Shown one piece after another: positions 1 to 64,000 of a stretch of 64,000 bases of DNA. Made by a program: the position numbers and the translations under genes. Within the stretch, counting starts at the first letter, position 1, and each line of letters starts with the position of its first letter. The notes below the pieces were generated by a model that saw only the letters and a list, made by a program, of their open reading frames with translations, was not told where the DNA came from and ran no database searches. This DNA comes from Macrostomum lignano. Lineage: Eukaryota. The stretch lies in contig NIVC01000718.1 in NCBI GenBank assembly GCA_002269645.1, forward strand, positions 7,662 to 71,661, written 5' to 3'.

Positions 1-184
1 ATTTGTTGCTATGAAAAATGGTTTCACTAAAACTGTCAATATTTTTATACGCCTAATGGCTTTGTAAAAATGATGATTTCTCTTTTTTAATTTAGCGATC
101 CAAGCCAAAAATTGAAATGGTTTCTAAATAGTATGAAGTAAGTGTGCTTTTGCTGTGTCTGTTTTAACCTTTTTCTCTATCTGT

Positions 185-945
185 CTTTCTGTGTCTGTAT
201 TCTGTATTTGTCTGCATGTGTCTGTATTCTGTATTTGTCTGTCTGTGCCTGTATTCTGTATTTGTCTGTCTGTGTCTGTATTCTGTATTTGTCTGTCTGT
301 GTCTGTCGTCTGTATTTGTCTGTCTGTGTCTGTATTCTGTATTTGTCTGTGTGTGTCTGTATTCTGTATTTGTCTGTCTGTGTCTGTATTCTGCATTTGT
401 CTGTCTGTGTCTGTATATTCTGTATTTGTCTGTCTGTGTCTGTAATTGTCTGTCTGTGTCTGTGTCTGTATTCTGCATTTGTCTGTCTGTGTCTGTATTC
501 TGTATTTGTCTGTGTGTGTCTGTATTCTGTATTTGTCTGTCTGTGTCTGTATTCTGTATTTGTCTGTCTGTGTCTGTCGTCTGTATTTGTCTGTCTGTGT
601 CTGTATTCTGTATTTGTCTGTGTGTGTCTGTATTCTGTATTTGTCTGTCTGTGTCTGTATTCTGCATTTGTCTGTCTGTGTCTGTATATTCTGTATTTGT
701 CTGTCTGTGTCTGTAATTGTCTGTCTGTGTCTGTGTCTGTATTCTGCATTTGTCTGTCTGTGTCTGTATTCTGTATTTGTCTGTGTGTGTCTGTATTCTG
801 TATTTGTCTGTCTGTGTCTGTATTCTGTATTTGTCTGTGTGTGTCTGTATTCTGTATTTGTCTGTCTGTGTCTGTATTCTGTATTTGTCTGTCTGTGTCT
901 GTATTCTGTATTTGTCTGTCTGTGTCTGTATTCTTTATTTGTCCT
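185..945. repeat. 27-bp minisatellite (TTCTGTATTTGTCTGTCTGTGTCTGTA)n with a ~271-bp higher-order duplication
   Basis: Unit read directly; overlapping ORFs with 9-aa periodicity recur 271 bp apart and are repeat artefacts. Confidence 0.95.
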
Positions 946-1644
946 GTGCCTAAGAAAAACTCAATTTAACAGCTTAGTCGGTGTACTTTTGCGTTATTTT
1001 GCTAAAGCCAGGCTCAATAGTGGTTGTTCACTAAATAAGCATTTTCAATCAACTTTATAGTCAGTCAGTACTTAACTTGATTTTTGTTTTGACATTTTTA
1101 GGTCGCTTTTCTATTTACCAATTTTTCTACTAACAGTAGCTGAGTAAGCATATGTTTGGGGCTCGGAAAATTACGGCATTTTTTGTTATTTACTTTTTCC
1201 TATTTCTATACAACATATTTAAGAGTGCATTTTTACTTATCTATATTAATAATAGTAGTAAAGTGCGTATCCTAGCAACTTATAAACTTTTGCACAAGCT
1301 CAAAACGATGCACACAGTCTATCACAATGCTACTTGCAATAGTTTGTGTAAATATCGTCTCGTTATATCGTTATCATAGTACGCGTCATCAGTGTAAAAA
1401 CACATTTAAAACTTGACCCGTAATTTCTCGCTGTAAATTGTATCTCCTATGCTTTAGTGTCTGTCTCTTTTATCAATTAATACATACCAACACTCTGTTA
1501 AATTTTGCTTACGTAGATTTTTCTGCTAAAAAATAGTTTCAAAGTAACTCGTTGTGCAAGCTTGTTGCACTGGCTTTTTGCGGTAAATGGACTTTTGGCT
1601 TTTTTATGGCGTGTTGCTTATTTTATTGTTCACTTCTTCGTTTC

Positions 1645-2130
1645 TGTTTCCCTCCGTTCCTCTCTGGTCTCCTCTCTGGTCCCCTCTGGTCCCCTCTCTG
1701 TTCCCCTCTGGTCCCCTCTGTTCCCCTCTGTTCCCCTCTGTTCCCCTCTCTGGTCCCCTCTCTGTTCCCCTCTGGTCCCCTCTGTTCCCCTCTGGTCCCC
1801 TCTGTTCCCCTCTGGTCCCCTCTCTGGTCCCCTCTGGTCCCCTCTCTGTTCCCCTCTGGTCCCCTCTGTTCCCCTCTCTGGTCCCCTCTGTTCCCCTCTC
1901 TGGTCCCCTCTCTGTTCCCCTCTGGTCCCCTCTCTGGTCCCCTCTGTTCCCCTCTGTTCCCCTCTGTTCCCCTCTCTGTTCCCCTCTCTGTTCCCCTCTG
2001 TTCCCCCCTCTGTTCCCCTCTCTGTTCCCCTCTCTGTTCCCCTCTGTTCCCCTCTGTTCCCCTCTCTGTTCCCCTCTCTGTTCCCCTCTCTGGTCCCCTC
2101 TCTGTTCCCCTCTCTGTTCCCCTCTCACTT
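1645..2130. repeat. 10/12-bp C/T-rich minisatellite (CTGTTCCCCTCT / CTGGTCCCCTCT)
   Basis: Tandem units visible directly. Confidence 0.95.
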
Positions 2131-2939
2131 CTGTCCGTCCTATCTCATCCTAGCCTGATATTATTTAAGTATTGTTGGCCCTTAAACACTGCTTGGATCT
2201 TCAGTCTTGAAGTGTCGCACCTTTTACAGACTGTAATTAACCTACAGTGCTTGTGCGTACAGAACTTTAACTGCAATGCAACGTAATTCGACTCTGCAAC
2301 TATAGCTGCTAATGTTAATACATATACCGGTATTTCTTAACTTTATGGTGGCAATATGCTTATTATATAATAAGCATATTGCCGTAAGATAGATCCGTAT
2401 AGATCCGTAAACTGCAACAACTAACAACCATCTGTGATTTATTCAAGCTAGACATATGACTATGCAAATTCTGAATCCGAACTGTTTGCCATAGTAGATT
2501 ATTATGGAATTATTGATCTGATCATTTAAAAATATCTTTGTTATCATTATGGACTTGTGCGTGAGAAAGCGATTTTATAGTCATTGTTTTGTGGGGAACT
2601 TATATTTATTCGAATAACAAAATCTATATATGCGGATCATAGTTATGAATATCCTTTAAAGATGACAATCTCCGATCAGAGTCTATAGACCACGCTCTGA
2701 ATCCAGACAGACCGCAAAACTTTCGAGTAATGCCAATTGTCATGCATTTCACGTTTTGGCGCACAATTGATACCCGGGGTGTGTTTAAGCTGTGCGGCCA
2801 TCTGCCGCATCCTGGATATCTCCTTGAACTCGTCCGCTAGGCCGGCATCACGCACACTTTATACATGTTAGTTGCTGGGATTGTGCGATATTGGATCCTC
2901 TGCAGCAAATTGGCCAACAAGTCTCATTCTCTGTCGCTC

Positions 2940-4220
2940 TCACATCCTGTCACCCTCGCATTTCATTCACATTCTCATTCACTCACATTCTTACTCACTC
3001 TCACATTCTTACTCACTCACATTCTTACTCACTCACATTCTTACTCACTCACATTCTTACTCACTCATTCTCACTCACTCACATTCTTACTCTCACATTC
3101 TTACTCACTCACATTCTTACTCACTCACATTCTTACTCACTCACATTCTTACTCACTCACATTCTTACTCTCACATTCTTACAATTACTCACTCACATTC
3201 TTACTCACTCACATTCTTACTCACTCATATTCTTACTCACTCACATTCTTACTCACTCACATTCTTACTCACTCACATTCTTACTCTCACATTCTTACTC
3301 ACTCAAATTCTTACTTACTCACATTCTTACTCACTCACATTCTTACTCACTCATATTCTTACTCACTCACATTCTTACTCACTCACATTCTTACTCACTC
3401 ACATTCTTACTCACTCACATTCTTACTCACTCACATTCTTACTCACTCACATTCTTACTCACTCACATTCTTACTCTCACATTCTTACTCACTCACATTC
3501 TTACTCACTCACATTCTTACTCACTCACATTCTTACTCACTCACATTCTTACTCTCACATTCTTACTTACTCACATTCTTACTCACTCACATTCTTACTC
3601 ACTCACATTCTCACTCGCTCACATTCTTACTCACTCACATTCTTACTCTCACATTCTTACTCACTCACATTCTTACTCACTCACATTCTCACTCTCACAT
3701 TCTTACTTACTCACATTCTTACTCACTCACATTCTTACTCACTCACATTCTCACTCGCTCACATTCTTACTCACTCACATTCTCACTCTCACATTCTTAC
3801 TCACTCACATTCTTACTCACTCACATTCTCACTCTCACATTCTCACTCTCACATTCTTACTCACTCACATTCTCACTCTCACATTCTTACTCACATTCTT
3901 ACTCACTCACATTCTCACTCTCACATTCTTACTCACATTCTTACTCACTCACATTCTCACTCTCACATTCTTACTCACTCACATTCTCACTCTCACATTC
4001 TTACTCACTCACATTCTCACTCTCACATTCTTACTCACTCACATTCTCACTCACTCACATTCTTACTCACTCACATTCTTACTCACTCACATTCTCACTC
4101 TCACATTCTTACTCACATTCTTACTCACTCACATTCTTACTCACTCACATTCTTACTCACTCACATTCTTACTCACTCACATTCTCAATCACTCTCAAAT
4201 TCTCACTCACTCACATTCCT
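2940..4220. repeat. 16-bp minisatellite (CTCACTCACATTCTTA)n with 12-bp variants
   Basis: Tandem units visible; explains the three His/Ser/Leu/Thr ORFs. Confidence 0.95.
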
Positions 4221-4260
4221 CGCTCTCACATTCTCTGTCAATCTGTCATTCTCTCAATCT

Positions 4261-4515
4261 CAAGGGCGTCACCGTGGTTTTTTTAGGGGGGAGGGGGGTG
4301 GGGTGACGAAGCCAAGAAATGTTACATTAGTTTAAGAATTTGTTTTGTTGGCACTCATTTTGGCGCCGCGAGCAGGCGCTCATTTTGGCGCCGCAGGCAG
4401 GCGCTCATTTTGGCGCTGCGGGCAAGCGCTCATTTTGGCACCGCGGGCAAGCGCTCATTTTGGCGCCGCAAGCAGGCGCTATATTTTGGCGCCCTGAAGC
4501 ACAATTACCGATTTC
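4261..4515 (+). mobile_element. Truncated or diverged copy of the hAT-like MITE family, carrying ~25-bp TTTTGGCGCC units
   Basis: Starts CAAGGGCGTCACC (TIR-like), contains GCCAAGAA, then CTCATTTTGGCGCC units, then CTGAAGCACAATT, in the same order as the copy at 56330; no right TIR found. Confidence 0.65.
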
Positions 4516-5174
4516 CACAACAAAACATTCTCTATTCACTGTGCATTTTCTCTCAATCCAAGGATCAGGCATTTCTCATCTTTGTTCCCACAAGCCGCAT
4601 TTCGGGATTCATCCCTTTTATTTACTCTTTTAAAATACAGGTTTATAGGAGGTTCCCACCTGCACTGTAATGCCAGCTTGTATGATTATTATGCTAGCAT
4701 TAAACAGCTGGTCAGGGCCAGCACACAGCTATATAGTTAGTTTGGTTACTCATTTTGTGGGTTATAAACTATATTATAGCAGATTGTATATAAATTATGA
4801 ATTCCCTTCAGAAGTCCTCGAGTTGCAGACAACAGGAAATCCCACCCACGGAATCGCTTAAGGTCGTTTGAAATCAAAGTAGAAAATCTGTTTTTAAAAG
4901 TTGTAAAATATAAGCAACTTTTGCTATAAGATCATAAATTTATTGTTTGTCATGCAGTCTTCGAATTTTTCGTATTACAATTCATAAATATCGAAGTTTG
5001 TTTACACTTACGATTGTATGCCGTAATACGAGTAGTACTCTGCTTTTATTTAGCGAGCAACTTTGTCTTGCTGGTTGGTCACAATTGCATTTTGACTTGA
5101 ACTGCTTCGAGTTGTTAAAAGACGGGTTCTGATATGGGCAGGAAAGAAGCCTCATGATCCCCAATTTGTTGGTG

Positions 5175-5400
5175 AGGTTACGGACTTAAGGTGAGGCTGA
5201 CCCAACCAGTTGATGATGATATAAGTGAGTCTGATCCAACTAATTGATGAGGTTATGAGTGCGGCTAACCCAAGAAGTTGATGAGGTTGCAAGTGAGACT
5301 GACCCAAGGAGTTGATGAGGCAGCAAGTGAGACTGTCCTATCCCAACGATGGGTCAGAGAGGAATACTGACCCAGGCAGAGGATGAGACTGAAATGGTGT
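5175..5400. repeat. Degenerate ~34-bp repeat (GTTGATGAGG...GAGACTGACCCA)
   Basis: About five diverged units; period not a multiple of 3. Confidence 0.6.
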
Positions 5401-5869
5401 CTTGTTTGTTACGTGTTCTACTGTTTGCTTCAGCAGCTTTTCCAATGGCAACTAAATATAATTTCCATTTCATTTACCAGATTATTAAACAATATTTTAT
5501 TTTGTATTACGCTTGCAATATCTCATATAGGTCATAGGGTTTGTTGATTTTGGTCAAGGCGATAATAAGAGGCAGGTGCGATAAAACCACAATCTGTGAG
5601 AAGCATCACATTAATGCCAGGTGCAATAAACAAATTTCACTCACCACCCCAACTGTGAATAGAAGGTGCTAATCTGCCATGCCATATTTTCGAAATAAAA
5701 ATTAATGACGCTGACAGATAATAATATTTAAGTGCTAATTATAGAGTATCATCTCCATGACTGCTCACTGCCGCTAGTGCTTTGCGTCTAAAACTCGCTA
5801 AAACAGCTGAGGATAATCATTTGTGGCAGATCTTTTAACAGACAATTGTTAAATATTTATGTTTACTTT

Positions 5870-8800
5870 ACTGAGATTGGCGCCCCTAAGCTACTGAATT
5901 TGGCGCTCCTAAGCTACTTTAATCGGCACCCCTAATCTTCTTAAATCGGCGCCCCTACCCTAAGCTACTGACATTGGCGCCCCTAACCCTAAGCTACTGA
6001 CATTGGCGCCCCTAAGCTACTGAGATTGGCGCTCCTAAGCTACTGAGATTTCTGAGATTGGTGCCCCTAAGCTGCTTAGATTGCTGAGATTGGCGCCCCT
6101 AAGCTACTGAGATTGGCGCCCCTAAGCTACTGAGATTGCTGAGATTGGCGCCTCTAAACTACTGAGATTGGCGCCCCTAAGCAACTGAGATTTCTGAGAT
6201 TGGTGCCCCTAAGCTGCTTAGATTGCTGAGATTGGCGCCCCTAAGCTACTGAGATTGGCGCCCCTAAGCTACTGAGATTGGTGCCCCTAAGCTACTGAGA
6301 TTGGCGCCCCTAAGCTACTGAGATTGCTGAGATTGGCGCCCCTAAGCTACTGAGATTGGCGCCCCTAAGCTACTGAGATTGCTGAGATTGGCGCCTCTAA
6401 ACTACTGAGATTGGCGCCCCTAAGCAACTGAGATTTCTGAGATTGGTGCCCCTAAGCTGCTTAGATTGCTGAGATTGGCGCCCCTAAGCTACTGAGATTG
6501 GCGCCCCTAAGCTACTGAGATTGGTGCCCCTAAGCTACTGAGATTGGCGCCCCTAAGCTACTGAGATTGCTGAGATTGGCGCCCCTAAGCTACTGAGATT
6601 GCTGAGATTGGCGCCCCTAAGCTACTGAGATTGGCGCCCCTAAGCTACTGAGATTGGCGCCCCTAAGCTACTGAGATTGCTGAGATTGGCGCCCCTAAGC
6701 TACTGAGATTGCTGAGATTGGCGCCCCTAAGCTACTGAGATTTCTGAAACTGGCACCCCTAAGCTACTTAGATTGACGTCCCTAGGCTCCTGAGATTGAC
6801 GCTCCTAAGCTACTGAGATTTCTGAGATTGGCGCCCCTAAGCTACTTAGATTGACGCTCCTAAGCTACTGAGATTTCTGAGATTGGCGCCCCTAAGCTAC
6901 TGAGATTTCTGAGATTGGCGCCCCTAAGCTACTGAGATTTCTGAGATTGGCGCCCCTAAGCTACTGAGATTGGCGCCCCTAAGCTACTGAGATTTCTGAG
7001 ATTGGCGACCCTAAGCTACTTAGATTGACGTCCCTAGGCTCCTGAGATTGACGCTCCTAAGCTACTGAGATTTCTGAGATTGGCGCCCCTAAGCTACTTA
7101 GATTGACGCCCCTAGGCTCCTGAGATTGACGCTCCTAAGCTACTGAGATTTCTGAGATTGGCGCCCCTAAGCTACTGAGATTTCTGAGATTGGCGCCCCT
7201 AAGCTACTGAGATTTCTGAGATTGGCGCCCCTAAGCTACTGAGATTGGCGCCCCTAAGCTACTGAGATTTCTGAGATTGGCGCCCCTAAGCTGCTTAGAT
7301 TGACGCCCCTAGGCTACTGAGATTGGCGCCCCTAAGCTACTGAGATTTCTGAGATTGGCGCCCCTAAGCTACTGAGATTTCTGAGATTGGCGCCCCTAAG
7401 CTACTGAGATTGGCGCCCCTAAGCTACTGAGATTTCTGAGATTGGCGCCCCTAAGCTGCTTAGATTGACGCCCCTAGGCTACTGAGATTGGCGCCCATAA
7501 GCTAGTGAGATTTGCGCCCCTAAGCTACTGAGTTTGGCGCTCCTAAGCTACTTTAATCGGCACCCCTAATCTTCTTAAATCGGCGCCCCTAACCCTAAGC
7601 TACTGACATTGGCGCCCCTAAGCTACTGAGATTGGCGCTCCTAAGCTACTGAGATTTCTGAGATTGGTGCCCCTAAGCTGCTTAGATTGCTGAGATTGGC
7701 GCCCCTAAGCTACTGAGATTGGCGCCCCTAAGCTACTGAGATTGGCGCCCCTAAGCTACTGAGATTGGCGCCCCTAAGCTACTGAGATTTCTGAGATTGG
7801 CGCCCCTAAGCTACTTAGATTGACGCCCCTAGGCTCCTGAGATTGACGCTCCTAAGCTACTGAGATTTCTGAGATTGGCGCCCCTAAGCTACTGAGATTT
7901 CTGAGATTGGCGCCCCTAAGCTACTGAGATTTCTGAGATTGGCGCCCCTAAGCTACTGAGATTGGCGCCCCTAAGCTACTGAGATTTCTGAGATTGGCGC
8001 CCCTAAGCTGCTTAGATTGACGCCCCTAGGCTACTGAGATTGGCGCCCCTAAGCTACTGAGATTTCTGAGATTGGCGCCCCTAAGCTACTGAGATTTCTG
8101 AGATTGGCGCCCCTAAGCTACTGAGATTGGCGCCCCTAAGCTACTGAGATTTCTGAGATTGGCGCCCCTAAGCTGCTTAGATTGACGCCCCTAGGCTACT
8201 GAGATTGGCGCCCATAAGCTAGTGAGATTTGCGCCCCTAAGCTACTGAGTTTGGCGCTCCTAAGCTACTTTAATCGGCACCCCTAATCTTCTTAAATCGG
8301 CGCCCCTAACCCTAAGCTACTGACATTGGCGCCCCTAAGCTACTGAGATTGGCGCTCCTAAGCTACTGAGATTTCTGAGATTGGTGCCCCTAAGCTGCTT
8401 AGATTGCTGAGATTGGCGCCCCTAAGCTACTGAGATTGGCGCCCCTAAGCTACTGAGATTGGCGCCCCTAAGCTACTGAGATTGCTGAGATTGGCGCCTC
8501 TAAACTACTGAGATTGGCGCCCCTAAGCAACTGAGATTTCTGAGATTGGTGCCCCTAAGCTGCTTAGATTGCTGAGATTGGCGCCCCTAAGCTACTGAGA
8601 TTGGCGCCCCTAAGCTACTGAGATTGGTGCCCCTAAGCTACTGAGATTGGCGCCCCTAAGCTACTGAGATTGCTGAGATTGGCGCCCCTAAGCTACTGAG
8701 ATTGCTGAGATTGGTGCCCCTAAGCTACTGAGATTGGTGCCTCTAAGCTACTGAGATTGCTGAGATTGGCGCCCCTAAGCTACTGAGATTTCTGAAACTG

Positions 8801-9130
8801 GCACCCCTAAGCTACTGAGATTGGCGCTCCTAAGCTACTGAGATTAGCGCTCCTAAGCTACTGAGATTGGCACCCCTAAGCTACTGAGATTGACGCCCCT
8901 AAGCTACTGAGATTTCTGAGATTGGCGCCCCTAAGCTACTTAGATTGACGTCCCTAGGCTCCTGAGATTGACGCTCCTAAGCTACTGAGATTTCTGAGAT
9001 TGGCGCCCCTAAGCTACTGAGATTTCTGAGATTGGCGCCCCTAAGCTGCTTAGATTGACGCCCCTAGGCTACTGAGATTGGCGCCCATAAGCTAGTGAGA
9101 TTGGCGCCCCTAAGCTACTGAGATTGGCGT
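5870..9130. repeat. 3.3-kb satellite, 23-bp unit GGCGCCCCTAAGCTACTGAGATT (32-bp variant), with higher-order blocks
   Basis: Unit read directly; rare variant CCCATAA recurs at 7494, 8211 and 9084. Confidence 0.97.
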
Positions 9131-9544
9131 TCTGTTATTCGGCATTCATAAACAATCATTATTACAGAATGAAATTGTACATTTTAGATACTAAGCTAAT
9201 GTAAGCAGCTGTCAAAATATAATGATGACGTATTGAGTAGCTTGGTTGTCTATAATAAATATGGCCTTTTTTGATAGAAAGGTTGATAATTATTTATGAT
9301 GGGTGATTTCGAGGTCCGTGGGAAACAGATGTGCTGGATACTATGTATGCTAATTATATCCTTGTCTAATAGGCTTTTTTACGTATAAATATACAAATAT
9401 ATCGATCACTATTTTCTTTTTTGCTTTTTTCAGTTTTTCGCTAGTTGCTAAGCCAAGCAAAAAATGGTTGGTTACGTATAAAAATATGCAATCAAAAATA
9501 AGGTGAGCAATCCTTTAGCCATGCATCTAGTTCTGCATCTGGAT

Positions 9545-10035
9545 CACGGCGCCAAGTCACTCCATCACGGCGCCAAGTCACTCCATCACGGCGCCAAGTC
9601 ACTCCATCACGGCGCCAAGTCACTCACTAACGGCGCCAAGTCACTCCATCACGGCGCCAAGTCATTCACTCACAGCGACAGGTCTCTCCCTCATGGCGCC
9701 CGGTTTCTCCCTCACGACGCCAAGTCTCTATCTCACGGCGCCAAGTCTCTATCTCACGGCGCCAAGTCTCTATCTCACGGCGCCAAGTCTCTATCTCACG
9801 GCGCCAAGTCTCTATCTCACGGCGCCAAGTCTCTATCTCACGGCGCCAAGTCTCTATCTCACGGCGCCAAGTCTCTATCTCACGGCGCCAAGTCACTCGC
9901 TCACAGTTCCAACTCACCCACGGTTCTAATTTACTCACGGCGCCAACTTACTCACGGCGCCAACTTACTCACGGCGCCAACTTACTCACGGCGCCAACTT
10001 ACTCACGGCGCCAACTTACCAACAGCGCCAACTCA
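9545..10035. repeat. 21-bp (CACGGCGCCAAGTCTCTATCT) array followed by 17-bp (CACGGCGCCAACTTACT) array
   Basis: Tandem units visible; the HGAKSLS ORF is an artefact. Confidence 0.95.
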
Positions 10036-11340
10036 GTCTCTGACTAATCCCATTTGTCCTCATAACTCCCCTTGTCGCTTTATGTGACGGAGAAGATTCA
10101 GTTGAAGATCGCCAATCGGCAATCGCCTTTATTACTGTAAAGATTGCTACTAGGCTTTATAGTGCTTCCCTTCACCCAAGTCCGTCTAAAATGGGTTTCT
10201 TAAAGCCGAACTGAACTGACAATAAAATTGATAGAGAATACAACTCACGGCTGGGCTCTTAGCAACCATGAAGGCATCGTTTATGGGCTTTTTTCAGGTT
10301 CGTCTTGGGCTTAGCCTTGGCAACAAAAATACCCTTATCTGCCTCGTTGCATCGCTCAGAAGCTTTGGGAAGGCAACAAAAGCGGACCTACGAGCGTAAC
10401 TTGGGGTGTTTTTTTGATAAGTTGAAAGTTTTCCCAAATTTTTATTTATAACCCTGCACGCATGTCATCATTTTTGTTTTGACAGATGTGTTGGGGGTTT
10501 CATCCGCGATATTGATTGATCCGTTATTTATACCTCTTATCGGTGGGATTGTTTGCTCAAGAGACTTAAGAAGCGTTTTGACAGCTTTTTAGAGATCGAT
10601 TTTTATTGGTTTAAAAAGATTTGGAATAAAAACTGGGTCCAATTTTGGCAATTTGCCATTTAGAACCAATGACGCACTTCAAGCGACTTACTACAGAATT
10701 AAAAATGTTCTCTAGTGGTTTTCATTTAATATAATTAGTAAAAACAGGCTCCATGATTAAATTACACGACCTTCAATGTCTAATTTGCATTTTCGATTTA
10801 GTCACAACGCCGCCAGTTCACGCGCACACATCTGGGGACACATTAGTTTAGCGTAGTAGTAGTCAATATAATTGATCTGAAGTGGGGGCGCCAACATCAC
10901 CCCCGATATCACCCACCCCACCCCCCCCCCTGCCCCAACCCATTCCCCTCACGAGGCCAAAGCTCAATACAGGCCAGAAGGATGGGCTGGGGTAGAAAAG
11001 AGCTTTCGCACAACGTGCAGGCCCCCGCCCCCTCAACCCCACCCACCCCCCCGATCCAGCCAACCCCGCCTAATCGAGAACGCGATGGGGGCCCATTTAG
11101 GAAATGGCCGGTCCTTCCTACCTTTCCTTTTCTCTATCCACTCCTCCAACTAAACTAGACTTTGACTGCCCTCGAAATCTAAAATAACTTTTATAAGCGC
11201 ACCGATACGATCCCACATAAGAGGAAAAGAGAGGACCAGACAAGAGAGAAGACTTGGCCACGATTCCCACTTTAGAGCGAGCACCTTTCCCCCTTGTATA
11301 CAGAACCAGGCATTAAATTACTTAAAACATTTTTTAACTC

Positions 11341-11962
11341 ATGGATCGTCAACAGCAACAGCTCAACCTGTTGGTCTACGACCCTCAGTCCAATGCAACT
11401 CCTAACAATAAAAGCAAGTCAACAGCAGCAGCAGCCGACGAACAAGCCATGACAATAGCCGGTACAAACGACAATGCAGCGGATTGCGAGAATGCAGCCG
11501 ATGCTGCTTCAAACTCCAATTCCATGCCAGGCAGGCAGCGCAAACGCCGCAGTCTATTTGGAACGGCTAAATTGTCGCCAACCTCGAAAGCTGCTAAACA
11601 GCAGCGCAAATCAACTGTAACTGGCCGGCACAAAGATGGCGCCAGTTCTAGGCGAGCCTGCCTGACCGAAATCATCTTTGAGGATGTACAGAAAGCTAAA
11701 GAGTTGTTCGGATTTCGGCAGAAATCCACCGTTACAGCAGCTGGAGCAACAGAAACGACGACAAATGCTGCCGCGACTGCTACTGTGACGGAACCAACTT
11801 TGCAGAGCCATCCGGTTGTCACCCGGCTGATGCAGCAGCAGCAGATGGAAGCAGAACCCGATGACAGCAGCAATGTCCGATCGAGAACTACCACTAGTAG
11901 AAGAGTATTTGCACCAATCGCGTTAACTGAAGACGATTTTGATGAGCACAAATCTGCCGTTC
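11341..11962 (+). CDS. Putative first coding exon (low-complexity Ala/Ser/Gln/Thr-rich), possibly exon 1 of the CUPID-domain gene
   Basis: ATG at 11341, non-repeat open frame of 207 codons plus 1 nt, GTGAGT donor at 11963 in phase 1, matching the phase-1 acceptor at 16184. The link is inferred from phase only. Confidence 0.5.
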
Positions 11963-12139
11963 GTGAGTTCGAAGATTTTTTATATTCTTGTTTTTATACT
12001 TTACAATTCAGTTCAAGGGTCGGCAAGGACTGTGTGGCCTGCGAAGCCTCTATCCTGCCCTCGGGTCCTTTGGAACTTTACACTACTAGCTCTCTGGCCC
12101 GCTCACTGCGCTCAGGCCAGGTTCGTGTCATCTTTCCTC

Positions 12140-12600
12140 TGTCCTCTCTCCGCCCCCACTTCTCAACTTCTTTCTCTTTCGTTTCTCCTCTCCCGTCTCC
12201 TCTCTCTCTCTCTCTCTCCTCCACTCTCCTCCCCTCTCCTCCCCTCTCCTCCCCTCTCTCTCCTCTCTTCTCCAATCTCCACCCCCTCCTGTCTTCTCTC
12301 CCCTCCTCTCGCCGCTCTCTCTTCTGTTCTTCTCCCTCCTCTCCTCTCTCCCCTCTTCTCTCTCCTCTCTTCTCCATCCCCCATCCTGTCTTCTCTCCCC
12401 TCCTCTCTCTTCTCTTCTCTTCTCCCTTTCTTCTCTCCCTTCCTCTCTTTTCCTTCTCCCTCTCCTTCTCTTCCCTCTCCTCTCTCTTCTCCCTTTCTTC
12501 TCACTCTCTTCTCTCCCCTCTCTTCTCCCTCCCCTCTTCTCCCTCTCCCTCTCTTCTCTCCCCTCCTCTCTTCTCCCTCTCCTCTCTTATCATCTCTCAT
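12140..12600. repeat. Polypyrimidine (CT-rich) low-complexity tract
   Basis: Almost only C and T. Confidence 0.9.
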
Positions 12601-13659
12601 CTAGGAAATCTAGGAAATTCTCCCTATTCCAGTGTCGTGTCAAATTTCTTAGAAAGAAAAATAGTTTAAACTTGAATGGTTCCAGTTGTGGGTGTTTCTT
12701 GATTGAATGCAACAGATGACCAGGTGGTCCAGCAATGCAATTCATATTTATTTATTAGTTCTTACTTACTATCACATTCTTGGCATTCTTAGTCTTTGGA
12801 CTTTGGCTTTTTATCTTCATTCTCTATGGATATATTCCCTTTGACTATAGCTGAAAGGTCCAGATTCTTTTCTTCATCTTCATCGCCACGTCACGTCATT
12901 GCGCCACACAGCACAGGGCCAAAAAGAAATGGGACACCTGGATATGCTTCATCAAGTTTTAGTCCAGTATTCCCACTGTCCACTCTCTCGGGTCAAAATT
13001 TATTTTATTGTTCTACTTAAGCTTAAGATTGCGTTGTCGTTTTGTTTGACTTTCAATAAAATCTCCGACAAATATTCTCATCGCTTAAGCTCAGATCCTG
13101 ACTAAGTCTATAACCCTAGATAAAACTTTTATCATAACATTAAGAATTCATTTTCTCCATCATAGGCGTTTTCTCTCTTTGTTAAATATTCGAAACGCTG
13201 CTGCACCCACTAAAACCGAACTTATTTCAACGAACGATTGGTGAAACTTAGCGAAAATTTGTCGAAGACCCCCTGTTGCGCGCATCGGCGCTTAACAATT
13301 CCGAGTTTGGATGAGGGGATGGAAGGGCAGATGAAGCCCCCGCGATGTTAGGCTTGATTGCGCAATCACTAAATTAACAACTTGGTCTGTTCAGACCTAT
13401 GGGTAGGACAGCCAAAAGCAAATGCTGTCGTTACGACCATAAGTGTCATTTAAGGTTTAATAGCATCTATACTAATGATAATATCTATATGAAACTCTAT
13501 AAATATATTCTAGACAAAATAATCTTTCATTTAAAATATTGGTTTAGTATATTCTATTATTAGATTTCATTTTATAAGTAAAAATAACCTGTCATGTTAC
13601 GACCATGCTTATATGGAATGAGCCCATTCCGATTGAAGTGTTGCTTTTGAATTTTAGCG

Positions 13660-14230
13660 CCCTGTTTAACCATCAGTGAGGAGAGTTTGGCGCCCTGTCT
13701 GTTTAACCATCAGTGAGGAGAGTTTAGCGCCCTGCCTGTTTAACCATCAGTGAGGAGAGTTTAGCGCCCTGCCTGTTTAACCATCAGTGAGGAGAGTTTA
13801 GCGCCCTGTCTGTTTAACCATCAGTGAGGAGAGTTTAGCGCCCTGCCTGTTTAACCATCAGTGAGGAGAGTTTAGCGCCCTGTCTGTTTAACCATCAGTG
13901 AGGAGAGTTTAGCGCCCTGCCTGTTTAACCATCAGTGAGGAGAGTTTAGCGCCCTGGCCCCTGTCTGTTTAACCATCAGTGAGGAGAGTTTGGCGCCCTG
14001 TCTGTTTAACCATCAGTGAGGAGAGTTTGGCGCCCTGTCTGTTTAACCATCAGTGAGGAGAGTTTAGCGCCCTGTCTGTTTAACCATTAGTGAGGAGAGT
14101 TTGGCGCCCTGCCTGTTTAACCATCAGTGAGAAGAGTTTACCATCAGTGAGAAGAGTTTAGAAGAGAAGAGTTTTGCCCTGCCTGTTTAACCATCAGTGA
14201 GGAGAGTTTAGCGCCCTGCCTGTTTAACCA
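13660..14230. repeat. 37-bp minisatellite GTTTAACCATCAGTGAGGAGAGTTTAGCGCCCTG(T/C)CT
   Basis: About 15 abutting units with no spacers. Confidence 0.95.
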
Positions 14231-14579
14231 ATGTAAATACAATACTATCATCCTATCCAAATGAAGCATCCTGTCAATGTCTGTCTGTCTGTTGCCAACA
14301 TTGCTATTTTTCTCACAATCATTATATAAGGCTTATTCAAAACAATATGTGCTCATGTATGCTACACAATGCCTTCATTTGGTTGTTGATTACGTAATCG
14401 ATTGTCCCTAAAAAGTTGGCTATTATTATTAGTTCAAAGGCAGAACACGTTTCAATTCAGACACTTGAATTTAAGAGAAAACCTAAAGAGCCTGTCAAAA
14501 GAATAAGCTTACGACCTACTACTTCTGAAGAAAGAGTTTTCCTATGACCTGTGGTATTTATCTATCTCCAACGTGTCCC

Positions 14580-16070
14580 TCTCCACCCTCTCTCTTCTGT
14601 CTCCCTCTCTCTCCTGTCTCCCTCTGTCTTCTGTCTCCCTCTCTCCCCTGTCTCCCTCTGTCTTCTGTCTCCCTCTCTCCCCTGTCTCCCTCTCTCCCCT
14701 GTCTCCCTCTCTCTTCTGTCTCCCTCTCTCCCCTGTCTCCCTCTGTCTTCTGTCTCCCTCTCTCCCCTGTCTCCCTCTGTCTTCTGTCTCCCTCTCTCCC
14801 CTGTCTCCCTCTCTCTTCTGTCTCCCTCTCTCCCCTGTCTCCCTCTCTCTTCTGTATCCATCTCTACCCTGTCTCCCTCTGTCTTCTGTCTCCCTCTCTC
14901 CCCTGTCTCCCTCTGTCTTCTGTCTCCCTCTCTCCCCTGTCTCCCTCTCTCTTCTGTCTCCCTCTCTCCCCTGTCTCCCTCTCTCTTCTGTCTCCCTCTC
15001 TCCCCTGTTTCCCTCTCTCCCCTGTCTCCCTCTCTCTTCTGTCTCCATCTCTCCCCTGTCTCCCTCTCTCTTCTGTATCCATCTCTACCCTGTCTCCCTC
15101 TCTCTTCTGTCTCCCTCTCTCCCCGAGTCCCCTGTCTCCCTCTGTCTTCTGTCTCCCTCTCTCCCCTGTCTCCCTCTGTCTTCTGTATCCATCTCTACCC
15201 TGTCTCCCTCTGTCTTCTGTCTCCCTCTCTCCCCTGTCTCCCTCTGTCTTCTGTCTCCCTCTCTCCCCTGTCTCCCTCTGTCTTCTGTCTCCCTCTCTCC
15301 CCTGTCTCCCTCTGTCTTCTGTCTCCCTCTCTCCCCTGTCTCCCTCTCTCTTCTGTCTCCCTTTCTCCCCTGTCTCCCTCTGTCTTCTGTCTCCCTCTCT
15401 TCCCTGTCTCCCTCTCTCCCCTGTCTCCCTCTCTCTTCTGTCTCCCTCTCTCTTCTGTCTCCATCTCTACCCTCTCTCCCTCTCTCTCCCCTGTCTCCCT
15501 CTCTCCCCTGTCTCCCTCTCTCCCCTGTCTCCCTCTGTCTTCTGTCTCCCTCTCTCCCCTGTCTCCCTCTGTCTTCTGTCTCCCTCTCTCCCCTGTCTCC
15601 CTCTGTCTTCTGTCTCCCTCTCTCCCCTGTCTCCCTCTCTCTTCTGTCTCCCTTTCTCCCCTGTCTCCCTCTGTCTTCTGTCTCCCTCTCTCCCCTGTCT
15701 CCCTCTCTCTTCTGTCTCCCTCTCTCCCCTGTCTCCCTCTCTCTTCTGTCTCCATCTCTACCCTCTCTCCCTCTCTCTCCCCTGTCTCCCTCTCTCCCCT
15801 GTCTCCCTCTCTCCCCTGTCTCCCTCTCTCTTCTGTCTCCCTCTCTCTTCTGTCTCCCTCTCTCTTCTGTATCCACCTCTCTTCTGTCTCCATCTCTACC
15901 CTGTCTCCCTCTCTACCCTGTCTCCCTCTCTTCTGTCTCCATCTCTACCCTGTCTCCCTCTCTACCCTGTCTCCCTCTCTACCCTGTCTCCCTCTCTCCC
16001 CTGTCTACCTCTCTCGCCTGTCTCCCTCTCTTCCCTGTCTCCCTCTCCTCTCTCCTCTCTCTCCCTCTCT
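14580..16070. repeat. 17-bp CT-rich minisatellite (CTGTCTCCCTCTCTCCC / CTGTCTCCCTCTGTCTT)
   Basis: Tandem units visible; all ORFs here are artefacts. Confidence 0.95.
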
Positions 16071-16183
16071 GCATCTCTGACTCTACATTTCTAATAATAG
16101 TGTCTGTTGCGTTGTCAATAACTGTCAAAGCAAGCTATGGTAAACTATAAAATTTATTTTACCATGCTTTTTAACCCTTGCAG

Positions 16184-16605
16184 CGACAGCAGCGGCAATG
16201 GTCACTCTGCCTCGACGTCGTTCTCACCGACACCGGCGTGCCAGCTCCGACCTCGTCTCCGACGCTCGATTGTCAGCTTCAAGCGTCGCAGTTGATGCTG
16301 CCGCCGCCTCAGACCTGCTGCTGACGGCCGGTCACCAGCTCAATCAGTCATCAATCAATCATGCCAGCAGTTTAGAAGAATCTTCTTTCCATTCGCAGCA
16401 GCAGCAGCAGCAACTGTTGTCGCAAGCTCCGTCTTCTGTTCGCTCTCTTCCGTTGCAGCAGCAGCAGCAACAGCAGCAACAACATTCTCCAGCTCATCAA
16501 AGGCGAGTGGCGAGATTCTGGGAATTGAAACGACTGCTGGCCGAATTGACTAAGCGTAAAGCTGAAAAATGCCGTCAGCTGGCTGCGCTCGAGGCTAAAG
16601 AGAAG
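16184..16605 (+). CDS. CUPID-domain gene exon: polyQ followed by the first CUPID helix (LKRLLAELTKRKAEKCRQLAALEAKEK)
   Basis: TTGCAG acceptor at 16181-83, GTAAAT donor at 16606 in phase 0; resembles the FRMD4 segment LEETLRQRLEELKKLCLREAELTG (recalled, not aligned by tool). Confidence 0.75.
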
Positions 16606-16779
16606 GTAAATAGTCAGTTAAACCTTGACTATTGCGCTCTTATTAATATCATTCTAGCTCTGCGAATTTTACTTTCGATACATATCGGTGCTAGGCTTTA
16701 GTTGTGACGGGGGGTCTGTGTCATTGACTGTATAAGCTTTTTGTCTGACTGTTTAATTGTTATCTTGCTACGTCGCTAT

Positions 16780-17083
16780 CTCCCCTCAAACTCTCCTGTC
16801 TCCTCTCTACCTCTCTTATCGCCTCTCTATCTCTCGTATCTCCCTCTCTTCCTCTCCTATCGCCTCTCTATCTCTCGTATCTCCTCTTCCTCTCCTATCT
16901 CCTCTCTATCTCTCCTATCTATCTCTCTTCCTCTCCTATCTACTTCTCCTTTCTCCCCTCTACCTCTCCTATCTCCCTCTACTTCTCCTATCTCTCTACC
17001 TTCTCTACATCTCCGATATTCCGGTACCCTTCCTATCTATTCCTATCTACCTTGCTTCAAAGCTTCATCTTTATTCCCCCCCC

Positions 17084-17158
<75 letters not shown>

Positions 17159-17160
17159 GC
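16780..17160. repeat. CT-rich low complexity and (CT)n microsatellite
   Basis: Visible directly. Confidence 0.9.
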
Positions 17161-17809
17161 TACAATTTCCCTTTTGAAACGAATTTAAAACGCAACTTAC
17201 GAGTAAATAAGTCAATATGCACTTGGAGCTTGACTATTTTGCAAACAATTTCAGTTTAAACATTTAAGCAGACAGGGTTGGGTTTTATTCTCCATCTTTA
17301 GTTTTGTCTAGCCCATGATGCATTGCATTCTCGTGGAGTAATCCGAGACAACTGATCATGATGAAGGGGTTGGTAGGGTATTTCGATTACGGCACGGCTG
17401 GGCGAGCTCCTCCTGCCCTGCTTGCTTGGCTGGCTGGCTGACAAGAGCCTGAAGGCATTGAACACGATTTTCGAAGGATTATTACGTAATACAAGCCTAC
17501 AGACCGCAGGGGGGGAGGGTTGATGGGCCCGTGATGAGGGCTTAGCTTGGGTTGGGCCATAGACATGCCATACCCACTGCAATGCCACCAAGTTGGATAC
17601 AGCCTAGAGATATACGAGTATATATTGTGTGTGTGTGTCTACCTATATTTTATATGCGTGTTGGAATGTCTATTGACTGAGTCTGCTAGGCCATTTGTGT
17701 CATCTGCTATCCCAACCTACTTTTTCATTCACTATGCTCTTTCCTGCCTTACATCTTACCTGCTCTTCCTATCATCTCCCATCTCTCATCCGTCTCTACT
17801 TGACTCTCC

Positions 17810-18900
17810 TCCCTCTCCCCTCTCCCTCTCCCCTCTCCCTCTAGCCTCTCCCTCTAGCCTCTCCCTCTAGCCTCTCCCTCTAGCCTCTCCCTCTAGCCTC
17901 TCCCTCTAGCCTCTCCCTCTAGCCTCTCCCTCTACCCTCTCCCTCTACCCTCTCCCTCTAGCCTCTCCCTCTAGCCTCTCCCTCTAGCCTCTCCCTCTAG
18001 CCTCTCCCTCTAGCCTCTCCCTCTAGCCTCTCCCTCTAGCCTCTCCCTCTACCCTCTCCCTCTACCCTCTCCCTCTAGCCTCTCCCTCTAGCCTCTCCCT
18101 CTAGCCTCTCCCTCTAGCCTCTCCCTCTAGCCTCTCCCTCTACCCTCTCCCTCTACCCTCTCCCTCTAGCCTCTCCCTCTAGCCTCTCCCTCTAGCCTCT
18201 CCTTCTAGCCTCTCCCTCTAGCCTCTCCCTCTAGCCTCTCCCTCTAGCCTCTCCCTCTAGCCTCTCCCTCTACCCTCTCCCTCTAGCCTCTCCCTCTACC
18301 CTCTCCCTCTAGCCTCTCCCTCTAGCCTCTCCCTCTAGCCTCTCCCTCTACCCTCTCTCCCTCTACCCTCTCTCCCTCTCCCTTTTCTCTCTCCTCCCTC
18401 TTTCTCCCCTCTCCCTGATCCTCTAGCCTCTCTCTCTACCTTCTCTTTCACCTCTCCTTCCCTGAGCCACTCTCTCTCCCCTCCCCCTATTCCTTCTCCC
18501 TCTACCCTCTCCCTCTCCTCTCCTTTATCCCCTCTCCTCTTTCCGCATGCTCCCTCTCCTCCCCTCTCCCTCTAGCCTCTCCCTCTACCCTCTCCCTCTA
18601 CCCTCTCCCTCTACCCTCTCCCTCTACCCTCTCCCTCTAGCCTCTCCCTCTAGCCTCTCCCTCTAGCCTCTCCCTCTACCCTCTCTCCCTCTCCCTTTTC
18701 TCTCTCCTCCCTCTTTCTCCCCTCTCCCTGATCCTCTAGCCTCTCTCTCTACCTTCTCTTTCACCTCTCCTCCCCTGAGCCACTCTCTCTCCCCTCCCCC
18801 TATTCCTTCTCCCTCTACCCTCTCCCTCTCCTCTCCTTTATCCCCTCTCCTCTTTCCGCATCCTCCCTCTCCTCCCCTCTCCCTCTAGCATCTCCCCCCT
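17810..18900. repeat. 13-bp minisatellite (CCTCTCCCTCTAG)n with an internal ~330-bp duplication
   Basis: Units visible; the segment containing CTGATCCTCTAGCC and CTGAGCCACT occurs twice. Confidence 0.95.
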
Positions 18901-19327
18901 AGCACATCAATCGCCCTAGCATCAGACAAATTGTCCAGCTCTTCCTGCCTACCTATGAGTAATAAATCAATCCCCCATGCAAAGCGAAACAATAAAGCCA
19001 ACGATGCGTTAAGATTGATTGATCAAAAGCCTGACTAAGCTATCTCATGCCATTTTCAAACCCAATTCGGGATAAACCAACAATGACATTGGGAGATTGC
19101 CATTAACTACTGTTGCTGGGGCGTTGAGGCCGACCGGAACCTGGGCGTGTATTAATCTAGTTGCCATGGCAATTAGTAGCCAAGTTTTATCGTATTTTGT
19201 AGCTAAGTTTTGTATCATACATATCGCCTAATAAGCGAGAGATGCCACAATCAATTTATCAGATTCAGAACTTTCAAACTAACCTTAACTTAAATTAATC
19301 ATTAATCTTACCGCCTCTCCGTTGCAG

Positions 19328-19543
19328 AGTCTATCTGGCGAGTTCTGTCCCAGGTCAGACAGTCAGCATCATACTGACCATAGTGGCAGCAGTTCTCTGC
19401 CGCGCAATCAGCCAAATCTGCATCAGCCGCCCCAGCATCACCAGCAGCCTCATCATCAGTCGACGGTCGGGTCAGCTTCTGGCCAGCTTTGCTTCCCAAC
19501 GCAATATCTTGTCGCGGTGGAAGAGGAGACTGTACATTCTGAG
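19328..19543 (+). CDS. CUPID-domain gene exon (SLSGEFCP...VHSE; 72 codons, His/Gln/Pro-rich)
   Basis: TTGCAG acceptor and GTAATT donor, phase 0 at both ends; EKSLSGEFCP lines up with the conserved EAELTGKLP motif. Confidence 0.7.
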
Positions 19544-19547
19544 GTAA

Positions 19548-20345
19548 TTGTTGAAGATTGTGAAGATTTGGGAGATTGTAAAAATTGGGGAGATTGTGAA
19601 GATTTGGGAGATTGTGAAGATTTGGGAGATTGTGAAGATTGAGGAGATTGTGAATATTGGGGAGATTGTGAATATTGGGGAGATTGTGAAGATTTGGGAG
19701 ATTGTGAAAATTGGGGAGATTGTGAAGATTTGGGAGATTGTGAAGATTTGGGAGATTGTGAAGATTGAGGAGATTGTGAATATTGGGGAGATTGTGAATA
19801 TTGGGGAGATTGTGAAGATTTGGGAGATTGTGAAAATTGGGGAGATTGTGAAGATTTGGGAGATTGTGAAGATTTGGGAGATTGTGAAGATTGAGGAGAT
19901 TGTGAATATTGGGGAGATTGTGAATATTGGGGAGATTGTGAAGATTTGGGAGATTGTGAAAATTGGGGAGATTGTGAAGATTTGGGAGATTGTGAATATT
20001 GGGGAGATTGTGAATATTGGGGAGATTGTGAAGATTTGGGAGATTGGGGAGATTGTGAAGATTTTGGAGAGTGTGAAAATTGGGGAGATTGTGAAGATTG
20101 GGGAGATTGTTAAGATTGAGGAGATTGTGAGAATTGGGGAGATTGTGAAGATTGTGAAGATTTGGGAGATTGTGAAGATTGGGGAGATTGTGAAGATTTG
20201 GGAGATTGTGAAGATTTGGGAGATTGTGAAGATTGGGGAGATTGTGAAGATTAGGGAATTTGGGGAGATTGGGGAGATTGAGGAGATTGTGAAGATTGGG
20301 GAGATTAAGGGGATTGAGAAGATTTAGGATTGTGAAGATTCGAGA
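19548..20345. repeat. 18-bp minisatellite GGGAGATTGTGAAGATTT, intronic
   Basis: Starts just after the 19544 donor; the WEIVKI ORF is an artefact. Confidence 0.95.
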
Positions 20346-20834
20346 CTGTGAAGATTATGGAAACGGTGAAGCTTGGGTATTGTGAAGATTGAGGAGTTGT
20401 AAAGATTTTGAGGTTGCTAACATTTGGGTTGTAAACATTCGAAATTGTGAAGATTGGGACTTTGTGAAGTTAAGGATTGTGAAGAATGACTAACAAAGTA
20501 AAAAATGGGAGTTTCCCGGTAAAATTTCTTGTCCAGATATCTACTCGCAATTTTAGACACCCATGGTTGCGGCAGTTGTTAATTTTTATTGCTACAAAAT
20601 ATTGCTTGATTAGGAAAGTTTGGAAGTCGTCGAATAAAAGCAAGACAGACTGATAGCAATCTGCCTAAATTTTCCCATTTCCTATCTTCAGTTCGTGGTT
20701 TCATTTTTTAGGGTCGCTAACCAGTCACCACCACAACCACAAAAGCCGCACAAATTTATACATACGTGCAGAGCTTTTAAACTTATTTCCCCAAAAGAAT
20801 TCTTTACAGGAATCTAGAGACTTACGAAAATCGC

Positions 20835-21700
20835 CTCACACCTGTGAAAATCGCTTCACACCTGTGATAATAGCCTCTCATCTGTGATAATCGCCTCTCA
20901 CCTGTGATAATCGCCTCACACCTGTGGAAATCGCCTCACACCTGTGGAAATCGCCTCACACCTGTGATAATCGCCTCTCACCTGTGATAATCGCCTCTCA
21001 CCTGTGATAATCGCCTCTCACCTGTGATAATCGCCTCACACCTGTGATAATCGCCTCTCACCTGTGATAATCGCCTCACACCTGTGATAATCGCCTCTCA
21101 CCTGTGATAATCGCCTCACACCTGTGGAAATTGCCTCACACCTGTGGAAATCGCCTCACACCTGTGATAATCGCCTCACACCTGTGATAATCGCCTCTCA
21201 CCTGTGATAATCGCCTTACACCTGTGATAATCGCCTTACACCTGTGATAATCGCCTCTCACCTGTGATAATCGCCTCACACCTGTGGAAATCGCCTCACA
21301 CCTGTGGAAATCGCCTCTCACCTGTGGAAATCGCCTCTCACCTGTGATAATCGCCTCTCACCTGTGATAATCGCCTCACACCTGTGATAATCGCCTCTCA
21401 CCTGTGATAATCGCCTTACACCTGTGATAATCGCCTCTCACCTGTGATAATCGCCTCACACCTGTGGAAATCGCCTCACACCTGTGGAAATCGCCTCTCA
21501 CCTGTGATAATCGCCTCTCACCTGTGATAATCGCCTTACACCTGTGATAATCGCCTCACACCTGTGATAATCGCCTCTCACCTGTGATAATCGCCTTACA
21601 CCTGTGATAATCGCCTCTCACCTGTGATAATCGCCTCACACCTGTGGAAATCGCCTCACACCTGTGGAAATCGCCTCACACCTGTGATAATCGCCGTACA
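20835..21700. repeat. 20-bp minisatellite CACCTGTGATAATCGCCTCA
   Basis: About 43 tandem units. Confidence 0.95.
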
Positions 21701-22319
21701 TTTTTGTGAAACAAGCCATATGCTTGTTTCTTATGTTTATCAAGAAAAATGTTGATTAATAACTTCTCTCTGTTACTGAAATGCGATGACTAATTGGGCC
21801 TTTCGGCTTTCCATGAATTCCATCCGCCATAACTTGTTCTATATGTGTTGAACTTTTATTATAATATTTTATGACCGAAAGAGTCCCACGGGTATCAAGC
21901 AAGGGTCACAGACTGTCTCGTTAATGGCTGAGTATTTTGACTATGACTAACTACACTTAACCCTCATTGCGCAGCTTTTGACAAAGAGGGTCTGTCTCTC
22001 ATTGCTTGTCCAAACAGATCTTATCTATCCTCGAGCTCAGGGATTTGCCTCCCCTCTTTGGCGTCTCCGCATTCGTGCGCCTTGCCTCTTTAACTGCCAT
22101 TTTGTGTCTGGTTTTGCTTGGCATTATAAATCTTTGGTTTGGCATTGATTTCTGTGGTGAAAAACTTTAAGTGTTTTTTTTTAGAAACGAACTTTGGGCT
22201 GGGCCCCATATTTTTGGGAGTCCTTGAGTGCCACCTCCATGTCTTCTATATGGACCTAGTTCAATAGTCCATGCCCATGTGTATCTTAGTGGTGGACTGG
22301 CTAAATACAATATAGACTG

Positions 22320-22388
22320 ATTGATAGACAGATGGATAGATTAGATAGATGGATAGATAGATAGATAGATAGACAGGTAGATAGATAT

Positions 22389-22461
<73 letters not shown>

Positions 22462-22523
22462 CAGGTAGATAGATATATAGATATATAGATAGATAGATAG
22501 ATAGATAGTTAGATAGATAGATG

Positions 22524-22567
<44 letters not shown>

Positions 22568-22576
22568 CATAGATAA

Positions 22577-22628
<52 letters not shown>

Positions 22629-22915
22629 TAGATAGCGAGAAAGAGCGAGCGAAGCGAGCTCTTTCGAGCTTGCTTGCCGCAGCCAATCAAGCTGAATGCA
22701 CGCACACAAGATCACCGGAAACGATGGAAACGATAGATAGATAGATGGATAGATAGATAGATAAATAGATAGATAGATAGATGGATAGATGGATAGATAG
22801 ATAGATAAATAGATAGATAGATAGATGGATAGATGGATAGAAAGATAGATAAATAGATAGATAGATAGACAGATAGATAGATAGATAGACAGACATGACA
22901 GACAGACAGACAGAC
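22320..22915. repeat. (GATA)n / (GACA)n microsatellites interrupted by ~100 bp of unique sequence
   Basis: Visible directly. Confidence 0.95.
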
Positions 22916-23041
22916 AGATTCTTAAAAAGCTAACGCTGAAAATTTTACATGATTCACACGTATAAAATGTTTTTATTTCTACTTACAGTAGAATCGGCCA
23001 TTTTTAACCAACCAAATCAACCCCCATCCCGCGAATTCCAG

Positions 23042-23185
23042 CTGGTCCAGCTGCAAGAGGAGGCGGCGGTCCAGCGCGCCATGGTGGAGGCGAACGCCCG
23101 CCTGCTGCGCGAGTGCCAGGCCGACAAACTGGGCCGCCAGCTGAAACGGAAACGAACTCAGGAGTACCAGCGATCGCAGGAGAAG
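23042..23185 (+). CDS. CUPID-domain gene exon (LVQLQEEAAVQRAMVEANARLL...LKRKRTQEYQRSQEK)
   Basis: TTCCAG acceptor and GTAAGA donor, 48 codons, phase 0/0; resembles FRMD4A LEREFAIQSQITEAARRL...KKLKKQRKTSYLNALKK. Confidence 0.8.
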
Positions 23186-23207
23186 GTAAGAACTTAGGAG
23201 GACCAAT

Positions 23208-23320
23208 AGGTTGTAGCCTACTGGTTAGAGCGTTGGACCCACGACTGAACAATTTGTGTCTTTAAACAAAGCGAATAACTCTGCATTGCTTCAGTTGACC
23301 AGCATCAGCTGGGGTAATTG
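23208..23320 (+). mobile_element. Internally deleted tRNA-derived CORE-type SINE copy
   Basis: GTAGCCTACTGGTTAGAGCGTTGGACCCACGACTG head and TAACTCTGCATTGCTTCAGTT match the reverse complement of the copies at 56044 and 63690. Confidence 0.7.
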
Positions 23321-23480
23321 ATTTAAAGTACACAGAGTGTACATGCCTGATGATTAGACAGTCAGGGCTGATGTACACCCTGTGTGAGCATGAGTGCGCG
23401 CCCGCGGACAGTAGCCGAATGGGCAGGAGCGCTGGTTGTGCGACGATGTAACCGAAGGCTTCGATTTCTCCCTTCACCAG

Positions 23481-23773
23481 CTTCGCTCCATCAACCAGCG
23501 GATCGCTGAGATTCGAACTCGCGACTCTGCAGCTGCTTCCGCCGCCGCATCCGCGGGCGCAGCTGACGCTGTCCATCACCAAGTTCAAGGCGAAGACGCT
23601 CGCCAGTCTGCCGACTCTCAGCTTCAATCTCCGGTTTTGTCTGTGGGCCAAACCGGCACCTGGTCACCGCCTGTGTCCGGCGTGAGCACCTTTGGCCAGG
23701 GACAGCAGATCTGCCGACACCTGAGCTTGCAGCAGCCGCGGCATCTGCCTGAACGAAGGATGAACTCGTTCTG
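23481..23773 (+). CDS. CUPID-domain gene exon (LRSINQRIAEIRTR...RRMNSFW)
   Basis: TTCACCAG acceptor in phase 0 completes KLRSINQRIAEIR (compare KLQEIENAINENR); GTGAGG donor at 23774 in phase 2. Confidence 0.75.
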
Positions 23774-23844
23774 GTGAGGGCTTCGAACCTGAGGGCTGAT
23801 ATTATAGATCATTAGATTTTTAATCCTCAAGTGCTAAATATCCC

Positions 23845-24240
23845 AGATCCTCAGTTACCGGGCCAGCCTCCCAGATCCTCAGTTGCTGGGCCAGCCTTCC
23901 AGATGCTCAGTTGCTGGGCCACCAGCCTCCCAGATCCTCAGTTGCTAGGCCAGCCTCCCAGATGCTCAGTTGCTGGGCCAGCCTCCTAGATGCTCAGTTG
24001 CTGGGCCAGCCTCCCAGATCCTCAGTTGCTGGGCCAGCCTCCCAGATCCTCAGTTGCTGGGCCAGCCTCCCAGATCCTCAGTTGCTGGGCCAGCCTCCCA
24101 GATCCTCAGTTGCTGGGCCAGCCTCCCAGATCCTCAGTTGCTGGGCCAGCCTCCCAGATCCTCAGTTGCTGGGCCAGCCTCCCAGATCCTCAGTTGCTGG
24201 GCCAGCCTCCCAGATCCTCAGTTGCTGGGCCAGCTTCCCA
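23845..24240. repeat. 28-bp minisatellite CTGGGCCAGCCTCCCAGATCCTCAGTTG, intronic
   Basis: About 14 tandem units between phase-matched splice sites. Confidence 0.95.
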
Positions 24241-24281
24241 AAGTGTCAGGTGCCTCATCAGTCAGCACTGAATCCCCGCAG

Positions 24282-24606
24282 GCAGCAGCAGCACTCGAAC
24301 TGCGCCGGCTCGAACGCATCGGCCGTAGCTTCAACAGTCAGCGTGGACTCCGGCTACCAGGAGATCTCCTGCTGCACCAGCTCCACCACCAGTCTGGAGT
24401 CGCACCTTCAGCGAGGTGCCTGCCCGACCCTGAGGACCTTCCAGACCTCCGCTACTGCCACCGCAGCCGCTCCTGCCGCTCCTGCCGCGGCTGCGACGGC
24501 TGGTGAAGTCCCGGCAAGTGCTAAACTGACTGTCAACAAGCCAGAGCCCTACAACGACACTGCAGCCATGGACGAAGATGATAGCATTAGTAGTGATCAG
24601 TTTTAA
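24282..24606 (+). CDS. CUPID-domain gene terminal exon (QQQHSN...SVDSGYQE...SSDQF*)
   Basis: CCCCGCAG acceptor in phase 2 matches the 23774 donor; TAA at 24604-06. Confidence 0.65.
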
Positions 24607-24829
24607 TATTTAAAAATGTGCCTGGGCAAAATTAATTATTACATATTTGTTTTTCTATGTTCATTTGCGTCCAATCTGATATTAATATGCTGGTATTGTA
24701 TTTTAAAGTTTATTTAATAATTAATGGTTTGTGGTAAAGCAAATATTTTGTTTGTCCGCTTGTTTCTGACGATTTCTGGTGCGCGACCAACAAATCTATC
24801 TCTGTCTGTATCTTATCTACCCATCCACT

Positions 24830-25670
24830 TCTCTGCCTACTTATCTACCTGACCAATCTACCTATTTACCTGACCAATCTACCTATTTACCTGACCAATC
24901 TACCTATTTACCTGACCAATCTACCTATTTACCTGACCAATCTACCTATTTACCTGACCAATCTACCTATTTACCTGACCAATCTACCTATTTACCTGAC
25001 CAATCTACCTATTTACCTGACCAATCTACCTATTTACCTGACCAATCTACCTATTTACCTGACCAATCTACCTATTTACCTGACCAATCTACCTATTTAC
25101 CTGACCAATCTACCTATTTACCTGACCAATCTACCTATTTACCTGACCAATCTACGCTCGTACCTATTTACCTGACCAATCTACCTATTTACCTGACCAA
25201 TCTACCTATTTACCTGACCAATCTACCTATTTACCTGACCAATCTACCTATTTACCTGACCAATCTACCTATTTACCTGACCAATCTACCTATTTACCTG
25301 ACCAATCTACCTATTTACCTGACCAATCTACCTATTTACCTGACCAATCTACCTATTTACCTGACCAATCTACCTATTTACCTGACCAATCTACCTATTT
25401 ACCTGACCAATCTACCTATTTACCTGACCAATCTACCTATTTACCTGACCAATCTACCTATTTACCTGACCAATCTACGCTCGTACCTATTTACCTGACC
25501 AATCTACCTATTTACCTGACCAATCTACGCTCGTACCTATTTACCTGACCAATCTACGCTCGTACCTATTTACCTGACTAATCTACCTATTTACCTGACC
25601 AATCTACCTATTTACCTGACCAATCTACCTATTTACCTGACCAATCTACCTTACCTGAACAATCTACTTA
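24830..25670. repeat. 21-bp minisatellite TACCTGACCAATCTACCTATT
   Basis: About 40 near-identical units. Confidence 0.97.
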
Positions 25671-26571
25671 GCTAATCTTAGCTCCTACAAAAAAGTGGCC
25701 CTATTCAGAAGTTGTACTTAAATTTCTTTTTCTGTTCAAATTTAGAAATTTCATCATTCAGTCAGTAATACCTTCGAATAATTTGGTAACTTATCGCATC
25801 CCATCGTATCGCATCATGATGAAGTCAGCTTCTGAATAAAATTAACGGCTTGTGTTTTTGTGTTGCGGAATGCGGGTTAATTGTGCGTTTTATCAATAGT
25901 TTTTTGCACATTTCTACTCATAGTAAAGTAGTTAGCTAAATAAAGGTATAATTTGTTTTCCTGTTTAATTGCGTCCTGTTGACTTTAATATCCAGGGTAG
26001 TAAGTGCACGTTTAATATGAGTCTTTGTAGCTCTTTGTGTCAACTAACGTTTGAAATGACTAAACAACTTTTTGGTTCAATAAAAAACTAATTCTATTAT
26101 TAGTATATCATGCCTGCTAATTGGTGTGTACACAAATGTTTATATTGTAATTCTTCAATGCATTCGAGTTTATATTCACCACCTATCAGTTTGCACAAGT
26201 ACGAGAAATGAAAGTCTTTGTGATTGTTTGTCTTGCGCGAAGACTAGTTACAGTTTCCTGTTGCTGTTGAGTGGCCCAGCATGATCCATCTGCTTAGTTT
26301 GTCACCCCAATGCAATATTATTTTATGCAAATATATATATTTATTTATTGATGACAAGTTGTGCAATACTTGTGCGCACCAACGAATCAGTATGTTTGAT
26401 AATTTTCTGAATCGCTCTTGGTCTTATTTACTCAGACAGACACGGCAGGCAGGCAGGCAGACACATGCACAGAAAGACATATAGAATGGACAGACACAGG
26501 CAGACAGATAGAAAGACAGGCGGACAGACAGACAGACCGACAGACAGACAGACAGACAGGTTGGCAGACAC

Positions 26572-26740
26572 ACTGCCAGCCGACGTTGGCCAGCGAGACG
26601 TTTGCCAGCCGACGTTTGCCTGCGAGACGTTTGCCAGCCGACGTTTGCCTGCGAGACGTTTGCCAGCCGACGTTTGCCTGCGAGACGTTTGCGAACCGAC
26701 GTTTGCCAGCGAGACGTTTGGCAGCCGGACATTTGCAGGC
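26572..26740 (+). repeat. 14-bp array CGACGTTTGCCAGC
   Basis: About 11 units; an inverted counterpart lies at 27520-27655. Confidence 0.9.
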
Positions 26741-27519
26741 GGCAATTGGTTAAAGAAGTATGCCCTCTCTAGGCTTACAGGTACTTGCGTTTGAAAACTG
26801 TGGGCATAGCACTTATCTAATTCCACCTCGCTCCCTACTACTGCTAATAAATATACAGGTTACTAACAAACTACTGTTCAGGCTTATTGAAGCTATTACT
26901 CTTGTCTGCCTAAATAGGAAGGTAAAAATGCAAAATAGGAGTTTCCATCGTCACAGTTGGTGTCGTCTATGTATGCCATGTTATGGCCCTTTCCATCTCA
27001 GTACGTGGCCAAACAAGCTTAGTGTTTACAAGCTAAATGGGAAAAGACTGAGACATCCATAATGGTATTGGCCTAGTCTCGCCTATATATACTTAACTCA
27101 AAAGCCAAACTTTGCTTAACAAGCTGCATTGGAATTAATTCGCTTTTGGATCTCCCAATGAACTGGGAAATATATAAGACAGAATTATCGTTCAGCAGTT
27201 CTTTTATTTGCTCAAAACTTGGCTCGCTGGAGATTCCCGTTTAAATTTGCGTGTCTTCATTCGCAAATCAAAAATGAAACATCTCAAACTGGGAAAAGCG
27301 ATACAAAACTGTCAGAAGTAAACTTTATAATATTTTCACATTCAAAGAAATTGTTGTGAAACTAGATGCTAGATTGATGAACTGCATAATTTGTACAGAT
27401 TTTGTTTTCGAACTTTTATACATGCGAATAACCGTCAAAAAGTTGGACTAAAAAAACTTCTTTTCAACCCGCTAAACTGCGAATATTTCAGCATCAAATT
27501 TTTCCCTCACTGACTTAAT

Positions 27520-27655
27520 GTTGGCTGGCAAACATCCCGCTGGCAAACGTCGGCTGGCAAACGTCGGCTGGCAAACGTCGGCTGGCAAACGTCGGCTGGC
27601 AAACGTCCCGCAGGCAAATGTCGGCTGGCAAACGTCCCGCAGGCAAACGTCGCTA
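27520..27655 (-). repeat. 14-bp array GCTGGCAAACGTCG (inverse of the 26572 array)
   Basis: About 9 units. Confidence 0.9.
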
Positions 27656-28248
27656 TCCCGAAAAATCACAACTCCAAAAGTGCTAGCAAATGCCTAACGC
27701 TATTTTGGTTTTCGGAGTTGTGATTTTTCGGGTTTATGATGGGAAGTGCTTCAAGACAGGAATTAAAAGTGTAGGCGCAGGTGCGTTCATATTTTTCTAA
27801 GAAACAGGATGTCTTCCCTTGGTACAGCCGTCGCATCTTGCGATCCTTCCCTGTTTTGCTACATGTACATGTACAGTGTGTACTGTACAAGCCTAATGTA
27901 ATACATTATGCAGTTTTGAAATTCTTAATAAAAACTTAATTAAAAAACTTTATAATTCTGGATGTGTTTTTTACCATAATGTGTAGACCGGCCACTCAAT
28001 TTTTATCAGTCGTGGCCAACGGGCCAATTGTATAGATGCGAAGAATGCATGGGGTAATTATCATGTATATTATCAGCAAGTTATTGTATTGAAGAATTAC
28101 GACCGACGACTATATCAGGCTATAATTCTAGCATGCAGCTACCATGCGTTTTGGCATGAAAACATGAATAAGACATGAAATTTGTTTCAGTTGCAGGTAA
28201 ATTGGTAAATTTTCAAGCTGGTCTAGCTATTACCACCCGCCACCCAGA

Positions 28249-29214
28249 TCAGCAATAGGTAAGGTTGGCACCAGGTGACACATCCATGGAGTTGTTCAAT
28301 TGGCTCTGCATTATGCACAGCCGGCGCCAGTGGACTGGCAGGTACTGGTCCTGATAGGACCTGGCAACAGCTGCAGCTGACAGAACCAGCAGCAGGCAGA
28401 ACCAGATCAGGCCCTGGCGGATCAGCACCGGCCGGAGAGGCCCCAGCTTCGGTGGCCGGCCCGGGTCGAACTCGATGGCGCTGTCGTAGGGCCCAGAATA
28501 GACGCGAGACTCGCGACGGATGCGACGCGGCCTGGGCGGCAGGATGGCTTGCTCAGAGTCCACTGCGGGCTGCTCATCGGCAATCAGCGGCGACCTGGCC
28601 GACAGAGTCGAGTTGGCCCTCTGCCCGGTGATTCGACCGGCCGCTGCGCGGACCTCCTTGTGCCAGTTGGTGCGCCAGATGATCAGCCAGAACACGAAGG
28701 TCTCGCCTGTTAAACCGATGAGAAGGCCGACCCAGAAGCCGCTGATCTGCATCGGGGTGAGCAGACTCAGCGGAATGCCGATGGGCAGGGCCACCAGGTA
28801 GTACGCGACAATGTTGACAATCGCACCAATCAGCTGACGGCCGCTGCCCTTCAGCACACCGGATGCCGTGGCGGACAAGCCGTCGGCGTACGCGAACGGG
28901 GCGTAGACGGTGAGGATCTCTCCGGTGGCCTCCAGAACCATCGGGTCGCTTGTAAACAGGCTGGCAACTTGCTTCTGGCAGGTGGCGAACACGATGCACA
29001 GTATCGTTGACGTAGTCAGAATCATGGTGACTGCCACTCTGTACGTGTGCTTCGCTTTCTCCACCTGTCTGGCCCCGATGTGCTGCCCGACGCGGATGTT
29101 CACGGAGATTGACATGCCCAGGGAGACCATGTAGGATAGAACGCCGCACTGGAAGAGAATGCCCTGAGAGGCCAGTTGCAATGTGCTGATGCTGCCAGCG
29201 ATGAAGGTGCCGAC
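28249..29214 (-). CDS. SLC47A: MATE multidrug and toxin extrusion transporter, exon 3 (C-terminal half including a 13th TM helix)
   Basis: CCCTCAG acceptor in phase 0; VGTFIAGSISTLQLASQGILFQ, SISVNIRVGQHIGA, SGVLKGSGRQLIGAIVNIVAYYLVALP and WRTNW are MATE motifs; TGA at 28249-51. Confidence 0.93.
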   Translation of the reverse strand, partial: VGTFIAGSISTLQLASQGILFQCGVLSYMVSLGMSISVNIRVGQHIGARQVEKAKHTYRVAVTMILTTSTILCIVFATCQKQVASLFTSDPMVLEATGEILTVYAPFAYADGLSATASGVLKGSGRQLIGAIVNIVAYYLVALPIGIPLSLLTPMQISGFWVGLLIGLTGETFVFWLIIWRTNWHKEVRAAAGRITGQRANSTLSARSPLIADEQPAVDSEQAILPPRPRRIRRESRVYSGPYDSAIEFDPGRPPKLGPLRPVLIRQGLIWFCLLLVLSAAAVARSYQDQYLPVHWRRLCIMQSQLNNSMDVSPGANLTYC

Positions 29215-30317
29215 CTGAGGGAGAAAAATTGAAGCACATGTACATTTAGATACCATAGTATAGTGTGGATCATACAATACATGCAAACGTGTGCCCTCGG
29301 GTTACGCTCGTACTACACTATCGGTAAAGGAATCAGCAACATGCCCCCCGAACTTACTCTCGAACTCACCCAATTATTAATTATTAAATGATTAATTTTT
29401 AATTTATAATTATAAATGTGGAAACCGCCTATGTGGAAACACTAGTCAATGCACTTTTCTGCAGTCGGGATGCAGATGATGCAGAAGGATATACCATTGT
29501 CAAACACAACCGGCGAGAGGCATTACTGCCCATTCCGCCGACTCCCCTGAGCAGGCACACAATCGCGCGGATACGTACGCAGTCATACGCACAGGCACAC
29601 ACTCACACAGGAGTGTACAGCGGCCCGAACTTTATTTATCGTTAGGAATGTACACTTCACTGTGCCTTGGGGGTTGGGCCACGAGAACGTTTATTGCACG
29701 AGCAGAGCCAAGCCGAGATTCCATTTTAGCCCCAAATCATTGCCAGACCACGAAGACTACGACGCCCGGCCATACATGTACACGTATGTCTTTAATGCGA
29801 GATTCAGTGTGCATGAATCACGAGCATGCAAAAGTTCTGTCAACTTGCCGCCGCCGTGACATCCTGATCACCAGCTGATCACCAGCAGGCATTCAGAACC
29901 CCCAGTCGCAACTGGATTCAGATGTATTCTGGCATTCGGGCACCCTTGCTGAACTTTTCGAAGTCTTTACAAAGTCTCAGACATGCTCGGAGGGGTTCTG
30001 GAGACATATCTGGAACGATGTAGTGCAGTGTTGTTCGTCTTGAAGAACACAGTTCTGTGCAGGCTGCCCAAGGTTGCCGTAGCAAATTTAACAGGAATTG
30101 CTGCTGTAACAGCTCTGCGAATTACTTATTTACCTACTTGTAGTAATGTAGTTGCTAAATGTAGTAGTATGTAGCTTGCATACTCAATGGTGATTGTACA
30201 ACGAGGACCCAAACAATCAGATTTCGATCTTTGTTTGACAAAGTTTAGAAACTTTCTGAGTTGCAACACATCACAAATGACGTCCTAAAAGACTCTCGGG
30301 GGTTTGCGCAGGCTCAC

Positions 30318-31228
30318 CTCATAACAGAATTCCTCCAAAGCAACCAGCAAGAGTCCCGGCACCGCCAGCCGAACAAATCCTTTAATATCGTAGAGAGCCT
30401 CCAGGGTCCAGCCGTCCCAGGTTTCCTTATAGACTCCCGACACGCGGATGTAGATGATGAGGCTGGCGCACATCACCATCAAGGACGCAGCCTGGCAGGC
30501 AGCCGACGCCTCGTACTGATAGCCCAGCACGTAGATAGCCACGTACTGGGACATCGCGTTGACCAAGTTGCCGATGAAAGCGCAGATGAGCGGCGGAGTC
30601 ACCCGGTTCTGGGTCTGCATGTACCGGGCCAGCACTAGGAATGTGTAGTCAAAGAACACGCCCGGCATGAAGATCAGGATGTAGTGCGAGGCCATATCGC
30701 TGACCACTGGGTCCTGGCCTAACAGTAGCAACAGCGGTTTCATGTGCAGGTGCAGGCAGTACACAGGAACCAGGAACATGTACATAACGATCAGACTGCG
30801 TTGCAGGTAGATACCGACTCGTTTTTTGTAGGCGCTGCCGTAGGTCTGGGCGAAGTAGGTGTCGCAGCCGGTTGACAGGCCCAGGCCGATTCCCATGCCA
30901 GCCACGTTGATGAGAGTGCAGGCTAGAGCGGCAGCATCCAGCTGCTCCTTGGACAGGTGGCCGCACATGATCACGCTGATTGTCTGCAGGAACACCTGGA
31001 AGAAGCAGGTAAGAAATGCTGGCAAATGCAGTTTGGAAAGTGCGCGAAATTCTTTCCAGTAGCCCAGTGGGAAGAATCTCTGGCCGAATCTTGTTGGCAA
31101 CGACAGTAGCCCGCCGCGAGCCGGCTGCGAGCCCGGCCACGAATGACGTGTAGCACCGCTGCGGGGAAATTTTTGGGCGTGTTTTATGTCAGCGTTTTGT
31201 TGACTGACGAACAGGTGTGGCGCGCTCT
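30318..31228 (-). CDS. SLC47A: MATE transporter exon 2
   Basis: EFRAL, MCGHLSKEQLDAAALA, GLSTGCDTYFAQTYGS, GIYLQRS and EEFCYEV; AATCAG acceptor in phase 1 and GTGAGC donor in phase 0; 2 nt plus 303 codons. Confidence 0.93.
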
Positions 31229-31259
31229 CTGATTTTAGACTTTAAACTTTGTTAGACAT

Positions 31260-31680
31260 GTTGCTGTTGTTGTCGGTGGTGGTATTGTTGGTGCTGTTGT
31301 GGGTGTTGTTGTAATTTTCGGTCTTGTGGGTGTTTTTGTTCGGATGTTTGTCTTGTGGGTGTTGTTTTGTGAATGTTGGCGCTGTGGATGTTAGGGCTGT
31401 AGGTGATGTTGTAGATGTTTGTGGTGTTGTTGCTGTGGATGGATGTCGGTGTTGTGGCTGTTGATGTTGTGGGTGTTGTTGTTGTGGATTTTGATGTTGT
31501 GGGTGTTGTTGCGGATGTTGGTGTTGTGGGTGTTGTTGTTGTAGATGTTGGTGTTGTGGGTGTTGTTGTTGTGGATGTTGGTGTTGTGGGTGTTGTTGTT
31601 GTGGGTGTTGGTGTTGTGGGTGTTGTTTTTGTGGATGTTGGTGTTGTGGGTATTGTTGTAGATGTTGGTGCTGTTATTGG
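31260..31680. repeat. (GTT)-rich degenerate repeat in MATE intron 1
   Basis: Lies between the acceptor at 31229 and the donor at 31737. Confidence 0.85.
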
Positions 31681-31737
31681 TGCTGGGCCCTGTCTGGTGG
31701 TGCTACCAGTCACCAACAGACCACACAGGCAACTTAC

Positions 31738-31741
31738 TCAT
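31738..31741 (-). CDS. SLC47A: Predicted 4-nt coding part (ATG-A) of MATE exon 1
   Basis: Minus strand reads GGA ATG A|GTAAGT; phase 1 matches the exon 2 acceptor; exon 2 has no in-frame ATG before TM1 and an in-frame TAA upstream. Confidence 0.6.
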
Positions 31742-32759
31742 TCCCTGACTGAACAGACCCGTACTGATTCGGGTTCAATCGAAGTGAATCTTCTGGCAAG
31801 TTGTCTGCAGACATGGATGAGTTGTCGTGTCTTTACCTGGACAAGCCTTGCTTCTTGTTTGCATTGTAATAACCGTTTATATAACCCCTTGACGACATTA
31901 TTATTTCCAATCGAGTCAACCTGACCCACTATGCATACCTTGAGCAGCAATTTTCCTTATCTCTAATCGCAAAACCCGAAACCGAACTATAAAAAATTCG
32001 AATTCTTCTACAAAAGCAGAAGTGTTGCAGATTTTACTAAATCGTGAGTAAGGGAGTTTGCGAGTCGAGTAAGCGACCCGCGCTATCAAGATCAGAACTG
32101 CTTGATACTACCTGTGGGTAGCTGTGGGCTAGATAAACCCATGCAAGATCTCATGCGATATGATTAGACTTTGGTCTCGAGGTCAGCCTAATCTCTGTTT
32201 AACAGAGTGCGTCTTACTCGCTTGTCGGTGCGCGCCTTTTATCTGGAAGTCTTGCGCCCATTTTCATAGAAAGAAACCGACTTTACGCCCGGAATTTTTG
32301 AAACTGTTCCTGTACTTTTCCGGCTTCTCTAACTGCATGAAAACTGCGAGATATCTATAGTTGAGGTCTGTAAGATAATCTAGATGAGATTTATAAGATA
32401 TCTAAGTGAGATCTATAAGATATCTCGCTGAGATCTACAAGATATCTAGCGAAGATCTACAAGATTTATATCTATGATCTTTAAATCATTATAAGATTCT
32501 ATAGTCATTTCTCAGCTGGGAACGTTCGTTGCCTGAACGAAATTTGAGTTACATATAAGTCCATGAATTCTAAAGTTATCCCAAAAATTTATTCAAATAG
32601 AATAATTTCCAAACAAATGTCAAATTAATCAATTTTCTGAGAGCAAAACAGCTGAGCCAAGAAGCTCAAGGATTAACTTCATTATCTGAGCTTCGAATCC
32701 TTGTTGTTCTTTTTTGGACAAGCAAAGCTTAAAGTATCAATTGCTGACCCGAAAAGCTC

Positions 32760-33440
32760 CAAACCCTCATATAAACCCCACACCCATTCAAAACCCTCAG
32801 ATAAACCCAACACCGATTCAAAGCCCTCAGATAAACCCCACACCCATTCAAAACCCTCAGATAAACCCCACACCTATTCAAAACCCTCAGATAAACCCCA
32901 CACCCATTCAAAACCCTCAGATAAACCCCACACCCATTCAAAACCCTCAGATAAACCCCACACCCATTTGAAACCCTCAGATAAACCCCACACCTATTCA
33001 AAAACCTCAGATAACCCCCACACCAATTCAAAACCCTCAGATAAACCCCACACCTATTCAAAACCCTCAGATAAACCCCACACTCTTTCAAAACCCTCAG
33101 ATAAACCCCACACCTATTCAAAACCCTCAGATAAACCCCACACCTATTCAAAACCCTCAGATAAACCCCACACCTATTCAAAACCCTCAGATAAACCCCA
33201 CACCTATTCAAAACCCTCAGATAAACCCCACACCCATTCAAAACCCTCAGATAAACCCCACACCCATTCAAAACCCTCAGATAAACCCCACACCTATTCA
33301 AAAACCTCAGATAACCCCCACACCCATTCAAAACCCTCAGATAAACCCCACACTCTTTCAAAACCCTCAGATAAACCCCACACCCATTCAAAACCCTCAG
33401 ATAAACCCCACACCCATTCAAAACCCTCAGATAAACCCCA
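32760..33440. repeat. 30-bp minisatellite AAAACCCTCAGATAAACCCCACACCTATTC
   Basis: About 22 units; the SKPSDKPHTY ORF is an artefact. Confidence 0.95.
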
Positions 33441-33989
33441 GACACTTCCAAATGATCTTTTTTTCGCTTTACTACCGAATAATATTTATCGATTGAAGCA
33501 GCTTCTAAGCATCTTCTCAAATATTATTTACTAGTTATAATAATTATTGAGAGTATTATAGTCAAACTCAGAGAAGCCTTCGAAAGGATCCCCGCTGAAC
33601 TCTTATCTATCTGAGACCGTGAAAATATAGATTCCCTCTCAGCCTTCAACCCATCCCATGACTCGGCCGCTTTAATGTTTATGACTGTTGCTGGGCAGTA
33701 AGTGCACGGCCTCCCGCTGCACTAATGTAAGCTGCTATTAATTATTGATGGGGCATGCCTTTGCTCGAGCCAGAATCACCGATGATTATGCTAAACGTAA
33801 GATGTGGAAATTAATTACTAGTTGGTATGGGATTCGGCGTAAAGCCAAGGGAATGGAAAGTTCAATTTTAAGATTTTTTCGTAGATTTTCCCACCGACTA
33901 ATTGGAACCGAGGGTGGCTGCCCGCCGGGATTTATTCGATTGGCACTACTACACTGGTCTGTTTACCTGTTCGCTCCTGCCTGTGGCCT

Positions 33990-34465
33990 CCTCTCCACCG
34001 ACTCCCGCTCCATCTCTCTGTATCTACCGCTTCCTCTCTCGCTCTCCCCCTCTCTCCTCTCTCTCTCCCCCTCTCTCCTCTTGCTCTCCTTCTCTCCCTG
34101 CCTCTCTCTCTCCCCCTCTCTCCTCTTGCTCTCCTTCTCTCCCTGCCTCTCTCTCCCCCTCTCTCCTCTTGCTCTCCTTCTCTCCCTGCCTCTCTCTCTC
34201 CCCCTCTCCCCTCTTGCTCTCCTTCTCTCCCTGCCTCTCTCTCTGCCTCTTCTTCTCTCTCTGTCTCTCTCTCCTTCCTTCCCCCCTCTCCCTCCTTCTC
34301 TCCCTCTCCTCCCTCTCACTCTCCCTCTCTCCCCCTCTCACTCTCCCTCTCCTCCCTTTCTCCCTTTCCCTGCTTCACTCCAACTCTCACTTCCTCTTTC
34401 CCTCTCTCTCTTTCCCTTTCTCCCTCTCTCCGTCTCTCCCTCTTAGTCTCCTCTTTTTCTCCTCA
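33990..34465. repeat. CT-rich low-complexity tract
   Basis: Visible directly. Confidence 0.9.
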
Positions 34466-35264
34466 CCGTTAGTGTGACCATTAGTTTTTACAAATATTTA
34501 TTATTTTTTTATACATTTGTTAATTAATAACGTGGCTCGTAGAATCATACATAATAACCTTAAATACATAGCAAACGAGCGTAAAAGTACACAGCATCAA
34601 AGCTTCATCATATCCCACAGGATATGAACCCGAGAAGGACCCCAACAGCTCCAGATCCTTGTGAGCATTAATATTCTGTTGCTGAAACAGAAATTGTGCT
34701 AGCAAAATATACAGGGTCTCTTCTGTTATCCCCAGAGAACTGAAGATTGCTGATCCCGATTGGCGAAGGAAAGACACAAATTTAATTTTTATACAAGCTC
34801 ATCCCGGATCCGAGGAGCCTTGATGAGGCGTCATTATCTTGTGTGAGGCTTAAACTGATTTCTCAACTCAAGAAATTCAACTGCTCTCTGAGAGGATAAA
34901 TATAGATTGCAAAAAAACTCTGCGTTTGCCTCGTTACCGATCGGGGAGAGCCATCATCCCGAGTGTCCAGGCACCGCTGTGAGCAAATAGAATAATATGT
35001 ATCTGCTATAGAGCGATCAACTGGCAAGTACAAGGCGTAATGTTCTTCAGCTGTTTGGATTTCTGCGACTTTCTGCCGCAGCCACGCACAACCTAATCTG
35101 ACTATAGGCTGAATTATGCATAAAGAATATTCAAGCGCGTCTTCTGAGATCCCAACTAGCAGCTGCTTGCCGGCTGAGGCAATTTTTCTGCTACTAGGGG
35201 AGTAAGAACTATTCAATACGGTGGTAATTCACTAGTACTGAATATTGACTTCTTTTTAGTATAT

Positions 35265-36170
35265 AGTCATGATGATTATTGTCACTCTATCCAGTGACTC
35301 ATGATGATTAGTGTCACTCTATCTAGTGACTCATGATGATTATTGTCACTCTATCTAGTGACTCATGATGATTGTTGTCACTCTATCTAGTGACTCATGA
35401 TGATTATTGTCACTCTATCTAGTGACTCATGATGATTATTGTCTGTCTCTATCTAGTGACTCATGATGATTATTGTCACTCTATCCAGTGACTCATGATG
35501 ATTATTGTCTGTCTCTATCCAGTGACTCATGATGATTATTGTCACTCTATCTAGTGACTCATTCTGATTATTGTCTGTCTTTATCTGGTGATTCATGATG
35601 ATTATTGTCTGTCTCTATCCAGTGACTCATGATGATTATTGTCTGTCTCTATCCAGTGACTCATGATGATTGTTGTCACTCTATCTAGTGACTCATGATG
35701 ATTATTGTCACTCTATCCAGTGACTCATGATGATTATTGTCTGTCTCTATCTAGTGACTCATGATGATTATTGTCACTCTATCTAGTGACTCATTCTGAT
35801 TATTGTCTGTCTTTATCTGGTGATTCATGATGATTATTGTCTGTCTCTATCCAGTGACTCATGATGATTATTGTCTGTCTCTATCCAGTGACTCATGATG
35901 ATTATTGCCTGTCTCTATCTAGAGACTCATGATGATTGTTGTCACTCTATCTAGTGACTCATGATGATTATTGTCACTCTATCCAGTGACTCATGATGAT
36001 TATTGTCACTCTATCTAGTGACTCATTCTGATTATTGTCTGTCTTTATCTGGTGATTCATGATGATTATTGTCTGTCTCTATCCAGTGACTCATGATGAT
36101 TGTTGTCACTCTATCTAGTGACTCATGATGATTATTGTCTGTCTCTCTGTCTAGTGACTCATAATGAATA
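35265..36170. repeat. 32-bp minisatellite TAGTGACTCATGATGATTATTGTCACTCTATC
   Basis: About 28 units with AGTGAC/GTCACT inverted hexamers. Confidence 0.95.
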
Positions 36171-36759
36171 TTGTCTGCCTATATTGAGTTGTTATGATTG
36201 CTGACTCATTGTCGCTAACAATGATTAATGCCTCTCTATATCTACATTTAGTACCGTAATCCGAGCGTAAGTAGACATGAGTCATTCCAGATGTACACAT
36301 TTCCCGATTATTTTAGACTAATTCACGTTTCTATTGTAGATCAGCTTTGGAGCAGCAAGTGTGGCTGCAGACTAGGTTTAGAAATAGTTTAGTTATTCAG
36401 CCAAAGGGACGAGCTTAGCGCAGGGCTGACAGTCAGCCAATGAGGCGAGCTCTGCAACTGGTCGAGTGCTTCTGCCCCCGGATACAACTAGCAGGAACCG
36501 GTGTCCACTGCTGCCGCCGCTGCTACAGTCCACTGATTCCCAATCAGTGCCTCATTTGCTCATATTGGAATCAAATTCAATCGTAACTTTATATCTGAGA
36601 AGTATTTTTGTCTCTATCTTGACGGAGTTATTCCGACTATTGACGATCAACTAGGCAAGTGAGTTGTGAAAAATTCTTTTATTGACAACGTATTACTTTA
36701 TTTGTTTTATCATACTCATTTGGCTTAATTTTGCGTCTCTGTTGATGACTGATTTCTGC

Positions 36760-37160
36760 GTCTTGTCTGACAAATTTCGGGATATTTTCTGATACATTTT
36801 TGGCGCTTCTTCTGACACACTTTTAGCATCTTTTCTGACAAATTTTTGGCGCTTCTTCTGACACACTTTTGGCGCTTCTTCTGATACACTTTTGACGCTT
36901 CTTCTGACACACTTTTAGCGCTTCTTCTGACACACTTTTGACGCTTCTCCTGACAAACTTTTGGCGCTTCTTCTGACACACTTTTGACGCTTCTCCTGAC
37001 AATTTTGGCGCTTCTTCTGACCCATTGTGGCACATTTTCTGACACATTTTTGGCACCTCTCTGAGACTTTTTGATGCATAATTTGACATCGTGTCCCCTG
37101 GCCACTCTCGATCTTCTGACACTTTTTCGGCCACTTTGGCGAGTTTTTCTGACAATTTTG
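36760..37160. repeat. Degenerate ~24-bp repeat TTTTGGCGCTTCTTCTGACACACT
   Basis: Visible directly. Confidence 0.85.
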
Positions 37161-38749
37161 ACTGTATATTGACACTCAGACAGTTGCCGGGGGCATATTT
37201 TGAGACAGGTTGATGTTGATGTTTCGTCTTTGTTTACATTAATTAAGGTACTCTCTGGAACCGTTATTATCCCTAATCCAATGCTCCCCTTCTTGTATTC
37301 CCATTTCTTTAATCCCTACCCTACTCTTTCTCTCTAGCTCTAAATCCTTTGACTTCGAACGGAAACAACAAGCCAACAAAACTTAATGGCTTGCGTGATT
37401 AGCGGGTCCGAAAACACTCAGTAGGAGTTCAATCAACTTGAGCAAGTCTTCTATTTTTGATCGCCCTCTGTAAGAAAATAAAGACACACTCGACACTGAG
37501 CGTGTAAGGCGTCAAGTTTAATCATGTTACTCAGCCTTGTCTTCTGAATCCATCAGAGACATAGACGGGAAGTCCAGGCGGTCTCCCGGGATCAGCTTAC
37601 TTGTCCGAGACTCACGCTACCGCCGCGTTGTCTGCGTCTTTTCTTTCTCTTTAGAAAACCCTCCGGACCAGAATTAATCAACTGAACTTCGCTCTTCACT
37701 CAGTCTCTTCTAAGCGTCATCTTCATCGCATCACGCACGGCCACAGTCTTACCAAGTCGCTAAAGTGGCGATTCATCGAGCACTGAGAACTTTGTATCCG
37801 GTGTTGAAAGTTTGATGCTTCTGGTGAATCGGGAGTGGGTTTTTAAGCGTTTTTTTAAGCGACATCGTCCCACTACCAGTGCTGACGGCGATTCTCTTGA
37901 GCACCTACAAGACACGCACTCACACCCTCAGAATTTCGACGCAACGTTGCTTGGATACACTTGGATCTACTTTGGCAAATATGAGAAAATGTATCAATGG
38001 AGGAATTTCATCGACTTGCACTCGTTCAGCTGGACTAGTAGAGAGTTCACGCGGTGAAATATCTTTAGCCGAGTGTCCATCGCAAAATCAATACCTATAG
38101 TAGTCCCTGCGGCTAGTTTCCAATCCAAGTTTCCATTGCAGAACTCCATGGCTCTATAGCGAATAGCTGCCTTAGAACATTTTTTTACAATCAAACAGAC
38201 AGACATGTAGGCGCAGACGGGTTCCAGGGTCGCATTGGCATGTGCATTTTCGATCCCTGGCCCCCACAGGTAGCCATGCAGCCTCCGTCCTGCGGCTGTC
38301 TCCAGGAATTTCACTTTGAGGTCATAAAACTATGGCGCATGTGACGGCAGCGGCCAACCCCCCATTTAGTATAGGCTGAAGCTGTCGATGTGAAGACCGA
38401 ATGCGAAGCCAAGTCTGCACAACCGGAAGGGGAAATCCTTAGCATGCAGCATGAGAAACGAGAAACGCACAGCATAGCAAAGCATCTGCGCCACTAATAA
38501 TTCTTATTACGCTCAACTGCACGCAGTGGAACTCACTCTGGTCTTGTTTAAGCGTTCTCTCCGTCTCTACTCTCTTACTTTATCGGTCAGCCTCAAGTTG
38601 CGATATAAATATAGAGCTTGCGATTAAATTAGATCAGTCACACTCGAGTGCGAATTCAAGTATCCTGCCAACTAGGCGCTTGTCTGCTTGATTGCGGCCT
38701 GCTCCAGAGGGGCAACGCTTCTGCTGGACATTTTGCAGCTCCACTGCTT

Positions 38750-39300
38750 CCTTCCTGTGTCTCTCCCTTCTCTCCCTGCCTCTCATCTTCCCTCTCTCCC
38801 TGCCTCTCATCTTCCCTCTCTCCCTGCCTCTCATCTTCCCTCTCTCCCTGCCTCCCATCTTCCCTCTCTCCCTGCCTCTCATCTTCCCTTATCTCCCTGC
38901 CTCTCATCTTCCCTCTCACGCTGCCTCTCATCTTCCCTCTCACGCTGCCTCTCATCTTCCCTCTCACCCTGCCTCTCATCTTCTCTCTCACCCTGCCTCT
39001 CATCTTTCCTTCTCTCCCTGCCTCTCATATTGCCTCTCACCCTGCCTCTCATCTTCCTTCTCACTCTGCTTCTCATCTTCCCTCTCACCCTGCCTCTCAT
39101 CTTCTCTCTCACCCTGCCTCTCATCTTTCCTTCTCTCCCTGCCTCTCATATTGCCTCTCACCCTGCCTCTCATCTTCCTTCTCACTCTGCTTCTCATCTT
39201 CCCTCTCACCCTGCCTCTCATCTTCCCTCTCACCCTGCCTCTCATCTTCCCTCTCACCCTGCCTCTCCACCTCCTTCGCACCCTGGACGTCAGCTTCCTT
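38750..39300. repeat. 24-bp CT-rich minisatellite CTCTCATCTTCCCTCTCACCCTGC
   Basis: Visible directly. Confidence 0.9.
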
Positions 39301-39680
39301 CTCACTCTCCTTGTCACCCCCTTGTCAAACTCCTTGCTATCTTCCCTTTCACCCTCCTTCTCACCCTCCTACTCACCCTCCCACTCACCCTCAAGCTCAC
39401 CCTTCCAGTCACCCTCCCAGTCACCCTTATATTAACGCTAAGCCTCTCCCAATCTCAAGCTGTATGCTTCGTCCATAAAAAGCACAGAAGCAATCAAATC
39501 TTATCAACTCCATCCCAAAATTGTTTCTATCGCACAATTTTTTCTGTTGAAGCTTTGAGAACATTTCTTAGAAATCAATTTTATGACTTGACTTGACTTA
39601 GCTGCAGGGCTGTCCCGGAGGGGACACAGCGGGAAGGCGCGGGCGCCCATTCCGCTAGTCCCTGAACGGCCGACGCGTCG

Positions 39681-42600
39681 CTATGGACGGAGGGTTGGCG
39701 CCGCCCAGGGAGGTCCCCCAGTGTCGCCAGCAGCTATGGTGCTCTCTGGAAAGGAGAGTTCAGCCCTGCGGGTGGCCCGAAGGTAGCGCATGAGCTGATT
39801 AAAGTTTTCGGGTTTGCACGCTTCAGTAATAGATGTGTGTGGCCCGAGGTAAGTGAGTCTGGCCCGCGTGAAGGCGGGACAGATGCTGACGAAATGCTCA
39901 GCGGTTTCGTCACCTGAGTTGCAGAAACTACAGGTGGCGTTGGTGGCGTTGCCCTGCAGGTACTGGTGCCTGGAGAAGCAGCCGTGACCAGAGAGGGTCA
40001 TGGTGGCAGCCCGGATGTCTCTGCGCGAGAGGCGCAAGAGGAGCTTCCGGAGCTGGTGAGAGGGCTGAGGGACAGCGCCTCTGGATTGCCTGCAGTTCGT
40101 GCGGTTCGCCCAAGTCGAGCGGTGCTGAGTCCTGATCCACGCTTTGATGCGCGAGTCGATGACACAGCCAGGAATCGGGACAAGAGGTTCGGGGCCGAGA
40201 GAGGAGCCGGAGGCACCAACTTTTGCAAGGGTGTCAGCCAACTCATTTCCTCGGATCCCCACATGCCCCGGAACCCACTTAAGGGTAATTTTGTTGGCGG
40301 AACCCAACACATTGAGGAGTTTGATACAGTCAAGGACTGTAGCAGAGTTGGTGCTGCAGCCACTGATGGCGTGCAAGGCAGCTTGGCTGTCCGAATGGAA
40401 AATGATGTTCTTACCAGTAACGCCAGTGGCGAGAAGCTCTGCAGTGCAGGAGCTGATGGCCAGAACTTCATTTTGGAAAACACTGGAGTTGACCCCAGTG
40501 TATTGAGCGTGGGTAGCGATGACCCTCCCGTTCAGAAAGATTCCAACACCAAAGCCGGTGTTGGCTGACTGCTTAGAACCGTCGGTGTAGCAATGAAGCT
40601 CACCAGGGTTCCAATGGTCATTGATGTTATCGCGCGAGTCGATAGCTACGGAGTAGCGCTGTCTCAGGTTGAGCGTTGAGGCAATGCCATCGGTGAAGAC
40701 GCGATTGGCCTGACACTCGTTGAGAAAGTTGAGGCACAGATCGCTATGCGGGACAAGGTTCCGCTTAGCAGGTGCTCTCATGTAAATGAATTTGACGCCG
40801 GCATCAATTAGACGCCGCGTCGTTCTAGCCGCCTCACCCCTGATGAAGAGGTCAAGAGGCGGAAGATTAAGAAAGGCCCCCATGCCAGCAAAGGGCGTGG
40901 ACCTGGTGGCGTTGCAGATGAGCCTACACGCTCTGCCTTGGATCGTGTTGAGCAGGTCTGCATGGCTTTTGACCTGGGTAGCGCTAACCCAGACAACAGA
41001 GGCGTACGTAATGGCAGGTCTAACTACGGAAGTATAGATCCACCAAAGCCGCTTTGGGGATAGACCCCAAGAAGTGCCAAGTGCTCGTCGGAGCTGGGCC
41101 AGGATGGCTGAGGCACGCTTAGCTTTTGCTTTCACGTGGAAGGACCAGTTGAGCCGGTGGTCAAGTGTGACCCCGAGACATCTGGTCTGGTGCGCGAAGG
41201 CAATATCTCTGCCGTAGAGCTGCAGAGGACGTATGTTCCAGCGTAGTCTGCTGGTAAACATAATGGCAACGGTTTTGGGCTCAGAGAGTTCCAAACCATT
41301 GTCATTGGCCCAGGATTCTGCTTTGCGGATAAAGCTCTGCATCAGATCCCTGAGCGTGCTGGGAGACGGTCCTGCCACAATGGCCGTGACGTCATCAGCA
41401 TACCCGACTTTGAAGACGGGGTCAGGTCGGGAGTCACTCAGAAGAGCGTCCATGACCAGGTTCCAGAGCGTCGGGGTGAGGACTCCGCCTTGGGGTCCAC
41501 CCTTACAGACTCTGGTGGAGGCAGTTTGCCCAAGAAGTTGGGCAGTGACCGTACGGTTGGAGATCATGTACATGATCCACCGTATGAGGGTAGCATGAGC
41601 TTTGCGATTTTGAAGGGCCCTCTGAAACGCTTCAAAGATAACGTTGTCGAAGGCGCCAACAATGTCAAGAAAGAGAGCCAGGGCGTAACCGTCACCCAGT
41701 ACCGCCCGTTCAATCTTTTCGACAATCGCATGCAGGGCGCTGTCAGTCGACCTCCCGGTACGGAAGGCGTGCTGATTATTGCTGAGGGGCATCGCTGTCA
41801 GCTCGCAGGAGAGCAGCCGCCAGAGAATAAGCCTCTCAGTGAGCTTAAGCATTGCTGACGTTAAGCTAATTGGCCGGAAGGCCTTGACGCTTTGGTAGTC
41901 ACCCTTCCCAGGTTTGGGAATAAAGACTACTCGAGCTTCAGTCCAGCTTTTGGGAACGTATCCCAGCTGGATAGAGGCCCGCATAAGATTGCGGGTGAGT
42001 CTCAGGAACGAGGGTATCTTGGCTGCTTCACGAAGGAGAACAGGGTAGATACCATCAGGTCCAGGAGATTTGAAGGGTTTGAAGGTTCTGACCGCACGAG
42101 CGATTAGGTCTTCAGTGACAATGCCCGCCGCTAGGGTGGCTCCATCCATCGAATGGTTGGGCTCCGGTCTAGCAGTAGGTACCCTCGGGAAGAATGTGCT
42201 AAGCATATGCTGAAGCACTTCTTCAGGGTCTTTAGTAAGAGAGCCATCATCTTTTTTATCATGGCTAATTTGGACATTTTGTCCATTGTAAGGGCCTTGA
42301 CAAGCCTAGAAGTAGGTCTGTCTTGATCCAATTCATTGCAGAATTGGCGCCACTTACATTCCTTGGCCTTGCGCACTTCAGATTTGAAATTGCGGGAGGC
42401 TTGCCGGAAAAGCTCCATGTCCTCCGGGTTTCCGGTCTTCATGGCACGGCGATGAAGGCTTTTGGCCTTCCGCCTGAGTTTCCCCAGCTCCGGGTTCCAC
42501 CACGGCGCCGAGGTCTTGCCTCTGTAGGCGCGAGCAGGACAAGCCGCTTCGTAGGCTGCAATAATGCAACCTGTCAGCGTCTCAGCCATATGATCCACAT

Positions 42601-43419
42601 CCTCGCAGGTCTCAATCGGACGTAAGTCCGTGAGTTCCTGCAGGTGCAGATCAAGGGCAGCCTTGTAGGCCGCCCAATCAGTGTTGCGGATATTGCGTCT
42701 CCAAGTGATCGGAGACTGGGTTTTAGTGTCCGCGATATTAAAGGCGATAAAGCAGTGGTCAGACAGGGAGGGCTCCTCAGACCAGACTCTCCACTCCTTG
42801 ACTCTGTCAAAGAGTCTTGGGGTAACGAGTGTGGCGTCGAGGACCTCGGTCCATCTGCCATTATTAAAGGTAGGAGTGCTGCCGCGGTTGCAGAGCATGA
42901 GGTTTGTGTTAGAGATGAGGGCCAGAAGCTCCTCTCCTCTAGTGTTGGTATCTTTGCTGCCCCAGTGCTTGTGGTGCGCGTTGAGGTCGCCCCCTAAGCA
43001 CAGCTCAGCGTTCTGGGACTCGCAGTACTGCGCAAGGCGCAGTAAACTCTCGGGAGCAGGGTCTCTGTCGCCTGGGATATAAACCGAGGCAACAAGACAC
43101 GTACGCGGAGAGAAATGATTAGATTGGATGACGCAAAGGTCTCCATCAGAGAGATCAGTCCTCAGCCAAGCCTGGAGATGGCTAGCAGCGAGGATAGCCG
43201 CTCTAGGGCGGCTGTTCCCCGGGCCACACACATAAAAATCAAGTAGCCAGAGGGAATGTTGGGCAACTTACCGTTGCGCATCCAGGGTTCCTGGATCAGG
43301 ATGAGGCCTGGCCTGTACAGCTCAGCAATCTTCATCAGATTTACTGACGCAGATACGCAATGCTGTAAATTTATTTGCAGACAGAATGTCGCTCCTTTGG
43401 CAGCGTGGAGCTTAGTCAT
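39681..43419 (-). CDS. Retrotransposon ORF2 (endonuclease, reverse transcriptase, RNase H, CCHC), 1245 aa after repair of two frameshifts
   Basis: APE motifs QINLQH, IQEPW, GDLNAHH and SDH; RT motifs KSPGPDGI, FRPISL, FLDIVGAFD, GPQGGVLTP and YADD; RNase H motifs YTDGSK, SDSQAAL and WVPGHVGIRGNELAD; zinc knuckle CSFC...H...C. Shifts at the (TG)n run 43225-33 and the A6 run 42252-57. Confidence 0.95.
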
Positions 43420-43458
43420 ACTGTATTAAATGCAATATCTGGCTAGAGCCCAGGGCCA

Positions 43459-44964
43459 TCAAGGAGACTTGGACAACAGATCGTCCTCGTCCCAGGCCGC
43501 TGGGGCTTGACTGGGAGATGGGAGTTGGTCGACGTCCATGGCCTCCTCACCCCCACCGGCCCCCCCAGCAGAGTCCTCAGGCTCCGATGACAGGATGGAG
43601 GAAGCTTCCTCACCTGCATCTTTACCTTCAGACCCCACCAAGGTGGCCGAGGAGAGCTCGGATTCCGAAGACCCGGCCTCGTCCTCAACTCCTTCTCCGA
43701 CTGGCAGGTTTGGTTCCCGGGGCTCGGCCGGAGCCGTTACCGCGGTCGCCGAACTGCTGCTAGCAGAGGGGCGAGATGCAGCTTTGGCTTTGGGATCGGC
43801 TTGCGCCTTTCCTTGGGCCTTAGACTGCGCCCCGCTCTTGCCGGAGATGCCGGGGTTGGCAGTAGCCTTCCCTTTGGCAGACTTTCCTCGGCGCAACTTG
43901 AGCTTGAGGGCACCCAGCTGGAAAGAGGATCCATTAGGGTACCGACTCGCCCAAGTGCTGGAAAGGCCGAGGACAATTGAGTTGCCCGTCTCCCCCCTGC
44001 GGACTTTGCGGTGATACACCAGTCCACTAGCAGGGAGGTCGGGGTTCAGACGCAGTAGGACCCGGCGAATAACGTCTGGTCCAGCTGCGGTGCTCTTAGC
44101 AGGGACGAAAACCACATAGGGTATCGTCTTTGGACGCTGGCCCTCGCGAAGAAAAAGAGCTCCACCAAGGTCAGCATCCAAGGAGACCGTCGGTAGCCGC
44201 TGGAGCAGCCGCCGAGCGTCCTCCTCGCTGCTAGGAGCAATAAGAACGAATGTGCTTCGCAGCACCATCCGCTCAACGCCGATGGAGATTCCCTCCTCGA
44301 CAGTCAGCTCAATCAGATAGGAGTCAACAGCACTCCACACTTTTTGAAGCTGATCAGTGGTCCAGTCCTGGTCGCGACCTTGGATGATCACTCCCGGGAT
44401 TTTGGCCTTGGCCTTCGCCGCAAAGGTAGCTCCCGAAGGAACCTCCTTGTTGGCAGTGGCCATTTGTTGCGCCGTGGTTTCGGCCTCAGCAGCCGCGGCA
44501 GCAGCTCCAGGGAGCGCCGCCGCTGAACTACTGGAGCTTCCACCGGCCGGCCCGCCTGGTTGCCTTGGGACTCCAGTCGCTTCAGCATCCATGGTGGACG
44601 CCGCCGCTTTGGCCCCCGCAGCTCCCTTCTTGGCCTGCCTTTTGGCGCGTTGTTTAGCGCGTTTGCGCTCAAGCCGAGCCCGCTGAGCTTCATCGGATCT
44701 GCCAGATTTGGCCGGTCCTTTAGGCTCAGAGCTCGCGGTTCCCTTAGATCCACCAGCGGAGCTGGCAGGTCTTAGGGTATTTTGAGTTTGGTAGCTCTGG
44801 TCGGATCTGCCAGCAGAGCCAGCCGGTCCTTCCTTTGCCACAGTTGAATCAGTCGGTTGGGATCTGCCAGCAGGGCCGGCCGGTCCTTCGGACTGAGGTT
44901 GGGGTTTAGAAGGGTCCCCGTCCCTAGAAATAGCTTGTTTATCCATAGTCGGCTCGAAGGCCAT
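43459..44964 (-). CDS. Retrotransposon ORF1 (501 aa from the first ATG; basic helix plus DUF4780-like region)
   Basis: Intact ORF ending 40 bp before ORF2; open frame extends to 45021. Confidence 0.85.
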   Translation of the reverse strand: MAFEPTMDKQAISRDGDPSKPQPQSEGPAGPAGRSQPTDSTVAKEGPAGSAGRSDQSYQTQNTLRPASSAGGSKGTASSEPKGPAKSGRSDEAQRARLERKRAKQRAKRQAKKGAAGAKAAASTMDAEATGVPRQPGGPAGGSSSSSAAALPGAAAAAAEAETTAQQMATANKEVPSGATFAAKAKAKIPGVIIQGRDQDWTTDQLQKVWSAVDSYLIELTVEEGISIGVERMVLRSTFVLIAPSSEEDARRLLQRLPTVSLDADLGGALFLREGQRPKTIPYVVFVPAKSTAAGPDVIRRVLLRLNPDLPASGLVYHRKVRRGETGNSIVLGLSSTWASRYPNGSSFQLGALKLKLRRGKSAKGKATANPGISGKSGAQSKAQGKAQADPKAKAASRPSASSSSATAVTAPAEPREPNLPVGEGVEDEAGSSESELSSATLVGSEGKDAGEEASSILSSEPEDSAGGAGGGEEAMDVDQLPSPSQAPAAWDEDDLLSKSP

Positions 44965-45242
44965 GATAAAAGGTTGGTGGGCTACCCTCAAAGGGGCGCG
45001 GTACCCACCCGGCCGCTCCACCTGACCGGGCAGTAGGCCAATAGCACCCTCAAGGCTGGCCCGACACCAGGAGGGGGACCGCTTGCGACCGGACTACTCC
45101 CCGGCCTTCCAGCCCATCGGCACGGTCAACACCTTAGGCATTAGAGAGTACGTTGAGCAGTACCACGGCCTGCAGGTTGGCGAGCCAGACCCGCATACCC
45201 AAATTCGGCCGAAGCCACTGGATAGGGTCGCCAGCGCCGGAG

Positions 45243-45480
45243 CCCAGTCTGTCCAGCAGCCCTAGGGACTGCCTTGAACACACGCGGGGACGAGTACCCT
45301 GGGTCGACTTGCGAGACAGCGTGGGGGGGGGTCTGCGGCTGCCAGAGGCAAATAGAGGGTGCAGACCTCCCACCAGCCTTGACCTGCTGAAGATAGGGGC
45401 AGGCGTGAAGCATCGCAGACCTTAGCCCATGGGCCTAGTCTGTCTCATACTTCACTGGCATGCTGAATACGCCTTCGCGT
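45243..45480 (-). ncRNA. Candidate HDV-like self-cleaving ribozyme at the retrotransposon 5' end
   Basis: Hand-folded: P1 ACGCG/CGCGU, P3 GGG/CCC, L3 UACUCGU, P1.1 AC/GU, P4 hairpin, C at 45251 then AGA, P2 CCCA(G)/(C)UGGG; predicted cleavage site 1 nt from the TSD boundary. Confidence 0.6.
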
Positions 45481-46224
45481 GCAATTTTATGACACTATTA
45501 TATTACATTACTTCGGCGCATTAAACTATCCCAATGTCCAGGTTGGCATGTCTTCTGTGTGCAATTCTAGGGGAAATGAAAATTGAATGGGAGCTCTGCA
45601 GTTTGCGCTGGTAAACAGCAAAAGTGCGAAAGAGAAGAGAGATGGAAAGAAAGAAAGAAAGAAAGAAAGAAGGTTGCAGGAGGCGGCTCAAGAATCGGAC
45701 TTGGTAGACGCGGGAGGCCAAGTGATGGACTACTTATTCTGTTTGATTCGCGGCAAGATAAGCTGCCTGGGATTAATTCGAGTGAAGGCACAGGCTCCCC
45801 CGCCCTGGGTTGCCTCGCTCACACGCAGACACCAAAACAACCCAGCAACTCACTTTACGTATTTGGCTCCGTAGCTACAACGTATATGAAATTTAGCAAA
45901 GCTGCTAATATATTGCTTTTAGTTTTGTTAGTCTGACATGCGATTCGAAAACAGGAGGTAAAGAGGGACAAGGGCGAACCCAGGAAAACATGTTGCTTTT
46001 CTATTTTCAACATTCTTCCTTTAGAGATGATTAATTAAGCTGGGATTTTCTCCAACTGGGGTTGGAGGGGGGAGGGCGGATGCAAACGGAGCGACGGACT
46101 GCACTTTTACTGTTGACTGAATGAGTTTTCACGGGCACGTACCCGTTAGCTCCGGTATACGAATATTTAATAAGGTATAGACAATAACAAGGCCTCCGAA
46201 AATCTGAAAATCTTGTAGGTTCCC

Positions 46225-46760
46225 TGCAAAAACATCGGGTGCTCCCAATAGAAACATCGGGTGCTCCCAATAGAAACATCGGGTGCTCCCAATAGAAACA
46301 TCGGGTGCTCCCAATAGAAACATCGGGTGCTCCCAATAGAAACATCGGGTGCTCCCAATAGAAACATCGGGTGCTCCCTGCTGAAACATCGGGTGCTCCC
46401 TGCTGAAACATCGGGTGCTTCCTGCTGAAACATCGGGTGCTCCCTGCTGAAACATCGGGTGCTCCCTGCTGAAACATCGGGTGCTCCCTGCACAGACATC
46501 GGGTGCTCCCTGCACAGACATCGGGTGCTCCCTGCACAGACATCGGGTGCTCCCTGCACAGACATCGGGTGCTCCCTGCACAGACATCGGGTGCTCCCTG
46601 CACAGACATCGGGTGCTCCTTGCACAGACATCAGGTGCTCCCTGCTGAAACATCGGGTGCTGCCTGCTGAAACATCGGGTGCTGCCTGCTGAAACATCGG
46701 GTGCTGCCTGCTGAAACATCGGGTGCTCCCTGCTGAAACATCGGGTGCTCCCTGCAAAAA
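46225..46760. repeat. 22-bp minisatellite AAACATCGGGTGCTCC(CAATAG/CTGCTG/CTGCAC)
   Basis: About 24 units in blocks of variants, ending ~170 bp upstream of the GPCR ATG. Confidence 0.95.
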
Positions 46761-46931
46761 CAATCGATAGTCTCAATCAATTGTAGAAAAATAATCTCTC
46801 TAAGGCCTACATGTAAGGATAGTATTCGTATCAGATCTTTCATACTTCTCAAGGTGTTCAAAATCCATTACCTGACAGGTGCCTCAACAACTCGTCGTTC
46901 CCGCGGTCAGCAACAACCCCAATCGAACGGG

Positions 46932-47527
46932 ATGGCTCCGAACTCGGCGGAGCATTTCTGCCGGCTGCTGGACATTGAGTACTACCCCTACATCGTCGTG
47001 GCTCCTTTCACCTTCTTAGCTGGCCTGGCATTCGCATTCTCAGCATTCGTGTTTCACCGTTTGAAATCCGATTCCAACAGCGTTACGGGATTCCTAACCA
47101 TCGTCATCACGGAGATGCTCGTCTGCCTAAGCAGCGGCGCCTGTTTAAGCTTGAAGCTGGCGAACATTGCCGAGAATCGAGCCGCCTGTTTGGATGGCAG
47201 CATCGATCAGCTGCTGCAGAATAATGCCACCACCAACCTGTCCAGTTCGTTGTTCAGCATCAAAGATGCTACCGAAAATGCTACTACAACCAGCAGTCTG
47301 TCCAGCGTTTCAAAGGGCGGAAAGTACTTTCCAATTCCTCTGCTAGTGGCTTTCTATTCGACAAACTACCTGCTGTTCGCTAGAAACTACTGCATTGTGG
47401 TCAAGACCACGCTCACTTTGGTGGCCATCGCTTCGCCGATGCGGTCAAGGGTCACCTTGACAGCCGCCAAAGCCAGGACCGCCTTTGCCGCCTGTTACAT
47501 TTTCGCTCTGGTGCCTAACTGCATCCG
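46932..47527 (+). CDS. Divergent rhodopsin-type (peptide-receptor-like) orphan GPCR, exon 1 (TM1-TM4)
   Basis: Four hydrophobic segments; AIASPMRSR resembles the IL2 consensus; GTAAGA donor at 47528 in phase 2. Confidence 0.7.
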
Positions 47528-48086
47528 GTAAGAGCAGGCCTGCTTGAGTATGATATTGATCATAGCCTGATCATAGAAGAAATTTTCCGTCAGGTAAAAG
47601 TACTTCAATGCTTGAAGCTGATCGTAATTGCGTGTACAAATTTCAGGGCTTCATGGCTTAAATCTAAACCTAGCAAGTAACCAAATGCATTGTTATGACA
47701 GATTGACAGTTTTTGCGATGACGTGTGTTGCCTACCGCTGCGCTGCTTGCTTTGATACACGTCAGCAGATCGCTAGAAGTGTCAAGTGGGAAAAACTTTT
47801 ATTGTCAATCCGCAGCAAATTGCACTTTACAGAATAGAACTTCAAAGCATTTGGTTTGCAGTGACTGACGTCAGAAAAAACTCTTCGATCATTGCAGATT
47901 TTTTGAAGAATTTCGTCCTCTAAGACTGATCCACATTCAATGCGGAATAATTAAAACAAAATTTCAACTTATGTGTGAGTGTAGGAAAAACGAAGGTTCT
48001 TGAGACTATGCGGATTTTCTTAGAAATACATTAGATCCCTTTTTCTTTATGGGAAAATCGGTTGAATATAGAGAAGGCAATACAAT

Positions 48087-48456
48087 CACTCTTCCCCTGA
48101 AGTAGGATATTGGTCCATGAAATATACCAAGAAAGCGGTTTGTTTCCCATGGATCAGTGTCCTTATAGTAGCCTAAAACAATGTTCACTGAAATCATATC
48201 GCATTGTCTGTACACCGTACAGGTATATTAATTAGTCCAGTACTAGCTGGCTGTTATAGTTAGTATTTACTTCACACTAGGGCCTCTGAATTGAATATTT
48301 ATAGTAAAATTCAGACATGGATATGCAGTTAAATACTTCAATAGATTCAATCCATTCGCACCTGCATATATCAACATTTGCACCTGTGTAATAACTACCT
48401 TTATATGCACCTTGACACCTTTAATTTTTTTACCGTAAGTACTGCGAAAAAATCCA
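48087..48456 (+). repeat. Left terminal inverted repeat (~370 bp)
   Basis: Reverse complement of 51057-51427 with about 7 differences counted by eye. Confidence 0.95.
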
Positions 48457-48755
48457 TATAATAGATGAGCAAGGGGTAAAAACTATATATTCTACAGCTG
48501 TCACTTCAAAAAGCTAAAAGCACAACAGACTTTGTTTGTCAATCAAGATTTTCAAGCCTTGTCAGTGGTAGGCTTATGAGAAGGGACATTTTAAATCGAT
48601 CTCTTCCATAGACATTTGATTTTGTTTCACAAGTTTTTGTTGGTATGTACACTGGTGTTGAGGGTTTGGCCATAGACAAAAGTCTTGAGGAGATGAGCTG
48701 ACTGTCAGTGTGAAATTTATGCCTTTATATTTTTTGGCTTTCATTGCTTCTCAAA

Positions 48756-50806
48756 ATGCCTAACAGTAGGCGAACACACGAAGAAAGTCGAAACAGTGTG
48801 TGCATTTTATGCTTTCGCAAGGGTGACCGACAATTGACTGTAAGTCTGGAAGCCTTAATCGAGTGCTATGTCCTGCCTGGATTTGCTCAACACCGAGAAT
48901 TTCTGCCGTCAGGTATCTGCAACTCCTGCCGGATCAAGTTGTCATCGCAGAACAGTGCAGCACCAGCACCTCTTCCGCCTCGCTTGCCATACGAAAAAGT
49001 AATAGATGATCTGCACTACCTTCCACCACTCACTCGTGAACGTCCTGAGTGCAGCTGCTGGATCTGCAATGTCGCCTCCAGCAGGGCTAACAAGAACGTG
49101 AATGTAGCGCACCCCTACATGTCAGAGGAGTTCAATTCAGGGGTAGCAACTCCACTTGGCCGTCCTCTGAACTGTGCACCTGGATCCGTGAAAGACAGCG
49201 TCAAACATTGCGGCACATGCTCGTCACCAGTGGCGCGGGAGTGCGACATGAATGCGGACAAGCCGCGAAGCTGCGCTACCTCAGCACCTTGAGTCCAAGT
49301 TCAATGGAGCATGTAGCCTGCAGTTTTCTCCGCGAAAAACTAAACGCAGCAGACGTGTCTTCTTCCGGAGATGCTGCAACAGCTAGTCTGTCTTCTGGTT
49401 TCGGTGGGCATCCAATCCAAGTCCAAGCTGTTGACACATCAACCAGCCATGTCCCACAAATGTTGCACAGCACAATGAGGGCCATGAAAACTGCCTTGAA
49501 CCTAAGCACCAACCAGACCATTCAAGCTGCGCAAGTGATAAGAGAGGCGTCTGGCAACAGAAAAGCAATTCAACCTGGATTGAAGGAGTTCCTGTTTTCT
49601 GAAGGCCAGAGTGTCGCTCATTTCTTTGCTGTGGAGCAGCTCCAGTTCATCTGCAAGCAACCATCTGGGCAAGTAATTTCAATTGATCGTTCAGCTGTGT
49701 TCTGTTGCAATGTGAGTGAGTTCTTGGCTTATGTTTGCAGTTTGAGAGGCATGGCTGAGATGGAACATCATCTCAAGCTTGGAATTGATGGTGGAGGGAA
49801 TTCATTGAAGATTTGCATCAGCGTTACTGATAGTGATGGGCTCCCGGCGCAAGCTTCAATGCCTGGGCCATCCAATAGATTTCTCAACTCGGGGGTTAAA
49901 AAGCTTTTCGTCCTGGCCATTGTAGAGGATGTCAAAGAGTGTTACGAGAATGTCAAAACTCTATTATCCACCATGGACATCAGTTCCTTCCTATTCACTT
50001 TGGCCTGTGACTTCAAGCTAGCCAACATCATCTGTGGCATTCAAAGCCATGCTTCGACGCATCCTTGCCTTTACTGCGAGGGCAAGTCTCCATGGACCAC
50101 TCCAGCACCAAGCAGAACACTTGGCTCAGTGAGGCGGCTGGCAAACGAGTTTCAGTTGGCCGGCGGACATCAGCCTGCTGCCAAACACTTTGCCAACTGT
50201 GTTCAGTCTCCACTGCTGCCTGGACTGGATTCCACTGAACTGATTGAGTTGGTGCCACCACCTGAGCTGCACATTATGCTTGGCATTGTGAACCGTTTGC
50301 TGGATGAGCTCAACAACCGATGGGGCAATGATATGGCCTACAAGTGGGCCCATGGAGCAGGGATCTGTCGTCAGCAGTATCATGGAGGTTGCTTGGAAGG
50401 TCCAGCATGCAAGAAGCTGCTTCTAAAGGCTGGCGAGCTATGGAACATTTTACCTGCGCACCTGAAAATGTTTGCCGTTGCACTTCAGGATTTCAATGCA
50501 ATTCGGCTAGCCTGCTTTGGCCAAACTCTTGCCAATGACTTTGCTTTGCATATTGCTCGATTTCAGACGACATGCCAGTTCCTCCAGCTAAATGTGACAC
50601 CCAAGATGCATGCACTATTCCACCATGTGCCAACATTCTGTTCAAAGTCTGGCAAGGCATTGGGGAGCTTTAGTGAGCAGACAGTGGAGTCAGCTCACAG
50701 TGATTTCGAGGCCACCTGGCAAAGATATCGGCGCCCTTTCAATCATCCACAGTATGCCGCAAACCTTCTTCAGGCTGTTGTGAACTATAATTCGTTTCAT
50801 ATTTGA
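48756..50806 (+). CDS. Chapaev-type DDE transposase, 683 aa after repair of one frameshift
   Basis: N-terminal H-x7-CxxC, GICNSC and CSCWIC zinc motifs; core GIDGG, ACDFKLANIICGIQSHASTHPCLYC, PELHIMLG, TPKMHALFHHVP and SEQTVES; one extra G in the GGG at 49237-39 joins the two ORFs. Confidence 0.88.
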
Positions 50807-51056
50807 ACTTCTAACGTTATGGTTTGATCAACTGGACATAAACTGACTGACCTTGCCTGATTTATTTGTTTCTTCAATAGTGAGTTGCTAGTCTGTTTTA
50901 GTTGTATTGTATGGTTCTTTGTATTGTATTGTCTTTTGTATGGTTCTATTTCTGGTTTCTATTTCTAAACAATGTTCTATTCAGCAACATCTTTCGTATA
51001 CATTCAGAATACAAGCAACTTTTTAGACTTACTTATTATATCACTTTCAATCACTG

Positions 51057-51427
51057 TGGATTTTTTCGCAGTACTTTCGGTAGAAAAAATTAAAGGTGTC
51101 AAGGTGCATATAAAGGTAGTTATTACACAGGTGCAAGTGTTGATATATGCAGGTGCAAATGGATTGAATCTATTGAAGTATTTAACTGCATATCCATGTC
51201 TGAATTTTACTATAAATATTCAATTCAGAGGCCCTAGTGTGAAGTAAATACTAACTATAACAGCCAGCTAGTACTGGACTAATTAATATACCTATACGGT
51301 GTACAGACAATGCGATAGGATTTCAGTGAACATTGTTTTAGGCTACTATAAGGACACTGATCCATGGGAAACAAACTGCTTTCTTGGTATATTTCATGGA
51401 CCAATATCCTACTTCAGGGGAAGAGTG
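51057..51427 (-). repeat. Right terminal inverted repeat (~370 bp)
   Basis: Matches the left TIR. Confidence 0.95.
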
Positions 51428-51893
51428 CAATACAATAATATATGGCTGCAAGCCTAATCCTTCCCAGTCAATCCACCATACAATTGATTTAACTTGTTCC
51501 TTAATTCCTTTTTTAGCCCCAAGAAGTAGATAGGAAATGGGAAGACTCCCAAAAAGTTGGCAGTCTGCCCTGGCAGACCCGCAGATCAATGGTCGCATGA
51601 ATCAATATATTTTCGTGAGGCCGCAAACACAATGAGGTCAGAAATTTCTGTAGCGCTTTAGTAATCGTAAAAAAAGATTTGTAAATCTGACTACAATTTT
51701 GCCGTACAACACGTGGGCATTATTGTGTAATTAATTGGATCCCAACCACAAGTGTCACCTAAATTCTAAGTGGCGTGTTTTCCAACAGCCGTTAATAATT
51801 CTTGTTTATTTGAGCTCTCCTTCAGCTACGAGCGGAGTTAGTGGATCTTTTCACATGTAGTGGGTAGTGTGTTTTTTTGGCTGCAGTTTAAAC

Positions 51894-52796
51894 CAGGGGC
51901 GTCACCACGGGGGGGACATGTACTCCCCAGTAAAAGCTATGGGGGACATGCCAATGCTTTGTCGACCTCCCCACACTCCAACTTGTGACCCGGTATAAAA
52001 ATAAATAATTTTGATTCAGGGCGCCAAAATGAGTGCCTGCGGCGCTAAAATGAGTGCCTGCGGAGCTAAAATGAGTGTCTGTGGTGCTAAAATGAGTGCC
52101 TGCGGCGTTAAAATGAGTGCCTGCGGCGCTAAAATGAGTGCCTGCGGAGCCAAAATGAGTGCCTGCGGCGCTAAAATGAGTGCCTGCGGCGCTAAAATGA
52201 GTGCCTGCGGAGCCAAAATGAGTGCCTGCAGTGCTAAAATGAGTGCCTGTGGCGCTAAAATGAGTGCCTGCAGTGCTAAAATGAGTGCCTGCGGCGCTAA
52301 AATGAGTGCCTGCGGAGCCAAAATGAGTGCCTGCAGTGCTAAAATGAGTGCCTGTGGCGCTAAAATGAGTGCCTGCAGTGCTAAAATGAGTGCCTCCGAC
52401 GCTAAAATGAGTGCCTGCGGTGCTAAAATGAGTGCCTGCGCTGCTAAAATGAGTGCCTGCGGCGCTAAAATGAGTGCCTGCGGCGCTAAAATGAGTGCCT
52501 GCGGCGCTAAAATGAGTGCCTCCGACGCTAAAATGAGTGCCTGCGGTGCTAAAATGAGTGCCTGCGGCGCTAAAATGAGTGCCTGCGGCGCTAAAATGAG
52601 TGCCTGCGGCGCTAAAATGAGTGCCTGCGACGCTAAAATGAATGCCTGCGGCGCCAAAATGAATGCCTTCGCTAAATAAGAGCTGATAACACGGATTCTG
52701 AAAATAATGTACATGTAGGAATTTATTCATGTATGTACATGTCGAATTCTTGGCTTCCCCCTTCCCTCACCATGAAAACCATAGCGAGCCCCCATG
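51894..52796 (-). mobile_element. hAT-like MITE carrying ~31 copies of a 21-bp repeat
   Basis: CAGGGGCGTCACC terminus, imperfect opposite terminus GCCCCCATG, 8-bp flanks GTTTAAAC and GTTTAAAT; unique arms match the 56330 copy in reverse. Confidence 0.8.
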
Positions 52797-53044
52797 GTTT
52801 AAATTATCGTTAATGAGCTGCTCATGCAATCTCGGTACCGTTCTGCTAAGGTGAAAGAAAAATAAGAAAATTTGCTTTCTGGCAAACGTCAAGTCTGTAA
52901 GAAATCAAGGATTTAGCCAGCGAGAGCTTATGACAATTATCGAGCCATCTTCAAAGCATCAAGAATAGAAATTCAGGTTTTTCTGTATCATAAACTCAAC
53001 AAACTAGCCAACAGCCTCCTTAAACGCCTTCAAATCCCAACCAG

Positions 53045-53741
53045 ATTCTCAGCCGAAGCAGTCAACATCTACGTGAGAACGGACCTGATTCCGCACTACA
53101 TCCAGCTGCTGTCGCACAATCACGACACAATTCATGCTGTAATATTCGCTCTGCAAGGTCCTGTACCAGCCAGCCTAGCTTTCACCATCTCCCTAGTGAT
53201 CTCCTGGAGGCTGTTGCGTCACAAAGCCGGTCATCAGTTGTTGACAGCTGACGATTTGACAGCTCCAAGCGGTAGCAGCGGCGGAGGGGGCGACAGCCAA
53301 TTGCGCAGGTTGTCCCTGTCACAGAGAGTTCGCGGCGTCATCACTCGCGGCGACAGCAGCGCCTTCGAGAGCGTCAGCGGAGCGACTGCGACGGGAAACG
53401 GCAACGGTCGACCGCAGGTCTCAGCCAGGGCGGTGCTGCGCGTGATGCTAGTCGCTCTGATTTTTGCCCAGTGCGAGGTTCCGACTACGGTTCTGGCCGC
53501 GCTAGACTCGGGCGAGGAGACAGCCAAGGTGGTGATCAGTCGAGTTGTTGGCAATCTATTCATCATAGCCGATTCCTACTTCAACTTTGTGATTATCGCC
53601 CTCACAAATCGGAGATTTTTGCGCAAATCGGCCGACCTGATGGCGCGCAAGCCGGACAGATTGAGACACGTGGCCGGACTCTCGGCCAGACACCTGCCGA
53701 TGCCAGCTAGGGAGGCCATCTTCAGGCAGGTGCAGACGTAG
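53045..53741 (+). CDS. Divergent GPCR exon 2 (TM5-TM7 and C-tail)
   Basis: CAACCAG acceptor in phase 2 matches the exon 1 donor; TM6 AQCEVP and TM7 DSYFNFVIIALTNRRF; TAG at 53739-41. Confidence 0.72.
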
Positions 53742-56043
53742 ATCAGCCAGGTGTATCACGATTCATGGAACGCTCGAAAAGATCGCTAGAAAAAAAACTA
53801 AAAAAAAATAAACCAGAATGACCATCACTAATTATTTTTTACATCAACTGAATTGGAGTGAGACACAGCCAAGCACAGACAAATTATCAACAAGCATGGT
53901 AAAAACTTGATAAGAAACCACCGCTGACACAACCACAACCTTGAAAACTGTGTGGCTTCAAATCTAATCAAATCAAATATTTGATATTGTATTAATTCAG
54001 CTGAAGTTTCGACAATCAAAACTGAAAAAATCTTTCTAAGCGTTTCAGATGTGTAATTGACACAAAAATATTCTCTTTGCGGGTTAAAACTGCATGTACA
54101 GTACTGAATCGTTATTGAACATTGTAGCTATCAGCTTCTTCATTCCAATTCCCGTATTTAAATACAGAACATTTTGCGTCTGCAGCACACATATTGTTCC
54201 TTTCGATATTAATTGTAGTCTAGCTCCATATCTTGTAAAAACCCTAGCAGTTTCCCCAAAACATTTAAAAGAAGAATTCCAATCAAAAGAATGCATATCC
54301 TTCACTACATGTATGTATCATCAGCGTTAAAGTTCAAATCGGTTTTGATAAATGCAGCTGTCCGCAGTAAGTGGTTTAGTTCTTTAATTTTCATGTTTCT
54401 AAGTTGGTCGTTATAACGTTCATTTTTGTGCCGGGTTTTTTGTTTATCTTCATGGGCGTCGAAACTCACGATTAACTCGAGGTTTGTTAATGAACCTATT
54501 CCCGATAAAAAACTAGCTAATTATCGCATTTCAATATTTTAAGACGTGTGGCAAGGGACGACGATCAAATATTGATTCACATTTATTAATCACAAAATAG
54601 CACACCTTAAAAACTGTATGCGTATCAAGCCATTGACTGTAAAAGTTTCGAGCATACATATATAACTGTCAAATGTTGAAATGTTCTTGTGTTAGCTGGC
54701 CATATGGCATGTTAAGTATAGCTAAAACTCAAAACTTTACCTAATAATGTTTTTTCTACAACTCAGATTAATTCTATATGTACATGTCACGGTTCTTTTA
54801 CATTTAGGATATTAGCTGCATGATGGTACCAGAAAATAAGAAATACACCGAAACAAAATTTAGTACCGAAAATATTGTTTTATTATTTTGTTTTAATGAT
54901 TTTCCGTACACGAATGCAGCAAAGTTTTATTTTATTTTTTATCACTGTAACTTTTCACTACTTGGACTACATGCGTGTATCTCGATACTCATAACGTAAA
55001 TAAACTGTATATAGCACTGTCTGTTTATATGTCAATTGTACTTTATTTAGATTCGGGTATTAATAAAAATAAAATAATTATCAGAAAAATCCACGTATCA
55101 AAAGAAAGTAGTTTAATAAGTAATGACCAACAGCAGATAAACAAATTTTTTAAAGTTTAACATGCACAAGCGGAAGCAGCATTTTTCGCTCTACGCGCAT
55201 GCATTAGATAAAAGCAGATTGATTTGGCCAATTTAGCAAGAATTTCGTCTAGGATGTTTTCCATCCGGAGGATTTCTCTCGAACTCTACATGCATACACC
55301 TTGTTTATTATTTCAGGGATTTACATGTACTCTTTTTAAGCGAGGATTATACCAACTGTGCAATTAAGGCTTTTGCGGTTTCTGCAGATCGAGTTTCGAT
55401 CCAAAATAAAATATTTGCAATTCGCTCTACTGATTAGTAGAAAGTTAAGAAACTTAGGAAATTTGGTAAAATTTGGTTAAAAATGTCAAAACAGACGAAA
55501 AATTGAACGATCGAAAGCAGACAGAGAGAAAGAGGTACTTCGTAGAAGAGAGTTGTTCAGCGTAAAGTTGACTTAACCTAGCAGCCGTTGGCAAATAAAG
55601 CCCATAATTGTATTGATTCAATTCGTTCACGGCAACCACACTGCACTGCACACAACGCTATGCGAGGGCACATCCTGCCCCACTGAACCAATGGTCCTGT
55701 TATATACCACACCATACTCTGTAGACTTTTTGCAGAAGCACTTTCATTCTCGTATTATGGTTCTTTTGAAGCAACATCGCTACACACCAATTGCTTGAGT
55801 GAAAAAATCAGTGTTAATACACCTGTTCTTTAGTTAATGTTGACTGCAATTAAAAGCTTGTTAATTGAACGCAAATGTTTAGACCCATGTGAAATTACAC
55901 TACTGCAATTAAGTGAAATCTTATTATTAATTTGTCAAAAGCTTTCTAGAGATTGTTAAACATATTTAATTAGTGTATTTTTATAACGCTGTTACGTCTA
56001 GTAGTCCTTAGTAATAATTATAACTAGTATTATCTCCATAAGT

Positions 56044-56206
56044 ATTACCCAAATTAAATGCTGGCACCGATTTTACAGCTGGGTGCAAGCTGAAGCAATG
56101 CAGAGTTAAGTGTCTTCATGCTCAAGGACACAAATAGTTCCAAGTGCGTCAAGAATCGAACCCCCGACTGTTCAGTCGTGACTCCGACGCTCTAACCGCC
56201 AGGCTA
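56044..56206 (-). mobile_element. tRNA-derived CORE-type SINE copy
   Basis: TTTTACAGCTGGG...GTTAAGTGTCTT..CTCAAGGACAC resembles the MIR/CORE consensus; pol III A and B boxes on the minus strand; near-copy at 63690. Confidence 0.8.
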
Positions 56207-56329
56207 AAATTCCCACTTGGGTATATATTGGCTATATACATGTATATTATATGGGACCATGAAAGTTACGCCACTTGTGAAGCACGCCGAATTTAGAAAT
56301 TAAATTTCTGCTGTCATGTCGGTCACCAG

Positions 56330-58215
56330 CAGGGGCGTCGTAATGGATTTTATGACAGGGGGACAAAGCCAAGAATTCTACATGTACATGTACATTATTA
56401 ACAGAATCGCTATTGTCAGCGCTCATTTTAGCGCCGCAGGCACTCATTTTAGCGCCGCAGGCACTCATTTTAGCTTTGCAGGCACTCATTTTAGCGCCGC
56501 AGGCACTCATTTTAGCGCCGCAGGCACTCATTTTAGCGCCACAGGCACTCATTTTAGCGCCGCAAGCACTCATTTTAGCGCCGCAGGCACTCATTTTAGC
56601 ACCGCAGACACTCATTTTAGCGCCACAGGCACTCATTTTAGCACTGCAGGCACTCATGTTAGCGCCGCAGGCACTCATTTTAGCGCCGCAGGCACTCATT
56701 TTAGCACCGCAGACACTCATTTTAGCGCCACAGGCACTCATTTTAGCACTGCAGGCACTCATGTTAGCGCCGCAGGCACTCATTTTAGCACTGCAGGCAC
56801 TCATTTTAGCACTGCAGGCACTCATTTTAGCACTGCAGGCACTCATTTTAGCACTGCAGGCACTCATTTTAGCGCCGCAGGCACTCATTTTAGCGCCGCA
56901 GGCAATCATTTTAGCGCCACAGGCACTCATTTTAGCGCCGCAGGCAATCATTTTAGCGCCGCAGGCACTCATTTTAGCGCCGCAGGCACTCATTTTAGCG
57001 CCGCAGGCACTCATTTTAGCGCCACAGGCACTCATTTTAGCGTCGGAGGCACTCATTTTAGCGCCACAGGCACTCATTCTAGCGCCGCAGGCACTCATTT
57101 TAGCGCCACAGGCACTCATTTTAGCGTCGGAGGCACTCATTTTAGCGCCGCAGGCACTCATTTTAGCGCCACAGGCACTCATTTTAGCGTCGGAGGCACT
57201 CATTTTAGCGCCACAGGCACTCATTTTAGCGCCGCAGGCACTCATTTTAGCGCCACAGGCACTCATTTTAGCGTCGGAGGCACTCATTTTAGCGCCGCAG
57301 GCACTCATTTTAGCGCCACAGGCACTCATTTTAGCGCTGCAGGCAATCATTTTAGCGCCGCAGGCACTCATTTTAGCGCCACAGGCACTCATTTTAGCGC
57401 TGCAGGCAATCATTTTAGCGCCGCAGGCACTCATTTCAGCACCGCAGACACTCATTTTAGCGCCACAGGCGCTCATTTTAGCGCCACAGGCACTCATTTT
57501 AGCGTCGGAGGCACTCATTTTAGCGCCGCAGGCACTCATTTTAGCGCCACAGGCACTCATTTTAGCGTCGGAGGCACTCATTTTAGCGCCACAGGCACTC
57601 ATTTTAGCGCCACAGGCACTCATTTTAGCGCCGCAAGCACTCATTTTAGCGCCGCAGGCACTCATTTTAGCACCGCAGACACTCATTTTAGCGCCACAGG
57701 CACTCATTTCAGCACCGCAGGCACTCATTTCAGCACCGCAGACACTCATTTTAGCGCCACAGGCACTCATTTTAGCGTCGGAGGCACTCATTTTAGCGCC
57801 GCAGGCACTCATTTTAGCGCCACAGGCACTCATTTTAGCGTCGGAGGCACTCATTTTAGCGCCACAGGCACTCATTTTAGCGCCGCAGGCACTCATTTTA
57901 GCGCCACAGGCACTCATTTTAGCGTCGGAGGCACTCATTTTAGCGCCGCAGGCACTCATTTTGGCGCCACAGGCACTCATTTTAGCGCTGCAGGCAATCA
58001 TTTTAGCGCCGCAGGCACTCGTTTTAGCGCCACAGGCACTCATTTCAGCACCGCAGACACTCATTTTAGCGCCACAGGCGCTATATTATGTCGTCCTGAA
58101 GCAAAATTATTGATTTCTTATACCGGGTCACAAGGTGGGGTGGGGGACAAAGCATTGGCGTGTCCCCCATAGCTTTTACTGGGTCCCCCCTGTCCCCCCG
58201 GTGGTGAAGCCCCTG
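56330..58215 (+). mobile_element. hAT-like MITE carrying ~79 copies of the 21-bp repeat GGCACTCATTTTAGCGCCGCA
   Basis: CAGGGGCGTC and GAAGCCCCTG termini (9/10 match); arms shared with the 51894 copy; no clear TSD. Confidence 0.8.
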
Positions 58216-60081
58216 AAAGTCACAACTTAGATGTACAATTGTGAATTTTCAGCTTGTAACAGCTTAAAAAGGAAGAACTGCATGTACACTCAATTTTAGA
58301 TTATTGTTTGACAAATTGAAGCAGCTAGGGAAGTTTTCAAATTTTTATTATAGTACTAAATTCCCAATCTCTCAACTTTTTGGGGGCTTCCGAATTCGAA
58401 ATGAAACGAGTATGCCGAAAAAATGACTGGAGATTCGAAACATAATGTTTTATGAACGGCTTTTGCTAAGATTAACGTTTTGCATTCATTTCACACTTGT
58501 TTACTAAGATAAAATGGAAGGATCGCCTTGTATGTGTACTATATAGCTAGTAGTGTTCCTCTTGGGTTAAAAAACTCTGACGAAATTAACAGAATGTTCA
58601 GTCAAACTGAAAGGCGCACTTCTATTTCTCACTTTCTCGCCTTCGCAGCTCTCGCAATAACGTCCTCTCTAGGGGGGCTATCCTCTTTTTCTTTACTCTT
58701 GCCTCCCCAGAAAATCCCGGCGTTTAATTTTCCTTATTCACCGATGATTTGATTTATTATTCATTTTGTCCAGAGCTGAGTGTATATTCAGCGAAAGTGA
58801 TGTATTGCTAAGTCCATATACTAGTGTAGAGATTCCCCAGTGGCATTGCAGAGGCGATCTTTCAATACTTTGAGTAAGAAAACTACTGCACTTAGTCGAA
58901 AATACGCTATGAAAACGTTAATAATATGATGCATTTATGATCTTTATGTATGTATTTTGGTGACATGAGGGTCAATTGAGGTCGAGAAATCATACATCAT
59001 ACAACCAAAACAGTAACAACAACAAACAAACAACAACAACAAACAAAATAGGCTGTCAGGGTCTTTAGAAAGCAGCCTCTGGGCATCTGATATTCATCAC
59101 CATAGCTTGATGGTGGTTCCTAAACGAACGAACACTGAGAATTGGATGAGAAAGATCAGACATATTGAATTTCTTTCAGTTGCTATGTACAAAACCTATA
59201 ATCTCTAAAATAATATACTAAAAAAGTGCTGAAACCATTCAAAAATTCAATAACCTTTGTGACCCTCTTTGTTACTGTGTCAGCATATTCGAATAATATT
59301 ATGGAACATAACATTTTCTGCACGCAGCGATGGAACTGTGATGGAATTTTTCAAAAAGAACAGTGTTTCAAATGCTCGTAGGTAAGTTCGTAAGCTCAAG
59401 TTAATGTACTAGTAGTTCGGCTGCACCGAAATCCCCCCCAACATGGTTGCTATCAGCTGGTCATTGCTATCTTACTATTTCGAAATCTTTCTTTTAAAAA
59501 TTATCGCTATAGTCGAGCCGAGTTCGGCCGTTCTCAAGTTGTTGAGCACCGCCTCTTTCCTTAAGTGGCTGTCACGCCCCCCCCCCCCCCCAGGTCTCCA
59601 GTTATTACGGCAGAATGACAAATTCCACCTTATAAGTTTTGTTTTCTGGATTTTCCTATTAAAATGGGTAACAAAATTTCACCTTTTTTGTTTAGAAATG
59701 AAAAAAGCAAGACTTGCTTACGCCTCAGATTCAATCTGATAATTCTGTCTACCGCAATATCTGGTTGGTCTATTTTCTCCTTTCGAGTTCGCATTCCTAG
59801 CTATAGTTCGAAATGCTGAAAACAACAAGCAAAAATGAAAGCACTCAAGTGCTCGGACACTTTGCATGGCCGTCCACGAATCCACATAGCACTAAACAAG
59901 CTATAAGTTATGGGTGAAAAAAAACGTTATGTCCAACTGACACAAGAAGGACTTACTTGAGTTCAGTTTGCACCAAAAGTACGACACGAGTTGGAAACCA
60001 TGAATTCGGCTGTATATATAAGCTAGATGCGACTTGACCTGTAGAGACAACACCGGTTACTCAGTAACAGTGAGTGCAACA

Positions 60082-60581
60082 ATGTTTCTAGTATCTGCTC
60101 TGCTCGCGCTAGCAAGTCTGTTGGGCCTTGTCCTACTGTTGAGACGCTACACCGGAAGTGGATCAGTCCAGAATGGTAAGTTTAGTTCAAGGCGCCGAAC
60201 CCGTCGCCTAATCGAAGCTCCCAGTCCGGGAAGTTTCCCTCTATTGGGCAGCCTGCTTCACGTCCGGCATCCGTTGTACAAATTTTTGGCCGAGAAATTT
60301 TCTAGAAACGATGTTGTCCTGCTGTACTTCGGCAGTCAGCGAGTGTACTGCCTGAATTCCGCTAGGGCGATCCGGGAGGCCTACTCAGCTCAGGCCGAGG
60401 TGTTTGCGGGCCGGCCCAAGCTGCTGGGCGACAGTCTGGTGGGGGAGACCGGCGGCCTGGTCTTCATCGACGGGCCCGTCTGGAGAGACTACCGGCGATT
60501 CACTCTGCGAACGCTGAGAGACTTCGGATTTGGGAAGTCCTTTACTGAGGCCAGCATTTTGGAGGAGGCTCAACTGATGAG
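60082..60581 (+). CDS. Cytochrome P450, clan 2, exon 1
   Basis: N-terminal anchor, PSPGSFPLLGSL, FAGRP and WRDYRRFTLRTLRDFGFGK; GTTGGT donor in phase 2. Confidence 0.92.
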
Positions 60582-60599
60582 GTTGGTGATTGAAGATTG

Positions 60600-61330
<731 letters not shown>

Positions 61331-61863
61331 AATGGCCTCACACTGCTTCCCTATAAAGCAAGCTATAAAAGGTCATCAGCGCCCAGGCAGACGGGCAGCA
61401 CCGAGACAGGTGCAGCCAGTCAAAATTACAGCACACAGTCATAGCAATACAGGTCAGGTCTGACTGACTGATTGAGGATAATATTTCCTTGGCAAACTCC
61501 GATCAATGGTCGGGCAGCCAGAGTCAGAGGCAGCAGTAATTGAATCTATAGCTGCTAGTCCCTGGTTGAGCAAACGCAGCAGTTTGAGCGCACTGAACTG
61601 ATCAAATTTGTGCTCCTCTCCGGCCCTGAAATTCCCCTTTCCAAGGTTGCAGTGTTTTCTTTAGCAAGAAGCGTAGACTTCCTGAGCCTAATTATTGCAT
61701 TTTTGGTCTAGTTTAAATAGTGTCTTTTTAGCGTTGTCTGTTCTCCGAAAGCTCAGACAACACACAATTGACAGTAGTAAAATTTCGGAAAAGTGAAACC
61801 AATGACCTTCATAGTTTGTATAAGCCACGTTCCACAAACAGTGCCAATAATGATTGCTTCCAG

Positions 61864-62263
61864 AGAGGAAATCGAGTCGAGGCCCGGCGAAAAATTCGAC
61901 TCCTCTAAACTGATTAGCACCGCCGTGTCGAACGTCATCTGTCGATTTCTGTTTGGTCGACGACTCGCGTCGGAGGACTCCAAGTTCGAGCTGTTGCAGA
62001 ACACCTTCGCCAAACTGACGCAGGAGAAGGACAACATCAGCGAGCTGTTTGCGCTCTTCATCGTGCTGAATCTGTGCGGTGGCAGACAGAAACTGGCCCT
62101 GAAGTTGCTGCAGTACGTGCCCGAAGCTAAAAAAGTGTTTGACAACTTTCTCTACCTGTTGGCCTACTGTAAGAACATCACTGCCGAGCATAGAGACAAT
62201 TTTCTGCCGAACTGTCAACCCAGAGACTACATTGAAGCGCACATGCTGCACTGCAGCAGGCGG
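61864..62263 (+). CDS. Cytochrome P450 exon 2
   Basis: TTCCAG acceptor in phase 2; AVSNVICRFLFGRR and PRDYIEA; GTGAGT donor in phase 0. Confidence 0.92.
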
Positions 62264-62699
62264 GTGAGTAGCCTCGCTTCGAGCGTCTTTGATGTGCACT
62301 CTTGACAGGGTTAGATTCCGTTCGCAGTCACAATAATTTGGGACTCCTGAACTAGAACCTGAAGCCATTCCCCATGGCACAGATGGTGTGAATTCCTGAC
62401 GATGTACGAGTACCATAGGTCAGGATTCCTGCAGAAAACACGCGGGTTCAGCGTCGCTTTAGTTTGTTGCATTCAAATGACAATTTAAAAAAAAGTAGAC
62501 CATCGTGAGTCGAGAAACGCTTTGTAGGACTTGGTTGGGGCAGTTTCATTGTTCTAGTGAGGCTAAATTTAATCGCTTTGATTCTTCTAGTTTTGCCAAA
62601 ATCAACTGTCCAATTTCCAGGAACCCGAAAACCCGTCCACCGAAGACTCCGACGCCGATGCTGACTCGTCATCACAAGCAATAAGAAGCCGCTAAATAG

Positions 62700-63358
62700 C
62701 CAGCAACCTTGGTGTTCAACGACACCAGACTCTGCTTGGCAATGGCCGATCTATTTGTGGCAGGCAGTGACACGACTACAACAACCATCCGATGGGCTTT
62801 GCTGCTGTTCCACCAGAACCCGCACTGCTACCAACTGGCCTCGGAAGAAGTCGGCCGCGAGATCGGATTCGACAGACCGCCGACGATGAAGGACGTCTTG
62901 TCTGCCACTCTCTGCAGGCCAGCATCGACGAGGTGCATCGTTGTGCCTGTCTTGTGCCTCTGGGACTCCTGCACCGGACTCTGGAGGACACCAGTTTGCT
63001 CGGCTACGACATCCCGAAGGACTCGCTGACATTTGTAAATCAGTACAGCGTCAACAACAACGCCGAAGTGTTCCCGCAGCCGGAGCGATTCTGTCCGGAG
63101 AGATTTCTCGACGGGGAGGGTCGCTACTCGCCCAGCGATCACGTGATGCCATTCTCAACTGGCAAGCGAGCGTGTCTGGGCGAGAGCCTGGCCCGCATGG
63201 AGCTGTTCCTCATCATAGCCGGCTTGCTGCAGCGGTACGAAGGGATCGAGGTGGCATCGGAGACTGGCCAAGATCTGGGGGCCGGAGCAGAGCTTCCAAC
63301 AACGCCAGGGGATATTCGAGCTCCACCACCGTTCACTCTGAAATTCCACCCGCGTTAA
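62700..63358 (+). CDS. Cytochrome P450 exon 3 with one apparent 1-bp deletion at ~62894
   Basis: I-helix DLFVAGSDTT, K-helix EVHR, PERF and heme motif FSTGKRACLG; restoring GAC-CGT joins the frames (about 519 aa in total). The acceptor position is uncertain. Confidence 0.88.
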
Positions 63359-63689
63359 TTCGGATCTCAACATTGGCAAACAGGGATTTACGCTACTAAA
63401 CTGGATAATGAGACCAGTAACAGTCCATAATTACACAAAAAATGATCGATTCATGAAAGCGTACCTTCCTTTTTACTTGAAATCTTTTTCAAACACTCAT
63501 TTCGCATGTTTATATTCAGATACAACAATTTTATGCTTCGTGCATTATTTTGTATATAATTAATTTTAATTCTCCACATACCGTACTGAAATTTATTGTA
63601 ACTTTCCATTTTCATCGAGTTTTTTGGTAAAAATAATACACTAGGGGAAACATTCCAATACACTATGAGGTCAAAATTTGCACTGATCA

Positions 63690-63976
63690 TTTTTTTAATT
63701 ACACCTACCCCAATAGGCAGATGTGCAACCGACAGCTCAGCCGCAGCTATTGCGCGCGCATCTGAAGGCTGCGTACGGCTGTTCAGTCCAAGGACTGGGG
63801 GGGGCCACACAACCCCAATTACCCAGCTAATGCTGGATCCATTTTACAGCTGGGTGAACTGAAGCAATGCAGAGTTAAGTGTCTTGCTCAAGGGCACGAA
63901 TTGTTCCGAGTAGGTCGAAAATCGAACCCGATTTTTCAGTCGTGAGTCCGACGCTCTGACCACTGGCTACAACCCC
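63690..63976 (-). mobile_element. Most complete tRNA-derived CORE-type SINE copy
   Basis: Minus strand: A box TAGCCAGTGG, B box GGTTCGATT, CORE-like GTGCCCTTGAGCAAGACACTTAACTCTG...CAGCTGTAAAATGG; the 3' end is approximate. Confidence 0.8.
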
Positions 63977-64000
63977 TTTATCAGTATTATACTGTTCATG

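What the first reader, a model, noticed from the sequence alone, without database searches (positions are those of the whole stretch)
45243..45481. Candidate HDV-like self-cleaving ribozyme whose predicted cut site coincides with the retrotransposon 5' end
On the element strand the first bases ACGCG (45480-45476) pair with CGCGU (45286-45282) as P1. That strand is preceded by GGG-UACUCGU-CCC (P3/L3; compare HDV UCCUCGC and CPEB3 UUCACGU) and followed by GU, which can pair with L3 AC as a P1.1 with an A-U in place of the usual C-G. Next come a P4 hairpin (UUCA/UGGA enclosing GCAGUCC/GGGCUGC), a C at 45251 plus AGA, and CUGGG pairing with CCCAG as P2. J1/2 is a ~170-nt structured insert (GAGACAG/CUGUCUC, GGUCUGC/GCAGACC). 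The TSD independently places the element start 1 nt from the predicted cleavage site. HDV-like ribozymes are established for R2, RTE and LOA/Baggins elements, but this large variant with A at +1 looks unusual. Caveats: P1 is only 5 bp, and P2 and P3 compete for one G; a fourth G in the run at 45297-99 would make the fold canonical and would fit the window's homopolymer-deletion pattern.
Basis: partly seen in the sequence, partly recalled or inferred. Interest (0 to 1): 0.85.

Follow-up and report, generated by a model that had tools for sequence, protein, structure and literature searches.

The report
HDV-like ribozyme heading a flatworm retrotransposon
The first ~247 bases of a full-length LINE-type retrotransposon of the flatworm Macrostomum lignano fold into a hepatitis-delta-virus-like self-cleaving ribozyme whose predicted cut falls on the element's first base; this is a new example of a known trick, not a new kind of RNA.

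Summary
The identification as an HDV-like ribozyme is supported, but with a better register. P1 is 7 bp, GCACGCG (45482-45476) with CGCGUGU (45286-45280). It starts with G and a G.U wobble, at the boundary set by the target-site duplication. So the supposedly unusual features (A at +1, 5-bp P1, a missing fourth G) are not needed. A strict descriptor finds this as the only hit with P1 of 6 bp or more in 128 kb of window strands; shuffles give 0.13 hits with a 7-bp P1 per strand.

The key evidence is one relative, L001, with 59% ORF2 and 34% ORF1 amino-acid identity. Its contig begins exactly with a P1 strand and has the same fold. Of 19 core pairs, 12 are unchanged, 2 changed on one side, 5 changed on both sides (two of these in the P1.1 pseudoknot), and none is broken. 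The 172-nt J1/2 insert is a conserved three-hairpin domain.

Large J1/2 domains and 5'-terminal HDV-like ribozymes are already known in R2, Baggins, RTE and L1Tc. Rfam models do not match, catalysis is untested, and only two sequences were available. Verdict: new member of a known kind, moderate interest.

The parts
45482..45493 (-). 5' copy of the target-site duplication, GTCATAAAATTG. At least 8-9 bp (ATAAAATT(G)). The last G (45482) may instead be the element's first base.
   Evidence: the identical 12-mer recurs at 39587-39576
45476..45482 (-). P1 5' strand, GCACGCG. The predicted cleavage is 5' of G45482.
   Evidence: 7 bp with 45286-45280, G45482.U45280 wobble, -10.4 kcal/mol
45309..45475 (-). 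J1/2 peripheral domain: closing stems plus three hairpins (H1 45455-45405, H2 45404-45382, H3 45375-45322).
   Evidence: same architecture when W and L001 are folded separately; 7 pairs changed on both sides in the RNAalifold consensus
45410..45450 (-). Most conserved block of the element (inside hairpin H1): 88% identical to L001 nt 33-73, at the same offset from nt 1.
   Evidence: blastn
45305..45308 (-). P2 extension (P2a) 5' strand, GUCG, separated from P2 by A45304.
   Evidence: pairs with CGGC 45239-45236. L001 has GCCG 165-168 with CGGC 241-244 and the same 1x3 internal loop.
45300..45303 (-). P2 5' strand, CCCA.
   Evidence: pairs with UGGG 45246-45243
45297..45299 (-). P3 5' strand, GGG.
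45290..45296 (-). L3, UACUCGU. It has U at position 1 and G at position 6, as in HDV UCCUCGC. A45295 and C45294 form P1.1.
45287..45289 (-). P3 3' strand, CCC.
45280..45286 (-). P1 3' strand, CGCGUGU, directly abutting P3'.
45278..45279 (-). P1.1 3' strand, GU (G45279-C45294, U45278-A45295).
   Evidence: both pairs changed on both sides in L001 (A195-U181, G196-C180)
45274..45277 (-). J1.1/4, UCAA. L001 has GCAA; HDV has GCAA (from memory).
45255..45273 (-). P4 hairpin: GGCAGUCC, loop CUA, GGGCUGCU.
   Evidence: L001 has an unrelated 11-bp hairpin at the same place.
45247..45254 (-). J4/2, GGACAGAC, with the candidate catalytic C45251.
   Evidence: L001 has GCUGC, with C228.
45243..45246 (-). 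P2 3' strand, UGGG.
45236..45239 (-). P2 extension (P2a) 3' strand, CGGC; this is the 3' edge of the ribozyme.
43459..44964 (-). ORF1 (501 aa from the first ATG). No Pfam domain. 98% identical to parts of UniRef M. lignano gene models.
39681..43383 (-). ORF2: AP endonuclease, reverse transcriptase, RNase H. Broken by at least two frameshifts, near 43205 and between 42272 and 42191, where there is an A-run.
39585..39680 (-). 3' UTR ending in an (AAGTC)3 tail (39599-39585). The motif CCCTGCAGCTAAGTCAA is shared with L001.
39576..39587 (-). 3' copy of the target-site duplication, GTCATAAAATTG. Its first GTC overlaps the tail repeat.

Best explanation
Window 45482-45236 (minus strand) encodes an HDV-like self-cleaving ribozyme. 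It forms the 5' terminus of a ~5.9-kb non-LTR retrotransposon of Macrostomum lignano, with ORF1 and an ORF2 carrying AP endonuclease, reverse transcriptase and RNase H.

Shown here: the sequence can adopt the nested double pseudoknot.
- P1 is 7 bp and P1.1 is 2 bp.
- P2 is 4 bp plus a 4-bp extension.
- P3 is 3 bp with a 7-nt L3, followed by the P4 hairpin and a C in J4/2.
- P1 starts at the base where the target-site duplication ends.
- A diverged relative keeps every helix through compensating changes.

Inferred mechanism:
1. The element is transcribed as part of a longer transcript, from an upstream host or read-through promoter, or possibly from an internal promoter.
2. The 172-nt J1/2 domain folds into a closed three-hairpin module that holds P1 next to P2.
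3. C45251 acts as the general acid, and the RNA cuts itself 5' of G45482.
4. This releases an element RNA whose 5'-OH end is exactly the element's first base.
5. That RNA serves as template for target-primed reverse transcription and as message for ORF1 and ORF2.
6. By analogy with R2 and L1Tc, the folded ribozyme may also help translation of the uncapped RNA.
For: 1. Anatomy. All segments are present at the stated coordinates. The strict descriptor's only hit with P1 of 6 bp or more in both strands of the window is this one. Shuffles give 0.13 hits with a 7-bp P1 per 64-kb strand.
2. Position. P1 begins at G45482, which is 0-1 nt from the end of the TSD.
3. Independent replicate. L001 is a Logan contig carrying an element with 59% ORF2 and 34% ORF1 amino-acid identity.
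   - It begins at nt 1 with GCCUGC, which pairs with GCAGGC 189-194 directly after GGG-UCUCCGU-CCC.
   - It has P1.1, P2, P2a, P4 and a J4/2 C in the same order.
4. Covariation. Of 19 homologous core pairs, 12 are the same, 2 changed on one side, 5 changed on both sides and 0 are broken. Three extra pairs were created by matching insertions on both strands. Both P1.1 pseudoknot pairs are compensatory.
5. J1/2 domain. It folds to the same closed three-hairpin domain in both sequences, with 7 compensatory pairs.
6. Energetics. Forcing P1 and P3 costs less than 1 kcal/mol relative to the minimum-energy fold in both sequences, before adding the pseudoknot helices.
7. Conservation. At DNA level the 5' region holds the most conserved block of the element, 88% against 65-73% in ORF2.
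8. Literature.
   - 5'-terminal HDV-like ribozymes are known in R2, Baggins, RTE and L1Tc (PMC6765202, PMC3774820).
   - J1/2 ranges from 23 to more than 700 nt (PMC3774820).
   - Structured J1/2 domains activate the ribozyme (PMC4908430).
   - U:A pairs occur in P1.1 of fast ribozymes (PMC13635239).
Against: - No Rfam family, HDV-type or other, reaches the gathering score in the window.
- No HDV-type family appears even at E up to 10 in 45000-45800 or in L001 1-400.
- Only two sequences carry the comparative argument.
- The origin of L001 (organism; DNA or RNA library) is unknown, so its contig start is not proof of an RNA 5' end.
- P2 proper is only 4 bp in the window copy (-4.1 kcal/mol). 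Short P2 helices have been linked to weak activity in L1Tc-clade ribozymes (PMC4035085).
- J4/2 (CAGAC in the window, CUGC in L001) differs from HDV's CGAA.
- L001 has G1-C rather than a G.U wobble.
- This copy has a frameshifted ORF2, so it may be a dead copy, or the assembly may contain errors.
- More distant relatives (30-46% identity) show no such motif at their 5' ends.
- Catalysis has not been tested.
Confidence: 0.8

Rival explanations
1. It is a conserved, structured 5' UTR with another job and no self-cleavage. That job could be an internal promoter read at DNA level, an IRES-like element, or a binding site for the element's own proteins. On this reading the resemblance to the HDV fold is incidental.
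For: - The best-conserved piece (45450-45410, 88% identity) lies in the J1/2 insert, not in the catalytic core.
- Rfam HDV-type models do not match.
- Many non-LTR elements have internal promoters, and R2 protein binds a 5' pseudoknot (PMC6765202, PMC4035085).
- An RNA start at nt 1 of L001 would be explained equally well by transcription initiation.
Against: - A promoter or a generic structured leader does not explain compensatory changes in the 2-bp P1.1 pseudoknot inside L3.
- Nor does it explain a P1 that pairs the very first bases with the bases abutting P3' in two diverged elements.
- Nor the retained U...CG. L3 and the J4/2 C.
- These functions are also not exclusive: L1Tc's Pr77 is both promoter and ribozyme (PMC3383444).
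Confidence: 0.12
2. It is a real HDV-like ribozyme, but in the first reader's register. P1 is the 5-bp ACGCG/CGCGU, cleavage is 5' of A45480, and G45482-C45481 are target or untemplated bases.
For: - The GUGU after CGCG allows both registers with an identical P1.1.
- If the TSD is read as 9 bp, C45481 is left over, and untemplated 5' bases are common at non-LTR junctions.
- A 4-nt P1 exists in one R2 ribozyme (PMC3774820).
Against: - The 7-bp register is much more stable (-10.4 against -5.8 kcal/mol).
- It gives the canonical G.U at the cleavage site.
- It puts N-CAA right after P1.1, as in L001.
- It makes the first bases GC, as in L001, with an ungapped alignment from nt 1 to nt 73.
- A 5-bp P1 motif occurs at chance level (0.95 per strand).
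Confidence: 0.06
3. It is a chance match of a permissive motif in G+C-rich sequence.
For: - With J1/2 allowed up to 800 nt the motif is not rare: 0.13 to 0.95 hits per 64-kb strand depending on P1 length.
- There were 7 background hits in 1.1 Mb of related loci.
- A descriptor without the L3 sequence constraint is uninformative (240 hits on the plus strand against 339 on the minus strand).
Against: - None of the background hits starts at an element or contig end.
- Here it does so twice, in two elements whose P1, P1.1 and P2 sequences differ but stay complementary.
Confidence: 0.02

Closest known systems
R2 retrotransposon 5' HDV-like ribozymes (Drosophila, Bombyx, many animals including planarian R2)
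   Same: - A nested double-pseudoknot ribozyme at the 5' end of a non-LTR element that frees the element RNA from a co-transcript.
- P1 of 6-7 bp abutting P3'.
- J1/2 loops from 23 to more than 700 nt, and a variable P4 (PMC3774820).
- Proposed extra roles in translation and protein binding (PMC6765202).
   Different: - R2 is site-specific for 28S rDNA, has a single ORF with a restriction-like endonuclease, and often cuts inside the upstream 28S sequence.
- This element has two ORFs, an AP endonuclease and RNase H, inserts with a TSD in non-rDNA sequence, and is predicted to cut at its own first base.
Baggins1 (LOA clade) and RTE element HDV-like ribozymes (Ruminski et al. 2011, cited in PMC6765202 and PMC3774820)
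   Same: AP-endonuclease non-LTR elements dispersed in the genome, thought to lack their own promoter and to be cut out of host transcripts at their 5' end.
   Different: - I could not read the primary paper or obtain reference sequences.
- Clade relationship and structural details (J1/2 size, +1 base) were therefore not compared.
- This element's clade within the RNase H-bearing I/LOA-like group is undetermined.
L1Tc/ingi Pr77 ribozyme of trypanosomatids
   Same: - The element has AP endonuclease, RT and RNase H.
- The ribozyme occupies the first bases and cleaves 5' of +1.
- The same DNA also acts as an internal promoter, a possible parallel to the strongly conserved J1/2 block here (PMC3185411, PMC3383444, PMC4035085).
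   Different: L1TcRz is compact (~77 nt), has C at +1 and has no large J1/2 domain. It is in protists, not animals.
drz-Agam-2-1 and other large HDV-like ribozymes with a J1/2 peripheral domain
   Same: A stable structured domain inserted in J1/2 that brings P1 and P2 together (the 'pinch') and accelerates cleavage (PMC4908430).
   Different: - Different host (mosquito).
- The Rfam drz-Agam families gave no match here.
- The three-hairpin domain here has no sequence counterpart that I could find.
Twister-variant ribozymes of Schistosoma mansoni Perere-3 LINEs
   Same: A functional analogue in another flatworm: a 5' ribozyme in an AP-endonuclease LINE that inserts with a TSD (PMC8501958).
   Different: A different ribozyme class (twister, not HDV-like) and a different element clade.

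Membership tests
HDV-like self-cleaving ribozymes | Nested double pseudoknot with segments in the order P1, J1/2, P2, P3, L3, P3', P1', P1.1, P4, J4/2, P2' | tested here: met
   The descriptor hit is unique in the window for P1 of 6 bp or more. The same order is found in L001. Every pair was checked base by base.
HDV-like self-cleaving ribozymes | P1 of about 6-7 bp whose 3' strand directly abuts P3' (PMC3774820) | tested here: met
   Window: 7 bp, 45482-76 with 45286-80. L001: 6 bp, 1-6 with 189-194.
HDV-like self-cleaving ribozymes | G at +1 forming a G.U wobble at the cleavage site (typical of HDV and CPEB3, but not universal: the L1Tc clade has C1, PMC4035085) | tested here: inconclusive
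   Window: G45482.U45280, met. L001: G1-C194, a Watson-Crick pair.
HDV-like self-cleaving ribozymes | Two-base-pair P1.1 between L3 positions 2-3 and the two bases after P1' | tested here: met
   Window: C45294-G45279 and A45295-U45278. L001: U181-A195 and C180-G196. Both pairs changed on both sides.
HDV-like self-cleaving ribozymes | 3-bp G+C-rich P3 closing a ~7-nt L3 with U at position 1 and G at position 6 (the trans G.U pair of loop III, PMC3386971) | tested here: met
   Window: GGG/CCC with UACUCGU. L001: GGG/CCC with UCUCCGU. The comparison with HDV UCCUCGC is from memory.
HDV-like self-cleaving ribozymes | A cytosine in J4/2 that acts as the general acid (C75 in HDV) | tested here: inconclusive
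   A C is present at the right place in both (C45251; L001 C228), each followed by 3-4 nt before P2'. Its catalytic role cannot be tested here.
HDV-like self-cleaving ribozymes | P2 of at least ~5 bp stacking on P3 (R2 consensus, PMC3774820) | tested here: inconclusive
   Window: 4 bp (CCCA/UGGG), then a 1x3 internal loop, then 4 bp (GUCG/CGGC). L001: 6 bp, the same loop, then 4 bp.
HDV-like self-cleaving ribozymes | Match to a curated covariance model of the class (Rfam HDV ribozyme, CPEB3, drz-Agam and related families) | tested here: not met
   No hit at gathering score in the window. No HDV-type hit at E up to 10 in 45000-45800 or in L001 1-400. These models represent narrow subfamilies with short J1/2, and I could not test a J1/2-deleted version.
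HDV-like self-cleaving ribozymes | Site-specific Mg2+-dependent self-cleavage giving 2',3'-cyclic phosphate and 5'-OH ends | not testable with these tools
   Needs an in vitro transcription and cleavage assay, or 5'-OH end mapping.
AP-endonuclease non-LTR (LINE) retrotransposons with RNase H | ORF2 with Exo_endo_phos, RVT_1 and RNase_H domains, an upstream ORF1, a TSD, and a simple-repeat 3' tail | tested here: met
   Pfam hits. 312 homologues with the same domain set. A 9-12-bp TSD and an (AAGTC)3 tail. The clade (I, LOA, Ingi and so on) was not determined.

The most novel reading that the evidence does not exclude
The J1/2 insert may be more than a passive clamp; it could be a second functional module embedded in the ribozyme. 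Its hairpin H1 (45450-45410) is the most conserved stretch of the whole element: 88% identical between elements whose ORF1 proteins share only 34%, and at the same offset from nt 1. It could be an internal promoter read at DNA level, as in L1Tc Pr77, or a binding site for the element's own proteins, as with the R2 5' pseudoknot. That would make this a combined promoter or protein-binding site plus ribozyme in an animal LINE outside R2.
Probability: 0.3. Interest if true: 0.55.

Novelty: new member of a known kind. Interest (0 to 1): 0.4.

Why it matters
- It adds a free-living flatworm (Macrostomum, a regeneration and transgenesis model) and an RNase H-bearing two-ORF LINE lineage to the known carriers of 5'-terminal HDV-like ribozymes. 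The only flatworm LINE ribozymes I found in the searched literature are twister variants in Schistosoma and a predicted R2 ribozyme in planaria.
- It gives a natural example of a large, conserved three-hairpin J1/2 domain for testing the "pinch" model.
- It explains how this element gets a precise 5' end.
- For annotation, it marks true full-length copies. It also warns that several UniRef M. lignano gene models are chimeras of this element with host genes.

Tried and rejected
1. Rfam at gathering score on the window, and at E up to 10 on 45000-45800 and on L001 1-400: no ribozyme family.
2. A second copy of the 5' region or of the element in the window: none.
3. Exact-pattern scans of the conserved J1/2 block in metagenome and genome contigs: 0 hits.
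4. ORF1-profile protein search: 0 hits. ORF1-based locus searches in genome and viral contigs: 0 hits. Exact look-up of the window's ORF1: not on record.
5. The second-closest relative, P0004 (57% identity): DNA not available, and the contig lacks the 5' end.
6. Eighty metagenome loci plus three further contigs at 30-46% ORF2 identity:
   - The strict descriptor finds nothing at their 5' ends.
   - A relaxed descriptor without the L3 sequence constraint is uninformative, with 240 hits on the plus strand against 339 on the minus strand.
   - Rfam on 20 of them gives only a borderline 5S hit.
   So I cannot say the ribozyme is clade-wide.
7. A covariance model built from the window core alone retrieves only itself. 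It does not retrieve the L001 core even with filters off. The two cores are related by position and structure, not by sequence.
8. The organism of L001 could not be identified: singleton clusters with no names.
9. Rejected: the need for a fourth G at 45297-99, because L001 has three Gs there as well.
10. Rejected: the J1/2 helix GAGACAG/CUGUCUC, because it competes with the conserved hairpin H1 and is not conserved in L001.

Full report
**What is there.**
- On the minus strand the window carries one full-length non-LTR retrotransposon.
- ORF1 (43459-44964) has no Pfam domain. ORF2 (43383-39681) has AP-endonuclease, reverse-transcriptase and RNase H domains.
- ORF2 is interrupted by at least two frameshifts, near 43205 and between 42272 and 42191, where there is an A-run.
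- The element ends in an (AAGTC)3 tail at 39599-39585.
- It is flanked by a duplication of ATAAAATTG (45490-45482 and 39584-39576). The duplication extends to 12 bp (GTCATAAAATTG) if the GTC shared with the tail is counted.
- ORF1 is 98% identical to parts of UniRef gene models of Macrostomum lignano, and ORF2 hits several more. The window is therefore from that flatworm or a very close relative.
- There is only one copy of the element or of its 5' region in the window.

**Check of the observation.**
- I wrote a descriptor for the HDV-like fold: P2, a 3-bp Watson-Crick P3, L3 = UNNNCGN, P3', an abutting P1', a 2-bp P1.1 to L3 positions 2-3, a C followed by 2-4 nt in J4/2, and P2'. J1/2 was allowed up to 800 nt.
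- In both strands of the window, the only hit with P1 of 6 bp or more is at this locus.
- In that register P1 is GCACGCG (45482-45476) with CGCGUGU (45286-45280), 7 bp, starting with a G.U wobble. P1.1 is G45279-C45294 and U45278-A45295.
- Both registers exist because the P1' strand is followed by GUGU. The 7-bp helix is worth -10.4 kcal/mol against -5.8 for the 5-bp one.
- Block dinucleotide shuffles of the window give 0.13 full motifs per 64-kb strand with P1 of 7 bp or more, 0.41 with 6 or more, and 0.95 with 5 or more.
- The improbable part is the position. P1 begins at G45482, the base where the duplication ends. That G is either the last base of a 9-bp TSD or the first base of the element after an 8-bp TSD.

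**The relative.**
- The closest ORF2 homologue with retrievable DNA is a 6,492-nt Logan contig, L001. It has 59% ORF2 and 34% ORF1 amino-acid identity.
- At DNA level only parts of ORF2 align, at 65-73%.
- The contig begins exactly with GCCUGC. This is the reverse complement of GCAGGC at 189-194, which directly follows GGG-UCUCCGU-CCC (176-188).
- Then come AG (P1.1, pairing with U181 and C180), GCAA, an 11-bp P4 hairpin, GCUGC (J4/2), and UCUGAG pairing with CUCAGA 170-175.
- Numbered from G45482, the window and L001 align without gaps from nt 1 to nt 73. Both start with GC. This supports G45482 as the element's first base.

**Covariation.** I used the most parsimonious alignment of the two cores.
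- There are 19 homologous base pairs: 12 identical, 2 changed on one side (wobble to Watson-Crick), 5 changed on both sides with pairing kept, and none broken.
- Three further pairs arise from matching insertions on both strands: one in P1 of the window and two in P2 of L001.
- The five compensatory pairs are two in P1, one in P2, and both pairs of P1.1. P1.1 is the short pseudoknot inside L3 and is the most HDV-specific helix.
- I also found a conserved 4-bp extension of P2 beyond a 1x3 internal loop. In the window it is GUCG 45308-05 with CGGC 45239-36; in L001, GCCG 165-168 with CGGC 241-244.
- The extension answers the concern that P2 is short, and it moves the 3' edge of the structure to 45236.
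- L001, like the window, has exactly three Gs between P2 and L3, so no base need be missing from the assembly.

**The J1/2 insert.**
- The 172 nt between P1 and P2 fold on their own into a closed domain of three hairpins.
- The 163-nt insert of L001, folded separately, gives the same architecture (z-scores -2.0 and -2.2).
- RNAalifold on the pair finds 34 pairs, 7 of them compensatory.
- Hairpin H1 contains the best-conserved stretch of the whole element: 45450-45410, 88% identical to L001 33-73.
- Enforcing P1 and P3 costs less than 1 kcal/mol against the unconstrained optimum in both sequences, before the pseudoknotted P2 and P1.1 are added. In L001 the unconstrained optimum already contains P1.

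**What did not fit, or failed.**
- No Rfam family reaches threshold. No HDV-type family appears even at E up to 10, in either sequence.
- A covariance model built from the window core alone does not find the L001 core. The two cores share structure and position but little sequence outside P3 and L3.
- All attempts to obtain more members of this lineage failed.
- Eighty-three more distant elements (30-46% identity) show no such motif at their 5' ends.
- The argument therefore rests on two sequences. The nature of L001 (species; DNA or RNA library) is unknown.
- J4/2 differs from HDV's, L001 has G-C rather than G.U at +1, and the window copy may be defective.

**Most likely mechanism.**
- Shown: a conserved, covarying HDV-type double pseudoknot whose P1 starts at the element's first base.
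- Inferred, by analogy with R2, Baggins, RTE and L1Tc (PMC3774820, PMC6765202, PMC3185411): the element is transcribed within a longer RNA and the ribozyme cuts 5' of G45482. C45251 would act as the general acid, and the J1/2 domain would hold P1 and P2 together (PMC4908430).
- This yields a 5'-OH element RNA with an exact 5' end. The fold may also aid translation of the uncapped RNA.
- ORF fragments with host-type protein domains lie on the same strand. A SNAP-like ORF is upstream at 51888-52730, and MatE ORFs are downstream. Read-through transcription is therefore plausible but not shown.

**Comparison with what is known.**
- Large J1/2 inserts (23 to more than 700 nt), 6-7-bp P1 helices, variable P4, A-U pairs in P1.1 and 5'-terminal location are all documented (PMC3774820, PMC4908430, PMC13635239).
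- In flatworms, the literature I could search reports twister variants in Schistosoma LINEs (PMC8501958) and a predicted R2 ribozyme in planaria (PMC3774820).
- No paper in the library links Macrostomum with ribozymes.
- This is therefore a new member of a known kind, not an unusual variant.

**Verdict.**
- I put 0.8 on a genuine HDV-like ribozyme, in the sense of a fold under selection. My confidence that this particular copy is active is somewhat lower.
- Interest is 0.4.

Noticed in passing
window 45410-45450 (minus strand); L001 33-73: A 41-nt block inside J1/2 hairpin H1 is 88% identical between two elements whose ORF1 proteins share 34%, and it sits at the same offset from nt 1. It is the most conserved DNA of the element and could be a promoter or a protein-binding module.
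   Followed up: partly
window 39576-39599 and 45482-45493: The duplication can be read as 12 bp (GTCATAAAATTG), because its first GTC is also the end of the (AAGTC)3 tail. This is microhomology between target and tail, as expected if the nicked target anneals to the tail repeat during priming. The 3' UTR motif CCCTGCAGCTAAGTCAA is shared with L001 (5938-5955).
   Followed up: partly
window 45247 and 45299; L001 231 and 176: In both elements the last J4/2 base is a C that could pair with the first G of P3, extending P2 at the expense of P3. A rearrangement at the bottom of P2 has been described for the antigenomic HDV ribozyme (PMC2175327). Its meaning here is unknown.
   Followed up: no
window ~43205 and 42191-42272: ORF2 is broken by at least two frameshifts. 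The second region contains an A-run (GATAAAAAAGATG). They could be homopolymer errors of a long-read assembly or real decay of this copy.
   Followed up: partly
window 38764-39285, 35267-36175, 34033-34443, 36787-37054: There are large tandem arrays just 3' of the element: a 24-nt unit with about 22 copies, and a 32-nt unit with about 27 copies. Elsewhere, ORFs open in several overlapping frames (2865-4335, 14544-16150, 56247-58172) suggest similar repeats, which I did not check. The window is very repeat-rich.
   Followed up: partly
proteins P0001, P0002, P0003, P0007 (UniRef, M. lignano): These public gene models fuse this element's ORF1 or ORF2 to host domains (UBC9-type E2, GPCR, ABC transporter). 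They look like annotation chimeras caused by the retrotransposon.
   Followed up: no
window 28249-29286, 30285-31100, 51888-52730 (minus strand): ORFs with host-type protein domains lie on the same strand as the element: two MatE-domain ORFs downstream and a weak SNAP-like ORF upstream.
   Followed up: no
L049 184-315 (minus strand): A 5S rRNA match just above the gathering score (39.5 against 38 bits) lies in the 5' region of a distant relative's contig, antisense to its ORFs.
   Followed up: no
L003 1-120 and L005 2290-2410: These two metagenome contigs carry the same distant family. L003 starts exactly where L005's homology to it begins, after an A+T-rich flank, so L003's first base is probably that element's 5' end. 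No HDV-like motif was found there.
   Followed up: partly
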